Source: a virus | Length of the DNA: 64,000 nucleotides | UHGV virus genome: UHGV-0218015 | Direction: 5' to 3' (one strand) | In this document: positions 1 through 64,000 of the stretch, in pieces | Position numbering within the stretch: the stretch's first letter is position 1 | How the letters are laid out: each line of letters opens with the position of its first letter | Translations under genes and position numbers: made by a program | The notes under the pieces: generated by a model | Seen by the model: only the letters and a program-made list of their open reading frames with translations | Told to the model about the DNA's origin: nothing | Database searches by the model: none

Positions 1-13
1 CTTTTGCGACCAA

Positions 14-742
14 TTGAAAGAAAAAGGGGAGGTGACGTTAGAGTATGCAGTAAACGATGTTGGTGCGTTGCTGCGAGGAGATTTGGTTGTACTAAAGCAG
101 TTAGGCTTTGCTTTCTCAACAACACCAATACGCTTAGATAGTAAACCCCCGACCACGCGCCCTGGAGGTGAGCGCACTGAATTTACATTGGGTGTTGTTG
201 TTGTGCAGCGCTACGATGAGCCTGACAACTATCGGTGGCTACGTTTCTACGGCACGAAAATGAAAATCGAGCCAATAACGTCTCGCTATTATGAACCAGG
301 CGTTTACATGATAATAGGAGGTGGTACGAGGGTGGAAGGGAGTCGTATGATTCATTTTGAATTTGACGACATTACTTCACCATTTAGATTATTTAAGGAT
401 GAGGCAGCGGCGGACGCGTTTCGATGGCAAGAAGCAGTTCCCGGTCTCTTTGAGATTAAGCAACGTTTAGAGGAGCAGTACAAAGAAAAATTAGAAAGCT
501 TGGATTCGGCAAAAGACAAGCTAGAATTGGAACACAAGAAACAACTACAGAGCATGGCTTTAGAAAAGGAGCGATTGACTTTAGCATTCAAACAACAGGA
601 ATTGGAAGCGAAGTCACGGGCTGAGGCGCGTAAAGAATTCTACGAGACGCGTTCTTACATTCGTAAGGACGGCTCAGACCTATTTAAATCTGTCCCTGCG
701 TATTTGGCGGCGGGTGTCGCATTTATAGGGATGCTAACGTAA
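14..742 (+). CDS. hypothetical protein, possibly 5'-partial
   Basis: ORF track; track start is TTG and the frame stays open to nt 2, so the gene may begin upstream of the window. Charged coiled-coil-like middle, hydrophobic C-terminus. Confidence 0.45.
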   Translation: MKEKGEVTLEYAVNDVGALLRGDLVVLKQLGFAFSTTPIRLDSKPPTTRPGGERTEFTLGVVVVQRYDEPDNYRWLRFYGTKMKIEPITSRYYEPGVYMIIGGGTRVEGSRMIHFEFDDITSPFRLFKDEAAADAFRWQEAVPGLFEIKQRLEEQYKEKLESLDSAKDKLELEHKKQLQSMALEKERLTLAFKQQELEAKSRAEARKEFYETRSYIRKDGSDLFKSVPAYLAAGVAFIGMLT

Positions 743-752
743 GGAGCATGGC

Positions 753-2528
753 GTGTTTAAAGATGCAATCAAAAAGCTTAAAGAGAGTGGTAAAATAGTA
801 CCCTTTAACCGCGCGATTGCGGAAGGAGTCGGATATACACAAGCCAAAGATGGTATTCACGATCGTGTGCATCGTATCTTGAAACGTGAGCTAGATTACC
901 ATCCTGTAGAGAATCCGCGTGTTCCTGAAGGCTTGGCTGTATTGGGTGTTCGTTTAATGTCGCCGTTCGAAACTTTTATCTACAAGTTGTCTCGCTCAGA
1001 GAGCAGCAGAATGGATAAACGTCGTGGGGTGATGTCTATAGCGAATACCGATGCGTATATGGTCATGTCGTCGTTCCGTATTCCTGGCGACTCAAGGCCG
1101 ATCTCAAGACCGATTAACTTGCCATTCATTCGTCGTGGTGGGTTGATGAACTATTACGGGACAACGTACCACGTTGCGCCTGTTATTCATCAGCCGGGTA
1201 TCTGTCGTGAGCATGGTGGGGTGTTTGTTAATTTTGACTTTAAACGTAAAGCGTCACTAAAATTCTGTAAGCACCCGGTACGTATTTTAGTGAATGGGAA
1301 GAAAGAAGAGTTGTTCTTGCCCGGAACAAACAATTTGTTTAAAGCCAAAAACGCCACACATCCTGATACGGACGAGAAACCGTTAATGTACTGGTTATTC
1401 GGACGTTATGGATTTAAGGAAGCCATCAAACGTTATACTGGTGTGGATGTAGAGATATATCCTGCATTCAAAGTACCTGAAATCGATCTCGATAAAAAAG
1501 TAGTAATCGGTTCAGGTGAACCTAAGCATAATCGGGCGATTATGTACGTAGTGACGGTTCCTGCAGAGGCTTTACCGAATCTCGATAAAGCGGGATGGGA
1601 TCAAAACGAACACTTATTACTCGTAGCGATTTCTGCATTCTTTAAAGCAGCGCACTATTATTGCGGAAAACAAGCGATTAAAAACGGCAACGTTGTTCCT
1701 TTACCGCCGTTGTTTACCGCTATTAATGAACTTGCAATGGAGGACGATGTTGTAAACCTGAATTCCTCCGCAATTTGGCGGGAGATTTTGGGGAGAAGTA
1801 TTGTTGGACTTAAACCGTCTGATATTGAACTGGCACACAGCATGACGAAACACTATACGGAGTGTGAACGCTACGTTAACTCAACATTCCGTGGCGAGTT
1901 AATGATGTCAGATCCCGATATCCCGGACGATATGGATATGTTTGATTTCTTCTGGTACGCGACGAAGTTGATGGTGAGAACGCGCCTCACGAAACAAGGC
2001 GATATTCCGTCAATGTATGGAAAACGTCTGACCGTAACAGATTACCTGTTATTAGGTGAGCGTGGTTTTACACCTACCATTGCTGCGATTCGTTTTCACT
2101 TGGGACAAACGGAGAATAGAACACCGGAGTCTTGTGCGAACATGATACGCAGTGCGTTGAATAAAGACATTGTAACCAGCCTGGTATTGCGGAACATTAC
2201 CGGTAACGGCGGTGTAAGTTATTTCAACGCTTCTACAGAGTCTATGGTGCTGGGGGTTTCAACCCATGCTATCAGCCAGACAGAAACAGAATCAAAACGT
2301 AGCAGCAAGGGCGGTAAGACGGTTAACCTTAACGACCGGACAAAACATGCCTCTGCATCTCATCTGGAATGTGGTAACGTGTATTACATTCCGAAATCAT
2401 CACCGTTCAAATCGGGCATTCTCAATCCGTATATGAAGACGAATACCCAACTGGTGATGGTACGTAATCCAAAACTCAACGACTTGATCCAAGCAACCGA
2501 AGAAGACATTGCGAAGATTGGCCGTTAA
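753..2528 (+). CDS. hypothetical protein (591 aa)
   Basis: Long ORF in co-directional block, GTG start just after upstream stop; no recognisable motif. Confidence 0.55.
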   Translation: MFKDAIKKLKESGKIVPFNRAIAEGVGYTQAKDGIHDRVHRILKRELDYHPVENPRVPEGLAVLGVRLMSPFETFIYKLSRSESSRMDKRRGVMSIANTDAYMVMSSFRIPGDSRPISRPINLPFIRRGGLMNYYGTTYHVAPVIHQPGICREHGGVFVNFDFKRKASLKFCKHPVRILVNGKKEELFLPGTNNLFKAKNATHPDTDEKPLMYWLFGRYGFKEAIKRYTGVDVEIYPAFKVPEIDLDKKVVIGSGEPKHNRAIMYVVTVPAEALPNLDKAGWDQNEHLLLVAISAFFKAAHYYCGKQAIKNGNVVPLPPLFTAINELAMEDDVVNLNSSAIWREILGRSIVGLKPSDIELAHSMTKHYTECERYVNSTFRGELMMSDPDIPDDMDMFDFFWYATKLMVRTRLTKQGDIPSMYGKRLTVTDYLLLGERGFTPTIAAIRFHLGQTENRTPESCANMIRSALNKDIVTSLVLRNITGNGGVSYFNASTESMVLGVSTHAISQTETESKRSSKGGKTVNLNDRTKHASASHLECGNVYYIPKSSPFKSGILNPYMKTNTQLVMVRNPKLNDLIQATEEDIAKIGR

Positions 2529-2567
2529 CGAATTAAATTATAGAAAAGACGTAACAGGAGTATAATA

Positions 2568-4208
2568 ATGGCAACTGTCAATAAAGACGCAATTCGTAAC
2601 CACATCTATAGCACAATCTCTAGTGGCCGCGACGAACTTTTATCATACCTTTGTAATCAAGCACGTGCTGCCGGAATGAATGACGACAAATACATGGATA
2701 ATGCTGTTACCGTCGCCACGTGGTTTGTATACAACCGTCGTCCAGATAACGAAACTGCATCGGCGATTCTGGCAACATTTAAATCGACGCTGTATAGTGA
2801 CTTACTGGGGCGTGGTATGCAGCCATTGGACCCGCGTATTCACAGCCAGCTGGAACAGGAATTCCGTACGGCGAATCAGTATGCGGTACAAGCTAAACAG
2901 CTTATGGGACATTCGAGCTCTTTCGCTGGCCCAACAATGCCCGCTTCGCCGAGCTTAGCGATGCCCGCGTCTAGCTTTACAGGCAGTGGCCACGGTAGCC
3001 CACGACCAGCAACAGCGGTAGAAGGGGGTTCTATCCCAATGTCAACTTACGATCCGCGCACAGCGGAACAGAAGCAAACAGCGCAACCGCAAGGTAACTT
3101 CGGTCAGCCTGCACAACAACCAGTGCAACAGGCACAGCTACAACCGACTGTTTCGCACTCTATGGTGGAAGCTAACAAGCCGCGTGAGCTCGACGAGAAA
3201 ACCATCGAAGAACTTGTCGAACGTTACAATAAACCTATCATCGATCATTTCCGGGTAGAAATTGTGGAAGACTATTTAGATCACGAACTTAGAGAACAGA
3301 TTAAGAAAAACATTCTTACGCCAAAAGAACTCAACGAACGCATCAAAAATTCACCGTATTCAAGCCACCGCAATTGGTCTGAAAAGGTTGACGAAATCAT
3401 CGATAATAAAGACATCGATTATTGCGTCTATGATGAAGCGGACGTGATGGTGAAAACCGAAAGCGAGTATAAATTGTTCCCGATGGTAAGTACGGACTCG
3501 AGCAAAACTTACCTTCAAGAATTTTATACCGCCACCCGTCAGGCAATTGATGGTATTGAAGACATTCGCGATATTGACGATCCGGAAGAGATGCTGAAGA
3601 ATACTATCGAAATGGTGTTCCACATCCGTAAAATGTCTGAATGCCTACTGCAATATTTCAATAGCCAGGCTGAGGAGCCAGAAACGTTGAAACAAAGCTG
3701 TGTGGAGTTCTGTCAGCAGTTTAACGCAACACTCACTGTTTTGGTTCACAACGCTATTTCTGTTGCGACAAACTACGGTAAAGGTATCCCAGGTACGAAA
3801 TTTGTGCAATTCGATTGCAACTTAAGCGATCTCGAATATTTCCGTGACACTCTGTTCCCGCGCACCATCGGTGAAAATGGCGTAACCACGGCTGCGGATT
3901 TCTTCCGCGAACTGTGCTTGCTGGTCGCACGTTCTGTTCGTAAGCTACATTTCCGTCTGAAATCTAACGATCATGCTATTGAAATTTGCCGCGTAACGTA
4001 CACCATTCAGCTGCCTGCGGATTATCCGTCTGCGAAAGGACGCAATATCGTAGAGATTTCCTCATTCGGTAATGCGTTTGAACCTATCGTCGGTATCTAT
4101 GAAGCAATTAACCAACGCGCACCTGAAGCTATTGTGAAGCTGGCTACGCCGTCGGCATCGTACACGCTGCTTAGCAATGGTGAAATTACCGCGCCGGTGC
4201 GTTACTAA
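2568..4208 (+). CDS. hypothetical protein (546 aa) with Q/P-rich linker
   Basis: ATG preceded by AGGAG-like SD; followed by a GC hairpin. Confidence 0.6.
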   Translation: MATVNKDAIRNHIYSTISSGRDELLSYLCNQARAAGMNDDKYMDNAVTVATWFVYNRRPDNETASAILATFKSTLYSDLLGRGMQPLDPRIHSQLEQEFRTANQYAVQAKQLMGHSSSFAGPTMPASPSLAMPASSFTGSGHGSPRPATAVEGGSIPMSTYDPRTAEQKQTAQPQGNFGQPAQQPVQQAQLQPTVSHSMVEANKPRELDEKTIEELVERYNKPIIDHFRVEIVEDYLDHELREQIKKNILTPKELNERIKNSPYSSHRNWSEKVDEIIDNKDIDYCVYDEADVMVKTESEYKLFPMVSTDSSKTYLQEFYTATRQAIDGIEDIRDIDDPEEMLKNTIEMVFHIRKMSECLLQYFNSQAEEPETLKQSCVEFCQQFNATLTVLVHNAISVATNYGKGIPGTKFVQFDCNLSDLEYFRDTLFPRTIGENGVTTAADFFRELCLLVARSVRKLHFRLKSNDHAIEICRVTYTIQLPADYPSAKGRNIVEISSFGNAFEPIVGIYEAINQRAPEAIVKLATPSASYTLLSNGEITAPVRY

Positions 4209-4223
4209 GGGGCTTCGTGCCCC
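4209..4223 (+). terminator. GC stem-loop after 2568..4208 (weak terminator candidate)
   Basis: ggggc-ttcgt-gcccc directly after stop; no clear T-run. Confidence 0.3.
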
Positions 4224-4252
4224 CTAATCTATAGACACCACAGGACAGTATC

Positions 4253-4501
4253 ATGGCAGCCTATGTTGATTATAGTAAAACAAAAATTGAGTTAAAGGAG
4301 ATTGATACCGCCGCTCGTTTAAAACAACAACTTAATCTGGAGTTATACCAACTCCAAGTTCGGATACATGAACGCGAACAGCTCATTGAAAAACGCCCAA
4401 TTTTCATTGACGAACGCCAAGTGAAACTGATCACTGCGGAACTGGAGGTAATGGCCGCAGAGAAATTGTTGTTAGAAGAACGCATTGCCGCTATTGTTTA
4501 A
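4253..4501 (+). CDS. small coiled-coil protein
   Basis: 82-aa ORF, heptad-like charged sequence, followed by a strong terminator. Confidence 0.45.
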   Translation: MAAYVDYSKTKIELKEIDTAARLKQQLNLELYQLQVRIHEREQLIEKRPIFIDERQVKLITAELEVMAAEKLLLEERIAAIV

Positions 4502-4512
4502 TCGCCCCCACA

Positions 4513-4545
4513 GGAGAGCTTCGGCTCTCCTCCTTTATTTTTATT
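4513..4545 (+). terminator. rho-independent terminator
   Basis: ggagagc-ttcg-gctctcc followed by tcctttatttttatt. Confidence 0.7.
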
Positions 4546-4589
4546 CCCCAATTTATTATAGCCGCCCACTATAGTGAGGGAATGAGGAA

Positions 4590-4889
4590 ATGATTAAATA
4601 TGTTGTTATTAATGTAAACTACGAACGTAGTCCACGTTTTCGCTTCGAATTACCTGAAACCGAAGCAACCATGGAGTTTAATCGCTATTTATTAGAACAT
4701 TCAAACACCAAAATCAATCACGGTAGATACTGGCTTATCTACTACAATGCCCGTAATGAATTACTGAAAGCAGTTGAGAAATCAGGTCAGTCGGAGCTGT
4801 TAGCGAAACTGATGGCGTACGATAACGATCCCTTAGCAATAGGAGTTATGTTAGACCTTGTTATTAAGAAAGATGAAATAGCGTGGTGA
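4590..4889 (+). CDS. hypothetical protein (99 aa)
   Basis: ATG with GAGG SD; ends at a bidirectional terminator. Confidence 0.45.
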   Translation: MIKYVVINVNYERSPRFRFELPETEATMEFNRYLLEHSNTKINHGRYWLIYYNARNELLKAVEKSGQSELLAKLMAYDNDPLAIGVMLDLVIKKDEIAW

Positions 4890-4903
4890 AAAAAGAAAAG
4901 CTA

Positions 4904-4948
4904 CTCCGACCCCAGAAGGGTCGGAGTAAGCTCGAATTATTTTTTTTT
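4904..4948. terminator. bidirectional terminator between convergent genes
   Basis: ctccgaccc-cagaa-gggtcggag with A-run upstream and T-run downstream. Confidence 0.7.
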
Positions 4949-4953
4949 GCTAT

Positions 4954-7671
4954 TTAGAGAGTTTCGTCGGTGTTGTCGTCTGTACCGGTATCCGTCTCGT
5001 CCGTGTCTTCAGCAGAAACGTCTTCTTCCGATGTCGTATCGGTTTCCGTCGTTTCTTCATCAGACATGTCCAAGTCTTCATCACCACCCAGATCGTCACC
5101 ACCTAAGTCCTCATCACCACCTAAGCCGCCGTCGTCTTCAGACCCGCCACCAAAGTCGCTACCCCCGCCGAAGTTATTGGCGTCCTCAGGATTCAAATCA
5201 GCCGCTTTTGCTAAGGTTTCAACTTTACCTGTTGCACGCTTAGCTAACTGAATCAACGTTTTAGATGCTGATGCGATTTCATCAGAAATCATCTTGACGT
5301 TTTCGCCACGTTTATCTTCGTCGTAGATCAAATCAAACAGATCGGTTTCTATGCCCTGATTGCGTAGCCAGTTACGCGTATAGAACGATTTAATCATCGT
5401 CTTGAGATCATCAGGCTGCATTTCGATACCTTCATTCTGAAGCATATTTGAAATGTCGTCGGTAACAACCAGATCCGCCAGTTTCTCAATGAACTCATAG
5501 CGTTTGTCGAACAGATCCGCTTGTGAAGAAGAAGCTGATGTGTCTGGTGGTGGTAAGGTGACTTTCATGCCATTGATGAACTTCGCCAGATACTCTGACG
5601 TTTGCTTGGTCAAGTCTTCACTTGTTACGTTAGGATTTTGATTGCGAATATATTCAACGATAATACGAATCAATTCTGCTTGTAACTTAGGAGAGGCTTG
5701 CAAACTGTTTGTCACGTAGCGTGTTAACGGCGTAGACAGGATTTCTTGTTTCTTCACGATTTGCTGAGTCACCAGCAGTGACTTGGAATAAATCTGCGAA
5801 GCAAATTCCAGGTTTTCTGGTGTCAAAACAAGATCCGGGTCTACACACGCGATGTGGCAAGTACGACGGAGTAAGTTTTCATCGATTTGCTGATCGGGCA
5901 CTTTATACTCAGGCGTTGTGTCCGAAACTGACACTTTATGACTGGCGTAGTATTCGTTACCCGTCACGTTAAATGCAATCCCGGCATTAGCCCCCATTGA
6001 CCAGGCATCGTTGATATCGCCCCACATCGGTAAACGACGATTATAGGAGTTGAGGATATCCGATTTAACTTGGTCAACTGTTTTCTGACCGTTCATATCG
6101 TCCGGCGATAACTCAATGTCATATTGCATGTGACGCGCTGAGTTCAACACTGAAGAGTTCATTGTTGCGAACAACAGCGCCATCCTGACCGTGGAGATGA
6201 TAAAGGAACGTTCGGTAATAGACACCCCGATACCATCTTCGTTAAAGTCGGTTGCAAAGTAGCATAAGTTATTAACCGGGATATAGACAACCTGTGTGTG
6301 ACGTTTTGCGAGGTGACGTGCCAGTAGAATACGACCGAAGGTTTCGGTAATTTTCATGCTGATTTCGGCACCACCCAACGCTTGACTTAAAGCGCGGGTA
6401 AATTCGTTCTCAGCAATCTCGCTGCAACGTGCACTTAAACGGTTGGCGATTTCAGGCGTTATACGAGAGGTATTACCCAAGCCTAAATTAGAGCGGTTGA
6501 TAATACTGTCTGTCATGCCGTCGTTATTAAGGTAGTTCATAAAGTTCGCGTCCCCGTAAAGTGAGGAACGTGAGTTGATGAAGTTACCCATATCGTCAAT
6601 AATGGTCAGAAACCCAATAGGGTTACGAACGTCGTCACCAATAACCAACGGGGCGGTAGACTCAGCAGGGAGTAAACATTCGAAATAGTCGATCTGGTTG
6701 TTTTCATCCATCGAAATAATCGGGATGTTACCATAAAGCTGAGTTTTTGGTGTACTTTTGTACGCTTCGTTCAGATCACCTAAGTTGATGAAGCCTTTTT
6801 CAGCTGCATCACGCTGACGATCGTTAAACTGTTGATTAACTTCATACGGCGCAGCACCTGTCGGTGTGGCAGGCTTTTCATATGCGGCTTGCTCTAATTG
6901 GCCGTAGAGACCAGTACGAGCGTTCTCATGCGCGATTCGACGATAAGCATGGGGCAGTAACGTGATACGTGGGTTGTCGGTAATCGAGATGTCCATTTCG
7001 AACTTATCTGAGAACATCTTATCATGGTTACTGAAATTGATTTTCAGTGATTGTGGTCCTTTAACAGGTCCACGGACACGACTCAGAATAGATTCCACAC
7101 CTACGCGTTGCCCGTCATCTTGCGAGTTGATTGGGCCGAGAATACCGAGTTGTTCTTCGAAATACGCGGCTTGAGAACGACGCATGGATTCGGTAGCGAT
7201 TTTGGTGTCTAAACCGAACAGCTGGTCAAATCCATTGTCCGAGATTATCATCACTGGACTTGCGCCTTTTGTTTTTAACGCGTCGTAAATCCACTGATAT
7301 AATTTCTTAGGTAATTGACGTACGTTATCATGATAATCACGCGTTGGTGTCAGTAAGTCATTACGTAAGTCAATTGGAATGTCTGCGATGTTGTCGTAAA
7401 TCAACGTGGTGTTGATTAAGTCTTTTGTCGACAGCAAGCTCGAAGTTGCAATGGTAACAATCGTTTCGAGTTCAGGTAACGCATCAAAGATACGTTCCGC
7501 ATTTTTGATAGTACGAATACGCGAACTTACAATTCCTGCAAGTTCCTGACGTGTTGGCGTAGAACCACCCTCGCTACGCGTACCGCGTTGTTGCTGGGGT
7601 GCTGGGCCCGTAGTTTTACGAAGAATTGCAGCTACGGCGGGGTCGCCCGTTAATTTACTAATATCGTCCAT
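4954..7671 (-). CDS. large hypothetical protein (905 aa) with poly-acidic C-terminal tail
   Basis: Only long minus-strand ORF in the first 49 kb; C-terminal ~60 aa are D/E-rich with GG(D/E) repeats; convergent terminator downstream. Confidence 0.6.
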   Translation of the reverse strand: MDDISKLTGDPAVAAILRKTTGPAPQQQRGTRSEGGSTPTRQELAGIVSSRIRTIKNAERIFDALPELETIVTIATSSLLSTKDLINTTLIYDNIADIPIDLRNDLLTPTRDYHDNVRQLPKKLYQWIYDALKTKGASPVMIISDNGFDQLFGLDTKIATESMRRSQAAYFEEQLGILGPINSQDDGQRVGVESILSRVRGPVKGPQSLKINFSNHDKMFSDKFEMDISITDNPRITLLPHAYRRIAHENARTGLYGQLEQAAYEKPATPTGAAPYEVNQQFNDRQRDAAEKGFINLGDLNEAYKSTPKTQLYGNIPIISMDENNQIDYFECLLPAESTAPLVIGDDVRNPIGFLTIIDDMGNFINSRSSLYGDANFMNYLNNDGMTDSIINRSNLGLGNTSRITPEIANRLSARCSEIAENEFTRALSQALGGAEISMKITETFGRILLARHLAKRHTQVVYIPVNNLCYFATDFNEDGIGVSITERSFIISTVRMALLFATMNSSVLNSARHMQYDIELSPDDMNGQKTVDQVKSDILNSYNRRLPMWGDINDAWSMGANAGIAFNVTGNEYYASHKVSVSDTTPEYKVPDQQIDENLLRRTCHIACVDPDLVLTPENLEFASQIYSKSLLVTQQIVKKQEILSTPLTRYVTNSLQASPKLQAELIRIIVEYIRNQNPNVTSEDLTKQTSEYLAKFINGMKVTLPPPDTSASSSQADLFDKRYEFIEKLADLVVTDDISNMLQNEGIEMQPDDLKTMIKSFYTRNWLRNQGIETDLFDLIYDEDKRGENVKMISDEIASASKTLIQLAKRATGKVETLAKAADLNPEDANNFGGGSDFGGGSEDDGGLGGDEDLGGDDLGGDEDLDMSDEETTETDTTSEEDVSAEDTDETDTGTDDNTDETL

Positions 7672-9866
7672 TGGGGTCTCCGATGCAGAGATTTAACATA
7701 TTTCGTGATCAGAACATCACGTTGGCGAAATCGCTGATTATTAAATCAGAATCAATCGCACAACAGATGAATCTGGCAATAACCGAGAACGGCGGTTTCG
7801 TTTCCGATAACCGTAGTACGTGGCGATACTACCTGCATTTAGCAGGACAACGTCACGAAATGGATAAACCCATTTACATAACGTCGCTCGACACGCAAGA
7901 GCAGATAGAATTAACGACAGCCAACCTGTCCCGTCATAAAAAGACCTCTAACGTTTTTCGTTCGAATGCTGAGTACATCGAGGCGTTGATCGCAAGTTAT
8001 CCCGAATACGCGATTTATATTCGCGGCGTCTTTACGCCAATCGATTTAAAATACGCTTTACGTGTAGACGATTGTTCTATTTTGTATTACGACAGCTCGT
8101 TAGTAGAATCGCAAGAGACGTCATTGATTAGCCGACTGGAAGCGAGAATTCGTGCGGCACATGTCCGTTACATGGCTGAGGGTTGGAAGGTCCACAACGA
8201 TGCGTTTGTGTTAGCTTTCTATTGCATGTTGTTTCCTCAGTTACCAGGCATAATTGGTTATATACGTTCTTCTTTACAGCATACGACAGAAACGCACTCT
8301 TTCTTCGTTACCGAATTTTTAGCTTCGCATCAGGAACTGCATGAGTTTATGCCGTATCTGACTCAGAAACAAAAATTCATTCTTTATCGGAATATCCGAT
8401 ACTGGGAACGCAATTCAGGGAAAGAGGAGATCTTCGATTGGCAAATCGATGCGCTATTGACAGGTTGGGGAATGCCTGCGGTTGGGTATAATGTTGCACA
8501 GCAGATTCACGAACCGAAAGATAACGATGATAATTCCTTAACACCGTTACCTATCGGCTATCAGCAATCTTTAAACTACACAGAGAAAGACTCTGGACGC
8601 GATTTGGATATTGTTGCCACTACGGACATAATCCAAAAAGAGGTGGGGTTAGCGTATAATAACCCGGCGTACGAACCGGAGTATCAAGAAGACTTAGACA
8701 CCCGACTGAGTCTGACACAATACCCCAACTTAACGACGAAACTCGTAGAAGTCACCGCTGTTGACCCAGAAGCTATTGAGCGTTTTGAATACACACATAA
8801 CCTCTTTAATGAATGGGTGCATTTGGTCGCGAAGGGAAAATACAGCATCTACCACGAGATTCTTAACCCGACCAACGGCGACACGTTAAAAATGAGTTCG
8901 AAAGAGCTGTTGGCGTTGTTTTTGTACGCGGCGTATAAAGGCTACTCTGATGTCGCTCTTGAAGAAATCCCGGTATTTAACGTTTTTGATGTTTTGATTA
9001 AACGATGGGTTTCGTTCGATGAAATGGAACAACATCTTATCCCGAGTTGGGAACACCGTTTCGACGCACTGATTAACTACTACACCGATACCCACACCGA
9101 GGTAGTCGGAACCATTCTCAGTGCCGATGAACTTTACGATACGGTTAATGAAATTATTTTGCAGAAGCGCCGTCGTTGGCGTTACAGCCAAAACCGCCGT
9201 AAAATTCCCGACCGTGCAGCGGGCCTAATGTTGTTCGATTACCATTATCGCGATTACCGATGTGATTTAAAGTTAAAGTATCGTAACTACGATGAGTTCT
9301 TTAAGACCTTCGGTTTAGACTACACACTGGTCTCCGCAGAGACGTGGCAAGATATCGCAACTGATGCATTGAACACCGCAACAAACCTCGAAACGCGTGC
9401 AACTATTTCGCAATCTGAAATACAGCGTGCGATGGTTCGATTGATGACCAAGCTTTCGTCGTATACCGTACATTTTGCTGCGCGGATGGGGTCAGATTCT
9501 TACGACGTTATGGACCCGCTTTGTCCAATCTTAGGGGATATCCCTATGAGTGGGGAGGGTACAGTTACCATCATTGAACCTCTCTTAGGCGTACAGTCAG
9601 TTACGCGACATCAACACATGACGACGGACAAAGTGCTTCCCGCAGCGCCGGTGATTAAAGAGCTGTCCATGCCGCAACACATCAAACTACGGATGAACAT
9701 TTACATGGGTATCCGTGTGAGAGTGAATCAGCAAGTCGTGGTGAATATTAATGAACCGACCACCGGGGTTGTTAAGGTCAAGTCTTCACTTGACGACTGG
9801 GCGTTAAGCGAACAGGTGAAAATTAACGATCTCGAAGGGTTTACGTTAGACCAGCTACCTAAGTGA
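7671..9866 (+). CDS. hypothetical protein (731 aa)
   Basis: Long ORF; track start is TTG, an ATG at 7683 is more likely; no Walker motif seen. Confidence 0.55.
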   Translation: MGSPMQRFNIFRDQNITLAKSLIIKSESIAQQMNLAITENGGFVSDNRSTWRYYLHLAGQRHEMDKPIYITSLDTQEQIELTTANLSRHKKTSNVFRSNAEYIEALIASYPEYAIYIRGVFTPIDLKYALRVDDCSILYYDSSLVESQETSLISRLEARIRAAHVRYMAEGWKVHNDAFVLAFYCMLFPQLPGIIGYIRSSLQHTTETHSFFVTEFLASHQELHEFMPYLTQKQKFILYRNIRYWERNSGKEEIFDWQIDALLTGWGMPAVGYNVAQQIHEPKDNDDNSLTPLPIGYQQSLNYTEKDSGRDLDIVATTDIIQKEVGLAYNNPAYEPEYQEDLDTRLSLTQYPNLTTKLVEVTAVDPEAIERFEYTHNLFNEWVHLVAKGKYSIYHEILNPTNGDTLKMSSKELLALFLYAAYKGYSDVALEEIPVFNVFDVLIKRWVSFDEMEQHLIPSWEHRFDALINYYTDTHTEVVGTILSADELYDTVNEIILQKRRRWRYSQNRRKIPDRAAGLMLFDYHYRDYRCDLKLKYRNYDEFFKTFGLDYTLVSAETWQDIATDALNTATNLETRATISQSEIQRAMVRLMTKLSSYTVHFAARMGSDSYDVMDPLCPILGDIPMSGEGTVTIIEPLLGVQSVTRHQHMTTDKVLPAAPVIKELSMPQHIKLRMNIYMGIRVRVNQQVVVNINEPTTGVVKVKSSLDDWALSEQVKINDLEGFTLDQLPK

Positions 9867-9873
9867 GAGAACC

Positions 9874-10401
9874 ATGGCATATCGTGTCGATTTAACGAAA
9901 GCACCTAAACAAATTTTAGTAGACCGGATTAACTACGTATTTAGTCTATCCTATACTGCTGATAACATCGAGTTTAACGCAAACGGCGTTCAACCACTAA
10001 CTTTAGCAGAACGCCAACGTTACGGACTAGAATCAAAGGTTGCTGCCGTCTTCCGTAACGGCGTTGTCGGTAACCAGGAATTCATTTTAACTCGCGTTGA
10101 TTTGGCAACGTTCTTGGCCGATGAACCGGTGAGTGTACCGAAAGGCGCAGTAACGTCCAGCGAAGAGTTGGCTGATTATATCGTCGCACAAACAGGGCTC
10201 GACCTGCGTGCCGACGACATTATGATTGAGCCGATTTCAGAGGAACTGGATTCTTATGATGTTCGTCTCGTCCCGAATCATTTGTCTTTTAAAGGAACGA
10301 TTCCGGTCGTATTTACTGATTCCACTCCACGCAAATTGGCGTCTCTTGTGACGAAATTGGCGTTGGATGGGTTCCGCCCAGGAGAATTAATCAATGTCTA
10401 A
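9874..10401 (+). CDS. hypothetical protein
   Basis: ORF with ATG 8 nt after upstream stop. Confidence 0.5.
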   Translation: MAYRVDLTKAPKQILVDRINYVFSLSYTADNIEFNANGVQPLTLAERQRYGLESKVAAVFRNGVVGNQEFILTRVDLATFLADEPVSVPKGAVTSSEELADYIVAQTGLDLRADDIMIEPISEELDSYDVRLVPNHLSFKGTIPVVFTDSTPRKLASLVTKLALDGFRPGELINV

Positions 10402-11281
10402 TGTCAAAGTTTACGACGGTAAACTCTCGACGGTAACGCTTAATGCGATGCGTTTAGCTACCGCATTAATTACCGGTGCTGACGTGCAATACCCACAAAA
10501 ATCCACACTGAATGAGTTCTATAAACTCATGCAAACGCCAGTGCCGGATGGTAAAGCGCGTCCTCATTTGCAGTACATGGCAATTGGCAACCGTGGTCAT
10601 ATGGTCGACACCTCTGATGTGGTGGCTGACGTTGTACCTGTAGGTAAAGAACCTATTGCTTCCGGGATGTTTTCCCGCGTTCCGTTTGTCCTGCGTACAA
10701 AAGACAATGATCTGTCTGACGAACAGCGTAAGAAATACGCCTTCCGTACTCTGGAAACCATCAATAAACGTCAGTATTGGGCGTATTACTTAAAACGTAT
10801 CGACATGCGTGCTGTAAAAACGTCAGACTACGATATCAAGCGTGAGAACGGCGTTGAGACGGTCGAAGACTTTGTGTACACAGACACGGAATTAAACCCC
10901 GTGCCGAAAGTATTGCCGGATTACGATTACGATGACGATGGTACTGTCGCAATTCCAGACGGACGTTATGTCGAATCTGGTGCTGACCTGGTTATTCCGT
11001 GGACAGACTTTGATGTTCAGGAATACATGCACGTAACGAGCATTATGCGTGGTAGTCCGCGTAGTTCAATTATCTCTGAACTGGCACTCTGTTCTGGGTT
11101 AGACCAGGTAGCGTCCGGGGATTCTGCAGCTGGGTCTAAATTCAGCTATAACGAGGCGATTGGGGTCCAGGCGCTGTACTATATTTCGATGTTTACCAAC
11201 CTGGCACAGACGAATGACAAACTGTCTTTGACCATTCGCATCGGACAACCTGCGCCGTTCTTCCTGGGGACAGCTAACTGA
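10394..11281 (+). CDS. hypothetical protein
   Basis: ORF overlapping neighbours by a few nt (translational coupling). Confidence 0.5.
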   Translation: MSNVKVYDGKLSTVTLNAMRLATALITGADVQYPQKSTLNEFYKLMQTPVPDGKARPHLQYMAIGNRGHMVDTSDVVADVVPVGKEPIASGMFSRVPFVLRTKDNDLSDEQRKKYAFRTLETINKRQYWAYYLKRIDMRAVKTSDYDIKRENGVETVEDFVYTDTELNPVPKVLPDYDYDDDGTVAIPDGRYVESGADLVIPWTDFDVQEYMHVTSIMRGSPRSSIISELALCSGLDQVASGDSAAGSKFSYNEAIGVQALYYISMFTNLAQTNDKLSLTIRIGQPAPFFLGTAN

Positions 11282-11925
11282 TGTTGATACCCGAGCCGAG
11301 ACTTCCAGATAAGATGGTAAGAATCGCGGCAATAGACCCCGGTACGAGCCATCTTGGTATGGCAGTATTGGATTGGGAATACGGCAGCGATCAAGCCGAA
11401 GTGGTTTGGGCTGATACCATGCATGTATTAGACCCAACGCATCCAAATGCGTTCGCAGAGTGTGTCGGTAAACGTGACGATCGTTTAGTTAAGCTCGAAG
11501 CTTGTTACCGTGAATTTCTTCGGATTGCCTGCCCAACTTTCGTTGCAACTGAGACACCGTTCATGCGGAGAGCAAAACTCTCCGCTTATGAATCTGGCGT
11601 CGAACTACAATTAATGTTGCGACGTACTTTGTGGGATATTTACCCGGAGAAAATTTTACACGGCTTCAATCCTATCATTGTAAAATCATTCGTTGGGGTG
11701 GAGGCGAAGGGGACGGATAAAACCGATATGTTTCGGGCCGTGACCAAGCTCTACCATGATCATGCTTTGTTTGATATTACAACGTTAGATGAGCACAGCA
11801 TTGATGCTGTGGCGGTGGGAAATATTTTCGTCAGGGTAAATCTGTTAAACTTAAACAGCTTGCTACCGCCTAAACAAAAGTCGACTAAGACCTCCAGGCG
11901 GAGAAGGCGTCGGAGAAAACGTTAA
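11281..11925 (+). CDS. RuvC-like Holliday junction resolvase (putative)
   Basis: IAAIDPGTSHLGMAVLD resembles the RuvC N-terminal IDPG..G motif; later TETPF and EHSIDAVAVG resemble the catalytic E and D/H regions; basic C-terminal tail. Confidence 0.5.
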   Translation: MLIPEPRLPDKMVRIAAIDPGTSHLGMAVLDWEYGSDQAEVVWADTMHVLDPTHPNAFAECVGKRDDRLVKLEACYREFLRIACPTFVATETPFMRRAKLSAYESGVELQLMLRRTLWDIYPEKILHGFNPIIVKSFVGVEAKGTDKTDMFRAVTKLYHDHALFDITTLDEHSIDAVAVGNIFVRVNLLNLNSLLPPKQKSTKTSRRRRRRRKR

Positions 11926-12503
11926 TGGAACCAAGCACACAAGCACTACCCACTGAAATACTTGACTTGCTGATTCAAGCTGGAAACAAAAAGTTAAGTA
12001 AAGAACAATCTGAACAGTTAACGAAACTCTTGAAAGCGGCGTATGGGGATGAAGTCGATGTTGACGTTACCCGTTCGGGAACAAAGATTCTTTCCGACTT
12101 ACGACCGACGTTAATTGATAATTTAGGCAAACTATCAGAACAATTCCATCAGCAGGCAACTGATGCTGTGGAATCTCTCGGGGATGAGGTTAGTAAAGAA
12201 ACCATGCTAACCTTATGGCCGAAATTAGCCGCTTCCCAGAAGTTCATTATTGCCATTCTGACGTTGGCGACGGTTATTGTAACGGGGTTCCTGGGTTACG
12301 ACACACATCAGCATTTTCCAGAAGACAGTCTAGATGTTCTGATTGTGACGTTGGTACCGTTCTTTGCATTGGTTGTTTTTGCGACTTGGCCGATTAAAAC
12401 GTTGGCTTATAAGTCTCTTGAGATAGCCACAAAAGTTGTTGAGAAGAAGCTTGAGAAATCAGGCCAGCTTAAGTCGAAGACAGAAAGCCCAACAACGAAA
12501 TAA
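11925..12503 (+). CDS. membrane protein (two predicted TM helices)
   Basis: Hydrophobic segments FIIAILTLATVIVTGFLGY and VLIVTLVPFFALVVFATWPI; terminator follows. Confidence 0.5.
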   Translation: MEPSTQALPTEILDLLIQAGNKKLSKEQSEQLTKLLKAAYGDEVDVDVTRSGTKILSDLRPTLIDNLGKLSEQFHQQATDAVESLGDEVSKETMLTLWPKLAASQKFIIAILTLATVIVTGFLGYDTHQHFPEDSLDVLIVTLVPFFALVVFATWPIKTLAYKSLEIATKVVEKKLEKSGQLKSKTESPTTK

Positions 12504-12509
12504 TATTAA

Positions 12510-12545
12510 CCTCTACCTTCGGGTAGAGGTTACTTCTTTTTATTT
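12510..12545 (+). terminator. rho-independent terminator
   Basis: cctctacc-ttcg-ggtagagg then T-rich tail. Confidence 0.7.
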
Positions 12546-12593
12546 TTACAATTTTTAAACATAGTGTGAGACTTAAAAGAAGGAGTGTTAATT

Positions 12594-13247
12594 GTGGAAC
12601 CGTTACGCTTAATGACCAGAACGTTGCTGATACCTATTCAGGAGCTGAAGGTTGGACCGTTGGTCGCCTCTAATGGGGAAATTGTTGATTTCGTTAAAGA
12701 CGAAAAAATTGTTACGACCGCTTTTCAAGAGACGGTCCATCGCTATTATCGTGCAGTGCCTTTATCCGGCAGTTTAGATTGTCCGGGTGTGGAGGGGAGT
12801 ACGTCTGCGTTAATAGCGGAGCACTTAGAAAAGAAAGGGTTTGGGGTTGGGAAGGGACAGGTTTTTGTAGACGCTGTCGAATTGAACGAGTATCAGAACG
12901 ACCTAAGACTTCAGATAAGGAGATTACTCACCCGCTATGGTATTTTCTCGATTAATTGTAAGTTTGACGACGTTCGGATGTTAGACCACGGTTTTACTAC
13001 CGCCCTTAAAATCTGTCGCGGTAAAAGATTCATTCAGTTTGTTTGGTGGGTGCCGACCCTACGTGGTGAGAGAAAAACGGTGGAAGGGTTGTACGGTTGG
13101 GCTTTATGGAGCGAAGTTCCAGTAACGAAACTCGATGCAATTATTCCACAACATCGAAACGTCCCACTTAGCAGTTTATTTACTTCTGGTGGGAACACCA
13201 CGTGGGATGAATTTGTTAAAAATGTTTTATCGATAGGGGAACAATAA
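12594..13247 (+). CDS. hypothetical protein
   Basis: Track start 12585 overlaps the SD; in-frame GTG at 12594 sits 8 nt after AAGGAG. Confidence 0.45.
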   Translation: MEPLRLMTRTLLIPIQELKVGPLVASNGEIVDFVKDEKIVTTAFQETVHRYYRAVPLSGSLDCPGVEGSTSALIAEHLEKKGFGVGKGQVFVDAVELNEYQNDLRLQIRRLLTRYGIFSINCKFDDVRMLDHGFTTALKICRGKRFIQFVWWVPTLRGERKTVEGLYGWALWSEVPVTKLDAIIPQHRNVPLSSLFTSGGNTTWDEFVKNVLSIGEQ

Positions 13248-13723
13248 TGCAACCGTTAAATATTACCGAAGACAAAATCTCTGCTAAATTTCCTGAATTG
13301 TGCGAATATGTGAAAGACTTAAATTCGATTCGTGAAACGCCGGTTAGAATCACTTTGGCCGTTGAAGACGATATTACACATGGGGTTGCAATCTGGGAAC
13401 CGGGGAATCTTATTTATCTGGTGGTGGCCGAGGGTTCTCGTCGCAGTGGTGTAGGTTCCTTTTTACTGAAATATGTTCAACTCAATTCAGATCGTCAAAT
13501 GGTGATGTGTCGTGTTCATCCCTCAAACATCGACGGTCTATGTTTCTTTTCCAAAAAAGGCTTCCAAATAGACCGATGGTTTATTGCCAGTGACTCCCGT
13601 CGGTATTTTCGTATGACGAACAGTAACATTGATTCGTCATACACCCCGCCAGAAGAAGGATATTTGGTGGATTTTATTGAAAACACCCCCATCTTTCTCT
13701 CTGTTGCGGATAAGATTTATTAG
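13247..13723 (+). CDS. GNAT-family acetyltransferase (putative)
   Basis: RRSGVGSFLL matches the GNAT motif A (R/Q-x-x-G-x-G/A). Confidence 0.4.
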   Translation: MQPLNITEDKISAKFPELCEYVKDLNSIRETPVRITLAVEDDITHGVAIWEPGNLIYLVVAEGSRRSGVGSFLLKYVQLNSDRQMVMCRVHPSNIDGLCFFSKKGFQIDRWFIASDSRRYFRMTNSNIDSSYTPPEEGYLVDFIENTPIFLSVADKIY

Positions 13724-13742
13724 AAATGGTTGAGAGCCCAAA

Positions 13743-14219
13743 ATGATTCGTGTCGAATATGAGACGCGGTGCTTGGAAGGCAATAAAGCAAAAGTGTTAC
13801 GTTGCGTTGAAGTTATCCCCGCTCACGAGATTGACTTGCGTACAGGTCGTGTTCGGGGTGTTCCTGTAACGATAATAGAACATAATCCTTGTTCGCAATT
13901 TAAAGAGAAGGCAACTCCAGTAGTACGTTCTCGGCGACGAGAGGACTTTTCTGATCTCCGCAAATCTTTTACACGGCACTACCGACGTAGTAAATGGAAA
14001 GCGCTGGTATTAATTTTAGTGGATGATTTTATTAAAGACTTGGTTTGGGAGGAGGTGCTAAAAGAGCGCGGTTTTACACCCAAGCCATTCTCGTATCACT
14101 GGGAACGTTTCAAAAAGAAATATCGCGAAGCGTTATGGTTTTCGCCGAACACGCGGAACATGATTCCGCGCTTAGAGTCGAAACCATGGCTACGCGAACA
14201 TCTTGATGAGGTATACTGA
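13743..14219 (+). CDS. hypothetical protein
   Basis: ORF in operon context. Confidence 0.45.
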   Translation: MIRVEYETRCLEGNKAKVLRCVEVIPAHEIDLRTGRVRGVPVTIIEHNPCSQFKEKATPVVRSRRREDFSDLRKSFTRHYRRSKWKALVLILVDDFIKDLVWEEVLKERGFTPKPFSYHWERFKKKYREALWFSPNTRNMIPRLESKPWLREHLDEVY

Positions 14220-14611
14220 TGAAAAGATCTGTTATTACCCTTTTTCTAACGTTACTTTCATTTTCCGCGATAGCGGAATTTAAACCGCACGATATTAGTC
14301 GTTTTGAACCTACGGTGCCAGGGGATAAACCTGTCGTATTTAAATCTACCGACCAACCAGTCGTTGCGGTTCAAAACGATGAGTTTGCCACGGTAAATTA
14401 TGGCAAAACCGAACTGTGCCCAGCGGGTGGCTACTATTTGGTAAATATCAAACGACGTACATATCAGTTTGTTGATCCTGGAAGCTGTTCTGCCGGTGTA
14501 AAGGTAATGTTAGAAACTGTACCCTATGTAAATAAAAGTATTAAAATACAACGTTTAACTTTTTATGTCGGTGATGAGATCACCGCACGCTACCCGTTAT
14601 ACGGGTATTAG
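14219..14611 (+). CDS. secreted protein (signal peptide)
   Basis: N-terminus MKRSVITLFLTLLSFSAIAEF looks like a Sec signal peptide. Confidence 0.5.
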   Translation: MKRSVITLFLTLLSFSAIAEFKPHDISRFEPTVPGDKPVVFKSTDQPVVAVQNDEFATVNYGKTELCPAGGYYLVNIKRRTYQFVDPGSCSAGVKVMLETVPYVNKSIKIQRLTFYVGDEITARYPLYGY

Positions 14612-14634
14612 TGATTAACCCCCGCGGAGTTTGT

Positions 14635-15273
14635 ATGTCTTTTGTAATTGATTTTGAAGTTGGTCATAGACAGAACTTACTCAACCTCGTCAGCTACTGT
14701 AATAACGGCAGTGTACGTAAAAAGCTTTCGGCTGAGAAAGTGGATGTTTCTTTAATGGGTGCACCCACACCGGAAGGTCGGTATCGGGTAAAGTTAACTA
14801 ACCGCAACGATATTAACGACGCGGTGATGGTATCTTACACAAAACTTCAACTAAACGACTTTCTTGAGATTCCCGGTAAGTATCTGGATTGGTTCGATTT
14901 CGAAAACGGCCAACCGAAAAATTACGATAAATGGGCAAAGTCCGCGAAAGCGTCAGTAGAGAAGATGTGTCAAGATCGTGGTATGATTTTGTCACGTGCA
15001 TGGGACACTGGCTCGCAGTGCCATGTTGAGTATGATGACGATCTTGAGCGCTATGCGGTAGTTTACGAATGTGATTCGTTTATTTATAGCGCACGAAATC
15101 GTTTTATTCTACCGCTTCATATTGGGCAAATTATTACGAATAAAACCCTTGACGGACTTAACTACAACAACGAACTGGATAAGCGCCCTTTAGCTGACTT
15201 AGATGGTGAGTTGGATGTCTGGATGGGTAAAGCGTTACTCGAAACTGCCGTTTTAAGTAGTTTAGAAGAGTGA
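14635..15273 (+). CDS. hypothetical protein
   Basis: Internal ATG at 14635 with GGAG SD preferred over the track GTG at 14611; terminator follows. Confidence 0.45.
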   Translation: MSFVIDFEVGHRQNLLNLVSYCNNGSVRKKLSAEKVDVSLMGAPTPEGRYRVKLTNRNDINDAVMVSYTKLQLNDFLEIPGKYLDWFDFENGQPKNYDKWAKSAKASVEKMCQDRGMILSRAWDTGSQCHVEYDDDLERYAVVYECDSFIYSARNRFILPLHIGQIITNKTLDGLNYNNELDKRPLADLDGELDVWMGKALLETAVLSSLEE

Positions 15274-15287
15274 TATCGTCAACGATA

Positions 15288-15330
15288 GGAGAGAACCTTT
15301 TCGGGGTTCTCTCCTGCTTTCTTTTTTTTT
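15288..15330 (+). terminator. rho-independent terminator
   Basis: ggagagaacc...ggttctctcc then T9. Confidence 0.75.
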
Positions 15331-15360
15331 CACTTCACAACTTCAGTATGGAGGTGACAA

Positions 15361-15909
15361 ATGTATAAAATCGCTATTATTGGTTCTCGAGAAACGCCCG
15401 AAGACACGATGCAAGAAATGTTGGACGTGTTGCAACGCGGGTTCAAAATTCTTCGTAATAAACAGCACAAAATCGAAACCCGTTCGGGTGGTTGTTATAA
15501 AGGGCCAGACCAATTACAGTTTATGTTAGCGCGTACTGAACCAGGTCCACATATTTGCTATTTGCCCGACGATCGTAAGTTGTGGTTACGTAAGTTACAT
15601 CCGAATGTTGACTTTCGCGTTATCCCTCAAGACATTCGTTATCGTGGGATTGTGGCATCGCTTCACCCTAATCCCGATAAGCTATCGGATATAGCTTGGG
15701 CTTTGCATGGACGAAACTTAAATATTGTATCCGGTGACGCTTTAGACAACCCCGTAGATGCGGTCTATTATTACGCTGAACACGATAAAAAGGGAAATCC
15801 AAAAGGTGGTACAGCAATGGGTGTCCGCTATGCGCAGTCACTGAACATCCCTTGCTATTATCATGTTACGGATGCATCTAAGTGGTTAGAAGACCTACGC
15901 TTATTATGA
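15361..15909 (+). CDS. Rossmann-like SLOG/DprA-like protein (tentative)
   Basis: N-terminal IAIIGSRETP resembles the GSR motif of DprA/SLOG proteins; weak, motif-only call. Confidence 0.3.
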   Translation: MYKIAIIGSRETPEDTMQEMLDVLQRGFKILRNKQHKIETRSGGCYKGPDQLQFMLARTEPGPHICYLPDDRKLWLRKLHPNVDFRVIPQDIRYRGIVASLHPNPDKLSDIAWALHGRNLNIVSGDALDNPVDAVYYYAEHDKKGNPKGGTAMGVRYAQSLNIPCYYHVTDASKWLEDLRLL

Positions 15910-15919
15910 AGTTAGTCAG

Positions 15920-15945
15920 GGCGGGCTTCTCCCCGCTTTAGCTTA
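15920..15945 (+). terminator. weak terminator candidate
   Basis: gcggg-cttctc-cccgc then ttta. Confidence 0.35.
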
Positions 15946-15959
15946 AAATGGGGTAAAGG

Positions 15960-17093
15960 ATGTCAACATTAGATTCCGATTTAGAAGTCCTTTGCGATGA
16001 CTACGATCGATTGGTCGCGTTAGAGTCGCTTAATGTTAAAGACAATTATCCGGCGATTGTCGCTATCCGAAAACGGTGGGTTTTAGACGATGTGCAGGTT
16101 GCGCTAGAGTCTGCAGCGATGATGGAACGCGCGCAATTTGTTGCGGACACTGAGCCTTACGCAGGAGTAGGTAAAGCGGTCGCACGCGCGACCGGCAGAG
16201 CGGTTAAAGGGGCTAGTCGTGTTGCTGGAAAGGCAGCGGTAGCGGGGGCTAAGGCAACTGGAAACTTCGCAGGTAAGCATTCTAAGCAACTTGCGTTACG
16301 TTTTGTCGACTTCGCGGAAGCCGCCGGTAAAGAAGTCATAAAGGAATTAAAAGAAGCGACGTCTAAAGCGACGACTTTAGAACGCAAACTGCAAAAGTTA
16401 ACCGCAAAGCTAAGTTTACTCGGCATCAAGGACACGTTAAAGCCTGTCGACTGCGACACGGGAAGTTGGACAACCAAAGTTTGTTTAGAAGACAAGCCTA
16501 ACGTAAAAGCATGTATTGAATTCAGTAAGAACCTGAGCGCAATGGATGCGATGGTCAACGAGTATACCGTTAAAACACGCACTATTATCGGTAAGAGCAA
16601 GAAAGTTACCGAGAGCGGTTTGGAGAAAGTGGGTCGGTCGACGAACTGGGCGATTAAACGAAGCGCAGGACTGTTCGGTATTATTGATCCGTTTAAAACG
16701 GTGAAAGCGTATCCGTGGCCTGGTAACGTGGTGGTCGTTGAACACGACAACGGTAAGATTGAGTGGGCGATTGCCCGCGATGGTGATTTTGGCCACACAA
16801 TCAAATCTCTGAACTTGCACGAAATCGGTTCAGCTCTAGACGCTGTTAGAAACATTATCCGAGCGTTACGTCAGCGTGGTACGAAACGACGTAGTGTTGG
16901 TTATACCGGTATTTACGATGAAGTTCAGCGAATGAAAAAAGAGCTGAAATCGTTAGATGGCCGTGAGTTACGCGATGCTACTGTCCGGTATAAAAACGCG
17001 CTGCGTTTAGAAGATGCCTTTACTACTTCGTTGGTGCGTGTTGCGGAGGGCTTACTGGAATGGTGCAGGTTGTCGCTGATTGAGGTTAAATAA
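15960..17093 (+). CDS. hypothetical protein (377 aa)
   Basis: ORF with GGTAAAGG SD; Ala/Lys-rich central part. Confidence 0.5.
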   Translation: MSTLDSDLEVLCDDYDRLVALESLNVKDNYPAIVAIRKRWVLDDVQVALESAAMMERAQFVADTEPYAGVGKAVARATGRAVKGASRVAGKAAVAGAKATGNFAGKHSKQLALRFVDFAEAAGKEVIKELKEATSKATTLERKLQKLTAKLSLLGIKDTLKPVDCDTGSWTTKVCLEDKPNVKACIEFSKNLSAMDAMVNEYTVKTRTIIGKSKKVTESGLEKVGRSTNWAIKRSAGLFGIIDPFKTVKAYPWPGNVVVVEHDNGKIEWAIARDGDFGHTIKSLNLHEIGSALDAVRNIIRALRQRGTKRRSVGYTGIYDEVQRMKKELKSLDGRELRDATVRYKNALRLEDAFTTSLVRVAEGLLEWCRLSLIEVK

Positions 17094-17560
17094 TGCGTAT
17101 TACTATTATTCTCAAACCCGACAGTAAATACGGAAAGTTATACGGCGACCAGGTACTCAAACTGCACAACATGCTGTTCGCAGAAGAGAAAGTGCGTATT
17201 AGTCAGTTAACCGGACGTGACACGTTCAACCCCATCGAACGTTTAGAAGAGATTTGGCCTCAAGATTATCTCTGTGCGTGTGCGGTGGACGACAACGAAC
17301 AGCTTCTGGGATTTATGACGTTCTCAATGGGTTCTTGCTCAAAGGACACGTTTGTTTACATCGGGAATTACTATGTGGTTCCTGAAGCACGCTCTCAAGG
17401 GGTAGGCCGTGCGCTTATGGACAAAGTCCGTGAATACGGAAAGTCCAAAGGCTGTGGTTGGATGAGTCTGGATGTGTTAGACAACAACGTTAAAGCTATC
17501 TCCTTGTATGAGAAGATGGGATTCCGTACCGAATGCAGGGAAATGATAAAGGAAATCTAA
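17093..17560 (+). CDS. GNAT-family acetyltransferase
   Basis: ARSQGVGRALMDKV plus a C-terminal SLYEKMGF-type segment typical of GNAT folds. Confidence 0.5.
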   Translation: MRITIILKPDSKYGKLYGDQVLKLHNMLFAEEKVRISQLTGRDTFNPIERLEEIWPQDYLCACAVDDNEQLLGFMTFSMGSCSKDTFVYIGNYYVVPEARSQGVGRALMDKVREYGKSKGCGWMSLDVLDNNVKAISLYEKMGFRTECREMIKEI

Positions 17561-17561
17561 A

Positions 17562-18194
17562 ATGGCTGCAAGATTAGTACCGTTTCATGACGGGTCTAGA
17601 TATACTTTTGGTGTAGAGCGTTACGCTGTGGGTTTTCGTCCTGGTTGGAGAGTGGTACGAATCGATAAAGCGTGTTGGTGTTTACCGACCGGCATTTTTG
17701 ATTACTTTACACCTGAAGCTTTAACGCGGTTTGTTTCTCTGGGTTCACCCACTCAACGTGCGGCGTGGGAAAAGAATATTCGTTGTCGTTATTTGGGTAA
17801 AACACGAAACGCGACAGTCCGTGGCGTTTATCACGTAAGAAGTCGTTGGTTACACGTCGAGCCGACACACCCACGATGTGCAGTCACACCCTTTAATGGG
17901 GAGTATAAAGGTCAGGTATACACAGGATTGCATTTTGCTTTTCCAGACAACCCCGATCTTAATTACTTTTTAGCCACCCAGAAAAACGTTACGTTGTCTA
18001 CGTTCTATAAATACCTTTTGTTCTATCCTGCGTATGTCGTTGCAGAATATGAACACAAAGCATTTCCCCTACCTTACGGTAGAGACAGGAGATTAGCAGG
18101 ATGTTCTATCGAGAACTTCAGCAATACACCGACGCTCTCCGAAAAGCGACCATCGATGCAGACAACAACCTCAGAGATGTCGTTAGCGCTATAG
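17562..18194 (+). CDS. hypothetical protein
   Basis: ORF; its last ~94 nt overlap the next gene. Confidence 0.4.
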   Translation: MAARLVPFHDGSRYTFGVERYAVGFRPGWRVVRIDKACWCLPTGIFDYFTPEALTRFVSLGSPTQRAAWEKNIRCRYLGKTRNATVRGVYHVRSRWLHVEPTHPRCAVTPFNGEYKGQVYTGLHFAFPDNPDLNYFLATQKNVTLSTFYKYLLFYPAYVVAEYEHKAFPLPYGRDRRLAGCSIENFSNTPTLSEKRPSMQTTTSEMSLAL

Positions 18195-18472
18195 AACAGT
18201 GTTCGGATGTATTGTATGCGGAAACGATTGAATCGCCAACTCACGACGGTGTGAAATCGCTCCAGCTACACGTTTGTAGTAAACACGGTAGTCTGTCGTT
18301 AAACTTCCGTGTAGGTTTAGATTATTACATGGTTCGTAAGAGCTATTTAAGTTGTGATGGCGACCTCTATCCGGTTGTCTGGAACAACGATTATTCTAAG
18401 TTTGTTTATCCGCTTGAAGAACACCGACGCACGGTTTACGAATTTGTGAAAGCTGTTCTTGAGGGGTTCTAA
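18101..18472 (+). CDS. hypothetical protein
   Basis: ATG with AGGAG SD upstream. Confidence 0.4.
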   Translation: MFYRELQQYTDALRKATIDADNNLRDVVSAIEQCSDVLYAETIESPTHDGVKSLQLHVCSKHGSLSLNFRVGLDYYMVRKSYLSCDGDLYPVVWNNDYSKFVYPLEEHRRTVYEFVKAVLEGF

Positions 18473-18486
18473 GAGAGGGCCTTGTA

Positions 18487-19092
18487 ATGTCAGAGATGAT
18501 TCTCGATTCATTACTATTGATTACAGTATCGTATATCAACAAAACAGGCAAGTTGCCTAAACGTGGCGTTACTATCGAACGTGACGGGTTTAAACACCGC
18601 TATCCCTTAACGAAAATTTTGGATTTAGCTGCACGTTTAGCCAAGATGCGTCGACCGAATAGCGAAGCGGCTCCGAAATACGTATTGCTGGTTTTACAAC
18701 GCGCGATTTCTGAGGTGCGACGTAAACGTCGCCGTGCTGCGTTTCGATTTTATCCAAACTCGACGCAACAAGTGGTGGGGGAATACAGCAATATGGTCGT
18801 TGATCTTCGTGCAGGTCGGAGTAATGTAACTGGGTTGGCGTATAACCGCCTTAAACGCATTCTGGACGACAGTGATGCTTTAACCACACCGCAAGAGGGG
18901 CAAGCAGCTCTAACGCTTCTACGTGACGCTGAGCTCGTTATTGTGGACACCGCCGTGCAGGCAGCAAGAATGCAACATTATCTTGCTAAACAAGGGTTAG
19001 TCTTGCTGTGCGTAACTTCTGCACAGGCTGCTAACCTCACCTCACCGGAAACGTCAGAAGTGTGGAGTGGTCCGATTGTTGACCACCAATAA
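18487..19092 (+). CDS. hypothetical protein
   Basis: ORF followed by a strong terminator. Confidence 0.45.
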   Translation: MSEMILDSLLLITVSYINKTGKLPKRGVTIERDGFKHRYPLTKILDLAARLAKMRRPNSEAAPKYVLLVLQRAISEVRRKRRRAAFRFYPNSTQQVVGEYSNMVVDLRAGRSNVTGLAYNRLKRILDDSDALTTPQEGQAALTLLRDAELVIVDTAVQAARMQHYLAKQGLVLLCVTSAQAANLTSPETSEVWSGPIVDHQ

Positions 19093-19099
19093 AACCTTA

Positions 19100-19136
19100 C
19101 CCCTACTTAACGGTAGGGGCGGGTTTCTTTTTTATT
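19100..19136 (+). terminator. rho-independent terminator
   Basis: cccctac-ttaacg-gtagggg then tttcttttttatt. Confidence 0.75.
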
Positions 19137-19157
19137 GTAAATTATTACAACTGTTAC

Positions 19158-19186
19158 CCTCATTGTGAGAAGTTTCACTTAACGTG
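19158..19186 (+). promoter_or_regulatory. degenerate variant (inverted repeat plus cacttaac)
   Basis: cattgtgagaagtttcacttaacg upstream of the kinase-like gene. Confidence 0.25.
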
Positions 19187-19206
19187 CGTAAAAAGGTAAA
19201 ACTATA

Positions 19207-19830
19207 ATGCTTAAGACAGTGTCTATTGATGGTCCTGACTTTTCTGGGAAATCAACGTTGTGTAAAATGGTAAAAGCGATGTTGGAATCCGCCGGATTAA
19301 AAGTTTGCGTTCGGAACCATCCGACATCTGAAACCGAGGCGGGCATTCGTGCACGCAGTTTGGTTGTACAGTCTGCTTCGAATACAAAAATTGCTGAAGC
19401 GATGTGTGATGATTTCCTTCACACGTTGGACCACGTTGTTGATGAATACGATGTTGTTATTTTCGATCGCTTCTGTCCTTCAACGATTGTTTATCAGGGG
19501 ACAGATGGTAAGGACGTGGTTTTCCAACGTAAGCTAACTCGTCATTTCCACACTCCTGACCTTTATGTTTGGACAGATGTTGATTACCCAACAGCGTTAG
19601 CGCGATTTAAGAAACGTGTAGAAGAACAAGGTAAGAATTGGGATGATGAGGTACTTACAGTTAAGTATCTAAAGGACAACCAATGTTGGGATGGTTTACG
19701 TGACCATTATCGATTCGCGCACCACATCCTAACAGAAGGCGGTTGTCTTCACACGTTATTACCGGTAACGCAGAATGACGATTACCGTTTGAAAGCCGCA
19801 GAGATTGTTACGCACATTTTAGCGAACTAA
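19207..19830 (+). CDS. thymidylate kinase-like (d)NMP kinase
   Basis: P-loop IDGPDFSGKST and VIFDRFCPSTIVYQG resembling the TMPK DR..S..AYQG region. Confidence 0.5.
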   Translation: MLKTVSIDGPDFSGKSTLCKMVKAMLESAGLKVCVRNHPTSETEAGIRARSLVVQSASNTKIAEAMCDDFLHTLDHVVDEYDVVIFDRFCPSTIVYQGTDGKDVVFQRKLTRHFHTPDLYVWTDVDYPTALARFKKRVEEQGKNWDDEVLTVKYLKDNQCWDGLRDHYRFAHHILTEGGCLHTLLPVTQNDDYRLKAAEIVTHILAN

Positions 19831-19836
19831 CCGCTT

Positions 19837-19875
19837 AGGTACCACCCAACGGTGGTACCTATATTTTATTTTTTC
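19837..19875 (+). terminator. rho-independent terminator
   Basis: aggtaccacc-caac-ggtggtacct then T-rich tail. Confidence 0.75.
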
Positions 19876-19920
19876 TCAGATATATATTACTTAGGTGAGA
19901 GTTACAATTAACTCTTTACA
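19871..19920 (+). promoter_or_regulatory. conserved promoter-like cassette, copy 1
   Basis: ttttctcagatatatattacTtaggtgagagt plus a downstream inverted repeat; ~30 nt near-identical to copies at 38943 and 43316; sits between terminator and SD. Confidence 0.45.
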
Positions 19921-19949
19921 CCGACTTGTTAACCTAAAGGAGTATTACC

Positions 19950-20309
19950 GTGGCTTACAATCACAATTCCATCGTTCTGGCAAAACGTAAATTTGGCCTT
20001 CATTTGTCTTACGTAGTTTGTCATTTGACCACGAAAGACATTACCCAGCGTGAGCTTGCCCAGCTTGCGAAAGTTTCACAACCCGTTATCTCATCTATTA
20101 AGAACGAACGCGTAGAACGTTTAAGCTTGCCGATTATGATGAAAGTTGCTGATGCGATTCGTCTGAAATATCAGATTAGTTTTAATTCCGTTAAGGGTCG
20201 TTGCTCAGTAACCGTTCACGTAGAGTCCGCATTGGACTACGTTGCAAACACGTCCATTAAACGTACCAAGAAGAATGTGCGTTTTATCACTAACACTGTA
20301 ACACACTAA
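19950..20309 (+). CDS. helix-turn-helix DNA-binding protein (putative)
   Basis: ITQRELAQLAKVSQPVISSIKN is HTH-like; GTG start 8 nt after AAGGAG; preceded by promoter cassette. Confidence 0.4.
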   Translation: MAYNHNSIVLAKRKFGLHLSYVVCHLTTKDITQRELAQLAKVSQPVISSIKNERVERLSLPIMMKVADAIRLKYQISFNSVKGRCSVTVHVESALDYVANTSIKRTKKNVRFITNTVTH

Positions 20310-20330
20310 TCAACCTGAAGGAGTAATATC

Positions 20331-20987
20331 ATGGCACCGAAAACTAAAGAAACTGTAAAGAACGAGACTAAAGCCAACGAAGTTCAACCGGCTGCGAAGG
20401 TTGAACTTTTACCCTGCGTTAATGAAATAATTGGGGTGAAATTCTTAACTTTTAATCCGTATACTGACCTGGTTTTCGATTTTTATCAAGACCAGCCTTT
20501 CAACTTATTCACACTTGTCTGCACTTATAATGGCGACATTTTGGCGGTTGCGCCTGGCCTTAATAGAGACAAGTTACTTACAGGTACGGTTATTACTGAA
20601 ATTCTCCTGCGGTTAATGCATAAGTTTGAAGGGCCTGAACTTGACAAAATCGGTGTTAAGTTAGCTGACCTACTAGTCAATGCTGCCGACTGGTTGAGTT
20701 TTAACCCTTCTATCTATTTCCATTTCAATACAAATATTCTTCACGCCGTAACAGACGATGGTAAAAAGTATCGCATCTTAATTAAGGGTGGGGTGCAACA
20801 ACCTTTGTTCTCTAGACAAAACTGCCATATTAAGTTTTCGCCTGACTTGGTAGAAGTTTACGGCCAGCGAGTAGCGACTGGCCACTACGAGGTCCATCTC
20901 AGATTTTTCAATTACCTGTATGAAAAATTAGGGAAAGCTGGCATGACACCCAATCTTGCTTTCACAAGCTCTGCCCCTTTTGCGTGA
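20331..20987 (+). CDS. hypothetical protein
   Basis: ORF with AAGGAG SD; terminator follows. Confidence 0.5.
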   Translation: MAPKTKETVKNETKANEVQPAAKVELLPCVNEIIGVKFLTFNPYTDLVFDFYQDQPFNLFTLVCTYNGDILAVAPGLNRDKLLTGTVITEILLRLMHKFEGPELDKIGVKLADLLVNAADWLSFNPSIYFHFNTNILHAVTDDGKKYRILIKGGVQQPLFSRQNCHIKFSPDLVEVYGQRVATGHYEVHLRFFNYLYEKLGKAGMTPNLAFTSSAPFA

Positions 20988-20999
20988 TGTTTAATAATT

Positions 21000-21035
21000 G
21001 GGGAACTTCGGTTCCCCTTTCTTTTTTGTTTTTAC
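21000..21035 (+). terminator. rho-independent terminator
   Basis: ggggaac-ttcg-gttcccc then tttcttttttgttttt. Confidence 0.75.
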
Positions 21036-21081
21036 AGCTTTAGCGTATTGTTTTGAGACGACCTTTTAAGGAGTAATTAAC

Positions 21082-22080
21082 ATGGCTTTTAGGAAGACTA
21101 TAGAACGTACCGCCACGGATTTAACAGTAGGTCGGTTAGCACGTAGAGATATTCGCAACCCTCAACTTCAGGCTTGTTTATCTGGCCCTAACGGTGCGGT
21201 GATTCGTGAGGCGTTGTGCAATAGTGAACTGAATACGTTCTCTTTACAAAAAGGAAAAACAATTCAAGGGTTTATCATCACAAAACACATTTACGGCGAT
21301 CCAACGTTACACTGCTTGTATATGCATGAAATTGTACCAGGTTGTTTGAACAAACTGAACCTACTACTGGTACTCGACTACACCGGTTTTACGTATCTTA
21401 ATCGAATCGCCAGTGGTGTAGAAGAAATCTCTGAGCTTAATGACTTAGGATTTAGACACACCCACACCACATACCGTTTAGGTACACGCTCGTTATTGGA
21501 TATCGCTCTACCAACGAACGTGAAGAACATCTCTGGTGATTTTTATAAAGAGTTAACCGCTGCACAACGAGAACAGCTTATGTTGCTTTTAGGCGCGAGC
21601 GTAGTTGAAAACATCAACGCTGACCCTGTGGGCCGCTCACGACAAATCATGCCACAAGTCGAAACGTTGGTGGAGTTAGTACGTCACGTCAACCACCACA
21701 CCTATGTTTGGATGGACGGCAACGATGTTGTGGGCGTGGTGCAAGTTAAATTGCGTAATCTTAACGAGTGTGAATTAAAAGCCATTGCGGTAAGTGAAAC
21801 ACATCGGGGGCGTGGTATCGGACGGACTTTGTTATACCGTGCTCTGCAGATTGCATCGACAACAGCGGCACCATTGGAGATAGGGTGTTTCAATAACAAC
21901 CCTGCATTTAGACACCTGGTCGTCGAATTATTTAAATTTCGGTCCTACGAGTACGAATTTGTTTTAGTGCGCGACGATGACGTCGTCAGTTGGGAGCGTC
22001 GGAAAAATCGTGTCGAGCTGGTGTTAGGCGACGAAGTATCATCGTTACAAGGCGGATATAATGCGGAAACCAATTATTAA
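21082..22080 (+). CDS. protein with C-terminal GNAT acetyltransferase domain
   Basis: C-terminal IAVSETHRGRGIGRTLLYRAL matches GNAT motif A. Confidence 0.4.
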   Translation: MAFRKTIERTATDLTVGRLARRDIRNPQLQACLSGPNGAVIREALCNSELNTFSLQKGKTIQGFIITKHIYGDPTLHCLYMHEIVPGCLNKLNLLLVLDYTGFTYLNRIASGVEEISELNDLGFRHTHTTYRLGTRSLLDIALPTNVKNISGDFYKELTAAQREQLMLLLGASVVENINADPVGRSRQIMPQVETLVELVRHVNHHTYVWMDGNDVVGVVQVKLRNLNECELKAIAVSETHRGRGIGRTLLYRALQIASTTAAPLEIGCFNNNPAFRHLVVELFKFRSYEYEFVLVRDDDVVSWERRKNRVELVLGDEVSSLQGGYNAETNY

Positions 22081-22876
22081 GTGGATGGGTGGGAAAACAC
22101 GTGTTTTAGGGGAATTACAAAAGGTCTTGCCTAAACGTACAACCTTTGTAGAACCGTTTGTGGGTGCAGGGTCTGTTTTCCTAAATACGAATTACAGCCG
22201 GTATATTTTATCGGATTCTAACCCTGATTTGATACGCTTACTTTGTGTTGCGCGTGAACAGCCTGAAGAACTGATCGCTGCGTCGCAGCCGTTGTTCTTA
22301 GACGGTAATACTACTGTAAAGTATATGGAGCGTCGTGAGCTGTTTAATAGCGGTAAATCGATGTCAGAAGTTGAGCGTGCTGCGATGTTTTTATACTTAA
22401 TGCGTCACGGTTATAACGGTATGTGTCGCTATAACAGTAGCGGTGGGTTCAATGTTCCGTTTGGACGTTACCCGAATGGGGTTTATTATCCATTAGAAGA
22501 AATTCGTGACTGGGCTAAACGTTGTGCGGAAGTTGATTATCTGGAAATTGTTTGTGAGGACTTTCGTTCTGTATTAGCACGGACACCTGAGGATGCTGTG
22601 ATTTATGCTGATCCTCCGTATATTCCGTTATCGGATACTGCGAAACATGCGCAATACCACCGTAAAGAATTCTCACAAACGGATCATCGTGAATTGGCCA
22701 AGTTACTACAGCAGCAGGTGGAACGTGGCAACAGTGTCGTGTTGTCAAATGCAGACACCCTACTCACCCGAGAAATTTATTACGGTTTTGAGTGGCGCAG
22801 TATTGAGGTTGGTCGCTATATGGGTGCGTCTGGCGCTACTCGGAAAACGGTGACTGAATTACTGGGAGTGCTCTAA
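22061..22876 (+). CDS. dam: DNA adenine methyltransferase (Dam family)
   Basis: KWMGGK, FVEPFVGAGSVFLNTNYSRYILSD, YNGMCRYN and DPPY, in the same order and spacing as E. coli Dam. Confidence 0.85.
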   Translation: MRKPIIKWMGGKTRVLGELQKVLPKRTTFVEPFVGAGSVFLNTNYSRYILSDSNPDLIRLLCVAREQPEELIAASQPLFLDGNTTVKYMERRELFNSGKSMSEVERAAMFLYLMRHGYNGMCRYNSSGGFNVPFGRYPNGVYYPLEEIRDWAKRCAEVDYLEIVCEDFRSVLARTPEDAVIYADPPYIPLSDTAKHAQYHRKEFSQTDHRELAKLLQQQVERGNSVVLSNADTLLTREIYYGFEWRSIEVGRYMGASGATRKTVTELLGVL

Positions 22877-23649
22877 TGCGTATAGTGGATATTGACGATT
22901 ATCGTAATGACCATTTAGCAATTGGTGTGGGTGGTAGAATAGTTTCGCTAACCCGTCTACGAAAAGGGTTGATAGAAAAAGACATCATTCGCGAATCTGA
23001 AGATCCGACCTTTATCATTCTTTCGAACACGAATCAGCTGCAATGTGTCTTCTCCGGTCGCGCCGATGGTAAGATTTTCTACATGTCGGCAATCGTTGTG
23101 TTTGCGAAGAAGAAAATTAATTTCGCACAACTCAAACGTTTGTTAAATGTAGAGGTGTTTGATGTCACATACCCTGCCAATGACCTAAAACGTCGCGATC
23201 AGTTAATGGCGTTCTTGCGTATGCAGCCGTCGTTCATCGATTATGAGCTGACGTTTACTGAAAAACCTGAAGTTCGCACCGATTTGCCTGATGTAGATGA
23301 TATTGAATCTCTAACGTTAGAAGAAACGTTTACGATCACTAAGGTGGTTAATGTCAGCTTGGATACGCGCTGCCTGGAATTGTTAGCGATTGGTGCAGCA
23401 GAAGGTTTGTGCTGCCGTAAAGATGGTAAAGTTGAAGGTATCTTAGTCTATTCGAAAATCAACGAAAAGACGTTTGCCACCGAAGGTTTCTTCTATAACG
23501 ATTGTACTTACGGGAATGCGCTCTTGACCACGTACTACCGTATTGCGTATTTAAAGGGCGCAACCGTGCGTCTTACTTTTCCATATTCAGCACCTCCATC
23601 GATGCCTGGTGTTGAGGCAGAAGCATTAACTGGTCATTTTATCTTTTAA
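22876..23649 (+). CDS. hypothetical protein
   Basis: ATG overlapping dam stop (ATGA-type coupling). Confidence 0.5.
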   Translation: MRIVDIDDYRNDHLAIGVGGRIVSLTRLRKGLIEKDIIRESEDPTFIILSNTNQLQCVFSGRADGKIFYMSAIVVFAKKKINFAQLKRLLNVEVFDVTYPANDLKRRDQLMAFLRMQPSFIDYELTFTEKPEVRTDLPDVDDIESLTLEETFTITKVVNVSLDTRCLELLAIGAAEGLCCRKDGKVEGILVYSKINEKTFATEGFFYNDCTYGNALLTTYYRIAYLKGATVRLTFPYSAPPSMPGVEAEALTGHFIF

Positions 23650-23658
23650 GGACATTGA

Positions 23659-23886
23659 ATGGAAATCAAACGTATTGTAACCAAAGACAAAAAGATTGCT
23701 TATGTTGCAGGTGATAACGAGTTCTCGGCGGTTATTAATGCTGAGAACGTGCTGATTATCGGTTATCCAGGTAAAGATATTACTCGCAGTCATCAACGTG
23801 TGATTGACAAACTTATCGCCAAAGCAAAAGCGCGTGATGGTGTTGGTTCAGCACAAACCCATACCGGGTTAACGTTGGTACTCTAG
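23659..23886 (+). CDS. small hypothetical protein
   Basis: 75-aa ORF. Confidence 0.4.
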   Translation: MEIKRIVTKDKKIAYVAGDNEFSAVINAENVLIIGYPGKDITRSHQRVIDKLIAKAKARDGVGSAQTHTGLTLVL

Positions 23887-23924
23887 CCAGCAGGTAATAT
23901 GACCTCTTAACTGGAGACTTAGAG

Positions 23925-24431
23925 ATGAAAGAGACTCTGGATTTTAATCAGCTGGAGCAGCACGATTTTGATCTCGGTGTTCGCGACTTAGAAGCTGACT
24001 ACGAAACACGTTGTAAAGAATTCTTTAATCGCTACGGGCAATTGATTACCGGGGCATCTGAAGACACAGAATTCTCGTTAGACGATTTCGAAAAGATTCT
24101 GTCTTGCTTTATCACAGACAGCTTAGCGAAACAGGCATTGCTGGTAGAACAGAACCTGCAAATGGTGGAGCCTACAGATGCTCACGCTGTGCTAAAAGAA
24201 TCCATTATTCCGAACGACGAAATTATGGATGCGGTAGCAGGTATTCGTGGTACGTTCGACGCAGCCGTGGAAGACTATGCCGAACAGCTTCGTGAGTCTG
24301 GGCTAACGTTGTGTGCGCCTGCGGGCGAACAGTTACCTTCTGAAGAAGAAACGGAAGAAGCACGTAATCGCTTAGCGCGTTATGTGATTACTTCTGTGTT
24401 AGTAGACGATCGCGAAGAAAACGTACTGTAA
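23925..24431 (+). CDS. acidic hypothetical protein
   Basis: ORF; terminator follows. Confidence 0.45.
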   Translation: MKETLDFNQLEQHDFDLGVRDLEADYETRCKEFFNRYGQLITGASEDTEFSLDDFEKILSCFITDSLAKQALLVEQNLQMVEPTDAHAVLKESIIPNDEIMDAVAGIRGTFDAAVEDYAEQLRESGLTLCAPAGEQLPSEEETEEARNRLARYVITSVLVDDREENVL

Positions 24432-24436
24432 ACCTT

Positions 24437-24475
24437 CCCTCTCTCCGTTTGGAGAGAGGGAGTATTTATTTTTAC
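24437..24475 (+). terminator. rho-independent terminator
   Basis: ccctctctcc-gttt-ggagagaggg then T-rich tail. Confidence 0.75.
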
Positions 24476-24529
24476 GCTTTCGTGTCTAATTATGCACACG
24501 TAAACAAAATTAATTGAGGAACAGCTTAA

Positions 24530-24847
24530 ATGTGGTTAAGTGCGATTCACCGTGATTTACCAAAACAAGAAATGGTATTTACCGTTGGGGAACCAGCAAC
24601 TGTAGTAGGTGTTGCTAAGTTCGAAAGGGTGGAAGAAGGTCAATTCGTCGTAGTAGACGACAACGAGAACGAATTCATGTTGTTCCACCCTGAGGTCGAT
24701 ACCTCTGAAATCTGTGAGGGTTCTCTTTTGTTATCCTGGCAAATCCCTGAAACTAAAGAATGGAAATGGTGTGTTGCTAAACCGACAAATGAAGCCGGAA
24801 CCGCATACGTGTTTGGGGAAATCTATGTCGAACCAAAACCACACTAA
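24530..24847 (+). CDS. hypothetical protein
   Basis: ORF with GAGGAA SD. Confidence 0.45.
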   Translation: MWLSAIHRDLPKQEMVFTVGEPATVVGVAKFERVEEGQFVVVDDNENEFMLFHPEVDTSEICEGSLLLSWQIPETKEWKWCVAKPTNEAGTAYVFGEIYVEPKPH

Positions 24848-25133
24848 TACCGACGAAACGAATTTACAGCGCTTGCAACGGACACTAACTGCACCGCTAG
24901 GTGGTGAGGTTCACGAACGTTGGGTAATTGGGAGGGTGGTAGAAATTGACTATCCTCAGGATCAGTTACTGTTAAAAAACTGCTCAACGAACGTGCCTTT
25001 CACGTTACCGCGCACTGTGTTCCGCCTTACACCCAACGTTGATGAAATACTGACTATTGACAGGAAACTTCTATCGATAGAACTTCAGCATTTCCCGCTG
25101 CCTGGTAAGTCGGTTAATATTGCGCTATGTTAA
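24825..25133 (+). CDS. hypothetical protein
   Basis: Internal ATG at 24825 preferred over track start 24714, which lies inside the previous gene. Confidence 0.4.
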   Translation: MSNQNHTNTDETNLQRLQRTLTAPLGGEVHERWVIGRVVEIDYPQDQLLLKNCSTNVPFTLPRTVFRLTPNVDEILTIDRKLLSIELQHFPLPGKSVNIALC

Positions 25134-25147
25134 TGGCTGTCTAAAAA

Positions 25148-25190
25148 ATTTAAGATATATTTCATCTATGTGAGAATTCTCACTTAACTA
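25148..25190 (+). promoter_or_regulatory. degenerate variant of the cassette
   Basis: tttaagatatatttcatctatgtgagaattctcacttaac; palindrome gtgagaattctcac. Confidence 0.3.
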
Positions 25191-25206
25191 AATGGAGTAA
25201 TCTAAA

Positions 25207-25476
25207 ATGGCTAAGATCTATATTGTTGAAAAACGTGCAGGTAATGTACTTTCTTATTACGAAGAAGGTAAACCTGAGAAAATCAAAACACTCAAACTCG
25301 ACGGTTTCAATGTGAAGAGTTTACGTAAGGGCGTGAAGATTACCTTTAAAGGTCTGGTTCGCGCAGGTAACTTACAGATTGTTAAGGACGATGGTACGAT
25401 GGTTGCATTAGCACCTGTCAGTGCTGCGAAAACGACAGCAGGTCGTGGCTGCTACGGTAGCAGTCGTAAGATTTAA
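25207..25476 (+). CDS. hypothetical protein
   Basis: ATG with GGAG SD, preceded by promoter-like variant; terminator follows. Confidence 0.45.
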   Translation: MAKIYIVEKRAGNVLSYYEEGKPEKIKTLKLDGFNVKSLRKGVKITFKGLVRAGNLQIVKDDGTMVALAPVSAAKTTAGRGCYGSSRKI

Positions 25477-25483
25477 GCAGTGC

Positions 25484-25520
25484 CCCTCTCTCCTAACGGA
25501 GAGAGGGTACTTTTATTTTT
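25484..25520 (+). terminator. rho-independent terminator (same stem as 24437)
   Basis: ccctctctcc-taac-ggagagaggg then T-rich tail. Confidence 0.75.
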
Positions 25521-25534
25521 CTTCGAGGTGTATG

Positions 25535-26023
25535 ATGACAACAGTTTTAGTAACAAACGATTACATTTTAGCTGACCGACTTGTGGATTATGGTGGCACG
25601 GTTAAAGAATTGCCCAAACTGCACAAACACAAAAACAAGTTTGTTTTCTACACGGGAGAACTTGTACTGGACACCGAATTTTGGAAAATATCGATTACCG
25701 CTGCTATAGAAGAATATTTAGACGAGGATAAACGTCAGAAAGTTGAGCCCTTGCTTGCAGATCTTTTCGAAAAAGAGCGAATATTCGATCAAATAGTCAT
25801 TTTTACGGTTAGAGAAACACATTGGCTGACATTAGTGGCAGATAAGTTTAAAACGTTTGTGATAAATAAAAATGCGGTTTGGGCAACGGGTTCTGGTGGA
25901 GGATTTGCGCGGGCTGCTTGGGCAACTGGAATATCAGAAAAGAAAATTATGCCATTGGTAGGTTCTATTGATCCGTCTAGCTCGACCACTTACGACTTGT
26001 TTTACAGGAAGGGTTTACGATGA
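25535..26023 (+). CDS. HslV/proteasome-beta-like Ntn-hydrolase (putative)
   Basis: Start must follow the terminator at 25484-25520; N-terminus M-TTVLV and internal ATGSGGGFARAAWATG resemble HslV TTIV... and GSGG..A.AAA; size ~160 aa. Confidence 0.4.
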   Translation: MTTVLVTNDYILADRLVDYGGTVKELPKLHKHKNKFVFYTGELVLDTEFWKISITAAIEEYLDEDKRQKVEPLLADLFEKERIFDQIVIFTVRETHWLTLVADKFKTFVINKNAVWATGSGGGFARAAWATGISEKKIMPLVGSIDPSSSTTYDLFYRKGLR

Positions 26024-26541
26024 AGATAAATGCGGTTTTAATCGGCGATGAAATATTCGTGAATACAAAAACACAATATTTGTATTACGAAGGTATTACC
26101 GTAATAGACGATTATTACGGTAAGTACGGTTGGTGGATTCCGTCCCCTAACTCTTTACGATTAGAAGATGCATTAACCGCCGAAAAGAACAAATTGGATA
26201 CCGATTGGACTTATATCAGTTCCGTAATTGACGCCAGTGGCCGAATTAAAGATGTCTACTGGACTAAGGAGTCAGGTTGGCGCGTTACGCTACATCATCC
26301 CGCACCGGTAAGACTGCTGTACGACCACTCGGACAGTTCTGAATTAGCGTTTACCATTGAGACGCTCTCGCTACGTAAAGATTTAGATAACGTGGGTAAA
26401 GGGAAGTGGTCGATTGAACGTGTAGAGGAAATTCTTAGTCACTTTAAAGCCAACAACAAATTTAAACGTTGGTGTACATTACCTGAGCTAGTAGAGGAGT
26501 TGAAAAAGCGGGACTGCAAGCCGTTACCTTTTAACCCGTAG
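26020..26541 (+). CDS. hypothetical protein
   Basis: ORF coupled to upstream gene. Confidence 0.45.
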   Translation: MKINAVLIGDEIFVNTKTQYLYYEGITVIDDYYGKYGWWIPSPNSLRLEDALTAEKNKLDTDWTYISSVIDASGRIKDVYWTKESGWRVTLHHPAPVRLLYDHSDSSELAFTIETLSLRKDLDNVGKGKWSIERVEEILSHFKANNKFKRWCTLPELVEELKKRDCKPLPFNP

Positions 26542-26586
26542 TCTTTTTTACAACTGTGGCTATTTTAATGATTAGGAGAAAAGAAA

Positions 26587-27051
26587 ATGAAATGTTTTGA
26601 ATCTAAAGAAATTGTTGAGTTGTTTAAGCAGCGTGAGAAAACCGCTTTCCGTGACCTGTACGATTCTGACTATCGTCCTCTGTTTGCGGTATTAATGCGA
26701 CTGGATAAAGAACCCGAAGTCGCGTTAGCAGAAGTCCAACACCACCACGTCAGTTTCGTATTAACCGAAAACATGAGCCGGTGGGTAGATGCTATGCTGA
26801 TCCGTATTGGGCTCTTGGAAACGCCACACCGTTGGGAAGTGGTTATTCAGAAATCATTATTCCCACGGGAAGACATTTTCAACAAATATCGTCCGAAACA
26901 GTATTACAACCACGACGGGTCGCCGAAACGTGCTTTCCTGGCACCGCAACACTTCGTAACCTATGTAACGTTGCGTTACAAAGACACCGTGGTGCCGTTT
27001 GACACCTACCTGGAGATGCGTGAGATAATTTTAGGGAAGAATCCGATATGA
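26587..27051 (+). CDS. hypothetical protein
   Basis: ORF with AGGAG SD. Confidence 0.45.
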   Translation: MKCFESKEIVELFKQREKTAFRDLYDSDYRPLFAVLMRLDKEPEVALAEVQHHHVSFVLTENMSRWVDAMLIRIGLLETPHRWEVVIQKSLFPREDIFNKYRPKQYYNHDGSPKRAFLAPQHFVTYVTLRYKDTVVPFDTYLEMREIILGKNPI

Positions 27052-27530
27052 TTCAATTTTCTGTTGACGCAGAAAGATTGGCGTCATTTAAAGACCGTGC
27101 TCAGTTTGCAGTTAAAAACGGCTATATTGAAAAAGGTGTTCGTGATACCTGTAAACTAATCAACGACCATCCGCATCTGGCGACAATGTGGAGTTGTGAA
27201 GGCCACGGTATGTATTCTAAATCGCCAGGAAACTTGCATATTGTTTTTGCAACAGATGGTATCGGAAGCCAGCTTCCAATGCAGGTTATGTCCGAACTTG
27301 CAAAGTCGGATTTACCTAATTTTTGGAATCTTAGTTTGTGTCGTCTTTATATACCGGACGCATACACGGATTTGGTATATCTTGAACCTGATTACGGGCT
27401 AAACACCGACGACACGTCTTACTGGTCTTGGAAAATCGGATACATGTGCTTGATTAATCGTCCAGTATTAATTGAGGCACGACAGGCTCTTTATAAAGCA
27501 TTTCACACAGTATTAGTTGAGAATAAATAA
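27048..27530 (+). CDS. hypothetical protein
   Basis: ORF overlapping neighbours by 4 nt. Confidence 0.45.
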   Translation: MIQFSVDAERLASFKDRAQFAVKNGYIEKGVRDTCKLINDHPHLATMWSCEGHGMYSKSPGNLHIVFATDGIGSQLPMQVMSELAKSDLPNFWNLSLCRLYIPDAYTDLVYLEPDYGLNTDDTSYWSWKIGYMCLINRPVLIEARQALYKAFHTVLVENK

Positions 27531-28222
27531 TGGCTACCAAACAAAAGAAACCTCGTAACAAAAAGTATAACCCGAAAGCGGCTGCTAACCGTACCGCGCA
27601 CACCATTGCTGAAAATGCGTTAAACCGCATTACTTTCGTCGGTAGCTCTATTCGTCCTATCGGCCCGTACGCGGGCCGTGGTTTCCAGTTTACAACGTCA
27701 CCGCGTATGCGCATGGCAGCGACTGATATGTTAATCGGTGGTTTGTTTGACGAACCGCGTAACTGGAAACTTTGGGTTGCGCATCTGTACGAAACAGATA
27801 ACGGTGTACAAGCAGAAACCATCGTTGCAACGCTTGACGACTACACGTTAAGTGATTTCTGCCAACATGGTGACAAAATCATTAAATCGCTACGTGAGAC
27901 AGAAGAAAACTACTTCGGTTATGCTTTTGTTGCTGCACCTAACGAACGTTATGATTTCGACCAGGGAGAAGAACGCTTACTGGAAAACTTCATGCATTCT
28001 GGGCTGTTAGACAAATCCCTACACCTACCTGAAGAAGAACTGATGGTTACGCGTAAGGATATGGTAACGTTGCTGTTAGCCGATCGTGGTCGTTTTGATG
28101 TTACCGAATCCCATGTACGTAAAGTGCAGAAACTTGTGGATAAGGTAGACGAAACTGATCTGGACACTAACGAAGTCGCAACCCGTATTCAATCGGTGGT
28201 CAATCAGGAAGAGGATTACTAA
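27530..28222 (+). CDS. hypothetical protein with basic N-terminus
   Basis: ORF; N-terminus KQKKPRNKKYNPK is Lys/Arg-rich. Confidence 0.5.
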   Translation: MATKQKKPRNKKYNPKAAANRTAHTIAENALNRITFVGSSIRPIGPYAGRGFQFTTSPRMRMAATDMLIGGLFDEPRNWKLWVAHLYETDNGVQAETIVATLDDYTLSDFCQHGDKIIKSLRETEENYFGYAFVAAPNERYDFDQGEERLLENFMHSGLLDKSLHLPEEELMVTRKDMVTLLLADRGRFDVTESHVRKVQKLVDKVDETDLDTNEVATRIQSVVNQEEDY

Positions 28223-28224
28223 AC

Positions 28225-28755
28225 GTGATAGCGCGACTTGTGAGTTGGTTTAAGCAACGTCGTGCAAAGGCGGTCGAATGGCCGCCTATTACGCATGACG
28301 AGAAAGTGGCTCTTTTTTTGGGATATAACAAAGACTTGGGGAGATTAGGCGAGTTAATGCACTTAACGGAACGCCAGGTTTTTGCTAAGATTTCGAGCAC
28401 CGAGTTGCGTAAAGAAGTAATTCCCCACCTATCCTTTTTAGGGCAGGTTTATGCAAAGACGACAGAGGAATTTTTATCAACCCAAGGTAGCGAACGGCCA
28501 CATATTCGGTTTTCCGTCGTAGGTGAACCTGATACGGTAGGTGAAATCGATTTTAAGATGCTGTATCGCAGAATAAAAGATGATGGGTTTATACATGTTA
28601 AACGATTATCAAAAACTTCTGTGGTGATTTATCATCGCGCTGATCAGGATTTGTTAGGGTGTGTTATAAGGCTAACAAATTTACATAGTTTTTACGTTGA
28701 CTTACTTACAGAGTTTTATCCAGAACCTTGGTGTTTTATAGATGAAAATAAATGA
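28225..28755 (+). CDS. hypothetical protein
   Basis: ORF in operon context. Confidence 0.45.
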   Translation: MIARLVSWFKQRRAKAVEWPPITHDEKVALFLGYNKDLGRLGELMHLTERQVFAKISSTELRKEVIPHLSFLGQVYAKTTEEFLSTQGSERPHIRFSVVGEPDTVGEIDFKMLYRRIKDDGFIHVKRLSKTSVVIYHRADQDLLGCVIRLTNLHSFYVDLLTEFYPEPWCFIDENK

Positions 28756-28954
28756 CGGATATATCATATCAGCAATTGTTTCGACTACACTGATTGTAGC
28801 GATGTTGATGTTCTACGTTAAGACGTCTGACGAATCACGTAGAGACTCCCTTTATCGTGAATGTATGTCAGACACTACTGTAGATAATCCACGTTACGCT
28901 GAATTAGTAATGGCGTGTACGGAATACGCTAATCGAATGGGAGGAGGGAAATGA
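28742..28954 (+). CDS. small membrane-anchored protein (paralog A)
   Basis: N-terminal hydrophobic helix IISAIVSTTLIVAMLMF then a soluble part with two Cys. Confidence 0.4.
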   Translation: MKINDGYIISAIVSTTLIVAMLMFYVKTSDESRRDSLYRECMSDTTVDNPRYAELVMACTEYANRMGGGK

Positions 28955-29148
28955 AAATTTGGTTACCGATTCTAGTATTTATCCTTATCGCAGGGGCACT
29001 CGCAAGTGCTGAGTTAGACAACCGTACTTTAGAAACGAAACGTGAGTTGTATCAGGACTGTATAAAGGATTATACTCCAGGTACAGAGCTTCATGCACAG
29101 GCTGTAAGAAGCTGTGCGTTGATGGCTGAAACGCAGACTCGTTCCTAA
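28951..29148 (+). CDS. small membrane-anchored protein (paralog B)
   Basis: N-terminal signal/TM WLPILVFILIAGALASA; similar size and Cys pattern to the preceding gene. Confidence 0.4.
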   Translation: MKIWLPILVFILIAGALASAELDNRTLETKRELYQDCIKDYTPGTELHAQAVRSCALMAETQTRS

Positions 29149-29522
29149 TGCGTATCTGGACGCTACAACTCGCTAAGTGGCGGTTAGCTAAGCAGAAAGG
29201 ATTTCACGCGGTGGATATCACCGTGAAGTCAGGGCGAAAGGAACTCGCCCCCGACTGGGATTTCCTAATGGCGTATAAAAATTCTGCCCAAGACGCTGCC
29301 GCTGAGCGTGAATACACGATAAAGTATTTGTACAAACTCGAACGACTGTTAGATGCCGATGCCGAAGTTTTAGTGTCGTTACTCAGACACGAAGACCTGG
29401 TTTTGATGTGTTATTGTCCTGCAGGTAAGTTTTGTCATCGTCACCTACTGGCGAACAAACTTCAAGAAGTGGGAATGACGTTCGGTATCGATGTTGAGTT
29501 ATGTGGAGAACTAACGGTCTGA
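29148..29522 (+). CDS. hypothetical protein
   Basis: ORF; terminator follows. Confidence 0.4.
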   Translation: MRIWTLQLAKWRLAKQKGFHAVDITVKSGRKELAPDWDFLMAYKNSAQDAAAEREYTIKYLYKLERLLDADAEVLVSLLRHEDLVLMCYCPAGKFCHRHLLANKLQEVGMTFGIDVELCGELTV

Positions 29523-29549
29523 TTTGATATTTAGCTGTAAAATGACTGT

Positions 29550-29598
29550 CTACCGCCCGATTCTATGGGCGGTAGATGTTTTTTATTTTTTTTTGATC
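29550..29598 (+). terminator. rho-independent terminator
   Basis: ctaccgccc...gggcggtag then long T-run. Confidence 0.75.
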
Positions 29599-29610
29599 TG
29601 GGAGGCTATA

Positions 29611-30171
29611 GTGGCCACATACGTACCTGATTTAAGTCTGTCCTCAGCCGAATTGGTGGTCGCTTTAATCAACCACGATAACGGTTCACGGTTGTCTCTA
29701 AGCGAAATTCGTATTAGCAACACTATGGCAAACCTGTCCCCGACTACGTCGCGTCGTAACACACTGACAGAGATTACAAAAATCAGGAAACCTGATGGTG
29801 CTTCTGTAGTTGTTTATTACGACCGCTTGGATGCGGACAAAGTGTTAGCGTCCGAACCTATTTTGATTTCGTTAGATGGTACCGAAGACAACCTTCGTGA
29901 CATTTTAGGTGTTGTAAATGAATTCTGCGGAACGAACTTACAACCCGAGGATTTACATGCTTCAGATATCACTTTAGGTAACGATCCTATTGCTGTCAAC
30001 GTTGCTGACGATTCTCCAGCGTGGGTGAATGCGTTTATGGTGACGTTATTTGATAAAACTGAACGGGCATTAGCAAACGAAGAAGATGCAATCTTCTGTA
30101 TTGGTGACGATGCTGTTCTTACATTTGAGGTTCCAGATGGAGACTCCGCTGAAGAAAACCCGGCTACATGA
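29611..30171 (+). CDS. RBP-module accessory protein (paralog of 36262..36774)
   Basis: Track start 29524 lies inside terminator 29550-29598; GTG at 29611 after GGAGG is consistent with the paralog N-terminus (TYVPDLSLSS vs KFTPDLSLTS). Confidence 0.45.
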   Translation: MATYVPDLSLSSAELVVALINHDNGSRLSLSEIRISNTMANLSPTTSRRNTLTEITKIRKPDGASVVVYYDRLDADKVLASEPILISLDGTEDNLRDILGVVNEFCGTNLQPEDLHASDITLGNDPIAVNVADDSPAWVNAFMVTLFDKTERALANEEDAIFCIGDDAVLTFEVPDGDSAEENPAT

Positions 30172-30376
30172 ACTTGACGGTTTTTCTGGTAATGGAGGCC
30201 AAAGCAAACGTTTATCAAGACTTAGTAAACCCAGATCATGAGAACGCGGAGTTGGGCATCACTTTCACGTTAGAAGATGATGGATTAAAACCAGTATAAT
30301 AATCCGCTTATAAAAATGTTGGGGGAGGTGTTTTACCTTCCCAGATCTTTTAGCTCCAGATAGAGAATTAAATATC

Positions 30377-33300
30377 ATGGCTAAAGCGGTAAAGAAAATA
30401 CGTTTACACGACTTACATCCGTACACCGGGGATATCGGTGAAGGCGTTTTACTTTTTTCGAAAGACGAAAAAGATTATAAGTTACCAGTCCGCGAGATCG
30501 TTGCGGACATTGACACCGTCAGAAGTGCGGTTGCTGATGCACAAACGGCTGCGGCCAAATCACAACAGTCCGCAACAGAAGCTACGAAAGCTAAAGATTT
30601 AGCAGAAACAGCGAAGCAACAGACCACCACTTTAGCTTCCACAGTTAATGAGCAAGCGGGAACCGTCGCCACTAAAACTGCGGAGGTTAACAAAAAACAC
30701 GCTGAAGTTTTAGCAGCGAAAACTGCCGTAGATACTGTTTCACAATCAGTAAATGAGAAGGCTCAAGCTGTCGCCGCAAGCGAACAATCTGTGACAGCTG
30801 TAGCGGCTGATGTAACTAAGAAAGCAGAAACGGTTACGCAACGGGCCGGACAGGTTCAACAGACCGCTACCAGTATCGCAAATACTGCGGCTTCAATTGA
30901 GGCCAGTAAGGGCGCGGTGGAGAAGGTTGCTGCGCAGGTTACGAAAGATAAAGAAAGCTCAGAAGGCGCAGCTACACGCTCGGAGTCAGCCGCTCTGCGT
31001 GCGGAGAAAATCGCTGCACAGGGTTTAGTTGACGCTAGTACGACCGGTAAAGGTATCGTTAAACTTAACAATACCCTGACTAGCGAATCCGTGACGGAGG
31101 CTGCCACACCGTCCACGGTTAAACAGCTGAACGACGAATTACAGTTAAAAGCCGATAAACATTCGCCGAATTTTACGGGTAACCCGACATCACCAACGCC
31201 TCCAAAGGACTCGAATGACACGAGCATCTCCACAACGGCCTGGGTGCGTGCTGCTATCGCGGAATTGGTTGGTTCTTCACCTGAGACGTTAGATACCTTA
31301 GCGGAATTAGCTACGGCGTTAGGTAATGACCCTAACTTCGCAACAACGATTACTGAGAAACTTGCACAGAAGCAACCTATCAGTCCACTACTTACTGCTA
31401 TTGCCGCAGTCACAACCGCAGCAAACAAGCTCCCTTATTTCACTGGCACTAATAAAGTCGGGTTAACTGACTTTACAGAAACCGCCAGAACCTTGTTAGC
31501 AAAAGGGACAACTGCGGATATCATCAATTTCTTGGGATTAAAAGCCACTGTAGATAAAGCGAACTCTGCGTTACAGAAAAACTCTAACGGTGCTGATATC
31601 CCCAATAAAGAAACCTTTGCTCGCAATATTGGTCTATCTCCTGATACCTATCTGCGTTTCCGTGGTGAAATGCCCGCAGATGCTGATATTAACACATTTG
31701 CTCCAGATGCCAATTACACAGGAACATGGTCCAAGTCGACATCAACAAACGCATCGATAGCAAAACACTTCCCGGAAGACGGTGCGGTAGGTTATCTAGA
31801 AGTGTATAAAGCGGGCAACTACAGTGGAGCGCAACGTTTTACCTGCCGTAATGGTAACGTGTACAACCGCATGTTGTCAGCCGCGTGGAACGGAACTAAT
31901 GGCCCGTGGTCACCGTGGAGAATGGTAACTACAGGTGTACGCCCGTTATCTACATCGATCGATCTGAACTCCTTAGGCGGCGCTGAGCACATGGGTAACT
32001 GGCGTAACTCGTCCAGTTCGTTAGCGGTGTTCGACAGACATTATCCTGAAGAGGGCGGTAATGCGCAAGGCGTATTAGAAGTCATGGAAGGCGGTCTTTA
32101 TGGACGTTTACAACGTTACACCACTCGTCGTGGTACGATGTATGTCCGTGGTTTGACTGCGACTTGGGATTCGTCTAATCCGCAGTGGGAAGATTGGATT
32201 CAGGTTGGGTATCAGGTAGACGGTGCCTACTATAAGGGTAGCTTTAACGACTTAACTAAACCGGGTCGCTTTAGTGTTACCGGCGAGGCTACAGACGGTC
32301 CGTTAACAGACTCTGCTGGCGCAACCTTGCTAGGCGTTTGCGAAGTTACCTTACGCTTAGACGGTTCAGGTGTTGAACAAAATTATACCACATACGGTAC
32401 AGGCGCAACTTCGAAAGGTCGCAAGTTCCAACGAATTCGTACAGGAAATGCCTGGAGCGAATGGCGAGAGATTTTCACATCCTATTCACTCCCGTTGGCT
32501 TTAGGGATCGGTGGGGTTGCTGCTAAGGTAGATCCGTTAGACTGGCAAACCTTCGACTTCGTTCCTGGCCAGATGATAAGTACACCATTGAATACCATGA
32601 AAAACATTCCTGCGGGAATGGATTGGGGTGTTATCGACGGTAACTTGGTTACTATTCTTGTAGGGGCGTCGGAGGACACCGGTACTGGCCGGAGTATGTT
32701 GGTCTGGCGTGGTACAGTGTCTACTGCTAACTATCGCTTCTTTGCTGTTCGCGTCGCTGGTGAAAAGGGTAAACGTACTATTACTAGCCGCCAGATGCCC
32801 GTATTGAATGCAGCGCATACGTGGGCAGAAAAACAGACCTTTGCAAAAGGGTTATCAGGTGAGTTAACAGGCAATGCTGCTACGGCAACGAAACTGAAAA
32901 CAGCCCGTTTAATCGGCGGTGTAAGTTTCGACGGTAGCGGAGACATTAGCCTCCCTGGTGTAAACCAACAGGGTAATCAAAACACCTCTGGGAACGCGGG
33001 AACCGCAACCAAATTACAAACGGCTCGAAACATCAACGGTGTGAAATTTGATGGGTCTAGAGACATCAATATCAACACGTTGGTAGGACGTGGACGTGTT
33101 ACTGCACTGACTGGATCAAACAAAGGTACACCCGGTATTCAGATGTACGAAGTTTACAATAACGGTTATCCAACCGCTTATGGTAACTTACTGCATTTGG
33201 GCGGTTCTGCTGCGCTAGGCGAAGGGGAACTGTTAATCGGATGGTCGGGGACGAGCGGTGCGCACGCACCCGTTTATATTCGTAGTCGACGTGATACTGC

Positions 33301-34816
33301 TGATGCGCCGTGGTCAGATTGGGCACAAGTTTATACTGCCCGTGATAGCATTCCTGGTGTAAATGCCACAGGTAATCAGGATACTACCGGCAACGCCGCT
33401 ACCGCGACGAAACTGAAAACCGCTCGCAGGATCGGAGGCGTTAGCTTTGACGGTACAGGTGATATCAATTTACCGGGCGTTAACCAGCAAGGCAACCAGA
33501 ATACGACAGGTAATGCAGCGACCGCTACTAAGTTACAAACCGCACGTAAGATCGGCGGTGTGGTGTTCGATGGGACAAAAGACGTTAATCTTCCTGGTGT
33601 AAACCAAACCGGTAACCAATCGACTACGGGGAATGCGGCGACAGCGACTAAGCTACAGACTGCTCGAAATATAGGTGGCGTAGCTTTTGATGGTACTAAA
33701 GACATCAGTTTACCTGGAGTAAACCAAACAGGGAATCAGTCGACCACCGGAAACGCAGCCACGGCAACAAAGTTGCAAACCGCAAGAACCATCAATGGTA
33801 TTGCGTTTGATGGCACTAGAAATATATCGTTAGGGCCAGCCGAAATAGGTTGTCCGGCATCACCTAGTGGTTGGTTAGAAACTGGCGCTAATGGCGGTGC
33901 AATAACTACAGCACAGCTAGTGACGTTATTGAAAAATAACGGCGCATTTACCACAAGATCGTGGGTTGCTCGCTGTGCGTGGGCTTATGCCGCCAGTGCG
34001 TCCATACCTCACAGCGAGACGGGTTGTGGTGTCATTCCGTTAGCTGGGGCCGTTATAGAAGTCATTAGTAACGGCAACAGCACAAACAACTACACGATCC
34101 GTATAACGACCGCCACAACGACGAGCGTCGGCGGAGCACTCACTAATGCGGAGTTTATCTACGTATTTAACGGCGATGGATACTCACCAGGCTGGCGTCG
34201 TGCTTACAATACGAGAAACAAGCCAACTGCTGCGGAAGTGGGCGCGTTACCGTCAGGGGGCGGTACTGTAGGCGGTGATTTAACCGTTAATGGTAAATTG
34301 GCCACTAAATACCCTGATTTTCGAATCGCTTACGGTACCTACGGTTTTATTTTACGTAACGACGGTGCCAATACCTATTTCTTAGTAACCGACGCCGGAC
34401 AAGCCGCAGCGGGTTCCTGGAACGGATTACGCCCGTTGTCTTTTAATAATTCTAACGGCCAAGTAAACTTTGGACATAACGTTACTGGCAACGGTAACGG
34501 TTCGTTTAACGACGTACAGATTCGTTCTGACCGTCGTAACAAACGTAATCTGGTGAAGCTGGATAAAGCTTTGGATCGGTTAGAGTTACTAACCGGTTAT
34601 TTGTACGAAATTCAGCATCCTGATGACGGTTGGCAGACTTCTGTAGGTCTAATTGCTCAGGACGCATTAGAAGCGTTACCTGAACTTGTGTCAGAGGACG
34701 ACGATGCCATTTCAGGCGAAAAACGTTTACGTCTAAATTACAATGGCGTTATTGCGCTGTTAGTAGAGGGTATGAAGTCTCTTCGCCGAGAGCTTAAAGA
34801 ACTCAAGGGGAATTAA
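30377..34816 (+). CDS. tail fibre protein with C-terminal S74-type intramolecular chaperone
   Basis: 1479 aa; Ala-rich N-terminal region, TLDTLAELATALGNDPNF tail-fibre motif, six ~40-aa repeats (GNAATATKLQTAR..GGV.FDG), C-terminal SDRRNKRNLVKLDKALDRL...YNGVIALLVEGMKSL matching the autoproteolytic chaperone. Confidence 0.8.
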   Translation: MAKAVKKIRLHDLHPYTGDIGEGVLLFSKDEKDYKLPVREIVADIDTVRSAVADAQTAAAKSQQSATEATKAKDLAETAKQQTTTLASTVNEQAGTVATKTAEVNKKHAEVLAAKTAVDTVSQSVNEKAQAVAASEQSVTAVAADVTKKAETVTQRAGQVQQTATSIANTAASIEASKGAVEKVAAQVTKDKESSEGAATRSESAALRAEKIAAQGLVDASTTGKGIVKLNNTLTSESVTEAATPSTVKQLNDELQLKADKHSPNFTGNPTSPTPPKDSNDTSISTTAWVRAAIAELVGSSPETLDTLAELATALGNDPNFATTITEKLAQKQPISPLLTAIAAVTTAANKLPYFTGTNKVGLTDFTETARTLLAKGTTADIINFLGLKATVDKANSALQKNSNGADIPNKETFARNIGLSPDTYLRFRGEMPADADINTFAPDANYTGTWSKSTSTNASIAKHFPEDGAVGYLEVYKAGNYSGAQRFTCRNGNVYNRMLSAAWNGTNGPWSPWRMVTTGVRPLSTSIDLNSLGGAEHMGNWRNSSSSLAVFDRHYPEEGGNAQGVLEVMEGGLYGRLQRYTTRRGTMYVRGLTATWDSSNPQWEDWIQVGYQVDGAYYKGSFNDLTKPGRFSVTGEATDGPLTDSAGATLLGVCEVTLRLDGSGVEQNYTTYGTGATSKGRKFQRIRTGNAWSEWREIFTSYSLPLALGIGGVAAKVDPLDWQTFDFVPGQMISTPLNTMKNIPAGMDWGVIDGNLVTILVGASEDTGTGRSMLVWRGTVSTANYRFFAVRVAGEKGKRTITSRQMPVLNAAHTWAEKQTFAKGLSGELTGNAATATKLKTARLIGGVSFDGSGDISLPGVNQQGNQNTSGNAGTATKLQTARNINGVKFDGSRDININTLVGRGRVTALTGSNKGTPGIQMYEVYNNGYPTAYGNLLHLGGSAALGEGELLIGWSGTSGAHAPVYIRSRRDTADAPWSDWAQVYTARDSIPGVNATGNQDTTGNAATATKLKTARRIGGVSFDGTGDINLPGVNQQGNQNTTGNAATATKLQTARKIGGVVFDGTKDVNLPGVNQTGNQSTTGNAATATKLQTARNIGGVAFDGTKDISLPGVNQTGNQSTTGNAATATKLQTARTINGIAFDGTRNISLGPAEIGCPASPSGWLETGANGGAITTAQLVTLLKNNGAFTTRSWVARCAWAYAASASIPHSETGCGVIPLAGAVIEVISNGNSTNNYTIRITTATTTSVGGALTNAEFIYVFNGDGYSPGWRRAYNTRNKPTAAEVGALPSGGGTVGGDLTVNGKLATKYPDFRIAYGTYGFILRNDGANTYFLVTDAGQAAAGSWNGLRPLSFNNSNGQVNFGHNVTGNGNGSFNDVQIRSDRRNKRNLVKLDKALDRLELLTGYLYEIQHPDDGWQTSVGLIAQDALEALPELVSEDDDAISGEKRLRLNYNGVIALLVEGMKSLRRELKELKGN
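32833..33072 (+). repeat. in-frame 120-bp coding repeats, copies 1-2 (tail fibre)
   Basis: Units begin cctggtgtaaacc; encode GNAATATKL.TAR..GGV.FDG. Confidence 0.6.
33353..33832 (+). repeat. four tandem 120-bp coding repeats (tail fibre)
   Basis: Unit starts at 33353, 33473, 33593, 33713; protein-level conservation with synonymous divergence. Confidence 0.7.
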
Positions 34817-34821
34817 AGATA

Positions 34822-34848
34822 GGGGGAGTAATCCCCCTAATTTAGTTT
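34822..34848 (+). terminator. terminator candidate after tail fibre gene
   Basis: aggggg-agtaat-ccccct then aatttagttt. Confidence 0.4.
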
Positions 34849-34857
34849 GGAGGATTT

Positions 34858-35403
34858 ATGGGGGTAGCATCCGGCTGGGTTGGAAGCTCAGCAAAGGCAG
34901 TAACCGGTCAGGAGTGGATGAGTGTGGCAGGTAATAAGCTTAAACTGAGCACGCCATTTAACATGTCGCAGATGGTCGGGCGTAGCGTAGAGGATCTTAA
35001 ACTCGTTGTAGGCCGATCAACCTATGTTGTTTTGGTGCAGGCTACGAACACGCAGTGGGTTCCTATTACAAATACGTATGGGGGGTATTCGAACAACTCT
35101 ACAACAACGGGTGCTGGTTCTACAGTATCGAATCGTGTGCAAACACAAAATGCGGCCGGTTCGGTGTCAGGTTCGATCTTGGGTTGTAGCGTCACACATC
35201 TTAGCCAAGTACAAAATACTGGTATTATCTACATGGCCCTAACCAATGGACCAAATCAGAATATTACGCTTTCGTTTAACGGAACGAAGATTACTTTTCT
35301 ACCGTACTCCTACAGTAACGGCGTCCGGCGCTATGAGGCTAAGACGGCAACCAACTGGTTATTTAATCAGAACGGTGCAACAATTTCAATAAGTGTAGTC
35401 TAA
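34858..35403 (+). CDS. tail-fibre-associated protein (paralog of 35657..36163)
   Basis: N-terminus MGVASGWVGSSAKAVTGQEWMS matches the paralog; sits immediately after the fibre gene. Confidence 0.45.
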   Translation: MGVASGWVGSSAKAVTGQEWMSVAGNKLKLSTPFNMSQMVGRSVEDLKLVVGRSTYVVLVQATNTQWVPITNTYGGYSNNSTTTGAGSTVSNRVQTQNAAGSVSGSILGCSVTHLSQVQNTGIIYMALTNGPNQNITLSFNGTKITFLPYSYSNGVRRYEAKTATNWLFNQNGATISISVV

Positions 35404-35413
35404 GGACAGAAAG

Positions 35414-35644
35414 ATGTTAAGAAAAGTTTTACTGGGTTTCGCATTGCTTACAGTAAGTGGATGTCAACAACTACCCGAACCTGTATGTTACGGCACAGCT
35501 AAGCTGGGTAATGAAGAGACTACGATCAATATTTTCGACGTAAAAAAGCAGGGCAGATACACACTTTATAAAGCTGATCATCATTATAATTGGCGTTGGG
35601 TTGGGCGTGGTGCTTTCGATTCAATAACATGTAGAAAATCTTAA
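35414..35644 (+). CDS. small lipoprotein
   Basis: Signal peptide with lipobox LTVSGC; 76 aa. Confidence 0.5.
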   Translation: MLRKVLLGFALLTVSGCQQLPEPVCYGTAKLGNEETTINIFDVKKQGRYTLYKADHHYNWRWVGRGAFDSITCRKS

Positions 35645-35656
35645 CAGGAGATCGCG

Positions 35657-36163
35657 ATGGGGGGGGTAACCGGTTCGTGGGTCGGTTCTTCGGCCAAGAA
35701 CGAAACGGGCGAACAATGGATGAGCGCTGCTGGTAGTAAATTAGGATTGGGTAGACCTTTTATGATGAGTCAAATGGTGGGACGATCTATGGGCTGTAAA
35801 ATTGCAACCGCTGCATATAGCGATTCTTTAGGTAAGAAATGGGGCGCAGTAGGACCAAGCTGGCCGTTAAACCAGAAAAATCAGGGAACCATTCAAAACG
35901 CGGGTAACTGCGGGGTGGGAACTTTAGTAGGTATTGAGTTACAGTTAACGACGATAGTTGCCAACGCAAAGCCTACTTTAGCGGTTTACTTACAAGGAGG
36001 CAGAGCCTCTAACATTACCGTAAATTTAGGTGGTAACACCTGCGCGCTGGCCTATCAGCAGGTTATTAACGGACAGCATTATTACTGGACTAATAACATC
36101 AGCGCTGCGTTCCAAAACGTGATGAAATCGACAGGCGCACTGCGTGATTTGAGAATTAGCTAA
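35657..36163 (+). CDS. tail-fibre-associated protein (paralog), G8 tract at codons 1-4
   Basis: ATG GGG GGG GTA start; N-terminus matches 34858 gene. Confidence 0.45.
   Translation: MGGVTGSWVGSSAKNETGEQWMSAAGSKLGLGRPFMMSQMVGRSMGCKIATAAYSDSLGKKWGAVGPSWPLNQKNQGTIQNAGNCGVGTLVGIELQLTTIVANAKPTLAVYLQGGRASNITVNLGGNTCALAYQQVINGQHYYWTNNISAAFQNVMKSTGALRDLRIS
35659..35666 (+). repeat. G8 homopolymer at codons 1-4 of the 35657 gene
   Basis: atgggggggggta; the paralog at 34858 has only G5 here. Confidence 0.7.
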
Positions 36164-36197
36164 TTATTTTCAACTGAAAGCGGTTGAAAATAATCGT

Positions 36198-36207
36198 GGG
36201 GGGGGGG
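36198..36207 (+). repeat. G10 homopolymer in 5' region of the 36262 gene
   Basis: Preceded by AT-rich hairpin ttttcaac...gttgaaaa (36167-36190). Confidence 0.7.
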
Positions 36208-36261
36208 TGAATGTTTTTTAGTCAATATTTTATGACCCCCAACCGTAGGAGGTAAACATAC

Positions 36262-36774
36262 GTGGAAAAATTCACACCAGATTTATCACTAACTTCACTT
36301 AACATGGTTATTTCACTGGTTAACCATGACCTCCAACTTGACTTGCAAGAGAACGAGGTTGAAGTCAGTGACGTAAAAACCAGTGATGAAATGGATCGTG
36401 ACTCCACTGCCATTGTAAAGATTAAACGTCCTGGAAACAGAACGTTGCAAATCTACTACAACCGTTTAACCGCAGAGCGGTGGTTAAACCAACAACCTAT
36501 TCTGGTAAAAGTAAGAGGTGAAGGGTTTAATGCACACGATCTTATCGAATCCGTCAATGCCGTTTGTGGTGCTAACTTACAAACCGACGATTTAACCGAC
36601 CAGTCGTTCACGGTAGGTAAAGACGCGGTAACGCTTAGCATCGCTCCGAATTCCATCGCTTATAAAGGACAGTTCTCCGTGGTGGTTTTCGGCCCAGATG
36701 AAACACCGTGTGGCATCGGTGATGATTCTGTCGTGTTGACGTTTGACAATAAAATCTTAACTTTTGGAGAGTAG
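36262..36774 (+). CDS. RBP-module accessory protein (paralog of 29611..30171)
   Basis: GTG start after AGGAGG; sits directly upstream of the second RBP gene. Confidence 0.45.
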   Translation: MEKFTPDLSLTSLNMVISLVNHDLQLDLQENEVEVSDVKTSDEMDRDSTAIVKIKRPGNRTLQIYYNRLTAERWLNQQPILVKVRGEGFNAHDLIESVNAVCGANLQTDDLTDQSFTVGKDAVTLSIAPNSIAYKGQFSVVVFGPDETPCGIGDDSVVLTFDNKILTFGE

Positions 36775-36777
36775 TAG

Positions 36778-38898
36778 ATGAGTCAGCCAATTGGAAAGAA
36801 ACGTATCCATGAACTCGACAATTTCTCTGGCGATCTCAAAGGTGCGTTAGTTCTTCTTTCTAAGGAAGAAAAAGAATATAAAATTGATATTGCAAAACTT
36901 CAGGGCACGACGGAGCCGGAGTATTACTTCGTGATTCCTATAGCCGGGCAATCTAATGCGATGAGTTATGGTGAAGGGTTGCCTCTACCGGCGACGTTGG
37001 ACGCTCCCGATCCGCGAATTAAACAGATGGCGCGCCGTGCGAAGGTAACGCCTAATGGGGCTGATTGTAAATATAACGACGTCATTCCAGCGGATCACTG
37101 TCTGCACGACGTGCAAGATATGTCCAAATACTCGCATCCCAATGCCAATTTGAGCAAAGGTGAATACGGATGTGTGGGTCAAGGTCTACATATCGCGAAG
37201 CGTCTTCTCCCGTATATTCCTAAGAACGCCGGTATCTTACTAGTACCCTGCGCACGCGGCGGTTCTGCTTTCACGGGTGGTGCAGAAGGTACCTTCGATG
37301 AAGCCACAGGAGCCACTGAGTCGTCAATGCTATGGGGGGTGGAGAAACCGCTTTATAAAGATTTAGTTAGCCGGACCAAAAAAGCTCTAGAAGTTAATCC
37401 TAAAAATAAACTCTTGGCTGTAGTGTGGATGCAGGGAGAGTATGATCTGACTAAAGTACAATACGCACAACAACCAGCGTTATTTAACGCAATGGTAGAG
37501 CGTTTCCGAACTGATCTCTCTGACCATCTCTCTCAGATGCCCGAGTACGACACCGCCGAAGTACCATGGATCTGCGGGGACACTACCTATTATTGGAAGG
37601 AAAAATATCCTGCCCAATATGAAACCGTATACGGTAATTATCGTAACAATGAACAAAAAAATATCTTTTTTGTTCCATTCATGTACGACGATAATGGCCA
37701 ACGTGTACCGACTAATGATCCCACTGACGATCCTGATATCACTGGTGCGGCCTATTACGGTGCTGCCTCCCGTACTGTTAAAAACTGGACGTCTGAAACA
37801 AGGAATAGCCATTTCAGTTCTTGGGCACGACGCGGTATTATCTCAGAGAGAATAGCTGCCGAGATATTATCAAGAACAGCGATTGGTGCAATGTTCCTGA
37901 CGAAGAACGACACTAAGAGCTCCAAAGACAATAAGAATGTGGTAAGAAGCTATACCCCATTAGTAGAGTCTGTGGGTTATAACGGACGTCGTGGGGATGG
38001 TTCCCTGAAAGGGCAAGGTTGGAACAATATCGTTGATTGTAACGTAACCGTGCAAGATTCTGAGGATGGAAACGGGCATTTCGTCGAATTAAGAAAGGCT
38101 GTAAAGATGAAACCTTGGAATGTAACTAAGTCAATGACATCTGCTGCGGACATGATACGTTACGGTGGACGTCTGACCGTTACTTTTAGACTAAAAGGTG
38201 ATTTAGCAGCAGATCGTTTCGGATTAGGACTTTATTGGCGTATTTCCGCGTCCGACCTACCTTCTGGTACTACATTTGCTGACGCTGGTGTGGCTGAGAC
38301 GAACCCGTACCTAATGTCTTTTTTCTTACAGACCGACGCTACGAATCTTAATCTGATGCATCATAAAAAGCAAAATGCGAAATTAGGAACTTTTGGTGCG
38401 TACGATAATAACTGGCATACGCTTGAAATCATTTATCCTGGTGCCAATAAAACCACAGTCACACCTGTGCTGGACGGTACGAATGGTACTCCATTTGATC
38501 TGGCGAACAGTCCAGCTAAGACCGATTTGAACGAATTGGTTCTGACGGATATTACGAAAGTTACTGCCTATGATATCGATATTTCTAAGTTTGAGATCTC
38601 GGTCAATCGTGATTCTGGTAGCATAGTGTTATCTGAGGAAGATGTGTCGTCTTATGTGTATTTCCCACCCACCAACCGTGGCGGCCAACTTACTATTCCT
38701 GATCTAGAATATAGTGTGGGCAGAAATATTCAGATCGTGGCAAATAAGGCTGGTAAGATCACCGTTAAACCGGAAAATTCAAACGTTCTCATCACTCCAA
38801 AGAGTGGGACAGAAGGTCTTGCCAAACCCATTGATACCAATGAAAGTATTACGCTAATGCAGATTGGTTCCGATGGTAAAAGCTGGGTAGTTATTTAA
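36778..38898 (+). CDS. tailspike/RBP with SGNH (SASA-type) esterase domain
   Basis: N-terminal ~35 aa shared with the fibre at 30377; then IPIAGQSNAMSYGEG resembling the GQSN block of sialate O-acetylesterase/SGNH hydrolases. Confidence 0.55.
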   Translation: MSQPIGKKRIHELDNFSGDLKGALVLLSKEEKEYKIDIAKLQGTTEPEYYFVIPIAGQSNAMSYGEGLPLPATLDAPDPRIKQMARRAKVTPNGADCKYNDVIPADHCLHDVQDMSKYSHPNANLSKGEYGCVGQGLHIAKRLLPYIPKNAGILLVPCARGGSAFTGGAEGTFDEATGATESSMLWGVEKPLYKDLVSRTKKALEVNPKNKLLAVVWMQGEYDLTKVQYAQQPALFNAMVERFRTDLSDHLSQMPEYDTAEVPWICGDTTYYWKEKYPAQYETVYGNYRNNEQKNIFFVPFMYDDNGQRVPTNDPTDDPDITGAAYYGAASRTVKNWTSETRNSHFSSWARRGIISERIAAEILSRTAIGAMFLTKNDTKSSKDNKNVVRSYTPLVESVGYNGRRGDGSLKGQGWNNIVDCNVTVQDSEDGNGHFVELRKAVKMKPWNVTKSMTSAADMIRYGGRLTVTFRLKGDLAADRFGLGLYWRISASDLPSGTTFADAGVAETNPYLMSFFLQTDATNLNLMHHKKQNAKLGTFGAYDNNWHTLEIIYPGANKTTVTPVLDGTNGTPFDLANSPAKTDLNELVLTDITKVTAYDIDISKFEISVNRDSGSIVLSEEDVSSYVYFPPTNRGGQLTIPDLEYSVGRNIQIVANKAGKITVKPENSNVLITPKSGTEGLAKPIDTNESITLMQIGSDGKSWVVI

Positions 38899-38904
38899 TT
38901 TAAA

Positions 38905-38945
38905 CCGTAGGATGGACTTAGTCCATCCTACGGTTTTTATATTTT
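38905..38945 (+). terminator. rho-independent terminator after tailspike gene
   Basis: 13-bp stem ccgtaggatggac / gtccatcctacgg then T-run. Confidence 0.8.
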
Positions 38946-38995
38946 TTCTCAGATATATATTACCTAGGAGAGAGTGAAATTTACGTTCACTCCAT
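38943..38995 (+). promoter_or_regulatory. conserved promoter-like cassette, copy 2
   Basis: ttttctcagatatatattacctaggagagagt plus inverted repeat gagtgaa/ttcactc. Confidence 0.45.
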
Positions 38996-39021
38996 TAGTT
39001 ATAGCCGAAAAGGAGGATTAG

Positions 39022-39873
39022 ATGTCACACCCGTATTATCTCCCGCGCATTCTAGCAAATAGGGACCCCAGTTATTACTACGAACAAACAAAGGGATTTG
39101 TTGAACGACTTTATATTCGTGAATTTAATACCGATGAAATGACAGATGGCCAGTATCTAGAGTATCTAAAAGACCTTTACGCTTTTTCAAAATCGAATAA
39201 AGGTAGGTTTGGACGTTACTCAGTCATTAGAGATGATGAATATCGTCATTTAGCTAAGCCTGTTACTTACCCTATTGTTACACGCGCCTATACATCGGAT
39301 AGGCAATATATCGCTGAGCTAAAATTTCCATTGCGGATAGACGGGCCCCAAATTAGCGCTATAGAAGTAGAGATTCAACCAATTGCTGAAGACTATATTG
39401 AAGACTACTTCAAGAAAGCTAAAGACGTACTCGAGGAGGGTTTAAGCTACTCTGAAGAAGGAACGATCTGTCTTCTCTCGTTACTCACGAAGACTTATAT
39501 CACAGCAAATTTCCGTATCTCCGATTCCAGTAACTACAATACACTTACCCCCTCTAAAACAAAACCTGTTTATTGGGACGATCGGCTAGTCGACAGACAA
39601 CGCTGGCTTACTATCTTAGATAGAGTAAAATTCGAGCCACCTAAACACACCGAAGACGATTTTATTTTATTGCACAACTTCGAACCAATTTATATTCCAA
39701 CGCATTTTGATCAAGCCTTACGTCATCGGTTGAAGTATGTGTTGGAATTACGGTACGGGAAGATAAATGGGCTGACCTGTTCTGGTGAATTGGGTGAAGA
39801 AGAACGCGAGAAGATAAAAATCGTGTATGATAAGTTGGTTGAAGATTACATTAAGAAGGAAGGGCAATTATGA
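39022..39873 (+). CDS. hypothetical protein
   Basis: ATG after AAGGAGG; preceded by promoter cassette. Confidence 0.5.
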   Translation: MSHPYYLPRILANRDPSYYYEQTKGFVERLYIREFNTDEMTDGQYLEYLKDLYAFSKSNKGRFGRYSVIRDDEYRHLAKPVTYPIVTRAYTSDRQYIAELKFPLRIDGPQISAIEVEIQPIAEDYIEDYFKKAKDVLEEGLSYSEEGTICLLSLLTKTYITANFRISDSSNYNTLTPSKTKPVYWDDRLVDRQRWLTILDRVKFEPPKHTEDDFILLHNFEPIYIPTHFDQALRHRLKYVLELRYGKINGLTCSGELGEEEREKIKIVYDKLVEDYIKKEGQL

Positions 39874-40313
39874 AACCAAATACTACTAATGGCATTATGT
39901 TGCTTTGTGATTCTGAAACGTTAGCAAACCGTATTCGTGGTTTGATGCAAGTACGTTGGCAGCAGAAAGTTCTCGTGGATTACGATGCACCGTTTGTTCA
40001 CATTACCTGGTTGCCAGAAGCTAGTGATTTCAAAGAACGTATAACCACGAGAAGAATTAAAGAATGGTTATCGGCAATCATTAATAAACAGATTACCGTT
40101 ATCAATTTCCAACTTTTCGGTACCGCTGAAGAACATGAAATCTTGAAACAGTGTTTAAGAGACTTGGGTCTTTCCTCTTCTGTTCGTGGTAGCTGCTATA
40201 CGGCTTACTTTATCGGTTCACTTGAACTGTTTAAGAATACACTAATGCTTCAACTAAAAGACGACTACAAACTTTTAGATAAAATCGATTTCGAATTCCC
40301 AGGCATGATTTAA
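39870..40313 (+). CDS. hypothetical protein
   Basis: ORF coupled by ATGA overlap. Confidence 0.45.
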   Translation: MKPNTTNGIMLLCDSETLANRIRGLMQVRWQQKVLVDYDAPFVHITWLPEASDFKERITTRRIKEWLSAIINKQITVINFQLFGTAEEHEILKQCLRDLGLSSSVRGSCYTAYFIGSLELFKNTLMLQLKDDYKLLDKIDFEFPGMI

Positions 40314-40324
40314 GGAACTATAAC

Positions 40325-41167
40325 ATGTTACGGTTCGAACTCACCGAAGAAGAAAAAGTCATCAGCAGGTTTAAGATCTCCCCTATCCCCACTGAAGAAC
40401 AAATTAAGGAAATCGCTGAGTTACAAAAAACGTACACCTTTTACTATAAAGTTAAATCGGAATCGTTTAACATTTTCTGGGTAGAAGGTGATGTCGATTT
40501 TCCTAACAAACTCATTAGTGCGATTACGGATATTTTAGTACGATCTGTTGAGGTGTCTAAAGATCCAGAATTACACGATCAAATGACTTGTGGGCTAAAG
40601 GACAAGCCAACTACGAAAGGCAACGCTTACTACACAAAGGAGTTCCCACTTACCCCCAAACAAGCAGATAAAATTGGACCAATACTATACCATTTTTTCA
40701 GCGATAAATTCACGTATGTGATTGAAGACAACATGCTTAAAGTGAGCTATGAATATACTGCTTATCGATCTCCTATAAATCAACTATTGAAAGATATAGA
40801 GGGCGAAAATATTCTGCTATTTACCGTTGAAAACATTACAGAAGCCGGTGCTGATGAGCTTATCAGTGTTGTGAAAGGTGAATACAAGCTCGCCGAAATA
40901 ATGATTTATCAAAGCAGATATCTTAAAGGTGACTTGCATCTCCTGATCAAAAACGAACCACGACTTCTTAAAACTTTGGAAACCCATGCGAAGAAAATTA
41001 AGAGAGACAGTGAATCTTTTAAACACGTTCTCGAGAAATACGAGAAAGAAGTCAGCGAACGCCTTTCACGCCACCTTTTTGGGGAGTTCGAAAATCACAT
41101 TGACAAATACGCCCAGTTGTTTGATAAGTTTTGTAACGAGATGAGAGAAATTCGAAATCTCAAATAA
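40325..41167 (+). CDS. hypothetical protein
   Basis: ORF with AAGGAA SD. Confidence 0.5.
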   Translation: MLRFELTEEEKVISRFKISPIPTEEQIKEIAELQKTYTFYYKVKSESFNIFWVEGDVDFPNKLISAITDILVRSVEVSKDPELHDQMTCGLKDKPTTKGNAYYTKEFPLTPKQADKIGPILYHFFSDKFTYVIEDNMLKVSYEYTAYRSPINQLLKDIEGENILLFTVENITEAGADELISVVKGEYKLAEIMIYQSRYLKGDLHLLIKNEPRLLKTLETHAKKIKRDSESFKHVLEKYEKEVSERLSRHLFGEFENHIDKYAQLFDKFCNEMREIRNLK

Positions 41168-41209
41168 CGAAGGCTTAATCACACCACCATTTACCTAAAG
41201 GAGCATTAA

Positions 41210-41725
41210 ATGTCAGTAAATATTAACATGAATCTTTATACTAAACGTGAACGTCAGATTCTGGCGAATCAACCTGGTGTTACGACTATCGACGGTAAAC
41301 CTATTGACCGTTTAAAAGTTATCGTTGCGCGAAATTGTCATGAACACGATTGGGACATCACTTACTTCCGTTGTTGTTCGGTCGCAAACGCGCTTACTCA
41401 ACTCTCTAACTACCACTCAGGACCGCTATTAAAAGACTGGGTTTGGTTAGTGCCTAGAACACCCTCAGCAATTGAGTATCCCGCTGGACTAGTTTATATT
41501 CGACCTGTCGCTTATCCAGAGCGTCTGAAAGAATATCTTGAAGTTATCTGGAACCGTCCTCGTAAAGAGCTGGTGACGATTATTAATTTACTGCAGCAGA
41601 TCGAAATCCCTGGCGTTTCGAATTTGAAACTCACGTCTCGCGATATTAACCAGGCTTACTGGGAACTGGAGTGGACAGAACCGAAATTCGAAAACACTAA
41701 CCGTATTTTCTTGCACCGGGGGTAA
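41210..41725 (+). CDS. hypothetical protein
   Basis: ORF with AAGGAG SD. Confidence 0.5.
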   Translation: MSVNINMNLYTKRERQILANQPGVTTIDGKPIDRLKVIVARNCHEHDWDITYFRCCSVANALTQLSNYHSGPLLKDWVWLVPRTPSAIEYPAGLVYIRPVAYPERLKEYLEVIWNRPRKELVTIINLLQQIEIPGVSNLKLTSRDINQAYWELEWTEPKFENTNRIFLHRG

Positions 41726-41727
41726 AA

Positions 41728-42009
41728 ATGTTAGATTGGTTGTTGGGTTTAATTAACTCACGTCAACAGGAGCTTTATAAAGAAAACACGCGATTACGGC
41801 AGGAGCTTAGTAACAATCGTCAAACCAAACGACAATTAATTCGGGTGGTAAAACAACAGGCGCGTTGTATACGTGATATCGATTATCAGTATCACCGTCT
41901 GAATACCTTAGACCCAACAACAAAAGCCCTCGGTGGAACAATCGGACACGCACGGAAAGTCAGTCACGATGCGTTAGTTCGATTAGATACAATAGAAGAG
42001 AAACTGTGA
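41728..42009 (+). CDS. small coiled-coil protein
   Basis: 93-aa ORF; GC stem-loop follows. Confidence 0.4.
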   Translation: MLDWLLGLINSRQQELYKENTRLRQELSNNRQTKRQLIRVVKQQARCIRDIDYQYHRLNTLDPTTKALGGTIGHARKVSHDALVRLDTIEEKL

Positions 42010-42015
42010 TTAGCT

Positions 42016-42038
42016 CTCCCTCGGGAACACCGAGGGAG
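42016..42038 (+). terminator. GC stem-loop (terminator or RNA structure)
   Basis: ctccctcgg...ccgagggag; no T-run. Confidence 0.3.
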
Positions 42039-42043
42039 ATAAG

Positions 42044-42442
42044 GTGATTTACATGATACGTTTATTTTACTTAAAAAGGCGTTTGTCATTAAAAGCCCAA
42101 CTGTTTGTTAACGAGAAAGTTAAAAACTGGCTGTGCGGTAAAAGGGTACAATATGTCGTTAAAGAAGGCGACTGGTATACGGAGGTTGTGACTTCCCCTA
42201 ACGGTGAACTTATAAACGTTACTATTCGTGACGTTATGGTTAAGGTTGGTAGGGGTGGCGGTCGGTTGTTTGAATCGGAAACTATAAGAGTCGCTGCTAA
42301 ACAATTGAAAGATGGTCGAGTTTTATTCAATGTTACCGCCCAGAAATACTACGACAATTTATTCGAGTGTCAACGAGCAATGGACAGAATGACCCGTGAG
42401 ATGCGAAGAATGCACATTACGGAGATCACAATAGGAGTTTAA
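42044..42442 (+). CDS. hypothetical protein
   Basis: ORF; GTG at 42044 or ATG at 42053. Confidence 0.4.
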   Translation: MIYMIRLFYLKRRLSLKAQLFVNEKVKNWLCGKRVQYVVKEGDWYTEVVTSPNGELINVTIRDVMVKVGRGGGRLFESETIRVAAKQLKDGRVLFNVTAQKYYDNLFECQRAMDRMTREMRRMHITEITIGV

Positions 42443-42753
42443 TGATGGAAAATAAAATCGCGAACACATCGGCACCTGAGAACATTGTCAATTATATTCT
42501 CAGTGGCGGGTTATTAGAAGACAACAAAGAAACGTGCGATAAACTCGTTTCTCAACTACTGCCTATTCGTTCAGAATACTGCGAAATCGTTATCTTAGGT
42601 TCCGAGTATTGTGTACGCTCTTACTGCCGACGTTTCGAAGCTTTACGCGTTCCACGTACGTTAGGCGGCGTAATACTTTTAGTCTCTAACTTCCACAGTG
42701 CACACGTTCGTGTTGCAACCTGGATTGCAAACGGTGGCGATAATGGTTTTTAA
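42442..42753 (+). CDS. hypothetical protein
   Basis: ORF coupled to upstream gene. Confidence 0.4.
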   Translation: MMENKIANTSAPENIVNYILSGGLLEDNKETCDKLVSQLLPIRSEYCEIVILGSEYCVRSYCRRFEALRVPRTLGGVILLVSNFHSAHVRVATWIANGGDNGF

Positions 42754-43039
42754 ACTAATTCGACTATTTAAACGTAAGAAATGTCCTGTCTGCGAAATTA
42801 ATGAAAAGATTATTGCTAAGCAAGACGAGCTAATCAAGCAACAAGATAAGTTGCTCACTGAAATGGGCGAACGCTATTTTAAACTTTGTGCTATTACCGA
42901 ACTGATTAGTGAAGGTGTGTTAACGAAAGACGGTGGGTTAGAGTTGGTCAAGAAGGCAACGATTCACTGTCGCCCTGAAGTAGAAAAATATAAACTTGAA
43001 GTGAAACGTGAAATGTGGGAGATCATTAATGAAGCGTGA
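42743..43039 (+). CDS. small CxxC protein
   Basis: Internal ATG at 42743 preferred over track 42698; contains CPVCE. Confidence 0.4.
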   Translation: MVFKLIRLFKRKKCPVCEINEKIIAKQDELIKQQDKLLTEMGERYFKLCAITELISEGVLTKDGGLELVKKATIHCRPEVEKYKLEVKREMWEIINEA

Positions 43040-43310
43040 AACGGTTGTATTTCGTAGTAATGGTGATGTGGTTTTGTATCGTGGTAAGAAACGTATTCGT
43101 ACGTTAGAATACCGAGAAGCAAAACGTTTCGTTGAAGAGTGTGCGTGGTTAATGCATTACGAAGGGAACTATCGCGCCATCTTAGAAGCACCGCGTTTAG
43201 AACGTGCAGTTGCGCAGATGGCAATAGGTAATCCTAAGAACTGTTACCTGGCCCGTAAGCCCAAATACCTACAGCGTGTCTCGCTAGGCAGTTTTATTGC
43301 GGGTTTTTAA
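43029..43310 (+). CDS. hypothetical protein
   Basis: ATG at 43029 overlapping upstream stop. Confidence 0.4.
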   Translation: MKRETVVFRSNGDVVLYRGKKRIRTLEYREAKRFVEECAWLMHYEGNYRAILEAPRLERAVAQMAIGNPKNCYLARKPKYLQRVSLGSFIAGF

Positions 43311-43315
43311 TAAAA

Positions 43316-43365
43316 ATATTTTCAGATATATATTACCTAGGTGAGAGTTCAGTTACTCTCACTTA
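43316..43365 (+). promoter_or_regulatory. conserved promoter-like cassette, copy 3
   Basis: tttcagatatatattacctaggtgagagt plus inverted repeat gtgagagt/actctcac, then cttaac. Confidence 0.45.
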
Positions 43366-43391
43366 ACGAAACCATTTTAGGAGAATATACC

Positions 43392-43886
43392 ATGAACTTC
43401 ACTAGACTTGATTACACTAACGAATTAGTCGACAAAGAAAAATACAAATTCACGATTGACTTGGGTTACGGGCTGTGGGACGTAGAAAAAGATATTCTAC
43501 ACAAAGAATTCCGTGAGCAATTCGGTGCATTATTCTGCGCAGGATTCCGTAGAAATTCTATTGATATCGGTTATGGTGCAACACCGTATAGCGACGAAGA
43601 AATGTTTAAGCTGATAACACAGATTATCGGAACTCGTGTGGCTAAACGTTTTAATTATTCTAACGAACTTGTTTCGAAAGAACATTACAAGTTCACTGTT
43701 AGACTACCTGTTCCTCTCTTTAAAGAAGATAAGAATAGACTCTATAAAGCCCTACAAACCGAATTCGGTAAAACGCTCAAAGTAGGGTTCCGCAGTCGTA
43801 GTATCGATATCGGAATTAGCGTAGACGTGTGCAGTGACGATGACCTTTACGAATTAGTTTCGGAAGTTATCGGAAAACACCTCTAA
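43392..43886 (+). CDS. protein with internal tandem domain duplication
   Basis: ATG at 43392 after AGGAG; two ~80-aa halves share FTRLDYTNELVDKEKYKFT / FNYSNELVSKEHYKFT and GFRRNSIDIGYG / GFRSRSIDIGIS. Confidence 0.5.
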   Translation: MNFTRLDYTNELVDKEKYKFTIDLGYGLWDVEKDILHKEFREQFGALFCAGFRRNSIDIGYGATPYSDEEMFKLITQIIGTRVAKRFNYSNELVSKEHYKFTVRLPVPLFKEDKNRLYKALQTEFGKTLKVGFRSRSIDIGISVDVCSDDDLYELVSEVIGKHL

Positions 43887-43930
43887 GCGTAAATTAACGC
43901 TTCAGCTTGTAAAACCAAAAGGAAAATAAA

Positions 43931-44707
43931 ATGAAAACTATCGAGTTTAAGAATAGTAGTCTTTGGGCATACACGCACATCATTACGAGTTTCCTGAAAA
44001 ACGTTACTCCACATCTTGCTTATCAGATTTATGGGAATGAGCTCACTATCGGTGGTTTTAACGAGGATGAATTAAAACGAGCAAAAGAGTTCATTGACGA
44101 TGTTCTTCGTGGTGAAGCAACGTGTTTAGTTGCATGTTACGTTGCTAAAGACAAAGGAAGATTAAACGTCATGGCAATTTTCAGATCGTTCTCCGAAAAA
44201 GTATACGAAGTTGAGAAGATTAGTCATACCGTTTATATTGTTTACTTTAAACGTTCGGCGGAGAAAAACGCTGATAAAATTCTGGAGTATTTCGACTGTA
44301 ACCCGGGGGAAGGTATGGATGTCTATACGCTCGGTTACGATGGGGTACCTCACCGGAATAACCTTATTCGCATTGACGAACCTTTTTCAGTCAATGACGA
44401 TTCCTCGCCTATAGAGATGGTTCTGGTACACAAAGATCGATTCGCGCATTACGATTCTGATACTATTCAACGTGTCCTGAACAACGTTAATATTCAGTTT
44501 TCACAAACCGAGCACTTAGTACGTGCATGTCTTAGGTCTAATGGCACAACATCATTTTTCTTCGAACGTCAAACTGTTTGGCATACTTATCTGGCTCTGA
44601 TGGAAGAACTTGATAGGATCGAGCCAGTTCAGGTTGGTGCAAATTGCTTATATTGGATAAAAACAAAAGGGTTCATGAATGAAAACGCTCAATTCAGATT
44701 TGCGTGA
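43931..44707 (+). CDS. hypothetical protein
   Basis: ORF with AAGGAA SD. Confidence 0.5.
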   Translation: MKTIEFKNSSLWAYTHIITSFLKNVTPHLAYQIYGNELTIGGFNEDELKRAKEFIDDVLRGEATCLVACYVAKDKGRLNVMAIFRSFSEKVYEVEKISHTVYIVYFKRSAEKNADKILEYFDCNPGEGMDVYTLGYDGVPHRNNLIRIDEPFSVNDDSSPIEMVLVHKDRFAHYDSDTIQRVLNNVNIQFSQTEHLVRACLRSNGTTSFFFERQTVWHTYLALMEELDRIEPVQVGANCLYWIKTKGFMNENAQFRFA

Positions 44708-45107
44708 TTACATCCGTCAGTACCCAGCCAGTATTCCTGTACTGGCGTCGCTTACGCTTTCAGGTACTGACGTTAACATCTTAACGGTGGAACAGTTCCA
44801 CGAGATAATAAAAACCGCTTATAACTCCATTACCGCAACGTCAGTACGTAAACGTTGCGATTATCCCGACGGGGATTTCGGCACCGAGATGTTTACAGAT
44901 TATGCGGTTGCGTTTCTGTTAGGGCGACACTGCCTCGATAAACTTAACACTGCTGTAGAAGGGGAAACAGTGACGGAAATAGTCAACGCTTGGCAGCAAC
45001 GTATTCTGAGCGACGCTTACTGCCGACAGGCGTTAAAACGAATGTCCACAACGGCGATTACAAACGACCAGCGTGCTTTAGAGTTCTTTAAGCACAATTA
45101 CAGCTAA
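44679..45107 (+). CDS. hypothetical protein (paralog of 45968..46399)
   Basis: DLRDYIRQYPASIPVLASL vs EIRNYIRNNPIALGVLAGF; same length. Confidence 0.45.
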   Translation: MKTLNSDLRDYIRQYPASIPVLASLTLSGTDVNILTVEQFHEIIKTAYNSITATSVRKRCDYPDGDFGTEMFTDYAVAFLLGRHCLDKLNTAVEGETVTEIVNAWQQRILSDAYCRQALKRMSTTAITNDQRALEFFKHNYS

Positions 45108-45129
45108 TTTACCAAAAGGAAAAAATGAC

Positions 45130-45891
45130 ATGTTTAATATCGAAATTACCCCGCTCGTTAAAACTGAAATCCGTCCGGTTCCTGAAGCACAGTTACTCGA
45201 TCAACTTTATCGCATATTCCTGGATAAAGGTGTACATTTCCGTGTAGAGCAGGTCAACGATGAAAGCATCGTATTCTACTGGACTCACTGCAACGATTAT
45301 CTTTGCGACACTATTGCGAAAGAAATCGGTGAGTTACTCAACTCAGCAGAAGGTACCACGAACACTCGGGTGGAAACGACCGAGACTGAACAACCGAAAG
45401 TAGAAGAACAGCAGAAAGACGAACCACACGTCCTCTGGTACGAAGGTAAGAAGATTAAGGAAATTAAAGAAGCGTTAGAGACCCTCTATCCCGACGATTT
45501 AGGCATTTATTCGGATAACGATAAGATCGTCGTTCGATTGAAGAAAGACGATCGTAATCTCATGGAAGAAATTAGTTCTATCGCTGAGCTGATCGATAAC
45601 GATGCCGTTCGACTTATTTCGATTCACGGTATCGGAAAAGATACCGCTGATGAACTCATGCGTGTGGCTGTGCACGAACACAAGGAGAAAATTCGTCAAT
45701 CCGTTTACAAAGGTGAAACACTCACCGTTTTGATCGACAACGATGTTGAGGTTTTCAAATCATTAACGAACTTTTTGCGAATTGTTTCAACGGATTCTTA
45801 TATCGAAAAAGCACGTGCCTTGGTTCTCGAAAAGCTTTTTAATATTTACAACAAAGATTGCGATTGTCCTAATTGTCAAAAACGTCGTTAA
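45130..45891 (+). CDS. hypothetical protein with C-terminal CxCxxC
   Basis: ORF ending CDCPNCQKRR; terminator follows. Confidence 0.5.
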   Translation: MFNIEITPLVKTEIRPVPEAQLLDQLYRIFLDKGVHFRVEQVNDESIVFYWTHCNDYLCDTIAKEIGELLNSAEGTTNTRVETTETEQPKVEEQQKDEPHVLWYEGKKIKEIKEALETLYPDDLGIYSDNDKIVVRLKKDDRNLMEEISSIAELIDNDAVRLISIHGIGKDTADELMRVAVHEHKEKIRQSVYKGETLTVLIDNDVEVFKSLTNFLRIVSTDSYIEKARALVLEKLFNIYNKDCDCPNCQKRR

Positions 45892-45916
45892 TTAACGATA
45901 TTCTAAATTCAACCAA

Positions 45917-45948
45917 GGGGTGGATTACCACCCCTCTATTATTGTATT
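45917..45948 (+). terminator. terminator candidate
   Basis: ggggtgg-atta-ccacccc then T-rich. Confidence 0.55.
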
Positions 45949-45967
45949 TACCTAAAGGAGTATTAAA

Positions 45968-46399
45968 ATGTTTTTCGTATTAAATGATGAAATCCGTAAC
46001 TACATTCGTAACAATCCGATTGCTTTGGGCGTTCTAGCAGGTTTCTGTCGTCCAAATACTGACTTCGATTTAGTTAAGTTAGAAGAATATCAGGAAATTG
46101 TGAATACTAACTACATGCACATCTGTAGCTGGGGTAAACGTCCTCGCGAAGAGTACCCTGTAGGTGAGTTAGGTGACACTATGCATCGTGACCAGAATCT
46201 GATGCACGAATTCGTTGAATACACACTGGAAAATCTTAACTATCCGCTTCTTGTCGACACTGTACCAGAAATGGTTGACGAATGGTTAAGTCGTGTTTAC
46301 AATGACCCTACTGCCAACAAGTTACTGAGTCAGATGTCACAAACTTCTCGTGACATCGACACTCGTACGCTGATGTACTTAGCACACAACGTTCGCTAA
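45968..46399 (+). CDS. hypothetical protein (paralog of 44679..45107)
   Basis: AAGGAG SD; see paralog. Confidence 0.45.
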   Translation: MFFVLNDEIRNYIRNNPIALGVLAGFCRPNTDFDLVKLEEYQEIVNTNYMHICSWGKRPREEYPVGELGDTMHRDQNLMHEFVEYTLENLNYPLLVDTVPEMVDEWLSRVYNDPTANKLLSQMSQTSRDIDTRTLMYLAHNVR

Positions 46400-46406
46400 C
46401 CTTACT

Positions 46407-46460
46407 CCGCTATAGGCTTCGGTCTATAGCGGAATTAATTTTCTTTCCCTTTTCTTTTTT
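46407..46460 (+). terminator. rho-independent terminator
   Basis: ccgctatag...ctatagcgg then T-rich tract. Confidence 0.7.
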
Positions 46461-46566
46461 GTTATTTTGACGCTGCTTTACTTACCTTCTACTCGACTAT
46501 TCCTATGCTGGCTGAGGGATGTAAAACGACCTCTTAAACCTTTTTTACTTATTGTGAGTTAACGCG

Positions 46567-47415
46567 ATGTCTCTTACGTCAAAACAGAAACTGCTAAAAC
46601 TCATCAACACTGAAAACAATATTGTTCCGCCATTGACCTTCAGTGATGTTGATATCGGCGAACCTACTGGTACTGGGGTTGATACCCAGGTGGTTCTGAC
46701 TTCTAAACTCAAAGGCGATGAGTCTACTACTTTAACGGTGACTTACCATCGTCGTAATTTGCCCGAATACCTAACAGGTGAGTTGGTATTCGGTAACGAC
46801 GGTGTTGTAACCGCCTCAGATTTGCTTAACGCAATCAACGCAAAATACGATTTAAATATTCTGCCATCGGATATCGTTGATGCGAAAGTTGAAGGTAAAA
46901 CCCACCAACTTACCGCTAACGAGAAATCTTACGAGTGGTGTGGCGAAGTGACGCTTACGCTACGCGATCCTATTGATCTGGCTAAATTGCTACCTGTTAC
47001 TCAATTAGAAAACCTGGTAGAGTATCCGTCCACTAAGAAAGGTAACGCTGCGGTTTATTCTTACCCAATTGACTTCACCGCAGAAAAAGATTACCTTGAT
47101 CCAATTACCATCAACGGCACCGTAGACTTAGTAGAGTTAGCTACTAAACTGACTAACGTTGTTGATGAGAAATGGGTAAGCGTACCTAAGAACGCTGCTA
47201 ATAACTTGTTCGGTGCTAAGGTTATCTACGATGGCCCTACCGCAGGTTTCGAAGGCGCAAATGCGAAGTACACGCGTGTGCTGGTACTCGCCCTAAGCGG
47301 TATGTGTTCTAACCTGACCGGTAAACTGTTAATTCACTTTAACGGAACCGATCGTCCGAAGTCGAAGATTGAATTAGCCAAGACTAATTCGGTCTTACCG
47401 GGATTCTTAGATTAA
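46567..47415 (+). CDS. hypothetical protein, member of a four-gene family
   Basis: N-terminus KQKLLKLINTENN..FSDVDIGEP resembles 47429, 50573 and 51171 gene products. Confidence 0.5.
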   Translation: MSLTSKQKLLKLINTENNIVPPLTFSDVDIGEPTGTGVDTQVVLTSKLKGDESTTLTVTYHRRNLPEYLTGELVFGNDGVVTASDLLNAINAKYDLNILPSDIVDAKVEGKTHQLTANEKSYEWCGEVTLTLRDPIDLAKLLPVTQLENLVEYPSTKKGNAAVYSYPIDFTAEKDYLDPITINGTVDLVELATKLTNVVDEKWVSVPKNAANNLFGAKVIYDGPTAGFEGANAKYTRVLVLALSGMCSNLTGKLLIHFNGTDRPKSKIELAKTNSVLPGFLD

Positions 47416-47428
47416 GAGGATTACAGTA

Positions 47429-47905
47429 ATGACCAGTCAAGAAACTATTTTCGACCTTATTAAAAAGGCTAACCCAGACGCCGAGCTCGACACCGCCAAA
47501 GTCACATTGGGTGAGCCCGTCGTAAGTACCGGTACGTACAACACCGAAATTACGGTTGTGCCGGTTAAAAATCTCGGTTATGTTAATAAGCAAACGTTCC
47601 AGTATAACCGCATTGATGCAGGTTTGTATTTCCTCAACGTATTGCCGAAACTGTTAGTTGAGACAGCAACCACGACTGCGGACCTGCTGCCTGTAATTAA
47701 CGAGCAGTATGGCTTAACCCTTACCGAAGACGATGTGTGGGTAGAGCAGGTTGGTGCGTTGCCGCTAGACGGCAGTGCAATCGAGCACGGTATTTTCTTC
47801 CGCCCCGAGTGTCTAACCTGGGTCGGTGGTTTTACAGTGCGTGTTGCGCGTAAACCGTCTGTCGAGACACCGCCAGCTAAGCCATCGCGCGCTAAGAAGA
47901 AATAA
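47429..47905 (+). CDS. hypothetical protein, family member
   Basis: TIFDLIKKANPDAELDTAKVTLGEP; basic C-terminal tail; terminator follows. Confidence 0.5.
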   Translation: MTSQETIFDLIKKANPDAELDTAKVTLGEPVVSTGTYNTEITVVPVKNLGYVNKQTFQYNRIDAGLYFLNVLPKLLVETATTTADLLPVINEQYGLTLTEDDVWVEQVGALPLDGSAIEHGIFFRPECLTWVGGFTVRVARKPSVETPPAKPSRAKKK

Positions 47906-47910
47906 CTACA

Positions 47911-47945
47911 GGGTGGGGTAATCCCACCCTCTTTTCTTTTTTTGT
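47911..47945 (+). terminator. rho-independent terminator
   Basis: gggtggg-gtaat-cccaccc then tcttttctttttttt. Confidence 0.7.
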
Positions 47946-47967
47946 GTAAAAAGAGGAGTTAAAGAAA

Positions 47968-48558
47968 ATGGCCGAACGTTGGACTAAAGAAGGTATTATT
48001 GAATCAAAAACAGATTTAGAGGGTGGGTACGTCAATGACCCTGACGATAAAGGTGGGGAAACCTGTCACGGGGTAACACTGACAACTGCACGCGAATACG
48101 GGTACAAAGGAAGAATGAAAGATCTGACCCGTGCGCAAGCGTTTGATATTTACGATCGTGGTTGGTGGAAGAAACTTAAACTCGATGAGATTTTCGCTAT
48201 CTCGCCGATACTCGCCGACAGGATGTTTGATTTTGGTATTAACTCTGGTCGTGTTAACTGTGTGAAATCGTTACAACGTATTCTCAACGTTTTAAATAAC
48301 GAAGGGAAACTTTACGCAGATATTGACACCGATGGTGGTATGGGACCTAAAACACTAGGTGCTCTGAATGCTTATCTGAATTACCGTAAAGGCGAGGGAT
48401 TAGGCATCTTAATCTTTGCGTTAATCTCACATCAGGTAACCTACTACACGGAAATCTCCGAAAAGCGTAAGAAGAATGAAAAATTCGCTTACGGCTGGTA
48501 CGGACGCGTGTACAGGGAAATGCCGGATTATGTAGTGAAGGCGGGGTTAGTAAAATGA
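47968..48558 (+). CDS. GH108-family muramidase (endolysin candidate)
   Basis: N-terminal EGGYVNDPDDKGGETCHGVT matches the GH108 EGGY..D..D.GG.T..G signature. Confidence 0.6.
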   Translation: MAERWTKEGIIESKTDLEGGYVNDPDDKGGETCHGVTLTTAREYGYKGRMKDLTRAQAFDIYDRGWWKKLKLDEIFAISPILADRMFDFGINSGRVNCVKSLQRILNVLNNEGKLYADIDTDGGMGPKTLGALNAYLNYRKGEGLGILIFALISHQVTYYTEISEKRKKNEKFAYGWYGRVYREMPDYVVKAGLVK

Positions 48559-48659
48559 ATTGGTTTGCTAAACTCTTAGCACTATTGTGGAAAGCGTTAA
48601 CGTCTGGACGGAAACGTAAAGACGAAAAGCGTGGGTACGAATTTTTCTGGTTTCTATAA
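48555..48659 (+). CDS. small amphipathic peptide (34 aa), lysis-associated?
   Basis: ATG overlaps the endolysin stop; encodes MNWFAKLLALLWKALTSGRKRKDEKRGYEFFWFL. Not in ORF track; speculative. Confidence 0.2.
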   Translation: MNWFAKLLALLWKALTSGRKRKDEKRGYEFFWFL

Positions 48660-48674
48660 GGGAAGGTGTGGGTA

Positions 48675-49340
48675 ATGGAGAAGCTTCAATATAAACGTTT
48701 AGACAATAAGTGGTTTGTATTAACGGAGGATTACCATTATCCGTTTACGTTACGCGAGATTTATCACGACCACGTACACTTAGACCGTGCGGTTTATTTA
48801 ACGGGTGTATTGCCTGACACGCAACTGTGGTTAACAGCACCGAAAGGGTTCGTTACCGATTTAGCGTCAATTCCTGATCACCTCCAGGGAATTTTCCATC
48901 CTGACGGACCGTGGGCACCTGCGGCCTGTATTCACGACTTACTCTATCAAAAATGCAACACGGAGCGTAGCTATCCCATGACACCGGGTGGTAACGTTTC
49001 GCGTTTCATCGATAAAGAGTTCTCTGACTTAACTTTCCTGCGTATTATGCAGTCGTTGGAAATCTCGCCTTATATCTGCCAAACATTTTATAAGGCCGTT
49101 GTTGAATTCGGCTGGGATGCCTACGTAGATCCTAATGCAAAGCCATCCTACAGCACTAACGCGTTTCGTACGTTAGATTACAATCGAAACTATTTATTCG
49201 TTCGCGAGTTTAAGGAACCTGCAATCCCTGACCACGAACGTATTGATATCACCACAGATTGTCCCGTTAATGTCAAATACCTGAACATCAAACGGGCTTT
49301 TCTGTCTGGGAGGGAAGATGTTTCATCCAAATCCGAGTAA
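48675..49340 (+). CDS. DUF1353-like protein (tentative)
   Basis: ATG at 48675 after GGAAGGTG; GFVTDLASIP resembles a phage-associated domain signature; weak. Confidence 0.35.
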   Translation: MEKLQYKRLDNKWFVLTEDYHYPFTLREIYHDHVHLDRAVYLTGVLPDTQLWLTAPKGFVTDLASIPDHLQGIFHPDGPWAPAACIHDLLYQKCNTERSYPMTPGGNVSRFIDKEFSDLTFLRIMQSLEISPYICQTFYKAVVEFGWDAYVDPNAKPSYSTNAFRTLDYNRNYLFVREFKEPAIPDHERIDITTDCPVNVKYLNIKRAFLSGREDVSSKSE

Positions 49341-49833
49341 CTTTAAACTCAGAGAGTTAGTACCACAGTCCTATATTGCCAAATACGGCGATTCCGCAAT
49401 TCGGTTTATGAATCCGTTGTTAATGATCTCCCTACAACAGATTCGTAATCGTTTCGGCAGAATGGTGATTAACTCAACTGCCGCACAACAGCGCGGACTA
49501 AGAACCTTAGATTTCTTTATTAATCAAGAAAAGCCTAAGGGTGGTAGTTATAAACAACGTGCGTTGCAGCTTTACGCCGATTCAGGAAGTCAACACAAAT
49601 TCGGTAACGCCATTGATGCAACGTTGTTGGATAGCACCGTAAAACAGGTTCACGACTATATCGCTGCTAACCCTGACGAGTTTCCGTTCATTCACTTTAT
49701 TGAATGTGACATCAGTTGGTTGCACATTGACGTTCGTAACCAGCCTAACATTACTTTCTGGTCACCAAATCGTGGTACTGTGAAAGTTGTTAAGCAAAAA
49801 CCAATCGATTGGAGCGCCTTAGTCGAGATTTAA
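49318..49833 (+). CDS. peptidase M15-like peptidoglycan peptidase
   Basis: SQHKFGNAIDAT fits the S-x-H-x-x-G-x-A-x-D zinc-site block of M15/VanY-type peptidases (as in L-alanyl-D-glutamate endolysins). Confidence 0.5.
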   Translation: MFHPNPSNFKLRELVPQSYIAKYGDSAIRFMNPLLMISLQQIRNRFGRMVINSTAAQQRGLRTLDFFINQEKPKGGSYKQRALQLYADSGSQHKFGNAIDATLLDSTVKQVHDYIAANPDEFPFIHFIECDISWLHIDVRNQPNITFWSPNRGTVKVVKQKPIDWSALVEI

Positions 49834-49918
49834 CTATTTCTAAGGTGTTTATACCTTATTTTGTATAAAGACGCTCAGAATGCGTTTTACGCACGATTTG
49901 GCGGTTAAAATGAATATA

Positions 49919-49950
49919 CCCTACTCCCGATAAGGAGTAGGGTAGTTTTT
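49919..49950. terminator. bidirectional terminator (+ block end / minus lipoprotein gene end)
   Basis: ccctactcc-cgataa-ggagtaggg with T-run downstream. Confidence 0.6.
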
Positions 49951-50431
49951 ATTGTTCCGCAGGATGGAGCATTGTTCCAGTGTCAGACGCTACACCTTCT
50001 TTACAGTGGAAGAAAGTAATGCCTTTACCATCACCCGTTTTATATTCTAAAGTAGAATACGCAAACGTTGGCGTTTTTGAAAGTAAGCCATTTACACGAT
50101 AGTAACGTTGTCCTGTGATAGGATCAATATTCCCATTAACTTTACCTAATAAATCTTTATAAAGTTGCGGCGACTCAATCTTGCCGTTTGGCCAAGTGGC
50201 TACCCAGTTAGCACCAGTATCGAGTACAGTTACTGACCCTAGCATTATATTAGTCGAGCTGACGACAGGTTTGTAATTTGCAAAATCTTGCTCTGCACCC
50301 ATACAGGTGTAAATAACCATATCATGTGGCTCCACCGGCACAGTCGAGAATTGGCCGTTACCATTCGGTTGTAAGGCACATCCTGCCAATGAAAAAACAC
50401 CAACCATAACGATAAGAAAACGTTTTATCAT
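49949..50431 (-). CDS. lipoprotein
   Basis: Isolated minus-strand gene; ATG at 50431 after AAGGTG; signal peptide with lipobox LAGC; flanked by terminators. Confidence 0.55.
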   Translation of the reverse strand: MIKRFLIVMVGVFSLAGCALQPNGNGQFSTVPVEPHDMVIYTCMGAEQDFANYKPVVSSTNIMLGSVTVLDTGANWVATWPNGKIESPQLYKDLLGKVNGNIDPITGQRYYRVNGLLSKTPTFAYSTLEYKTGDGKGITFFHCKEGVASDTGTMLHPAEQ

Positions 50432-50572
50432 ACTCTTCACCTTTTATAAAAAAGTTAAAGTTAATTAATTTTACAAGCAACCCTTCTGCCGCCTGTCATA
50501 ACTATTAACACCGCTTCTATAATCCGAACAATACTATGCAAACCACCCATACTACTTACGAGGTAAAAAACA

Positions 50573-51103
50573 ATGGCTAAAACTTTTCAACAGCAGCTTA
50601 TCGAACTTATTAACACTAAAAACAGCTCTCTGAGCTCCGCTCTCACCGTAGCTGATGTTGACTTTAGTGCTGTCGCTGACTTCACCGGAGAAGCTGGCCG
50701 CAACACTAAAATTACTCTGACCGCCAAGGCAGAAAGCCAGAACTTCAAAGGCGAGAAAGAATTCCACTATACTCGTCTTTCCTGCGACATCGTTGGTGAA
50801 GTTGAAGTAACTGCACCTACTACCGATTTCGATTCACCAACGAAAATCCTGGCAAAAGTTAACGCAGCCATGGCTGAGAAAGGGTACACCGATGACGAGT
50901 TCGGTGAAAACGACCTGCAAACTATTTCCCGTGAAGAAGAAGGCAAAACCATTTACGTAGTAACTGTTGTGGCTGGACACCTGAAGTTCCTGCCAGGTAC
51001 TGTTGCAACGTATAAAGTTACTCCTCCGGCTATTGAGAAAGTAGTATTGAACGGTTTGGAAGGTGAACTGGATGGCTTCACCGCACCAGCGCCTAAAGAG
51101 TAA
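50573..51103 (+). CDS. hypothetical protein, four-gene family member
   Basis: AGGTAAAAAACA-ATG; QQQLIELINTKN...; C-terminal GELDGFTA shared with next gene. Confidence 0.5.
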   Translation: MAKTFQQQLIELINTKNSSLSSALTVADVDFSAVADFTGEAGRNTKITLTAKAESQNFKGEKEFHYTRLSCDIVGEVEVTAPTTDFDSPTKILAKVNAAMAEKGYTDDEFGENDLQTISREEEGKTIYVVTVVAGHLKFLPGTVATYKVTPPAIEKVVLNGLEGELDGFTAPAPKE

Positions 51104-51110
51104 TTGATTC

Positions 51111-51119
51111 GGGGGGGGG
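51111..51119 (+). repeat. G9 homopolymer in intergenic hairpin
   Basis: Between the two four-gene-family members. Confidence 0.7.
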
Positions 51120-51150
51120 TGGTAACCTCCCCCGATATTTCTTTAACTTT
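51111..51150 (+). terminator. G-tract hairpin terminator candidate
   Basis: G9 followed by tggtaacctccccc and a T-rich tail; imperfect stem. Confidence 0.4.
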
Positions 51151-51170
51151 CATTTTAAGGATTTAAGATA

Positions 51171-51701
51171 ATGGCAGCTACTAACCAGATGATGTTAGTT
51201 GCGCTTTATAATGCTGCTAACACAGAGCTACCGCATCAGGTCACTGATAAAGAGGTAACTTTTGGTCAACCTGTCGCTCTTGAAAAGGGCGATAAAAATA
51301 CCAAAGTTACCATGACCGCACGTACAGAGTCTGAAAATTTTAAAGGCGCAATCGAACTGCATTACGATCGTCTGGAACCTGGCGTTATCGGACGCATTGA
51401 GGTAACGGACGATTTGGCTCTCTGGACTGGAGAAAACGAACTACGCGACCGATTACAGTTCTACATCAATAAAGTAAAACCTGACGACTCTATCGCGCCT
51501 GGTGACGTTGAGTACACCACCGAAGACCAGAAAGACGAACACGATAGCGTCACTCTGCGTACGGTAACTTGTACCGTTACTGAAAAGAACCTCCGTTATA
51601 AACCGGGTGTAATGGCAACTTTCGTAATTACGCCGAAAGTTGTTGATAATCGTATTGACCTGGCCACCACCGACGGTGAACTTGACGGCTTTACTGCTTA
51701 A
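51171..51701 (+). CDS. hypothetical protein, four-gene family member
   Basis: Paralog of 50573 (ENFKGA.ELHYDRL, GELDGFTA); bidirectional terminator follows. Confidence 0.5.
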   Translation: MAATNQMMLVALYNAANTELPHQVTDKEVTFGQPVALEKGDKNTKVTMTARTESENFKGAIELHYDRLEPGVIGRIEVTDDLALWTGENELRDRLQFYINKVKPDDSIAPGDVEYTTEDQKDEHDSVTLRTVTCTVTEKNLRYKPGVMATFVITPKVVDNRIDLATTDGELDGFTA

Positions 51702-51739
51702 TCGCTAAGTCAACTACTACAACAAAAAATAATAAGTTT

Positions 51740-51780
51740 ACCTACCTCCTTTACGGAGGTAGGTACTTTTTTATTTTATC
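51740..51780. terminator. bidirectional terminator between convergent blocks
   Basis: 11-bp stem tacctacctcc / ggaggtaggta, A-run upstream, T-run downstream. Confidence 0.75.
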
Positions 51781-52445
51781 CCCATTTCCAAAGCGTACGC
51801 TCGGATGGTATCATAATCACGCCGCTCGGCTAAAAGCCGAAGCTCTTTTTTCTGCTCGGTTTTCTGCCCATGCAATTTCTGATCACGTTTCACAATCGCT
51901 GCCATCAGTTCTTTGCATTGTTCCAACGTGAACGGTTCTATTCGTGCATTCGACGTATCCAACCAATATTCCGGGGCGGTTTCAGACTGAATATACTGAC
52001 TTAACATCTGTCGCGATGCGTCGTCTGTTTGGAAATAACACCCATTTAACTTAATGGGTGCATAACGCTGTTCCTCATAAAGACGTTCCATCTCTATCAT
52101 GATTTTCTGAACATCTTGATAGATATAACGTGCAGTTGATCGAACGTTGTTTCGTATTTCTTCTAAATCAATCTCAAGAACATCAGCGATAAATTCTTTC
52201 GCTTTCTGTAGAGTGAAATTAGCCTCAATCTCCGACATATCGTAACTACGCATCTGTTCGATTGCGGCCTTATCTTCCAACCCATCGATTAATTTGTAGT
52301 GTAGAAGCGCACAAAAACCCGCACGACCACGATCCTCGTTGCCAATTCGTTCCATGTAATTACCGTGGCGATCGATTGGAAGCCCTCGTGAGAAATAACG
52401 TTGACGTATTTCCTCTTTCGTTAAGCCTTCGTCAATAACAGACAT
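51771..52445 (-). CDS. hypothetical protein
   Basis: Last gene of the minus-strand block. Confidence 0.45.
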   Translation of the reverse strand: MSVIDEGLTKEEIRQRYFSRGLPIDRHGNYMERIGNEDRGRAGFCALLHYKLIDGLEDKAAIEQMRSYDMSEIEANFTLQKAKEFIADVLEIDLEEIRNNVRSTARYIYQDVQKIMIEMERLYEEQRYAPIKLNGCYFQTDDASRQMLSQYIQSETAPEYWLDTSNARIEPFTLEQCKELMAAIVKRDQKLHGQKTEQKKELRLLAERRDYDTIRAYALEMGIK

Positions 52446-52993
52446 TCATCTTCTCCTTTAACTAAACCTAGCTCAATTAACAATTCAAAATCGATTTGGC
52501 GAAATTTGTTATCAAAACCAGAATCCCAATCGATGTGTAATCCTTGTCGTTCTTCATCGGTAAGTTCAGGATAAATTAAATCATGGAACGCTTCACGTTC
52601 CTCGTAAAATCCATCGATAGTAGAATCTGGATTCCGCATTGCGTAAATCGTGATGCCCGGAAAGGATAATCCTAATGCTGTTATAGATTCGACGCTTGGT
52701 TCTTGCAAGGCCCTGCGTAATAGCACGATTTTATGTCGTGGAAAATCTAGTACACGTTGTTCAAACCCAGGATTCCGTTTCTCAATTTCTGTAACTGAAA
52801 GATCGGTGAGTTCTGTGCAATACATTGGGATAACTACAGTTACTCCGTGGCGAATTAATAATCGTTTAACATCGTCAGTGAAGTCTTCACCATTAATTTG
52901 CACATAACAACCAAACAATTTTGTAGTTTCTAAAAATTTTTCCAGAAAACGGAATTTACGCTTCGTAATATTGTGGATCAGAATTGGCTTCAT
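52421..52993 (-). CDS. hypothetical protein
   Basis: ORF overlapping both neighbours. Confidence 0.45.
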   Translation of the reverse strand: MKPILIHNITKRKFRFLEKFLETTKLFGCYVQINGEDFTDDVKRLLIRHGVTVVIPMYCTELTDLSVTEIEKRNPGFEQRVLDFPRHKIVLLRRALQEPSVESITALGLSFPGITIYAMRNPDSTIDGFYEEREAFHDLIYPELTDEERQGLHIDWDSGFDNKFRQIDFELLIELGLVKGEDECLLLTKA

Positions 52994-54278
52994 CTTTGGT
53001 TTCTCTCAATTGTTTTTCTTTCTGGGTACGTTCACGTACGCAACGAGGGCAATAACACATGCTATTGTCATGAAAATCTTTCACTGACGTCGTGCCCATT
53101 TTCTGTTTCCAATATTCCGCAACCATCAACTTTGCAGTTGTCCAGCCGCATTGACGGCGTTCAGCGTGATAAGCTTTGCGATCTTCTAGCGTCCCTTCTC
53201 CATTCTCGTAAGATGCAGCCGCACAACTACCACAAGCGTGCTTCATTGGACAACCTAAACAGGTTTCAGGATAGTTGGTGTATTGCGTCTGAATCTCTTC
53301 CAGCAATTTCCCGTCATCTAAGCTAACGAATTCCCGGCCAACTAATTCAAATACGGCAGAACGTGATGTTACGGTTGACATGAAACGGTTACAACCGAAG
53401 ATCTTACGATCAAATCCTAAGCAGGTCATGTGTGTTAACGTACCGCAGAACGGGCGTAAACGTTCTGGATTCAAACGTACAGTATCGTTATACAATAACT
53501 GATCACGCCAGTTTGGTTCCCAGATAGTATCAAAATCTAACCCGTCTGGAATGATGTGCGACAAAGTGTTACGTGGGTTGGTGTGTAAGCCCTTCTCAAC
53601 CCAATAATCAACCACGTCCATCATCTGCAATGCGATTGAAGTAGCCATGCTCCGTGGCATAATGTCTTCGAAGGTTACGTTGCCAGAAATAGTTCCGCCG
53701 CCAGTAATATCAATTAATGATTTCATTCCAGCAGCATAGAACGGTAACGTTTCCAACGTAAAGGTCGCTTTTACACCAAGTTCTGCAATACCGACTTCTT
53801 TTAAGTAGTTATAGCCCCGCACAGCGGCCTCGTAAGATCCTTCACGAGTTGTTGTAAAAATCCGGTACTTATCGTGCGATTCGGGCAATCCATCAATAGA
53901 CACGCCGATAGAAAGCCTGTCTTTCCAACGTTCAATAATTTCTCTATTCAAAGGTCTATCTAACAACGTTCCGTTAGTAGAGATGCTAAACATAAACGGC
54001 CGATTATGTTTTTCGCATAACTCTTCTGCGGTTTCAAATGCCGCCTTTAATAGTTTAGGCTGCATAAACGGCTCACCACCGATGATATCGATAACGACCT
54101 CGATGTTTGTCAGATCTTTATCTCGTTCAAAACAAGCGTGTAGAAAATCAACAATATCCGCCGCTTTGTTATTACGGGGATACTTACGTTCGTAACAATA
54201 CTCACAGTCCAAGTTACACGATAAATTTGTAACAATTTGATAAGTCAGTTGTTTTGGATAACTATTTTCTTGACTCAT
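52956..54278 (-). CDS. radical SAM enzyme with SPASM-type C-terminal domain (anSME-like peptide maturase candidate)
   Basis: N-terminal CNLDCEYCYE (CxxxCxxC), GGEP; C-terminal Cys clusters CLGCPMKHACGSC and CYCPRC typical of SPASM/twitch domains. Confidence 0.75.
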   Translation of the reverse strand: MSQENSYPKQLTYQIVTNLSCNLDCEYCYERKYPRNNKAADIVDFLHACFERDKDLTNIEVVIDIIGGEPFMQPKLLKAAFETAEELCEKHNRPFMFSISTNGTLLDRPLNREIIERWKDRLSIGVSIDGLPESHDKYRIFTTTREGSYEAAVRGYNYLKEVGIAELGVKATFTLETLPFYAAGMKSLIDITGGGTISGNVTFEDIMPRSMATSIALQMMDVVDYWVEKGLHTNPRNTLSHIIPDGLDFDTIWEPNWRDQLLYNDTVRLNPERLRPFCGTLTHMTCLGFDRKIFGCNRFMSTVTSRSAVFELVGREFVSLDDGKLLEEIQTQYTNYPETCLGCPMKHACGSCAAASYENGEGTLEDRKAYHAERRQCGWTTAKLMVAEYWKQKMGTTSVKDFHDNSMCYCPRCVRERTQKEKQLRETKDEANSDPQYYEA

Positions 54279-55200
54279 TTTCCGCCCCTCTATTACGCTC
54301 TGCCATCACTACACGACGAATGTACTCGTAAGCTTCTACACCTATTGAGGAGGCTAGTTGGTTACACCCTGCTTTTGTAGTTATTGGTACATTTTTAAGT
54401 TGGTTTTCTTCCCCGTCCGCGTCTATCCTGAGACTTTCGCTACAGACATTACAAGCATGATCGAAGAATCTGTTTACAATAAAACCGCAGTCTCTAGAAT
54501 TTAGAACGTTTAATCTTTCTATATTCTCCTGAATTCTAAAATACCCGTAAATAAAGTTCATAACGTGATCGGGAGATAACGGTTTTGGCATGTTTTTATC
54601 TAGTAATAAGGACATGGAACGAAAACCGTAATGATAGATAGCAGTATGTAATTGAATGATATCTTCATGCCATCTTTTGTTGGATAAATTCTCCCTCGTA
54701 ACAACAGCCCAAGTGTTAACATTATTCAAGCTGTAAATTACTTCTAACGCTTCATGACAATTATCATCAATAAAGCGCTTAAAAGGCCGTTCGGAAAGAT
54801 TAAACCCATCGATGCTAACATATATAGCATCGAATTGTTTTAACAACGGTAGATGCGATTTACGCATTTTTAAACCGTTCGTGAACATCTGGTGTTTGAG
54901 TTCAGGACGGATCGTTTTTAATTCGTCGACAAACGCCTCAATCTTTCGAGTTGCCAGTAGCGGTTCACCGCCAGTCCACTGAATTTCAGTAATGGTTGGG
55001 TTAGACGCCAACGCTTTCAAAATTCGTTCACGTTGAAACTCTCGCGGAGAATCTTCACGATGCATGTAATAGGCTCCGCCGCAGAAGCTACAGTCCAGAT
55101 TACATTTGGATGTAGCAACTACGGACAATACGGTGGGTTTATTGTATAAACGATTCGATAACCTTGGCTCTACGTCGGTTGTCATTGCAGGTGAGTCCAT
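54262..55200 (-). CDS. radical SAM enzyme (paralog B)
   Basis: TSKCNLDCSFCGG and GGEPLL; paralog of 57235..58149 with identical DNA blocks. Confidence 0.7.
   Translation of the reverse strand: MDSPAMTTDVEPRLSNRLYNKPTVLSVVATSKCNLDCSFCGGAYYMHREDSPREFQRERILKALASNPTITEIQWTGGEPLLATRKIEAFVDELKTIRPELKHQMFTNGLKMRKSHLPLLKQFDAIYVSIDGFNLSERPFKRFIDDNCHEALEVIYSLNNVNTWAVVTRENLSNKRWHEDIIQLHTAIYHYGFRSMSLLLDKNMPKPLSPDHVMNFIYGYFRIQENIERLNVLNSRDCGFIVNRFFDHACNVCSESLRIDADGEENQLKNVPITTKAGCNQLASSIGVEAYEYIRRVVMAERNRGAENESRK
54514..54597. repeat. 84-bp block identical to 57478..57561
   Basis: Identical string inside radical SAM paralogs B and A; two more shared blocks of ~38 and ~54 bp near 54838/57813 and 55081/58025. 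Confidence 0.7.
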
Positions 55201-55207
55201 CTATTTT

Positions 55208-56095
55208 TTAAATATAGCCAATGGATAACAAAGGATCGTCGTAAGCGTTAACTCCAGGTTTTAATACAAACGGTGAATTGTAAGCCTCAATAATACGATT
55301 AAGGTCTTTATAACGCACGTTTAAACGTTCTAGATCCGCTAACGTTACGTTACGTTCCAATACCGCCGACACTGCCGCTTTTTCTTCATCAGTTAACGTG
55401 ACTTTCGTCATTAAGAAACTAACAAGTTTCGCTAAATCTGCTTCCGATGACGGATGTTCACCAATACGTGTTTGAATTAAATGCTGCATCCATGGTTTAC
55501 GAATACGTTTTGTGATTTCATGTTCATCTGTAAGGGCAACCCATACTGAACGTTCACGATCCCACATAAATTTGTAACTGTACGCCATCAGATCTGCTAA
55601 ACAGTTGATGCCAAGTTCCTCGTAACCTTCTATTTCAATATACGGTTCAGTATCAACATAGTTTTTTGTTTCTACAGGAACCAGGGCATAAAAGTACGGG
55701 AATGAACCAAGATAGTCTGGAGACCACCAACGTCGTGCTACAGGCTTCGCATTCAACTCTTTAAATGGCGTAAAGAACAATTCCAAATCTACAGAATTAT
55801 TCAGAATACCGTCACTAAAGAAATATTTACCGTCAACCAATTTACCGCGTAAATCTGAATCACCGGTAAACACCACTACGCTTTCTGCTGTCAGATCGCG
55901 TATTTTAAAAGTGTTTTCTACTGAATAGTTATTGCGATCGGTAAAAAAACGACCACGCACTTTGGGCCATTCGCCAGGTAACTGGGTTAACAAACGAACT
56001 TTATCTTCCAAATGAGCGCGTATTGAATCGGGGGAAGAAATATGAAGTGGGTGGTTGAAAATTGTTTTATAGGCTAAATGCAAATCGTTTTTCAT
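55208..56095 (-). CDS. hypothetical protein (295 aa)
   Basis: ORF between peptide genes and radical SAM genes. Confidence 0.45.
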   Translation of the reverse strand: MKNDLHLAYKTIFNHPLHISSPDSIRAHLEDKVRLLTQLPGEWPKVRGRFFTDRNNYSVENTFKIRDLTAESVVVFTGDSDLRGKLVDGKYFFSDGILNNSVDLELFFTPFKELNAKPVARRWWSPDYLGSFPYFYALVPVETKNYVDTEPYIEIEGYEELGINCLADLMAYSYKFMWDRERSVWVALTDEHEITKRIRKPWMQHLIQTRIGEHPSSEADLAKLVSFLMTKVTLTDEEKAAVSAVLERNVTLADLERLNVRYKDLNRIIEAYNSPFVLKPGVNAYDDPLLSIGYI

Positions 56096-56107
56096 TGATT
56101 ACTCCAA

Positions 56108-56626
56108 TTATTTTACGGTCAATCTGACGTTCAAGGTATAGAACCCGCCACGCCATTGCCTGCCGGTAACTTCAAATTCTGCAGTAAAGCCGTTTGATTT
56201 ACTCGGTTGCTGCTTAATCGCCATGCTTCCGCCGGAATTACTTAATACTTCTAATGAGATAGAAGCAGAAGATGCATTACCGATAGAGTCTATCTTAAAA
56301 CTAGCCGCGTCTGTAAAATTAACAGTGATACCATTACCCATTGCAACTTGAGGGTAGGCGTAGGACTTTCCAGACAGTAACGATTTAAAGACCCTTATCG
56401 GTTTCTCTCTACCGGTTGACGTTACGCATTGAATAAAGACAGCCCCAGTAGAGAAATTGATACGAACAGTATCTTTAGCGTGTAGCTTAGACTCAACATA
56501 AACAACGGCTTTGTTGTCGTAGGTTGGTCTTGAAGGGGTTGGCGTAGAACCACCGCTAGAGGGCTTACTTACCCCCCCCCGCCCCCTTACTACAGCTACC
56601 GCTGCACGACCAACTACATCCGCCAT
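56108..56626 (-). CDS. beta-rich domain protein, possibly expressed as a fusion to peptide P3
   Basis: Annotated ATG lies inside the P3 coding region; body is +1 relative to P3 across a G9 tract; Pro/Ser/Thr/Gly linker then beta-rich sequence. Confidence 0.4.
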   Translation of the reverse strand: MADVVGRAAVAVVRGRGGVSKPSSGGSTPTPSRPTYDNKAVVYVESKLHAKDTVRINFSTGAVFIQCVTSTGREKPIRVFKSLLSGKSYAYPQVAMGNGITVNFTDAASFKIDSIGNASSASISLEVLSNSGGSMAIKQQPSKSNGFTAEFEVTGRQWRGGFYTLNVRLTVK

Positions 56627-56774
56627 TACAATTATAATGACTTAAAGGTAATCCTGCGAGATTGTTGGTTGAGGAAACCGTTCCTTGGTTTGCAATATAG
56701 TTGTTTGCATTAGCGGTGGTGATATATCCCTCCGCCGTTACTAATCTGTCGCGTATGTTTTTAAGACTTATCAT
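56565..56774 (-). CDS. Cys-rich precursor-like peptide P3 (69 aa)
   Basis: Leader ISLKNIRDRL and core NCNGGCSWSCSGSCS similar to P1/P2; ends in the G9 tract. Confidence 0.55.
   Translation of the reverse strand: MISLKNIRDRLVTAEGYITTANANNYIANQGTVSSTNNLAGLPLSHYNCNGGCSWSCSGSCSKGAGGGK
56572..56580 (-). repeat. G9 homopolymer on the coding strand at the P3 / beta-domain junction
   Basis: Minus-strand reading aag ggg gcg ggg ggg ggt aag taa; a G5 run lies just 5' of it. Confidence 0.7.
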
Positions 56775-56777
56775 TTC

Positions 56778-57176
56778 TTATCTTCCAGTACACGATTGCT
56801 GACATCCGCCTCGACATGAACCTGAACATGTTCCGGTGCAACTACTTGAACAACCGCCCGAGCAATTACCTGTGCACCCTCCTGAGCAGGTACTGCTACA
56901 ACCTGTGCAACCTGTACTACATCCTGAAACACAGTTCGCTGAACAGGAAGAACCGCAGCCGCCGGAGGCGTTGCCGGTACAGCCGCCCGAACAACTTGAG
57001 CACGTCCAGCTACAGCTACCTCCACAGTCATAGTGATTTCTCGGCTGTCCTCCAAACAGATCGCTATTATTAGTGGCTTTACCACGAATATAGTTCTGCA
57101 CCGCACCTGTATTTTTTAATGCAGTAGAGTCTATGTTATCTAGCCGGGCCTTTAAAGAAGATAAACCAATCGCCAT
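56778..57176 (-). CDS. Cys-rich precursor-like peptide P2 (132 aa)
   Basis: Leader LSSLKARLDNIDST; core DCGGSCSWTCS followed by ~20 Cys spaced every 3-4 residues among G/S/T. Confidence 0.6.
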   Translation of the reverse strand: MAIGLSSLKARLDNIDSTALKNTGAVQNYIRGKATNNSDLFGGQPRNHYDCGGSCSWTCSSCSGGCTGNASGGCGSSCSANCVSGCSTGCTGCSSTCSGGCTGNCSGGCSSSCTGTCSGSCRGGCQQSCTGR

Positions 57177-57234
57177 TTTAATACCTACTGGTTTAGTGCC
57201 CCCTAGGACACATTATAATTCACTTTCTGTAAAA

Positions 57235-58149
57235 TTATCGTAGTTTTTCTGAGACTCTATTCTTAGCCCCTACCACACGACGTATATAGTCGTAAGCATC
57301 TAATCCAACCTTTCTGGCCAAGTCACTACAGCCGTGTTGCGTTACGATTTCAACGTTCTTTACTTGGTTCTGGGCACCGTCAGACTCAATGCGAAAACAA
57401 CGACTACATGTGTTACAGGGTTCATCAAATAACGCATTTAGCGTAAACGCACATTCACTTCGATTGGACGAATTCAGTCTTTCTATATTCTCCTGAATTC
57501 TAAAATACCCGTAAATAAAGTTCATAACGTGATCGGGAGATAACGGTTTTGGCATGTTTTTGTCCAAAACCAGCGACATCTCACAAAAACCATAATGGTA
57601 AATGTGGTTATGTAACGCAATTATATCTTCGTACCAACGTTTATCCCCAATACGCTCGCGTGTCAAAACCGCCCAAGTACGAATATTTTTCAATTCGTAA
57701 ATTGTCTCCAAAACCTCGTATTGTTTTTCTTCGATAATCCGCATGAACGGACGCTCTGATTCTTTGAATCCATCCATGCTAAAAAAGATACTATCAAAAC
57801 CCTTTAACAACGGTAGATGCGATTTACGCATTTTTAAACCATTGGTATACAGGTAATGTTCGCAACGAGGATACTTCTCCCTTATCTCTTCTATAAGGGT
57901 ATCAATTTTACGCGTGGCAAGTAATGGTTCGCCCCCTGACCATTGGATATTTGTGATAGTCGGGTTATTTTCCAGCGCCTCGATAATACTTTCCTTTTGT
58001 ACTTCTGCGGTTGTATCCTCTCTATGCATGTAATAGGCTCCGCCGCAGAAGCTACAGTCCAGATTACATTTGGATGTTGTAATCACGTTTAACGTTCTCG
58101 GATTACTGTAAAGCTTATCGGATACCGTCGGTCTAGTAAGTTCTTCCAT
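57235..58149 (-). CDS. radical SAM enzyme (paralog A)
   Basis: TSKCNLDCSFCGG and GGEPLL; C-terminal CNTCSRC. Confidence 0.7.
   Translation of the reverse strand: MEELTRPTVSDKLYSNPRTLNVITTSKCNLDCSFCGGAYYMHREDTTAEVQKESIIEALENNPTITNIQWSGGEPLLATRKIDTLIEEIREKYPRCEHYLYTNGLKMRKSHLPLLKGFDSIFFSMDGFKESERPFMRIIEEKQYEVLETIYELKNIRTWAVLTRERIGDKRWYEDIIALHNHIYHYGFCEMSLVLDKNMPKPLSPDHVMNFIYGYFRIQENIERLNSSNRSECAFTLNALFDEPCNTCSRCFRIESDGAQNQVKNVEIVTQHGCSDLARKVGLDAYDYIRRVVGAKNRVSEKLR
57478..57561. repeat. 84-bp block identical to 54514..54597
   Basis: See partner copy. Confidence 0.7.
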
Positions 58150-58168
58150 TCGAATTGATCCTTATTTT

Positions 58169-58564
58169 TTATGGGTTAGAACAACCACCTGCACAAGAAC
58201 CACTACACCCCGAGGAACAACGTCCAGCACATCCCCCACTACAAGTCCCACTACATCCTGAACAACCACCCGAACACGTTCCGCTACAACCACTGCATTG
58301 ATTACCACACGCAGAGGAACAGCTTCCTACGCACACCGATGTACATGTACCTGAACAACTCGTACAACCATGCGTACAACCGTTTGAGCATGTCCAGCTA
58401 CAGCTACCTCCACAATCTAATCGACCGGGTGTCCAACCTGAAAATGAATCAGCAGCGTTATGTGCTTTCGACGCAACTTGCGGATCAACACGTGGGCCAG
58501 TTGCCATTTGGTTCTCTACGTTGGTGATTCGGTCACGCACATTTTTAACACTGATCGCCATCAC
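58169..58564 (-). CDS. Cys-rich precursor-like peptide P1 (131 aa)
   Basis: Leader ISVKNVRDRITNVEN; core DCGGSCSWTCS plus ~20 Cys in CSG-type repeats. Confidence 0.6.
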   Translation of the reverse strand: MMAISVKNVRDRITNVENQMATGPRVDPQVASKAHNAADSFSGWTPGRLDCGGSCSWTCSNGCTHGCTSCSGTCTSVCVGSCSSACGNQCSGCSGTCSGGCSGCSGTCSGGCAGRCSSGCSGSCAGGCSNP

Positions 58565-58587
58565 GTATCCTTAAAATAAAAAAGAAT

Positions 58588-58612
58588 GGAGGACTACGTC
58601 CATAAACATAGT
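58588..58612 (-). terminator. weak terminator candidate between fibre-like gene and P1
   Basis: Short palindrome ggactacgtcc followed on the minus strand by a T-run, then the P1 SD. Confidence 0.3.
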
Positions 58613-58628
58613 TCCTCCTGTAATTAAA

Positions 58629-59828
58629 TTATTTCGTACCTGCTTCTGCCTGAACGTCATCACGGGACGTCAGGTTAGCGTTAACGTGTACTGAAGCCTG
58701 AACCACACCACCGTATTTCTTGTGGAGATAACCTGTGTGTGGGTTATCTGCCGCAATATGGTTTTGTAGGTTCTGATTCGCCTGACTGATTGCGTTCGTG
58801 TTATTCGCAACCTGTTGTTTAAGCGCATCCAAGTTTTGTTGCAGATTATCAATTTTCTGATCGGTCTCATTACCCCGCTGTTCTAACGCAGCAATGCGCT
58901 GAATCGCTTGGTTGAGTTTGGTGTTCAGATCGTTGATATTTTTCTGTAACTGTAACACTAACGAGTTTAGGTTCGCCAGCGCCAGTGCCATTTTCTGATA
59001 GTTTTGTGCAACGACGTTAAGTTGGTCGTTCCACGCTTCCAGAGATTTGACAACAGCATCAATACGTTTTCCTAACGCTTCGTCCGCTTTCTTCAATGCA
59101 TTGATATCGGCAATCGTTGCATCAATGGCTGTCTGAACACTGCGAATTAAAGCGCGGATCTCCGTTTCCGTTAACCCGTTAACCTGATGAATATCCAGAT
59201 GGTGGACATTACCAGTAGAGTTAATGTGCGCGTTCAGCGCGTCCAGGAAATCGTTTTTCAGGCTATCGAGAATCGCTTTGATGTTCTCAAGCTGTACAGC
59301 ATCACCCGCAGTTATCGCATCTTTAATGCCAGCGAGCACTGTAATGATATATTCGAAGCCGTAAATATCACCGACGTCTTTATACGTTGGTGCTGAAGGA
59401 AACGTGTCCGGCACATTTCGCAAGTCTTTAAAGCCAACAGTTCGATTATCGAGTTTCAACTCGGCAATCGCTTGCTCAATCGCGGTCACATTTGCAGACT
59501 GAGGACCACCAACTACTTGCGCCGATACCGTGATATCGGTCGGAATCGCGGTGTTCGTTACAACAACCGCCATTACCACTTCCCGGTTCTTCGTCAATTT
59601 CTCATAAGCCGGGTGTGCAAAAATCAGTTCATAGTCCGTTCCACGCTCATATGTCGCTCCAGGTCGATTGGCAACCCGCAAGCGGAACGTATCGGCATAA
59701 AACGGACCATCAGGGAAAGCAAACGCACGGTTAACTTTGCCTGTACCTAACGTAATCTGACGCTCCACGGCGTTAGAGGTTAGGGTTCCCGTTAAATCTA
59801 AAGGGTATTGGTATACAATGGAGGCCAT
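58629..59828 (-). CDS. coiled-coil fibrous protein (tail fibre/whisker-like)
   Basis: ATG at 59828 after AAGGAGAG (track start 59954 lies inside upstream gene); long heptad-like Q/N/L-rich central region. Confidence 0.5.
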   Translation of the reverse strand: MASIVYQYPLDLTGTLTSNAVERQITLGTGKVNRAFAFPDGPFYADTFRLRVANRPGATYERGTDYELIFAHPAYEKLTKNREVVMAVVVTNTAIPTDITVSAQVVGGPQSANVTAIEQAIAELKLDNRTVGFKDLRNVPDTFPSAPTYKDVGDIYGFEYIITVLAGIKDAITAGDAVQLENIKAILDSLKNDFLDALNAHINSTGNVHHLDIHQVNGLTETEIRALIRSVQTAIDATIADINALKKADEALGKRIDAVVKSLEAWNDQLNVVAQNYQKMALALANLNSLVLQLQKNINDLNTKLNQAIQRIAALEQRGNETDQKIDNLQQNLDALKQQVANNTNAISQANQNLQNHIAADNPHTGYLHKKYGGVVQASVHVNANLTSRDDVQAEAGTK

Positions 59829-59868
59829 GGCCACTCTCCTTAATCCGAGACGTCCTTGTCTCGTGGCG

Positions 59869-62800
59869 TTAAGATGTAAACATAAGATTGAACTGGAGTT
59901 TATCGATATCGCGAGTTTGTGCTGGGTTAACCGCATCGTACGTGGTTGCCACATAGACCGTTAACGTGCCGTCAGAATACGCGGTTTTCACCGGTGGTGT
60001 AGTCCCTGTCTGTCCATCAGTTACAATGACGACAGGTTGAGCCGGGAGTTGACGAAACTGACTCTTAACCGCTTTATAGACCAAACCAGATTGTGCCGCT
60101 TGCTCTGTGGCGGTGTACACGATAAACGGTGTGTCGATATCTGTCTGTTTAATGACAGTGTTCGTCTCAACGTCAATCAGCTGAACAGCACCAAATTTGG
60201 TCCGGTAACTATCGTATTCATTTTTTGGAATGACAAACGTAGCATGAAGGCGGACTTCGGCGGCTGGCTTAAATCCCGCGTGTTCTTTTTCCAGGTAACT
60301 GTTAGCAGTTAGCGTTACTGTCTGTTCAGTCATCGTACCGCCAGACTGATTTAGCCCGTAACGAACTTGAGTTATACCTGTCGGGGCCGCAAGCCTGATT
60401 TTCAGTCTACGATTAGCAGTACCAGGATCGCCAGGTACTTTAACACGCAGACTCAATGCCAGATATGCATACTCGCCAGTAGTCGGTTTCGTATACGCGC
60501 CCAACCACTTCATGTTCGCGGTTGCTGCTTGTTTGTTCTCAGAAGCAGTAGCCGCTGCAACGTTCGCAGCAACCGCTTTCTGCCAGAACTGGTCAGCGCA
60601 GTTCTCATACGCCACCCTGCTGATACTTTTATAACCTGAATAGGTTTCCTGTACCGGCAACCTGGAACGTGTTGTAATCCCGGACAACGTATTCCATTTC
60701 TGACCATCGACATACCCAGCACCCTTGCTCGCAGATGCTGTAACGACTTTAACGGGTTTATTAACCAGCGTTAATAGTGGGCCAGTTTTCCTGTCGAATG
60801 CCTGCGCCACATCGTGTTGATCAACAATCGATGCATGATTTTCCAGCTCTTTTACGCGACCTAACCGTTTTACTTTATCGATACTGATATCCGTAATACG
60901 GTTCGAATCAGTGGTTACAGTCCCAACAAACAGTCTCGACGAGGTATCAGCTAACTGCTCTAAACCGATGCGGTATTGGGCAGTAGAACCGACCACTTCA
61001 GCATAAACGTAGAACGTCTGGTTAGCATGATTAGTCGGGAATTCATCGCTTAAATCAACGGACCATCTTGGAACGGTATATCTTTTATTTCCAAAACTTA
61101 ACTCGGTTTCCTCCGTCAGATAGAAATTCCAACCGCTCTGTGTTTGTACGCCGCCAATAATAATCTTATCGATAACAGTATATTTTTTGTTAAACAAATC
61201 AGAGATTCTATACTGTTCGCCACCGAGATACAACTCGTTTAAATCTTCCGAGTTACAAGTCAATAGCGCGATGCCCGAGAGATCGGGTATATAGACTTCA
61301 GATGTATTATTCAGCTTATACGTATAGCCCCACGCCCGATGAATTTCGCCGGTAAACCATTCGCCTTTTTTAGTCAAGTTTATCCCAAAAGCAAAAGAAA
61401 TCTCTGATCCTACAAGATTCCCACCAACCAGGTTATGTATTGAGAATCTGAACTTTTGTCCGTCTTGCGAATAAAGGAAAACTTGACCGGAGCGTTGTTT
61501 AAGTTCACCATTAAAAGCTGTGGGTGAGAGATTAATGGCGTTACTGGCCACTTTTTCCCTGAACGTCATCATTCTCGCTTCCGAACTAACGAACCTTATG
61601 ACCCCGTTGGTTATAGTCGGTTTTACCTGAAAGAAGTAAAAAGCAAACTTATTTACCCCGTCAGTGTCTTTATAGATAAGACTCACTATCGCGATACAAA
61701 GCGGACCACCAGACATCGTTTGACCAAGCACCCAAAAGGACAAACTGTAGTTGTTCTTTTTGGTCTTAGCTACGCTAATCCGCTCATAGGCGTTGCCGTT
61801 AGATGCCCCGGAGAACTGGCTGGACTGAACAATATTAGTCAGCTTCGCCCATTCTGCCGCATCGATAGACAACCGATCACTACCCACCGTAGTGGTACCG
61901 TAAACAACTGTACACGGTTTACTTTCGGCACCGATAAAATAAGCCCCTTCTAGTAGGCCGTTCGGTATTTCTGGCGTAACAACCAGCGGTATATTTGTCA
62001 ATATGCCGTATTCGTTCGCTGTTTTTTCAACACGGCGGGATGTTGGTCCAAAACCACCGTATCCAGGATAACCATAGGTCGTATTTTTATCATATTCGGC
62101 TTCAATGAAATAAGCCGATTTTTGATGTTTAAGCCATACTTTGTTTGTTCCTGGGAAGAACAATGGGAAGGTCATAGACGGTTTCCACACCGAACCCACC
62201 ACAGGGTTTATCCGATTTTCAAACGTAGATTGCCCCTCATACCCCACACTCAACTTAACATAGTCCAGATAACTAACTCCTTCTGGGAGTTTCTGGTAAT
62301 GGAGAGATGGTGCGAGTTGTTTTTCTGTCGAACAGCAGCAAGAATAAACCATATCACCGACACAGATTCTATTGTCGGCCATATAGCCAGAACTTCGAGT
62401 AGCCCATTTCCATTTCAGCTCTATTTTTGTTCCGTCTTTTAAGTAACAACCTGTAGTATCGATTTTGATTGGGAAGACGTTAGTTGTCTCTAACCCAACC
62501 TCCCCGGTTAATAGGTCAAGACGATAAGCACCATTCCATGGCCCGAATGTGGTACCTTTCGTTGAAGAAAAACCAAGACAAACACCAGACACGCCGACGG
62601 TTAACAAGTGACCGTCCTTAACAACGGGCGTTATCCATCTTGACGACCCTCTAGTTAATTGTAAGTTCACTGTCCACAACGCTTTGCCTTCCGCAGTGAA
62701 GTAGGCAAGACGCTTCGTATTCGGATTATCTACATCGAACGCGCCAGGTTCAACCAAATCGGCACACTTACCGATTTTTCGTGTAGACCTTAAATCAACC

Positions 62801-64000
62801 TGTTCAAACCGATCGGTTTTATTAAGCCGCAATAAGCCAACACGGAACATGGGTTGTGGGGTATCCTTAATGTAGTCCACCAGAGTATTGTTTTTCAGAT
62901 CGGCCATTAGCATCGTACGCAAAACATAGACGCCGTTATCGGCTATGACCACACGATCCATGAACATATTCGGCACAAATTCCCATGTTGTTTCTGAAAC
63001 AAATTCTGAGAAAGTTACCAACCTGACATCGGTATGTTTGGTGTAATCCATTGAACCGTTCAGTTTAACTAAATAATAATTATTGTCGCTGCCCTTCGCT
63101 ATAAATGCTTCGGTACCAGTAACGGTAATTTCTTTTAGTTCCACCCCCGGATAATTCGTCTCTAACCCTTTCGGCTTATAACGGAAAGTTGTTTTGTAAA
63201 TTTCACCGAGACTTTTGTCGTTTTTTAACCCAGCAACAGCGTAATAAATACCCTCAGTTCCCGGAAGGGCGGATTTAGAGCTAATTAAAGCATAAAGCTT
63301 ACCTTGTTGTACCCCTATAACCATCTGGAGCGCATCCATGTTTTTACCATAACCTTCGTAATTACCCATCGACAAGATCGGCAATATCGAATTGTTGGTA
63401 TATTTGCTCCCGGCCGTTGTCCATGAGGGCAAGAGGGTATTCAGTTTATCAGAGACCTTCTTAATCTCTTTTGCGAACAGCCACCCTTGGCGTGATGTGA
63501 CGGCTTTATCATTCGTGGTATCAATCGCATCCCACAGCTGTAAGATACCGTCCACTGTTGCGCTACCAATCGGGACATTATCCAAATCAGCGGTAGTGTG
63601 CGTGTGTACCTTCAAACTTTTATTTTTCAGCACGTTCGCTAATGCTTTTGTTACCGGTTTAGCGATGGGTGTGGTGTTATTCATCTTATCGATACCGAAA
63701 TCGGCCTTCGTTAAGGTTAACACCATGTTGTCGCCTGTCTTAACAAACCCTTTACCGTTAACCGTGTAGTCGTCGTCAACGTACAAGTCCAACCGGTTTT
63801 TTAACTCGGTCACAGCCTTTTGGGAAATAGCAGTGCCTAGCGCTACAGAGGTTGCGATATTCGTAATCGAAAACACCCCATAAACCGACTCGGTTGCTGT
63901 GGGAATATTCGCGTTCAACGTTAGTGGGTTAGACTGCTTCGCTGTACCGTACGGTTTTACGGTATCTGACGATTTGAAATAGGCATTCGCTTCAAGTAAC
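59869..64000 (-). CDS. very large structural-like protein, 5'-partial
   Basis: Minus-strand ORF; frame stays open from the track TTG at 63918 to the window edge, so the N-terminus is probably outside the window. Confidence 0.55.
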   Translation of the reverse strand, partial: LLEANAYFKSSDTVKPYGTAKQSNPLTLNANIPTATESVYGVFSITNIATSVALGTAISQKAVTELKNRLDLYVDDDYTVNGKGFVKTGDNMVLTLTKADFGIDKMNNTTPIAKPVTKALANVLKNKSLKVHTHTTADLDNVPIGSATVDGILQLWDAIDTTNDKAVTSRQGWLFAKEIKKVSDKLNTLLPSWTTAGSKYTNNSILPILSMGNYEGYGKNMDALQMVIGVQQGKLYALISSKSALPGTEGIYYAVAGLKNDKSLGEIYKTTFRYKPKGLETNYPGVELKEITVTGTEAFIAKGSDNNYYLVKLNGSMDYTKHTDVRLVTFSEFVSETTWEFVPNMFMDRVVIADNGVYVLRTMLMADLKNNTLVDYIKDTPQPMFRVGLLRLNKTDRFEQVDLRSTRKIGKCADLVEPGAFDVDNPNTKRLAYFTAEGKALWTVNLQLTRGSSRWITPVVKDGHLLTVGVSGVCLGFSSTKGTTFGPWNGAYRLDLLTGEVGLETTNVFPIKIDTTGCYLKDGTKIELKWKWATRSSGYMADNRICVGDMVYSCCCSTEKQLAPSLHYQKLPEGVSYLDYVKLSVGYEGQSTFENRINPVVGSVWKPSMTFPLFFPGTNKVWLKHQKSAYFIEAEYDKNTTYGYPGYGGFGPTSRRVEKTANEYGILTNIPLVVTPEIPNGLLEGAYFIGAESKPCTVVYGTTTVGSDRLSIDAAEWAKLTNIVQSSQFSGASNGNAYERISVAKTKKNNYSLSFWVLGQTMSGGPLCIAIVSLIYKDTDGVNKFAFYFFQVKPTITNGVIRFVSSEARMMTFREKVASNAINLSPTAFNGELKQRSGQVFLYSQDGQKFRFSIHNLVGGNLVGSEISFAFGINLTKKGEWFTGEIHRAWGYTYKLNNTSEVYIPDLSGIALLTCNSEDLNELYLGGEQYRISDLFNKKYTVIDKIIIGGVQTQSGWNFYLTEETELSFGNKRYTVPRWSVDLSDEFPTNHANQTFYVYAEVVGSTAQYRIGLEQLADTSSRLFVGTVTTDSNRITDISIDKVKRLGRVKELENHASIVDQHDVAQAFDRKTGPLLTLVNKPVKVVTASASKGAGYVDGQKWNTLSGITTRSRLPVQETYSGYKSISRVAYENCADQFWQKAVAANVAAATASENKQAATANMKWLGAYTKPTTGEYAYLALSLRVKVPGDPGTANRRLKIRLAAPTGITQVRYGLNQSGGTMTEQTVTLTANSYLEKEHAGFKPAAEVRLHATFVIPKNEYDSYRTKFGAVQLIDVETNTVIKQTDIDTPFIVYTATEQAAQSGLVYKAVKSQFRQLPAQPVVIVTDGQTGTTPPVKTAYSDGTLTVYVATTYDAVNPAQTRDIDKLQFNLMFTS

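What the first reader, a model, noticed from the sequence alone, without database searches (positions are those of the whole stretch)
19871..19920. Conserved ~30-nt promoter-like cassette with downstream inverted repeat
Three near-identical copies (19871, 38943, 43316) of TTTTCTCAGATATATATTAC(C/T)TAGG(T/A)GAGAGT follow a terminator T-run and precede a variable inverted repeat and a strong SD; degenerate versions occur at 19158 and 25148. An AT-rich -10-like box without a clear -35 resembles phage-specific middle/late promoters. The inverted repeat keeps its pairing while its sequence changes, which points to a structural role such as an operator or 5'-UTR hairpin.
Basis: seen in the sequence. 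Interest (0 to 1): 0.5.

Follow-up and report, generated by a model that had tools for sequence, protein, structure and literature searches.

The report
Jumbo-phage early promoter with 5′ hairpin
The repeated ~40-bp cassette is the start signal that a giant (phiKZ/SPN3US-type) phage uses for its own injected RNA polymerase to switch on its first genes; the promoter is a known kind, but in this lineage it is fused to a co-varying RNA hairpin at the very start of the message, which does not seem to have been described.

Summary
Three near-identical copies lie at 19878, 38951 and 43324, with one degenerate copy at 25153, all on the + strand. The claimed copy at 19158 does not qualify.

The window comes from an uncultivated SPN3US-like jumbo phage of about 220 kb. 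It encodes a homolog of the phiKZ non-virion RNA polymerase subunit gp123.

The motif is the lineage's version of the phiKZ virion-RNA-polymerase early promoter:
- The consensus aligns in register with the 30 phiKZ early promoters.
- A matrix built only from phiKZ ranks the window's four sites as its top four hits.
- In SPN3US, about 24 copies are all co-oriented, almost all just upstream of a gene, and they precede all four nvRNAP genes.

So "phage-specific promoter" is right, but the class is most likely early, not middle/late.

The downstream inverted repeat is a genuine co-varying stem-loop. Seven of eight pairs show compensatory changes, and G·U pairs far outnumber A·C. It starts at the predicted first transcribed base. 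phiKZ early leaders and ordinary leaders lack it. It is therefore an RNA 5′-terminal hairpin, most plausibly an mRNA stabiliser, and not an operator.

The promoter is a new member of a known kind. The hairpin module is a modest, apparently undescribed addition. Timing and start sites are inferred, not measured.

The parts
19836..19861 (+). Intrinsic terminator of the upstream thymidylate kinase gene (11-bp stem plus T-run), directly before copy A
   Evidence: Terminator scan; sequence
19862..19902 (+). Copy A, conserved promoter block: A/T-rich upstream part 19862-19877, core AGATATATATTACTTAGG 19878-19895, start region TGAGAGT 19896-19902. Predicted start is G at 19897
   Evidence: 57 bits; 19.5 bits on the phiKZ-only matrix. 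Orthologous to SPN3US 94239 upstream of the HTH gene
19897..19916 (+). Copy A, 5' stem-loop: GAGAGTTA-CAAT-TAACTCTT
19921..19952 (+). Copy A, conserved leader with Shine-Dalgarno AAAGGAG (19936-19942) and the GTG start (19950) of a Cro/C1-type HTH gene (19950-20309)
25137..25177 (+). Copy D, degenerate class-2-like promoter: core AGATATATTTCATCTATG at 25153-25170
   Evidence: 22.4 bits; 33.5 bits on the class-2 matrix; third-best hit of the phiKZ matrix. Orthologous to SPN3US 100815
25170..25183 (+). Copy D, short palindromic stem-loop GTGAGAATTCTCAC. It is followed by SD TGGAG (25193-25197) and ATG 25207 of an 89-aa ORF that ends before the terminator at 25484-25507
38902..38936 (+). Strong intrinsic terminator (16 pairs) directly before copy B
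38935..38975 (+). Copy B, conserved promoter block: core AGATATATATTACCTAGG at 38951-38968, start region AGAGAGT
   Evidence: 51.5 bits
38972..38992 (+). Copy B, 5' stem-loop GAGTGAA-ATTTACG-TTCACTC (register shifted by 2 nt). It is followed by SD AAGGAGG (39010-39016) and ATG 39022
43308..43348 (+). Copy C, conserved promoter block: core AGATATATATTACCTAGG at 43324-43341. It overlaps the end of the upstream ORF and no terminator precedes it
   Evidence: 64 bits; 27.6 bits on the phiKZ matrix
43340..43363 (+). Copy C, 5' stem-loop GGTGAGAGT-TCAGTT-ACTCTCACT. It is followed by SD AGGAG (43379-43383) and ATG 43392
   Evidence: MFE -13.2 kcal/mol, z -2.1
753..2528 (+). Homolog of phiKZ gp123, the beta-like C-terminal subunit of the non-virion RNA polymerase. 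It marks the genome as an RNAP-encoding jumbo phage. In a ~90% identical relative, its operon has a class-2 promoter about 400 nt left of the window start
   Evidence: (PDB 7OGP_E, E 1.9e-17), (L023 site 8569)

Best explanation
Each copy is a self-contained early-expression cassette of an SPN3US-like, phiKZ-related jumbo phage.

The ~40-bp block has an A-rich part around -30, TTTC around -20, AGATATATATTAC as an extended -10, and TAGG/TGAG at the start. It is the promoter read by the multisubunit RNA polymerase that the phage carries in its virion and injects with its DNA. It therefore fires at once, without host polymerase or new protein synthesis. Transcription most likely begins at the conserved G of TGAG, which is +19 from the A of AGATAT.

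The first ~20-25 transcribed nucleotides fold into a stem-loop. Its 5' arm is fixed by the promoter's start region and its 3' arm co-evolves to match. This puts a base-paired 5' end on the message. The most likely role is to shield these first mRNAs from 5'-end-dependent decay by host RppH and RNase E, at a time when no phage protein yet exists to do so. A leader of about 50 nt with a strong, unpaired Shine-Dalgarno sequence then drives translation of small early genes.

Shown: the repeat, its conservation, its homology to the phiKZ early promoters, its genomic distribution, the covariation of the stem, and the strand bias.

Inferred: the polymerase, the timing, the exact start site and the stabilising role.
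For: 1. Genome type. The window is SPN3US/Erwinia-jumbo-phage-like and encodes a phiKZ gp123 (nvRNAP) homolog.
2. Conservation beyond the genes. The cassette is the only part of a 4-kb stretch that megablast finds in deposited phages, at 81-94% identity. It recurs in 86 phage records, at 364 places. All of the 40 best rows lie over unannotated DNA.
3. Homology to the phiKZ early promoter.
   - phiKZ has 30 sites above the shuffle maximum, all on the + strand. This equals the published 28-32 early promoters.
   - The sites include those before PHIKZ054 and PHIKZ260, whose start sites were mapped by dRNA-seq.
   - The consensus sequences nATTnAAAnnnATTTAAnATnTATATTACAnnnnTGnn and nATTAAAAATnATTTCAGATATATATTACnTAGGTGAG align in register: column correlation 0.68, against at most 0.32 when shifted.
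   - The phiKZ-only matrix ranks the window's four sites as its top four hits.
4. Distribution in SPN3US. About 24 sites, all on the + strand, nearly all 45-110 nt upstream of a + strand gene. They precede all four nvRNAP genes, which were verified against PDB 7OGP chains. None directly precedes the five genes I assign to the virion RNAP from memory of Thomas 2016 and the record's annotation.
5. Geometry. With a start at +19, the conserved blocks fall at -10, -20 and -30, with the T-rich part just upstream of -19, as described for phiKZ and 201phi2-1.
6. Hairpin.
   - 86.9% of cells are paired, against 69.3% when shuffled (0 of 500 shuffles reach it).
   - 7 of 8 pairs show compensatory double changes.
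   - The covariation score is 0.372, against at most 0.054 with the partner slid.
   - G·U 34 against A·C 12, p = 0.0016.
   - Mean MFE is -8.45 (z -2.5), against -4.4 for class-2 leaders, -4.2 for ordinary leaders and -2.6 for phiKZ early leaders.
7. 42 of 45 copies have an SD and start codon, a median of 51 nt after +19.
8. A 5'-terminal stem-loop is an established mRNA stabiliser in E. coli (Emory, Bouvet and Belasco 1992, as cited in PMC3997798).
Against: - No transcript 5' ends or time courses exist for this phage or, in the library searched, for any SPN3US-like phage. The polymerase, the timing and the start site rest on homology.
- In 201phi2-1 some nvRNAP genes are driven by middle promoters, so lying upstream of nvRNAP genes is supportive, not decisive.
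- The covariation was counted on an alignment fitted by the covariance model, which leans towards the structure.
- A strict contiguous-stem swap test gave only a modest difference: 5.8 pairs for own sequence, 4.4 swapped, 4.1 shuffled.
- Most G·U pairs sit at one basal pair.
- The stabilising role is an analogy. The stems are short and A/U-rich (-7 to -15 kcal/mol).
- phiKZ manages without the hairpin.
Confidence: 0.7

Rival explanations
1. It is the same phage-specific promoter family, but it is read by the non-virion polymerase or used at a middle stage. Alternatively, class 1 and class 2 belong to different temporal classes, for example class 1 immediate-early and class 2 delayed or middle.
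For: [quoted passage not shown]
- SPN3US has two sequence sub-classes with different leaders.
- Timing was not measured.
Against: - The motif matches the strong phiKZ early consensus in register.
- The phiKZ middle motif is described as weak and centred at -24/-22 with TACT, and the late motif as TATG.
- Class 1 and class 2 replace each other at orthologous sites: window 38951 corresponds to SPN3US 109893.
- Both classes score on the phiKZ early matrix.
Confidence: 0.12
2. The inverted repeat, or the partly palindromic TnACCTAGGTnA at the start site, is a DNA operator bound by a phage regulator such as the HTH protein encoded at 19950. Binding would shut early transcription off.
For: - An HTH gene sits directly downstream of copy A here and in SPN3US.
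- CCTAGG is a palindrome that overlaps the predicted start.
Against: - The hairpin arms differ in sequence between copies while pairing is kept. One protein could not read them all.
- G·U pairs are tolerated and A·C is not.
- The CCTAGG palindrome is broken (CTTAGG) in 20 of 45 copies.
- Loop lengths vary from 3 to 12 nt.
Confidence: 0.07
3. The stem-loop acts on transcription or processing rather than on stability. It could be an attenuator or early terminator that makes short 5' RNAs, an RNase III site, or a device that helps the nascent RNA leave the polymerase.
For: - The 3' arm is followed by 2-4 T.
- One SPN3US copy (165687) has a real terminator about 25 nt after the hairpin.
- 5'UTR-derived short RNAs made by premature termination are reported in 201phi2-1.
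Against: - The stems are A/U-rich and the T-runs too short for the terminator scan, which called only the 38972-38992 stem, with a weak tail.
- Stems of 6-12 bp are too short for RNase III (established knowledge).
- 42 of 45 copies continue into an SD and ORF at a fixed distance.
Confidence: 0.1
4. It is an ordinary host sigma-70 promoter with a strong -10 box.
For: TATATT resembles TATAAT. One 9-of-12 match, TTAATA-16-TATATT, lies at 43307-43334.
Against: - No sigma-70-type match at the other copies, and the number of such matches in the region is at chance level.
- There is no TG extension.
- Conservation extends over 40 bp, including positions irrelevant to sigma-70.
- The element is confined to RNAP-encoding jumbo phages.
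- phiKZ development does not depend on host polymerase.
Confidence: 0.02

Closest known systems
phiKZ / 201phi2-1 early promoters, read by the virion-packaged multisubunit RNA polymerase (Ceyssens 2014; Wicke 2020; Lavysh 2016, as summarised in PMC7598289)
   Same: - Same layout: A-rich -30, T-rich -20, extended AT-rich -10 (…AGATnTATATTAC…) and a conserved TG at the start, aligned in register.
- Tens of copies per genome, all co-oriented with the genes, nearly all just upstream of one.
- They sit in front of small hypothetical genes and of nvRNAP genes.
- The genome encodes the same split RNA polymerases.
   Different: - The SPN3US-lineage version is far more uniform over about 40 bp.
- It adds an invariant TAGGTGAG at the start and a co-varying 5' stem-loop plus a conserved ~50-nt leader. 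phiKZ early leaders lack the hairpin (z -0.39).
- Its start sites and timing have not been measured.
5'-terminal stem-loop mRNA stabilisers of E. coli (ompA and papA leaders; Emory, Bouvet and Belasco 1992)
   Same: - A hairpin at or within a few nucleotides of the 5' end.
- Pairing matters, not sequence.
- It is followed by an accessible ribosome binding site.
   Different: - Here the 5' arm doubles as the promoter's start region.
- The element is repeated on many transcripts of a virus.
- The stabilising effect has not been tested.
T7/SP6-type single-subunit polymerase promoters
   Same: - A long, nearly invariant phage promoter that includes the first transcribed bases.
- TAGGTGA also occurs in the SP6 promoter (from memory).
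   Different: - No single-subunit polymerase turned up among the window ORFs tested or in the SPN3US product names.
- The conserved core here is an AT-rich -10 with -20 and -30 blocks, not a -17 to +6 block.
Phage N4 early promoters (virion polymerase, DNA hairpin)
   Same: - A virion-delivered polymerase.
- Early genes.
- A hairpin associated with the promoter.
   Different: - In N4 the hairpin is in the DNA upstream of the start, with a 5-7-bp stem and a 3-nt loop, and is read as DNA (from memory; PMC4496689 was listed but not read).
- Here the hairpin lies at or after the start, loops are 3-12 nt, and G·U pairs point to RNA.

Membership tests
phiKZ-type virion-RNAP early promoter | The genome encodes split multisubunit beta/beta' RNA polymerases (a virion set and a non-virion set) | tested here: met
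   - Window ORF 753-2528 matches PHIKZ123 (7OGP_E, E 1.9e-17).
- The relative SPN3US has homologs of PHIKZ055, 071 and 074 and further genes annotated as RNAP beta subunits.
- The virion set lies outside this window.
phiKZ-type virion-RNAP early promoter | Sequence similarity, in register, to the experimentally supported phiKZ early promoter consensus | tested here: met
   - Column correlation 0.68 in register, against at most 0.32 when shifted.
- The phiKZ-only matrix puts the window's four sites at ranks 1-4. Two of them exceed the shuffle maximum.
phiKZ-type virion-RNAP early promoter | Many copies per genome, intergenic, co-oriented with the downstream genes | tested here: met
   - Window: 4 of 4 on the + strand, each before a + strand ORF.
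- SPN3US: about 24, all on the + strand; one of them (25226) lies inside a coding sequence.
- phiKZ: 30, all on the + strand.
- 86 phage records, 364 places.
phiKZ-type virion-RNAP early promoter | Located upstream of early genes, including non-virion RNAP subunit genes, and not of the virion RNAP genes | tested here: met
   - SPN3US: all four nvRNAP genes are the first or second gene after a site. None of the five genes taken to be the virion RNAP set is; that assignment rests on my memory of Thomas 2016 plus the record's annotation.
- A relative, L023, has a site before the window's own nvRNAP operon.
- Caveat: 201phi2-1 uses middle promoters for some nvRNAP genes.
phiKZ-type virion-RNAP early promoter | The AT-rich element is centred near -10 of a mapped transcription start | not testable with these tools
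   There are no transcript data. With a start at the conserved G (+19), the blocks fall at -10, -20 and -30, and the phiKZ leaders are 31-47 nt for four of five first-50-kb sites (67 nt for gp054), against the 31-40 nt typical length reported.
phiKZ-type virion-RNAP early promoter | Transcription is early and independent of host RNA polymerase and of new protein synthesis | not testable with these tools
   This needs infection experiments with rifampicin or chloramphenicol and a time course.
5'-terminal stem-loop mRNA stabiliser | A conserved base-paired structure maintained by compensatory changes on the transcribed strand | tested here: met
   - 7 of 8 pairs compensatory, 0 of 500 shuffles reach the observed values.
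- G·U 34 against A·C 12.
- MFE against controls, p = 8.5e-6.
5'-terminal stem-loop mRNA stabiliser | The stem begins within about 0-3 nt of the RNA 5' end and prolongs mRNA half-life | not testable with these tools
   The stems begin at +16 to +23, mostly +16 to +21, around the predicted start at +17 to +19. Neither the 5' end nor the half-life has been measured.
Bacterial sigma-70 promoter | A -35 hexamer 16-18 bp upstream of a -10 hexamer | tested here: not met
   No match at 19878 or 38951, one 9-of-12 match at 43307-43334, and region-wide counts equal to those of shuffles.
Intrinsic terminator (for the downstream hairpin) | A G+C-rich stem followed by a run of at least 5 T | tested here: not met
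   Only the 38972-38992 stem passes the scan, with a weak tail. The stems at 19897 and 43340 do not.
Any curated RNA family (Rfam 15) | A match at the gathering score | tested here: not met
   No match in the window. None at E up to 0.1 in two related loci.

The most novel reading that the evidence does not exclude
The invariant 5'-GGUGAG… start together with the co-varying stem-loop may be more than a passive stabiliser. It could be a tag that marks one subset of early messages (class 1, about 7 per genome) for a specific step. Examples would be recognition by a virion-delivered or very early phage protein, release of the mRNA from the compartment where the injected polymerase works, or preferential loading onto ribosomes. 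That would separate an 'immediate-early' regulon from the hairpin-less class-2 transcripts, which include the nvRNAP genes.
Probability: 0.12. Interest if true: 0.75.

Novelty: new member of a known kind. Interest (0 to 1): 0.42.

Why it matters
**Annotation.** The cassette gives a ready, sequence-only way to mark early transcription units in SPN3US-like, Erwinia, Cronobacter and related jumbo phages and in metagenomic contigs. Most of the genes behind it have no known function and are candidates for host-takeover proteins.

**Polymerase specificity.** The in-register match with phiKZ shows that the recognition code of the virion polymerase has been kept across hosts as distant as Pseudomonas and Enterobacteria. 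This helps define which promoter positions the still-unpurified virion enzyme reads.

**The hairpin.** The lineage-specific, co-varying 5' hairpin is a simple, testable case of a virus building mRNA protection, or another 5'-end function, into its promoter. It could also serve as a compact expression part for phage engineering.

Tried and rejected
- **Sigma-70 promoter:** rejected. There is no consistent -35/-10 match.
- **N4-type DNA hairpin promoter:** rejected on position, loop-length variation and G·U pairs.
- **Operator for the neighbouring HTH protein:** judged unlikely, because the arms vary and the CCTAGG palindrome is broken in 20 of 45 copies.
- **Intrinsic terminator or RNase III site for the hairpin:** not supported.
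- **Known RNA family:** none found.
- **The copy claimed at 19158:** not a matrix hit.
- **MAFFT alignment of the hairpins:** failed because loop lengths differ. I replaced it with a covariance model seeded from copies of identical geometry.
- **Strict contiguous-stem swap test:** gave only a weak signal.
- **Apparent copies without an ORF (L008/L041):** a false alarm of my regular expression. A 466-aa ORF starts within the leader and there are no tRNAs.
- **Three exact core matches inside coding sequence (L009, L019, L042):** they lack every flanking feature, so I treated them as chance matches.
- **Literature:**
  - Ceyssens 2014 and Lavysh 2016 are not held.
  - No supplementary start-site tables are held.
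  - No paper mentioning this motif string or a hairpin at jumbo-phage early promoters was found.
  - No SPN3US transcriptome was found.

Full report
**1. The observation**

The pattern TTTTCTCAGATATATATTACYTAGGWGAGAGT matches at 19871, 38944 and 43317 on the + strand with 0, 0 and 2 mismatches. None is expected by chance. The core TATATATTAC occurs only there in the 64 kb, on either strand.

It runs from -15 to +24 relative to the A of AGATAT. Positions outside my search pattern are also nearly invariant: A-15, T-13, A-10, T-4, T-2, C-1 and TGAGAgT at +18 to +24.

A weight matrix of this block scores the three window copies at 51-64 bits and a fourth site at 25153 at 22 bits. The next best site scores -9, and the best of 50 shuffles scores 3. 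The copy claimed at 19158 does not score. It shares only ATTATTAC and, 12 nt too far downstream, GTGAGAAGTTTCACTTAACG.

A canonical terminator directly precedes the copies at 19878 and 38951, but not the one at 43324.

**2. The genome**

In a 4-kb stretch around copy A, megablast against 50,697 phage records finds only the cassette itself, in jumbo phages of about 240 kb from Salmonella, Erwinia, Escherichia and Proteus, at 81-94% identity. Larger queries show about 73% DNA identity in the best-conserved structural genes. A 1349-residue protein shows 32-35% identity to SPN3US and Erwinia phage Asesino.

Closer relatives are uncultivated contigs of 220-225 kb, at 85-98% identity.

Window ORF 753-2528 is a homolog of PHIKZ123, a subunit of the solved phiKZ non-virion RNA polymerase. 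The window therefore comes from a phiKZ-related, SPN3US-like jumbo phage that encodes its own multisubunit RNA polymerases.

**3. Distribution of the element**

The 40-nt motif alone hits 86 phage records at 364 places. All of the 40 best rows lie over unannotated DNA. The exact 18-mer occurs in 44 stretches of viral contigs, nearly all from contigs of 107-260 kb.

I fetched the complete SPN3US genome and scanned it. It has seven strong copies, which I call class 1 (one of them, 4427, is intermediate), and about 17 copies of a variant, AGATAGATATTATCTnnG, which I call class 2. All are on the + strand, and almost all lie 45-110 nt upstream of a + strand gene.

The two classes replace each other at orthologous positions. 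Window 38951 (class 1) corresponds to SPN3US 109893 (class 2). Window 25153 corresponds to SPN3US 100815. They therefore belong to one family.

**4. Link to the known early promoters of phiKZ**

The review PMC7598289 states that every RNAP-encoding jumbo phage has a conserved AT-rich motif centred near -10 upstream of its early operons. It also states that this motif was confirmed as the early promoter wherever transcripts were profiled.

I tested this directly. Starting from six phiKZ sites found with the window-derived matrices, an iterated phiKZ-only matrix finds 30 sites above the shuffle maximum in the 280-kb genome, all on the + strand. That number agrees with the 28-32 early promoters reported. 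The sites include those in front of PHIKZ054 and PHIKZ260, whose start sites were mapped by dRNA-seq.

The two consensus sequences align in register:
- phiKZ: nATTnAAAnnnATTTAAnATnTATATTACAnnnnTGnn
- this lineage: nATTAAAAATnATTTCAGATATATATTACnTAGGTGAG

The column correlation is 0.68 in register and at most 0.32 when shifted. The phiKZ-only matrix places the window's four sites at ranks 1 to 4 of the whole window, on both strands.

**5. Gene context**

In the phiKZ scheme, the injected virion polymerase transcribes the early genes, and these include the non-virion polymerase genes.

In SPN3US, the four nvRNAP genes were verified by homology to PDB 7OGP chains A, C and D and to the gp123 homolog. 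Each is the first or second gene downstream of a site. The five genes I take to be the virion RNAP set have none directly upstream; that assignment rests on my memory of Thomas 2016 plus the record's annotation. phiKZ shows the same pattern.

A ~90% identical relative has a class-2 site about 400 nt to the left of where the window begins. It lies in front of the window's own nvRNAP operon.

The genes behind the window's copies are a Cro/C1-type HTH protein and small proteins with no family match. This fits the 201phi2-1 report that early promoters precede hypothetical proteins.

One caveat: in 201phi2-1 some nvRNAP genes are driven by middle promoters. The temporal class here is therefore inferred, not shown.

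**6. Start site**

T at +18 and G at +19 are conserved in both lineages. With a start at that G:
- the AT-rich core lies at -17 to -7;
- TTTC lies at -23 to -20;
- the A-rich block lies at -34 to -27.

[quoted passage not shown] It also gives phiKZ leaders of 31-47 nt for four of the five first-50-kb sites with an annotated gene (67 nt for gp054), close to the 31-40 nt typical length reported.

**7. The inverted repeat**

In almost every class-1 copy, a stem of 6-12 pairs starts at +16 to +21, with a loop of 3-12 nt.

I built a covariance model from eight copies of identical geometry. It found 58 matches in 485 kb. On its alignment:
- 86.9% of cells are paired, against 69.3% after shuffling (0 of 500 shuffles reach it);
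- 7 of 8 pairs show changes on both sides (59 cells);
- the covariation score is 0.372, against 0.132 when shuffled and at most 0.054 when the 3' partner is slid.

G·U pairs outnumber A·C by 34 to 12, p = 0.0016. This points to pairing in RNA read from the + strand rather than to a double-stranded palindrome.

The region +16 to +50 folds with a mean of -8.45 kcal/mol (z -2.5). This compares with -4.4 for class-2 leaders, -4.2 for ordinary leaders in the window (p = 1.6e-4 and 8.5e-6) and -2.6 (z -0.39) for phiKZ early leaders. The hairpin is thus specific to class 1 of this lineage.

In the three window leaders the stem starts within the first few nucleotides of the predicted transcript, and the Shine-Dalgarno sequence is left largely unpaired. 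Of 45 copies, 42 continue to a Shine-Dalgarno sequence and start codon, a median of 51 nt after +19.

Limits:
- The alignment was fitted by the model.
- Most G·U pairs sit at one basal pair.
- A cruder contiguous-stem swap test gave only 5.8 against 4.4 pairs.

**8. Mechanism proposed**

The block is the promoter for the virion-delivered polymerase. The conserved TAGGTGAG is the start region. The transcript begins with a stem-loop whose 5' arm is fixed by the promoter and whose 3' arm co-evolves with it.

A base-paired 5' end is an established way to protect E. coli mRNAs from RppH- and RNase E-dependent decay (references cited in PMC3997798). Such protection would matter most for the first messages, which are made before any phage protein exists.

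This last step is inference. Attenuation, processing or recognition by a protein are not excluded.

**9. Novelty**

The promoter is a new member of a known kind. A motif of this type is said to have been located bioinformatically in every such phage.

I found no description of the co-varying 5' hairpin or of the two leader classes in the library searched. Rfam has no matching family. However, the two key papers could not be read.

I score interest at 0.42. It is a clean, strongly supported regulatory cassette of a known class, with one modest, testable new feature.

Noticed in passing
SPN3US (L046-L050), e.g. genome positions 7390, 15614, 15707, 28969, 72486, 72684, 92540, 100815, 109893, 184044; window 25153: There is a second promoter sub-class, AGATAGATATTATCTnnG. 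Its core is partly palindromic (AGATA…TATCT), its leaders are short, and it mostly lacks the hairpin. It precedes the nvRNAP genes and swaps with class 1 at orthologous sites. phiKZ also has two sub-classes, AGATCTATATTAC and AACAGTATATTAC. Whether the sub-classes differ in strength or timing is unknown.
   Followed up: partly
window 19921-19946; many related loci (e.g. L001, L002, L004, L013, L014): After the hairpin, many copies share a conserved leader, AATCGACTATTAAYCTAAAGGAGTATT (in the window: CCGACTTGTTAACCTAAAGGAGTATT). From memory, it resembles strong phage translation leaders such as T7 gene 10. It could be a translational enhancer.
   Followed up: no
L039 8432-8520 (SPN3US genome 165687-165775): One class-1 copy has the 5' hairpin followed about 25 nt later by a strong intrinsic terminator (GGCTACCTTCGGGTAGCC plus a T-run), before the ribosome binding site. 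This could be a short RNA or an attenuator. There is no Rfam match.
   Followed up: partly
window 19099-19185: A bidirectional terminator (19099-19120) is followed by ATTATTAC and GTGAGAAGTTTCACTTAACG. The string GTGAGA…TCACTTAAC also follows the promoters at 25170 and 43342. This may be a decayed promoter or a separate leader element. A 10-of-12 sigma-70-like match lies at 19179-19208.
   Followed up: partly
window 38975-38986; SPN3US 109893 and 92540 leaders: The string GAAATTTACGTT(T) recurs in the hairpin or leader of three different promoters in two genomes. I have no explanation for it.
   Followed up: no
window 30377-34816: A 1479-residue tail-fibre ORF has stretches 58-74% identical to the fibres of P1 and Escherichia phage Cyrano, and about 49% identical to those of T6-type (T-even) phages. 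The rest of the genome is only distantly SPN3US-like. It looks like an exchanged host-range module and hints at an E. coli-like host.
   Followed up: no
window 52956-55200 (- strand): There are two adjacent radical-SAM domain ORFs, syntenic with SPN3US gp103 and gp102. Their function in these phages is unknown.
   Followed up: no
window 19891-19896, 38964-38969, 43337-43342: The start region contains CCTAGG (an AvrII site, palindromic) in the C variants and CTTAGG in the T variants. The split across 45 instances is 25 to 20.
   Followed up: no

What the first reader, a model, noticed from the sequence alone, without database searches (positions are those of the whole stretch)
25535..26023. HslV/proteasome-like Ntn-hydrolase
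The ORF, once started after the upstream terminator, begins M-TTVLV and contains ATGSGGGFARAAWATG, both reminiscent of HslV (N-terminal catalytic Thr, GSGG..A.AA loop). A phage-encoded proteasome-type protease could act in prohead maturation or in host takeover by co-opting HslU.
Basis: partly seen in the sequence, partly recalled or inferred. Interest (0 to 1): 0.4.

Follow-up and report, generated by a model that had tools for sequence, protein, structure and literature searches.

The report
Jumbo-phage HslV-like threonine protease
This jumbo-phage gene does encode a small, very divergent relative of the bacterial HslV/proteasome protease with every catalytic residue intact; such phage proteins are already annotated but untested, and the new points are that it is always paired with a second, probably proteasome-shaped gene and that this phage lineage has no HslU-type motor.

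Summary
An ORF at 25535-26023 (+), 162 aa, starts M-TTVLV, carries GSGGGFARAAW and follows a terminator hairpin.

The protein is too divergent for Pfam or NCBIfam. It belongs to the phage proteasome-homologue radiation described by Fuchs et al. 2021. Homologues in Erwinia, Cronobacter and Salmonella jumbo phages are already named "peptidase HslV family".

Three further points:
- A 173-aa downstream gene (26020-26541) overlaps the stop codon (ATGA). It co-occurs with the HslV-like gene in 19 of 19 phage records and eight other loci.
- Neither the window nor the closest complete genome (222 kb) encodes an HslU- or ClpX-like ATPase. Related Erwinia phages carry one 2-3 kb downstream.

A prohead-maturation role is unlikely. 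Co-option of host HslU is untested.

The parts
25484..25517 (+). Intrinsic-terminator-like hairpin (CCCTCTCTCC-TAAC-GGAGAGAGGG) plus T-rich tail, ending the upstream 89-aa gene (25207-25476)
   Evidence: One search reports 10 pairs, 7 of them G-C, and a 4-nt loop. A T-rich tract directly upstream of the cassette is also seen in most relatives.
25525..25529 (+). Shine-Dalgarno GAGGT, 5 nt upstream of ATG 25535
   Evidence: Sequence. All ten relatives have an SD sequence 5-9 nt before ATG-ACN-ACN.
25535..26023 (+). HslV-like / proteasome-like Ntn threonine peptidase gene, 162 aa
25538..25540 (+). Codon of Thr2, which becomes Thr1 (the predicted nucleophile) once the initiator Met is removed
   Evidence: Invariant in 22 of 22 clade members and at least 90% conserved in 114 relatives. 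It aligns with Thr1 of Salmonella HslV.
25574..25576 (+). Codon of Asp14, equivalent to proteasome/HslV Asp17
   Evidence: Invariant in 114 of 114 sequences. It aligns with HslV D17.
25616..25618 (+). Codon of Lys28, equivalent to Lys33
   Evidence: At least 90% conserved in 114 sequences. It aligns with HslV K33.
25655..25657 (+). Codon of Gly41, the probable equivalent of the oxyanion-hole Gly47
   Evidence: At least 90% conserved in 114 sequences. The equivalence to Gly47 is inferred from its position after strand S4.
25889..25897 (+). Gly119-Ser120-Gly121 loop, equivalent to the HslV/proteasome GSG with Ser129
   Evidence: G119 and G121 are invariant in 114 of 114 sequences, and position 120 is Ser or Thr in nearly all of them. 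The loop aligns with HslV G124-S125-G126.
25970..25981 (+). Asp146-Pro-Ser-Ser149, a D-x-x-S motif and probable equivalent of proteasome Asp166/Ser169
   Evidence: D146 is invariant in the clade and at least 90% conserved in 114 sequences. The D-x-x-S/T pattern is visible in A3. The equivalence to Asp166/Ser169 is inferred.
26020..26541 (+). Conserved partner gene (173 aa, phrog_25529). Its ATG overlaps the HslV-like stop codon (ATGA). It is probably a catalytically dead proteasome-like fold.

Best explanation
The ORF encodes an active N-terminal-threonine (Ntn) peptidase of the proteasome/HslV superfamily (MEROPS family T1). It belongs to the compact 'group I' branch that has radiated in phages.

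Proposed mechanism:
- Translation starts at ATG 25535.
- Host methionine aminopeptidase removes Met1, because Thr at position 2 is permissive. E. coli and Salmonella HslV mature the same way. There is no propeptide.
- The freed Thr1 hydroxyl and alpha-amine attack peptide bonds. They are assisted by Asp14 and Lys28 (equivalent to Asp17 and Lys33), with Gly41 as the oxyanion hole. Ser120 and Asp146 (equivalent to Ser129 and Asp166) hold the site together.

The gene is the first of a translationally coupled two-gene cassette. The second product (26020-26541) is a strictly co-inherited protein that probably has a degenerate, non-catalytic proteasome-like fold. I infer that the two act together, most likely as subunits of one oligomer.

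This phage lineage encodes no HslU/ClpX-type unfoldase. The peptidase therefore works either without an ATPase, as proposed for BPH and the uncapped 20S proteasome, or with a host one.

The gene lies in a non-structural block next to GNAT and Dam methylase genes. This points to remodelling of host or phage proteins during infection rather than head maturation.

Shown: homology, fold, conservation of catalytic residues, purifying selection, the cassette, and the absence of HslU. Inferred: Met removal, enzymatic activity, oligomerisation with the partner, and the biological role.
For: Homology and fold:
- PHROG_1040 'peptidase HslV family', E 1.1e-8 over residues 1-159.
- The clade profile's best PDB hit is HslV 4hnz, E 0.0016.
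- The profile of 114 relatives hits HslV chains at E 1.5e-16 to 3e-11, 20S beta subunits at about 1e-8 and BPH at 6e-8.
- 34 of 114 relatives hit PF00227.
- hhalign against Salmonella HslV gives E 1.1e-4 in the register T1-T1, D14-D17, K28-K33, GSG-GSG.

Catalytic residues and selection:
- M1, T2, T3, D14, R15, K28, G119, G121 and D146 are invariant in the clade.
- D14, G119 and G121 are invariant across 114 sequences; T2, K28, G41 and D146 are at least 90% conserved.
- dN/dS is 0.118.

Cassette: and for the partner's fold.

No HslU/ClpX-like gene was found in the window or in the complete 222,441-bp relative NZ_CP134650.1.

Relatives are annotated 'peptidase HslV family'. Phage proteasome homologues are described in PMC8665760.
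Against: - The window protein itself has no Pfam or NCBIfam hit.
- Pairwise BLAST against host HslV is not significant (E 0.078), and the hhalign probability is only 56%.
- The model is of moderate quality, with TM about 0.46 to HslV and residues 16-27 below pLDDT 50.
- No member of this clade has been tested biochemically, as far as the searched literature shows.
- Oligomeric state and enzymatic activity cannot be tested here.
Confidence: 0.75

Rival explanations
1. It is a substitute HslV that docks onto the host's HslU hexamer. This would redirect the host ATP-dependent unfoldase to phage-chosen substrates, or poison HslUV.
For: The lineage has the peptidase but no unfoldase of its own, either in the window or in the whole genome of the closest relative. 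Sister lineages carry an HslU-like gene 2-3 kb downstream, so the loss might be compensated by the host. Enterobacterial hosts encode HslU. HslV is the closest solved structure.
Against: Similarity to host HslV is very low: about 23% identity in the hhalign alignment and BLAST E 0.078. The segment that would carry HslU-contacting residues (16-27) is poorly modelled and not conserved. The phage HslU-like proteins of relatives lack the HslU C-terminal tail that activates HslV, so canonical docking is not an evident ancestral property of this clade. HslU-like genes also occur in phages without the cassette, for example RAY and Wellington. The conserved partner gene suggests a self-contained system.
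Confidence: 0.15
2. It is the prohead (capsid) maturation protease of the phage.
For: Phages need a morphogenetic protease. In pEa_SNUABM_43, genes annotated 'prohead core protein protease' lie about 4.4 kb downstream of the homologue.
Against: The gene lies among small non-structural genes: GNAT, Dam methylase and PHROGs of unknown function. The closest complete genome has a dedicated S80 family morphogenetic serine protease about 112 kb away. The SNUABM_43 prohead-protease genes have no counterpart next to the cassette in the window. No known prohead protease is an Ntn threonine peptidase (general knowledge).
Confidence: 0.03
3. It is an Ntn enzyme that is not a protease. It could be a peptide ligase or transpeptidase like connectase, or an amidase acting on a small molecule or a modified protein.
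Against: HslV is the best hit by every method. The full proteasome-type set (Thr1, Asp17, Lys33, Gly47, Ser129, Asp166) is retained. This set is characteristic of the peptidase members.
Confidence: 0.07

Closest known systems
HslV (ClpQ), the peptidase of the bacterial HslUV protease (MEROPS T1B)
   Different: Identity is only about 20-23%, below the Pfam and NCBIfam thresholds. There is no adjacent hslU, and none anywhere in the closest complete genome. It is followed instead by a conserved 173-aa partner. The first beta-hairpin is shorter. The HslU-docking features are not recognisable.
PPH, AAH and CPH: phage-borne proteasome homologues of 'group I' (Fuchs, Alva, Lupas 2021, PMC8665760)
   Same: All are small proteasome homologues without a propeptide, carried by tailed phages and prophages. 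They keep the Thr1/Asp17/Lys33/Gly47 site and lack the C-terminal S12/H5 elements. Many of the 144 relatives found here are 140-150 aa and begin MTTIA..., which fits the published description of PPH.
   Different: PPH is described as about 140 aa and lacking helix H2. The window protein is 162 aa and its model has both H1 (48-62) and H2 (64-79). That paper reported no informative genomic context and no co-occurring AAA+ protein. This clade has a fixed partner gene and, in sister phages, an HslU-like gene nearby. Reference sequences of PPH and AAH could not be fetched, so cluster membership was not tested.
'Peptidase HslV family' proteins of Erwinia, Cronobacter and Salmonella jumbo phages (Derbicusvirus and Machinavirus; PHROG_1040)
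   Same: They are direct homologues (24-30% identity, full length, E 1e-8 to 5e-5) in a syntenic block with the same partner gene downstream. The pSal-SNUABM-04 paper already calls its ORF116 an HslV protease.
   Different: Those phages have an HslU-like AAA+ gene 2-3 kb downstream. The window's lineage has lost it. None of these proteins has been studied experimentally.
20S proteasome alpha/beta architecture, and BPH (an unfoldase-less bacterial proteasome homologue)
   Same: An active Thr1 subunit is encoded next to a probably homologous-fold but catalytically dead subunit, as with beta and alpha. Like BPH, it has no dedicated ATPase (Fuchs et al.). BPH and 20S beta subunits rank just below HslV in all searches.
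   Different: The partner shows no sequence similarity to alpha subunits or to the HslV-like protein. Complex formation is not demonstrated. Ring symmetry is unknown.

Membership tests
Proteasome/HslV superfamily (MEROPS T1; Pfam PF00227 clan) | Ntn-hydrolase alpha-beta-beta-alpha sandwich fold | tested here: met
   [not shown]
Proteasome/HslV superfamily (MEROPS T1; Pfam PF00227 clan) | Nucleophilic Thr (or Ser) as the first residue of the mature chain | tested here: met
   M-T-T is invariant in 22 of 22 clade members. Of 138 distant relatives, 101 start MTT and a further 17 start MT followed by another residue; 13 others start MS. Comparison of start sites supports ATG 25535. Actual Met removal was not tested.
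Proteasome/HslV superfamily (MEROPS T1; Pfam PF00227 clan) | Asp17 and Lys33 triad partners, Gly47 oxyanion hole, Ser129 (GSG) and Asp166 | tested here: met
   D14, G119 and G121 are invariant in 114 sequences. K28, G41 and D146 are at least 90% conserved. The register with HslV is confirmed for T1, D17, K33 and GSG. The equivalences for G41 and D146 are inferred by position.
Proteasome/HslV superfamily (MEROPS T1; Pfam PF00227 clan) | Significant match to the family's sequence model (PF00227 gathering score) | tested here: not met
   The window protein has no Pfam hit even at E<=10. 34 of 114 relatives match PF00227 (best E 2.5e-7). The link is therefore transitive or profile-based.
Proteasome/HslV superfamily (MEROPS T1; Pfam PF00227 clan) | Self-compartmentalising ring oligomer (stacked hexameric or heptameric rings) | not testable with these tools
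   Only single-chain prediction is available.
Bona fide HslV (partner of HslU) | Match to curated HslV models | tested here: not met
   NCBIfam gives only an irrelevant 13.9-bit hit. BLASTP against Salmonella HslV gives E 0.078.
Bona fide HslV (partner of HslU) | Genetic linkage to hslU (hslVU operon) | tested here: not met
   No HslU/ClpX-like ORF was found in the window or in the complete genome of the closest relative (tblastn at E<=1 and phmmer --max). Sister phages have an HslU-like gene 2-3 kb downstream, but it lacks the HslU C-terminal tail.
Bona fide HslV (partner of HslU) | Inter-subunit pocket that binds the HslU C-terminal tail | not testable with these tools
   This needs a model of the oligomer. 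The relevant segment (residues 16-27) has pLDDT below 50.
[quoted passage not shown] 2021) | About 140 residues with helix H2 absent | tested here: not met
   The protein is 162 aa, and the model has two consecutive helices at 48-62 and 64-79. The definition is from PMC8665760.
[quoted passage not shown] 2021) | Clusters with the PPH reference sequences (e.g. WP_042125023.1) | not tested
   Reference sequences could not be retrieved by accession with these tools.

The most novel reading that the evidence does not exclude
The HslV-like gene and its translationally coupled neighbour may encode a two-subunit phage 'mini-proteasome'. One subunit would be an active Thr1 (beta-like) peptidase. The other would be a catalytically dead, proteasome-fold (alpha-like) subunit that has diverged beyond sequence recognition. 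This would be a virus-encoded hetero-oligomeric proteasome homologue able to work without a dedicated AAA+ unfoldase. It would supply the genomic-context clue that the 2021 census of proteasome homologues said was missing.
Probability: 0.35. Interest if true: 0.65.

Novelty: new member of a known kind. Interest (0 to 1): 0.42.

Why it matters
Proteasome-type proteases are central to protein turnover, and phage-encoded versions have been catalogued but never given a function. This clade offers concrete handles for experiments:
- an intact catalytic site under purifying selection;
- a fixed partner gene;
- natural 'with HslU-like' and 'without HslU-like' phage lineages to compare.

If the partner proves to be a dead proteasome-fold subunit, this would be a viral parallel to the alpha/beta division of labour in the 20S proteasome. 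It would also be a compact system for studying unfoldase-independent proteasome function.

If the partner is not such a subunit, the finding is a correct but routine annotation of a divergent 'peptidase HslV family' phage gene.

Tried and rejected
- Pfam and NCBIfam scans of the protein gave no usable hit.
- phmmer of the single sequence against PDB gave only noise.
- Megablast of the region against the phage collection gave no match. The closest genome was instead found among 'plasmids'.
- The first word-indexed homologue search returned only close relatives of at least 63% identity. Erwinia-phage sequences had to be added to reach further.
- The window has no tRNA genes.
- No sigma-70-like promoter lies on the + strand near the gene.
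- HslU, ClpX and phage HslU-like proteins were searched against the window and the whole relative genome by tblastn and phmmer. Nothing was found below E 0.1.
- The 176-aa ORF at 28225-28755, which sits where relatives have the HslU-like gene, had no Pfam or PHROG hit. No tblastn hit of the HslU-like proteins fell on it.
- Sequence-profile comparisons of the partner against the HslV-like family and against PDB gave nothing significant.
- Literature searches for functional work on phage HslV-like proteins found only annotations.
- The prohead-protease reading was rejected on gene context and on the presence of an S80 protease elsewhere in the closest relative's genome.
- A pseudo-enzyme reading was rejected because all catalytic positions are conserved and dN/dS is 0.12.

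Full report
**1. What is in the sequence**

The window is part of a jumbo phage genome. It carries tail-fibre, virion-structural, Dam methylase, GNAT, endolysin and many PHROG-only genes.

The closest complete record is a 222,441-bp circular 'plasmid' of Enterobacter ludwigii, NZ_CP134650.1. It is 83% identical in DNA over 90% of a 12-kb query and is full of phage genes. Close protein homologues (63-92% identity) sit on contigs of about 222-227 kb, several of them from Salmonella enterica assemblies.

At 25535-26023 (+) there is an ORF of 162 aa. It begins MTTVLVT and contains ATGSGGGFARAAWATG at residues 117-132. It follows a strong terminator-like hairpin at 25484-25507 with a T-rich tail.

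Two in-frame ATGs lie side by side, at 25532 and 25535. The Shine-Dalgarno GAGGT is 5 nt from the second. In ten relatives the only start is SD followed by ATG-ACN-ACN, and the extra ATG is window-specific. This matters, because a protein starting MMTT would not expose Thr.

**2. Identity**

Single-sequence searches against curated libraries fail. Pfam and NCBIfam give nothing usable, and phmmer against PDB gives noise.

- PHROGs gives phrog_1040 'peptidase HslV family' at E 1.1e-8 over residues 1-159.
- tblastn finds full-length homologues at 24-30% identity in Erwinia, Cronobacter and Salmonella jumbo phages of the genera Derbicusvirus and Machinavirus. RefSeq names some of them 'peptidase HslV family'.
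- A 9-sequence clade profile has HslV of Trypanosoma brucei (4hnz) as its best PDB hit at E 0.0016, with a 20S beta subunit second.
- An exhaustive profile search of 1.84 billion cluster representatives found 144 relatives at E<=1e-3, nearly all aligned from residue 1. Of 138 examined, 101 start MTT.
- A profile of 114 of these hits HslV structures at E 1.5e-16 to 3e-11, 20S beta subunits at about 1e-8 and BPH at 6e-8. 34 of the 114 match PF00227 individually.
- hhalign of the clade against Salmonella HslV gives E 1.1e-4 (probability 56%). The register is T1-T1, D14-D17, K28-K33 and GSG-GSG. The HslV sequence was taken from locus L009, and its true GTG start gives (M)TTIV.

**3. Catalytic residues and selection**

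- In 22 clade members, M1, T2, T3, D14, R15, K28, T91, G119, G121, A125, G132, D146, Y157, R158 and L161 are invariant.
- Across 114 very diverse relatives, D14, G119 and G121 are invariant. M1, T2, K28, G41 and D146 are at least 90% conserved.
- This is the canonical proteasome set: Thr1, Asp17, Lys33, Gly47, Ser129 (in GSG) and Asp166. A D-x-x-S motif at 146-149 matches Asp166/Ser169.
- dN/dS against the Enterobacter relative is 0.118, although dS is 1.6 and therefore saturated.

The protein is thus very probably an active enzyme and not a relic.

**4. Surroundings: a conserved two-gene cassette**

The next gene (26020-26541, 173 aa, phrog_25529, no Pfam hit) starts with an ATG that overlaps the TGA of the HslV-like gene.

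- A homologous gene of 170-182 aa follows the HslV-like gene with the same ATGA overlap in pEa_SNUABM_43 and in metagenomic loci L010-L014. In L015 the overlap is a single base (TAATG), and in EarlPhillipIV the partner starts 2 nt after the stop.
- Partner profiles score these downstream proteins at 81, 30, 26 and 15 bits (best of the three profiles), whereas the HslV-like controls score below 0.
- The two partner subtypes are homologous (hhalign probability 95.6%, E 1.3e-8).
- In the 50,697-record phage collection, the 19 records (13 phages) that hold the HslV-like gene are exactly the 19 that hold the partner, always adjacent.
- The partner is under purifying selection (dN/dS 0.077).
- Its AF2 model is good (pLDDT 83.2, pTM 0.81).
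- The partner has no conserved N-terminal Thr, Ser or Cys and no Asp/Lys/GSG set. Only G37 and P41 are invariant.
- Sequence-profile comparison shows no significant similarity to the HslV-like family or to any PDB chain.

I therefore treat 'dead proteasome-fold subunit' as probable but unproven.

**5. The missing unfoldase**

In the Derbicusvirus and Machinavirus phages examined, and in L011, an HslU-like AAA+ gene lies 2-3 kb downstream of the cassette. This includes pSal-SNUABM-04, whose paper stated that no HslU was present (against H33).

These proteins align with Salmonella HslU in both AAA+ modules. They have a different, larger insertion in place of the I-domain. They end about 12-15 residues short, lacking the EDLSRFIL tail that docks HslU onto HslV.

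In the window the flanking genes are syntenic, but the HslU-like gene is absent. Neither the window nor the whole 222-kb relative contains any HslU/ClpX-like ORF.

Conversely, HslU-like genes occur in jumbo phages where the cassette was not detected, such as RAY, Wellington and SPAsTU. RAY's HslU-like gp116 localises to the phage nucleus.

The peptidase and the HslU-like ATPase are therefore separable. The cassette, not the ATPase, is the constant unit.

**6. Mechanism and role**

Most likely:
- Met1 is removed, as for host HslV.
- Thr1 acts as nucleophile with Asp14 and Lys28.
- The enzyme assembles, probably with its partner, into an oligomer.
- It degrades peptides or unfolded proteins, either without an ATPase or with a host one.

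The gene block is non-structural (GNAT, Dam methylase, unknown PHROGs). The relative's genome also has a dedicated S80 morphogenetic serine protease elsewhere. A prohead-maturation role is therefore unlikely. Host-HslU co-option remains possible but has no positive evidence.

**7. Comparison with what is known, and novelty**

Fuchs, Alva and Lupas (2021, PMC8665760) described phage-borne proteasome homologues (PPH, AAH, CPH) within a 'group I' that includes HslV and BPH. They stated that they found no informative genomic context and no co-occurring AAA+ partner.

The window protein belongs to this radiation. It does not fit the PPH description, which is about 140 aa without helix H2.

Homologues in isolated phages are already annotated as HslV-family peptidases. 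The finding as stated is therefore a new member of a known kind.

Two observations appear not to have been described: the obligatory, translationally coupled partner with a probable proteasome-like fold, and the natural presence or absence of an HslU-like gene among sister lineages. These make the clade a tractable entry point for working out what viral proteasome homologues do.

Noticed in passing
[not shown]
   Followed up: yes
L001 8596-10650; L002 8965-10701; L011 10534-12291: The phage HslU-like AAA+ proteins of sister jumbo phages keep both HslU ATPase modules. They replace the I-domain with a larger unrelated insertion and lack the C-terminal tail (EDLSRFIL in Salmonella HslU) that normally docks into HslV.
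   Followed up: partly
MT710307.1 (Salmonella phage pSal-SNUABM-04) 106153-107874: The published description says this phage has HslV genes but no HslU. tblastn finds an HslU-like homologue there (50% identity to Erwinia phage gp129 over the AAA+ parts), annotated 'putative DnaA protein | hypothetical protein'.
   Followed up: partly
NZ_CP134650.1 (loci L003-L008): A 222,441-bp circular 'plasmid' of Enterobacter ludwigii from a gull cloaca is evidently a complete jumbo-phage genome closely related to the window (83% DNA identity). Similar contigs of about 224 kb occur in several Salmonella enterica assemblies. This suggests carriage of this phage in bacterial isolates (pseudolysogeny or a carrier state).
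   Followed up: partly
window 25535-26020 versus 26020-26538, compared with L003: The HslV-like gene is only 72% identical in DNA to the Enterobacter relative, while the gene immediately downstream is 90% identical. In the protein alignment some homologues (P0015, P0016) look like N- and C-terminal mosaics of the two subclades. This suggests recombination or faster evolution within the peptidase gene.
   Followed up: no
window 28225-29147: At the position where sister phages carry the HslU-like gene and one or two further genes, the window has only a 176-aa ORF (28225-28755) with no Pfam or PHROG match, followed by a gap of about 390 bp. This is the apparent site of loss or replacement.
   Followed up: partly
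window 52956-55200 (-): Two adjacent radical SAM / 4Fe-4S genes (440 and 312 aa) lie in the phage genome, next to DUF4376 and unknown genes. Their function is unknown.
   Followed up: no
window 30377-35403 and 36778-38898 (+): There is a T4-like tail-fibre set in a jumbo phage: a 1479-aa fibre with Gp34 trimerisation and S74 chaperone domains, followed by a Gp38-type adhesin. Further on is a 706-aa SASA-esterase/DUF6645 protein. The Enterobacter relative has an extra 3-kb 'phage tail protein' gene inserted upstream of the fibre.
   Followed up: no
window 29148-29522 (+); also L011 14203-14586, L012 1855-2241, L001 11662-12045: A DUF488-N3a gene is conserved near the cassette in several of these phages.
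   Followed up: no
distant relatives P0092, P0104, P0108, P0111, P0113 and others: A subgroup of the wider family starts MSL/MSV/MSM instead of MTT. These would have Ser1 rather than Thr1 as the putative nucleophile, and they carry GTG in place of GSG.
   Followed up: no

What the first reader, a model, noticed from the sequence alone, without database searches (positions are those of the whole stretch)
29611..38898. Two receptor-binding modules with a shared N-terminal anchor and different distal domains
The 1479-aa fibre and the 706-aa tailspike start with a similar ~35-aa segment (KKIRLHDLHPYTGDIGEGVLLFSKDEKDYKL vs KKRIHELDNFSGDLKGALVLLSKEEKEYKI) but diverge afterwards into a repeat-containing fibre with an S74 chaperone versus an SGNH-esterase-like domain. 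Each is preceded by a paralogous ~170-186-aa protein. This is the pattern of exchangeable RBPs docking to the same virion site, implying dual receptor specificity, one of them probably an O-acetylated polysaccharide.
Basis: partly seen in the sequence, partly recalled or inferred. Interest (0 to 1): 0.5.

Follow-up and report, generated by a model that had tools for sequence, protein, structure and literature searches.

The report
Two-cassette receptor-binding locus of jumbo phage
A giant SPN3US-like phage carries two receptor-binding proteins, a long fibre and a sialic-acid O-acetyl esterase, that share a 40-residue docking peptide, and each sits next to its own copy of a baseplate-periphery protein; this is a modular variant of a known multi-receptor strategy.

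Summary
The 1479-aa fibre and the 706-aa protein share an N-terminal ~40-aa segment (14/36 identical, E 2e-9). A profile built only from other phages finds just these two proteins in the window. The two small upstream proteins are paralogues (34% identity, E 2e-33).

The "tailspike" is a NanS/NanS-p sialate 9-O-acetylesterase plus lectin cassette, with the catalytic Ser59 and His345 conserved. Its usual capsid-binding DUF1737 domain is replaced by the anchor.

The fibre ends in a T2/S16-type tip with an S74 chaperone.

Relatives keep the anchor and DUF7941 pairs but swap the cargo. SPN3US has one cassette, this clade has two, and KpGz_1 has at least five anchor-bearing genes.

I read the locus as two co-expressed docking cassettes rather than two proteins competing for one site. 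Contact between DUF7941 and the anchor is inferred, not shown. Whether the esterase acts on a bacterial polysaccharide or on host mucin is open.

It is a new variant of a known kind, of moderate interest.

The parts
29547..29578 (+). Terminator-like hairpin (13-bp stem followed by a T run) that closes the upstream unit, immediately before the locus
   Evidence: It lies inside the longer TTG-initiated ORF, which favours the GTG start at 29611.
29611..30171 (+). DUF7941-A, 186 aa. A short member of the chimallivirus DUF7941 family (globular N-terminal domain plus a short C-terminal tail). Proposed baseplate-periphery adaptor for the fibre.
30377..30496 (+). A-type N-terminal anchor of the fibre (aa 1-40, MAKAVKKIRLHDLHPYTGDIGEGVLLFSKDEKDYKLP...)
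   Evidence: 55% identical to the anchor of the SPN3US virion protein gp123.
30377..34816 (+). Long tail fibre, 1479 aa. It comprises the anchor, an Ala/Gln/Thr-rich segment, a Phage_fiber_2 repeat (aa 221-260), 40-aa repeats (about aa 823-1165, nt 32843-33871), a gp34/Mu-S-like tip (aa 1256-1383, nt 34142-34525) and an S74 intramolecular chaperone (aa 1384-1479, nt 34526-34813).
   Evidence: Pfam hits. PDB matches to Mu S, T4 gp34 and S16 gp37 (6F45_A). Repeats and the SDRRNK motif at aa 1384. The shaft is 80-96% conserved in relatives and the tip is swapped.
34858..35403 (+). Adhesin 1, 181 aa. A gp38-type N-terminal attachment domain plus a receptor domain of the Stx2-phage-86 type.
   Evidence: Gp38_N, 72.7 bits. 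S16 gp38 (6F45_D), E 9e-6. phrog_1121. 69% identical to the 'tail fiber adhesin' of Stx2 phage 86, POCJ13 and phi296.
35414..35644 (+). Cor-type superinfection-exclusion lipoprotein, 76 aa (lipobox VSGC). It forms a unit with adhesin 1, as in Stx2 phage 86.
   Evidence: phrog_1119, E 1.3e-25. Same adhesin-cor order in NC_008464. Absent from the orthologous loci L006 and L011.
35657..36163 (+). Adhesin 2, 168 aa. A gp38-type N-terminal domain (67% identical to that of adhesin 1 over 43 aa) plus a receptor domain of the P13374/phi191 type.
   Evidence: 93-98% conserved in relatives. Nucleotides 35678-35812 are 96% identical to E. coli phage CMS-2020a.
36262..36774 (+). DUF7941-B, 170 aa. A paralogue of DUF7941-A and the proposed adaptor for the esterase.
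   Evidence: Pfam DUF7941, 51.6 bits. 34% identical to A, E 2e-33. 72-90% identical to the B-type copies in L006, L011 and L018.
36778..36897 (+). B-type N-terminal anchor of the esterase (aa 1-40, MSQPIGKKRIHELDNFSGDLKGALVLLSKEEKEYKI...)
   Evidence: pLDDT is below 50 when modelled alone.
36910..37869 (+). NanS-type sialate 9-O-acetylesterase domain (aa 45-364). Ser59 lies in the GQSN motif and His345 in SHFSS.
   Evidence: 3PT5, E 3e-122. Foldseek TM 0.84, 57% identity. Residue positions. Both residues are invariant in 47 homologues.
37975..38607 (+). NanS-p lectin-like jelly-roll domain (DUF6645, aa 400-610), preceded by a disordered linker (aa 368-388)
   Evidence: 6YP6, E 1.7e-38. TM 0.90 to 6YP6 and 0.72-0.75 to the Vibrio cholerae sialidase sialic-acid-binding domain 2W68. 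Pfam DUF6645, 105.8 bits.
38608..38898 (+). C-terminal beta-rich domain (aa 611-706) plus stop codon. It is absent from Stx-phage NanS-p but shared with Salmonella prophage homologues.
38902..38936 (+). Terminator-like hairpin (16-bp stem followed by a T run) that closes the locus

Best explanation
The block 29611-38898 is the variable host-recognition locus of an SPN3US/phiEaH2-like jumbo phage. It holds two docking cassettes that are expressed together.

Each cassette is a short DUF7941 protein followed by a receptor-binding protein that begins with a ~40-aa anchor peptide. The DUF7941 protein has the fold of phiKZ gp127, which sits at the outer rim of the baseplate.

Proposed mechanism (inferred): the DUF7941 protein is incorporated at the baseplate periphery, or into the DUF7941 filaments attached there. 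[quoted passage not shown] The A pair and the B pair have diverged, so the two cargoes occupy separate sites on the same virion.

Cassette A carries a long trimeric fibre. Its S74 chaperone is predicted to cleave itself off at Arg1383|Ser1384. That exposes a T2/S16-type tip, which can take either of two gp38-type adhesins that share the attachment domain but differ in the receptor domain. The result would be mixed fibre tips. The Cor lipoprotein encoded with adhesin 1 would block the corresponding receptor in infected cells.

Cassette B carries a NanS/NanS-p esterase-lectin module. It would bind sialoglycans and remove 9-O-acetyl groups from sialic acid, either on a sialic-acid-containing capsule or O-antigen of the host or on gut mucin.

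Shown here: homologies, folds, catalytic residues, synteny and cargo swapping. Inferred: DUF7941-anchor contact, presence on the virion, simultaneous display and substrates.
For: Anchor:
- The similarity is significant and occurs only in these two window proteins.
- The same peptide heads SPN3US gp123 and Asesino gp140, five spike-like genes in KpGz_1 and about 20 proteins among 1.84 billion representatives. Those proteins have unrelated distal parts of 98-1494 aa.
- SPN3US gp123 was detected in virions by mass spectrometry and was not among the proteins assigned to the head (PMC5694885 Table S1).

DUF7941:
- Pfam hits.
- AF2 model with pLDDT 81.6.
- In phiKZ, gp127 ends the gp139 band of the fibre-attachment platform (PMC13250141).
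- The Goslar preprint shows that DUF7941 proteins are abundant in virions and form filaments. Some are fused directly to carbohydrate-binding, glycoside-hydrolase or LRR domains. This is a Rosetta-stone argument for a link between DUF7941 and receptor-binding proteins.

Pairing:
- DUF7941 genes sit next to anchor genes in SPN3US, Lh1B, Asesino, KpGz_1, L006, L011 and L018.
- The A pair is closer to SPN3US gp122/gp123 (48% and 55%) than the B pair is (33% and 43%). DUF7941 and anchor identities co-vary with r = 0.91.
- The B-type DUF7941 stays with the B-type anchor when the cargo changes.

Fibre and adhesins.

Esterase.

Transcription: the locus is bracketed by terminator-like hairpins.
Against: - No direct evidence exists for contact between DUF7941 and the anchor. 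No multimer prediction could be run.
- SPN3US gp122, the orthologue of DUF7941-A, was NOT detected in wild-type virions by mass spectrometry (PMC5694885). The short DUF7941 proteins could therefore be assembly factors rather than structural adaptors.
- The DUF7941-to-anchor ratio is not always 1:1. KpGz_1 has 4 DUF7941 genes to 5 anchor genes. In L018 one DUF7941 gene precedes two anchor genes, and the fibre follows a gp124-like gene.
- The co-variation statistic is confounded by shared phylogeny.
- SPN3US paralog family B is the family to which Ali et al. tentatively assigned gp122, so it is probably DUF7941. Its members were found in tailless particles and called head proteins. That conflicts with a purely baseplate location.
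- NanS-p relatives are capsid decorations or soluble enzymes that act on host mucin, not proven receptor-binding proteins.
- The fibre must be a trimer, while the oligomeric state of the esterase is unknown.
Confidence: 0.6

Rival explanations
1. The two anchors compete for one and the same docking site, so virions carry a stochastic or regulated mixture of fibre and esterase. The DUF7941 proteins are non-structural, cargo-specific assembly chaperones.
For: - The anchors share one core motif (K-K-x-[RI]-[LI]-H-[DE]-L ... L-[LF]-S-K-[DE]-E-K-[DE]-Y-K).
- SPN3US gp122 is absent from the virion proteome, while gp123 is present.
- The DUF7941-to-anchor ratio departs from 1:1 in L018 and KpGz_1.
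Against: - The DUF7941 fold equals that of phiKZ gp127, a built-in baseplate component. Goslar DUF7941 proteins are abundant in virions.
- The A and B anchors are only about 32-39% identical to each other, yet each is 91-98% conserved among relatives. That suggests two separate specificities.
- Phages with one to at least five anchor genes exist. That fits adding sites better than sharing one site.
Confidence: 0.2
2. The 706-aa protein is attached to the virion but is not a receptor-binding protein for the bacterium. It would be an environment-directed enzyme, like NanS-p of Stx phages. It would deacetylate and bind 9-O-acetylated sialic acids of gut mucin, helping the phage move through or stay in mucus, or feeding the host. 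After processing at the disordered linkers it may be released.
For: - 51-53% identity to Stx-phage NanS-p over about 80% of its length.
- phi24B gp84 is a capsid decoration that is proteolytically processed, and mucin is its discussed substrate.
- The linker at aa 368-388 is predicted to be disordered.
- The lectin domain resembles the sialic-acid-binding domain of a sialidase.
- In relatives, a variable G tract uncouples the esterase from its anchor, which suggests the attachment is dispensable.
Against: - The capsid-binding DUF1737 domain has been replaced by the anchor used by tail proteins of this lineage.
- The cassette sits in the receptor-binding locus, inside one terminator-bounded unit.
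- Esterase tailspikes that act on bacterial polysaccharides are well documented in other phages (PMC11126041).
- A homologue fused to a lambda Stf-type tail-fibre N-terminus exists (P0006).
Confidence: 0.3
3. The N-terminal similarity has no docking role. It would be a remnant of a local duplication or recombination joint, or a shared translation-initiation region.
For: The two cassettes look like a tandem duplication of a DUF7941-plus-anchor unit.
Against: - The peptide is conserved at the protein level across phages whose portal-like virion proteins are only about 73% identical, and in the more distant KpGz_1. It is always at the extreme N-terminus of otherwise unrelated proteins.
- The anchor-bearing SPN3US gp123 is a virion protein.
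Confidence: 0.04

Closest known systems
Chimallivirus DUF7941 proteins (phiKZ gp126/gp127; Goslar gp22, gp23, gp86, gp92, gp161)
   Different: The window proteins are short (170-186 aa: N-terminal domain plus a ~25-aa tail). They are not fused to a binding or enzymatic domain. Instead, the cargo is a separate gene product carrying a 40-aa anchor. This split arrangement is not described in the Goslar preprint or the phiKZ paper. The SPN3US orthologue was not seen in virions.
SPN3US gp122-gp123-gp124 (and Asesino gp139-141)
   Same: Orthologous single cassette at the same genomic position: a DUF7941 gene followed by a protein with the same anchor. gp123 and gp124 are virion proteins that were not among those assigned to the head.
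   Different: In SPN3US the anchor heads a 156-aa protein, which is followed by a separate 1005-aa tail protein without an anchor. Here the anchor is fused directly to a 1479-aa fibre, and a second cassette with an esterase has been added.
NanS (E. coli YjhS, PDB 3PT5) and prophage NanS-p (933W; phi24B gp84, PDB 6YP6)
   Same: The catalytic domain is 57% identical to NanS and keeps the Ser-His pair. It has the same lectin-like C-terminal domain and the same disordered inter-domain linker.
   Different: The N-terminal DUF1737 capsid-binding domain is replaced by the tail-type anchor. There is an extra ~95-aa C-terminal domain, shared with Salmonella prophage homologues. The gene is in a lytic jumbo phage rather than next to stx in a lambdoid prophage.
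T2/T6/S16-type distal long-tail-fibre tip (gp37 with a cleaved C-terminal chaperone, plus the gp38 adhesin) and the tail-fibre/adhesin/cor unit of short-tailed Stx phages
   Same: S74 chaperone, similarity to the S16 gp37 tip, and a Gp38_N attachment domain on the downstream proteins. The adhesin-cor gene order is identical to Stx2 phage 86.
   Different: There are two tandem adhesins with different receptor domains. Neither has the polyglycine-rich PF05268 domain, although the relative L011 has it in slot 1. The fibre is attached to a chimallivirus baseplate through the lineage-specific anchor.
Multi-RBP phages with a conserved N-terminal docking module and an esterase tailspike (E. coli phage G7C gp63.1/gp66; Acinetobacter SGNH/SASA tailspikes; CBA120 and phiKp24 branched systems)
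   Same: Works alike: several receptor-binding proteins with exchangeable distal domains are displayed together through conserved N-terminal modules. One of them is a polysaccharide deacetylase.
   Different: No sequence relationship of the anchor or adaptor was detected. The docking partner here is a DUF7941 protein specific to chimalliviruses. (The G7C and CBA120 comparisons rest on my own knowledge, not on a test run here.)

Membership tests
DUF7941 (chimallivirus peripheral-baseplate/filament proteins) | Matches Pfam PF25613 above the gathering score | tested here: met
   65.1 and 51.6 bits against a cut-off of 27, covering profile positions 3-154 of 276.
DUF7941 (chimallivirus peripheral-baseplate/filament proteins) | N-terminal globular domain with the fold of phiKZ gp127 | tested here: met
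DUF7941 (chimallivirus peripheral-baseplate/filament proteins) | Linker plus C-terminal globular domain that docks on the next protomer | tested here: not met
   Only a ~25-35-aa tail follows the N-terminal domain, which resembles Goslar gp23 rather than gp22. Full-length members are elsewhere in the window, for example 46567-47415.
DUF7941 (chimallivirus peripheral-baseplate/filament proteins) | Present in the virion at the baseplate periphery | not testable with these tools
NanS / NanS-p sialate 9-O-acetylesterase | SASA catalytic domain homologous to NanS over its full length | tested here: met
   PF03629, 45.7 bits against 24.8. 3PT5, E 3e-122, aa 45-364. TM 0.84.
NanS / NanS-p sialate 9-O-acetylesterase | Catalytic Ser (GQSN) and His conserved | tested here: met
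   Ser59 and His345 align with the NanS Ser and His and are invariant in 47 homologues. Their identity as the catalytic dyad is recalled from the NanS structure paper and was not re-read here.
NanS / NanS-p sialate 9-O-acetylesterase | C-terminal lectin-like domain (DUF6645) of the prophage form | tested here: met
   105.8 bits. 6YP6, E 1.7e-38. TM 0.90.
NanS / NanS-p sialate 9-O-acetylesterase | N-terminal DUF1737 capsid-binding domain of NanS-p | tested here: not met
   No PF08410 hit. Residues 1-44 are the SPN3US-type anchor instead.
NanS / NanS-p sialate 9-O-acetylesterase | Esterase activity on Neu5,9Ac2 | not testable with these tools
   Needs an enzyme assay.
T2/S16-type fibre tip with gp38 adhesin | C-terminal S74 intramolecular chaperone on the fibre and similarity to the S16 gp37 tip | tested here: met
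   PF13884, 39.9 bits. 6F45_A, E 9e-13 over aa 1339-1477. SDRRNK motif at aa 1384.
T2/S16-type fibre tip with gp38 adhesin | Downstream protein with a Gp38_N attachment domain | tested here: met
   72.7 and 67.1 bits against a cut-off of 25 for the two adhesins. 6F45_D, E 9e-6.
T2/S16-type fibre tip with gp38 adhesin | Polyglycine-rich receptor domain (PF05268) | tested here: not met
   Absent from both window adhesins. Present in adhesin 1 of the relative L011. The window adhesins belong to the Stx-phage 'tail fiber adhesin' family phrog_1121.
Cor superinfection-exclusion lipoprotein | Family profile match and lipoprotein signal | tested here: met
   phrog_1119, E 1.3e-25, full length. Lipobox LTVSGC seen in the sequence. 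Same position as cor in Stx2 phage 86.

The most novel reading that the evidence does not exclude
SPN3US-like chimalliviruses may have a plug-and-play docking system. A ~40-aa anchor peptide would pair with a short DUF7941 adaptor at the baseplate rim. This would let them capture host-recognition modules from unrelated phages: a T-even/Stx-phage fibre tip with its adhesins, and the NanS-p esterase that is a capsid decoration in Stx phages.

In sister genomes a hypermutable G7-G10 tract sits exactly at the anchor/esterase junction. It could act as a phase switch that couples or uncouples the enzyme from the virion, giving mixed progeny.
Probability: 0.3. Interest if true: 0.7.

Novelty: new variant of a known kind. 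Interest (0 to 1): 0.5.

Why it matters
How jumbo chimalliviruses attach their host-recognition proteins is barely known. DUF7941 proteins were linked to the baseplate rim only in 2026 structures and preprints.

This locus gives a simple, testable rule: a short DUF7941 gene next to a protein that starts with the anchor. The rule identifies the receptor-binding proteins of SPN3US-like phages and points to where new specificities could be grafted for host-range engineering.

The locus also shows the NanS-p sialate esterase moved from a capsid-binding domain to a tail-type anchor. That bears on the open question of what this widespread phage enzyme is for.

Tried and rejected
- Megablast of the locus against 50,697 phage records found no close relative, only a 135-nt match inside adhesin 2.
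- A sequence search of DUF7941-A against the PDB gave nothing even at E 10. The link to phiKZ gp127 came only from fold comparison.
- A profile search with the nine-anchor alignment in the word-indexed 5.8-billion-protein database returned only four short fragments. This is a sensitivity limit for a 45-aa query. The exhaustive HMMER search of representatives was used instead. Its profile was narrow, so KpGz-type anchors were probably missed.
- I tried to model DUF7941-B plus the esterase anchor as one read-through chain. The key DUF7941-anchor contact therefore remains untested.
- No similarity was found between the anchor and any other window ORF or the C-terminal parts of full-length DUF7941 paralogues. 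The idea that the anchor mimics the DUF7941 linker hairpin rests only on a loose strand-turn-strand resemblance.
- Term searches of the SPN3US supplement for 'gp123' found nothing. The table had to be read directly.
- I considered a T5-like or Rak2-like origin for the window. I rejected it after the 905-aa portal-like virion protein (annotated as portal in one relative) matched phiEaH2/SPN3US at about 73%.


Full report
**1. What is there**

The window is part of a jumbo phage of the SPN3US/phiEaH2 group (Chimalliviridae). PHROG hits include the polymerase, internal head protein and large virion proteins typical of this group. The 905-aa portal-like virion protein is about 73% identical to those of phiEaH2, Asesino and SPN3US. 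No phage in the INPHARED collection is close at the nucleotide level.

Between two strong terminator-like hairpins (29547-29578 and 38902-38936), seven genes lie on the + strand:

| Gene | Coordinates | Size |
|---|---|---|
| DUF7941-A | 29611-30171 | 186 aa |
| Fibre | 30377-34816 | 1479 aa |
| Adhesin 1 | 34858-35403 | 181 aa |
| Cor lipoprotein | 35414-35644 | 76 aa |
| Adhesin 2 | 35657-36163 | 168 aa |
| DUF7941-B | 36262-36774 | 170 aa |
| Esterase | 36778-38898 | 706 aa |

**2.

- The first 36 residues of the two large proteins align without gaps. They are 14/36 identical and 75% similar, with E 2e-9. The local score is 86, against a maximum of 49 in 20,000 shuffles.
- A profile built only from other phages' sequences picks out exactly these two proteins among 254 window ORFs (E 3e-14 and 1e-8).
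- The two small proteins are paralogues (34% identity, E 2e-33), and both are Pfam DUF7941.
- The S74 chaperone and the esterase domain are both supported by HMMs.

**3. The anchor is a lineage-wide docking peptide**

- SPN3US and Asesino have one cassette at the syntenic position. It consists of a DUF7941 gene (SPN3US gp122), then a 156-aa protein with the same N-terminus (gp123, MATVVKKKRLHELDSYDGD...EKEYKLP), then a 1005-aa tail protein (gp124).
- In the published SPN3US virion proteome, gp123 and gp124 are present and are not among the proteins assigned to the head. gp122 was not detected (PMC5694885).
- The Klebsiella/Serratia jumbo phage KpGz_1 has five spike-like genes that begin with the motif, interleaved with four DUF7941 genes.
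- An exhaustive HMMER search of 1.84 billion representative proteins finds only about 20 carriers. Their distal parts are unrelated and range from 98 to 1494 aa.
- The peptide is therefore rare, restricted to this lineage, always N-terminal and attached to varied cargo. That is what one expects of a docking module.

**4. DUF7941**

- In phiKZ, gp127 ends the gp139 band of the 'star lobe', which is the platform to which the fibres attach (PMC13250141).
- The Goslar preprint (10.64898/2026.04.21.720040) reports several relevant points:
  - DUF7941 is specific to chimalliviruses and abundant in virions.
  - It forms head-to-tail oligomers in which a linker docks on the next N-terminal domain.
  - Three Goslar proteins fuse it directly to carbohydrate-binding, glycoside-hydrolase or LRR domains.
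- The window proteins are the split version of that fusion: a short DUF7941 protein plus a separate cargo that carries an anchor. Neither paper describes this arrangement.
- Three further DUF7941 paralogues lie elsewhere in the window.

**5. Pairing and exchange**

- Orthologous loci from metagenomes keep the two-cassette layout (L006, L007, L008, L011, L013).
- The A pair is the orthologue of SPN3US gp122/gp123 (48% and 55% identity). The B pair is the diverged duplicate (33% and 43%). Each anchor type is 91-98% conserved among relatives.
- In L018 a B-type DUF7941 (72% identical to the window's) precedes a B-type anchor fused to a 710-aa Ig/beta-propeller-like protein instead of the esterase. 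The A-type anchor there heads a fibre with a different tip (Collar domain plus a Tfa-type chaperone).
- The adaptor and anchor are therefore constant while the cargo is swapped.
- The ratio is not strictly 1:1 in L018 and KpGz_1. The DUF7941/anchor co-variation (r = 0.91) is confounded by phylogeny.

**6. Cassette A: the fibre**

- The shaft is 80-96% conserved among relatives, but the last ~280 residues are exchanged.
- The window tip resembles Mu S and the T4 gp34 C-terminal domain, followed by the S16 gp37 tip and chaperone. The S74 motif SDRRNK starts at Ser1384, which leaves a 96-aa chaperone.
- The two downstream proteins have the gp38 N-terminal attachment domain and are 67% identical over 43 aa. 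Their receptor domains differ.
- Adhesin 1 is 69% identical to the adhesin of Stx2 phage 86 and comes with the same cor gene behind it.
- Adhesin 2 is 59-63% identical to the adhesin of P13374/phi191-type Stx phages and of CMS-2020a.
- In L011 the same fibre tip is followed by a classical 260-aa polyglycine gp38 in slot 1, and adhesin 2 is retained.
- I infer that the two adhesins are alternative caps for the same tip. This is not shown.

**7. Cassette B: the esterase**

- Residues 45-364 are 57% identical to E. coli NanS (3PT5; E 3e-122). They retain Ser59 (GQSN) and His345.
- Residues 400-610 match the lectin-like domain of phi24B NanS-p (6YP6). They also resemble the sialic-acid-binding domain of Vibrio cholerae sialidase.
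- Residues 611-706 form a beta-rich domain shared with Salmonella prophage homologues.
- The anchor (aa 1-44) and the linker (aa 368-388) are predicted to be disordered in the monomer.
- The same esterase-lectin cassette occurs behind other N-terminal modules. One is DUF1737, shown by cryo-EM to bind the phi24B capsid (10.64898/2026.04.10.717836). Another is a lambda Stf-type tail-fibre N-terminus (P0006).
- In this phage the cassette has been moved onto the tail-type anchor.
- Esterase tailspikes, including SASA-like ones, are known in other phages (PMC11126041).
- Whether this enzyme targets an O-acetylated sialic-acid polymer on the host or gut mucin cannot be decided here.

**8. Verdict**

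The shared anchor, the exchangeable distal domains and the esterase all hold. "Same virion site", "tailspike" and "dual" need revision.

The system works like other multi-RBP phages with conserved docking modules. The docking partner is a DUF7941 protein specific to chimalliviruses, and the split anchor arrangement appears not to have been described in the library I could search.

I rate it a new variant of a known kind, with interest 0.5. The weakest step is the physical contact between DUF7941 and the anchor, which I could not test.

Noticed in passing
L011 10126-10134 (also L013 and L014); window equivalent 36904-36912: Sister genomes have a homopolymeric G tract exactly at the anchor/esterase junction. 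G9 gives a 45-aa anchor-only ORF plus a 663-aa esterase ORF (P0123 and P0182, several independent samples). G8 gives a 61-aa ORF (P0124). G7 (P0189, 707 aa) and G10 (P0184, 708 aa, 7 contigs) are in frame. This looks like a phase-variable tract that couples or uncouples the esterase from its anchor. The window has the interrupted sequence CAGGGCACG, which locks it ON.
   Followed up: yes
window 34858-35403 and 35657-36163: There are two tandem gp38-type adhesin genes with a shared attachment domain and different receptor domains. They match two different adhesin types of short-tailed Stx phages. Across relatives slot 1 is hypervariable (27-36% identity, and a true T2-type gp38 in L011), while slot 2 is 93-98% conserved.
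   Followed up: yes
window 35414-35644: A Cor superinfection-exclusion lipoprotein gene sits between the two adhesin genes, in the same adhesin-cor order as in Stx2 phage 86. It is absent from the orthologous loci L006 and L011. It hints at which outer-membrane receptor adhesin 1 uses.
   Followed up: partly
window 35678-35812: 135 nt at the start of adhesin 2 are 96% identical to E. coli phage CMS-2020a (CP054387). This was the only near-identical nucleotide match of the whole locus in the phage collection. It suggests recent exchange with E. coli phages and an E. coli/Shigella/Salmonella host. Partial 88-90% homologues of DUF7941-A also occur in such assemblies.
   Followed up: partly
window 46567-47415, about 47430-47902, and about 9870-10398: Three further DUF7941 paralogues are present, one of them full length at 282 aa. 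The Goslar preprint places the family at the baseplate. Ali et al. suggested that SPN3US gp122 may belong to 'paralog family B', whose members were assigned to the head because they are present in tailless particles. The two assignments conflict.
   Followed up: partly
L005 (KpGz_1) 7988-8018 and 20673-20703; recombinase 19998-20648: A perfect 31-nt inverted repeat flanks a 12.6-kb block that holds the tailspike/DUF7941 array and a serine recombinase (invertase-like) gene. Each arm lies just upstream of an outward-facing anchor-bearing spike gene. This may be an invertible host-range switch.
   Followed up: partly
L011 9696-9965; L018 7354-7977: L018 has a third anchor-bearing gene (207 aa, MAELVGKVRVHELPSLSED...) between DUF7941-B and the B-type cargo. 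L011 keeps only an 89-aa remnant of its C-terminus. In the window it is deleted completely: the DUF7941-B stop codon is three bases from the esterase start.
   Followed up: partly
window 52956-55200 (- strand): Two adjacent radical-SAM-domain proteins (440 and 312 aa; phrog_1802) are encoded in the leftward-transcribed part of the window.
   Followed up: no
window 59869-63918 (- strand), residues about 840-859: The anchor profile gives a weak internal match (about 10 bits, E 0.008-0.018) in the 1349-aa virion protein. It is probably chance.
   Followed up: no
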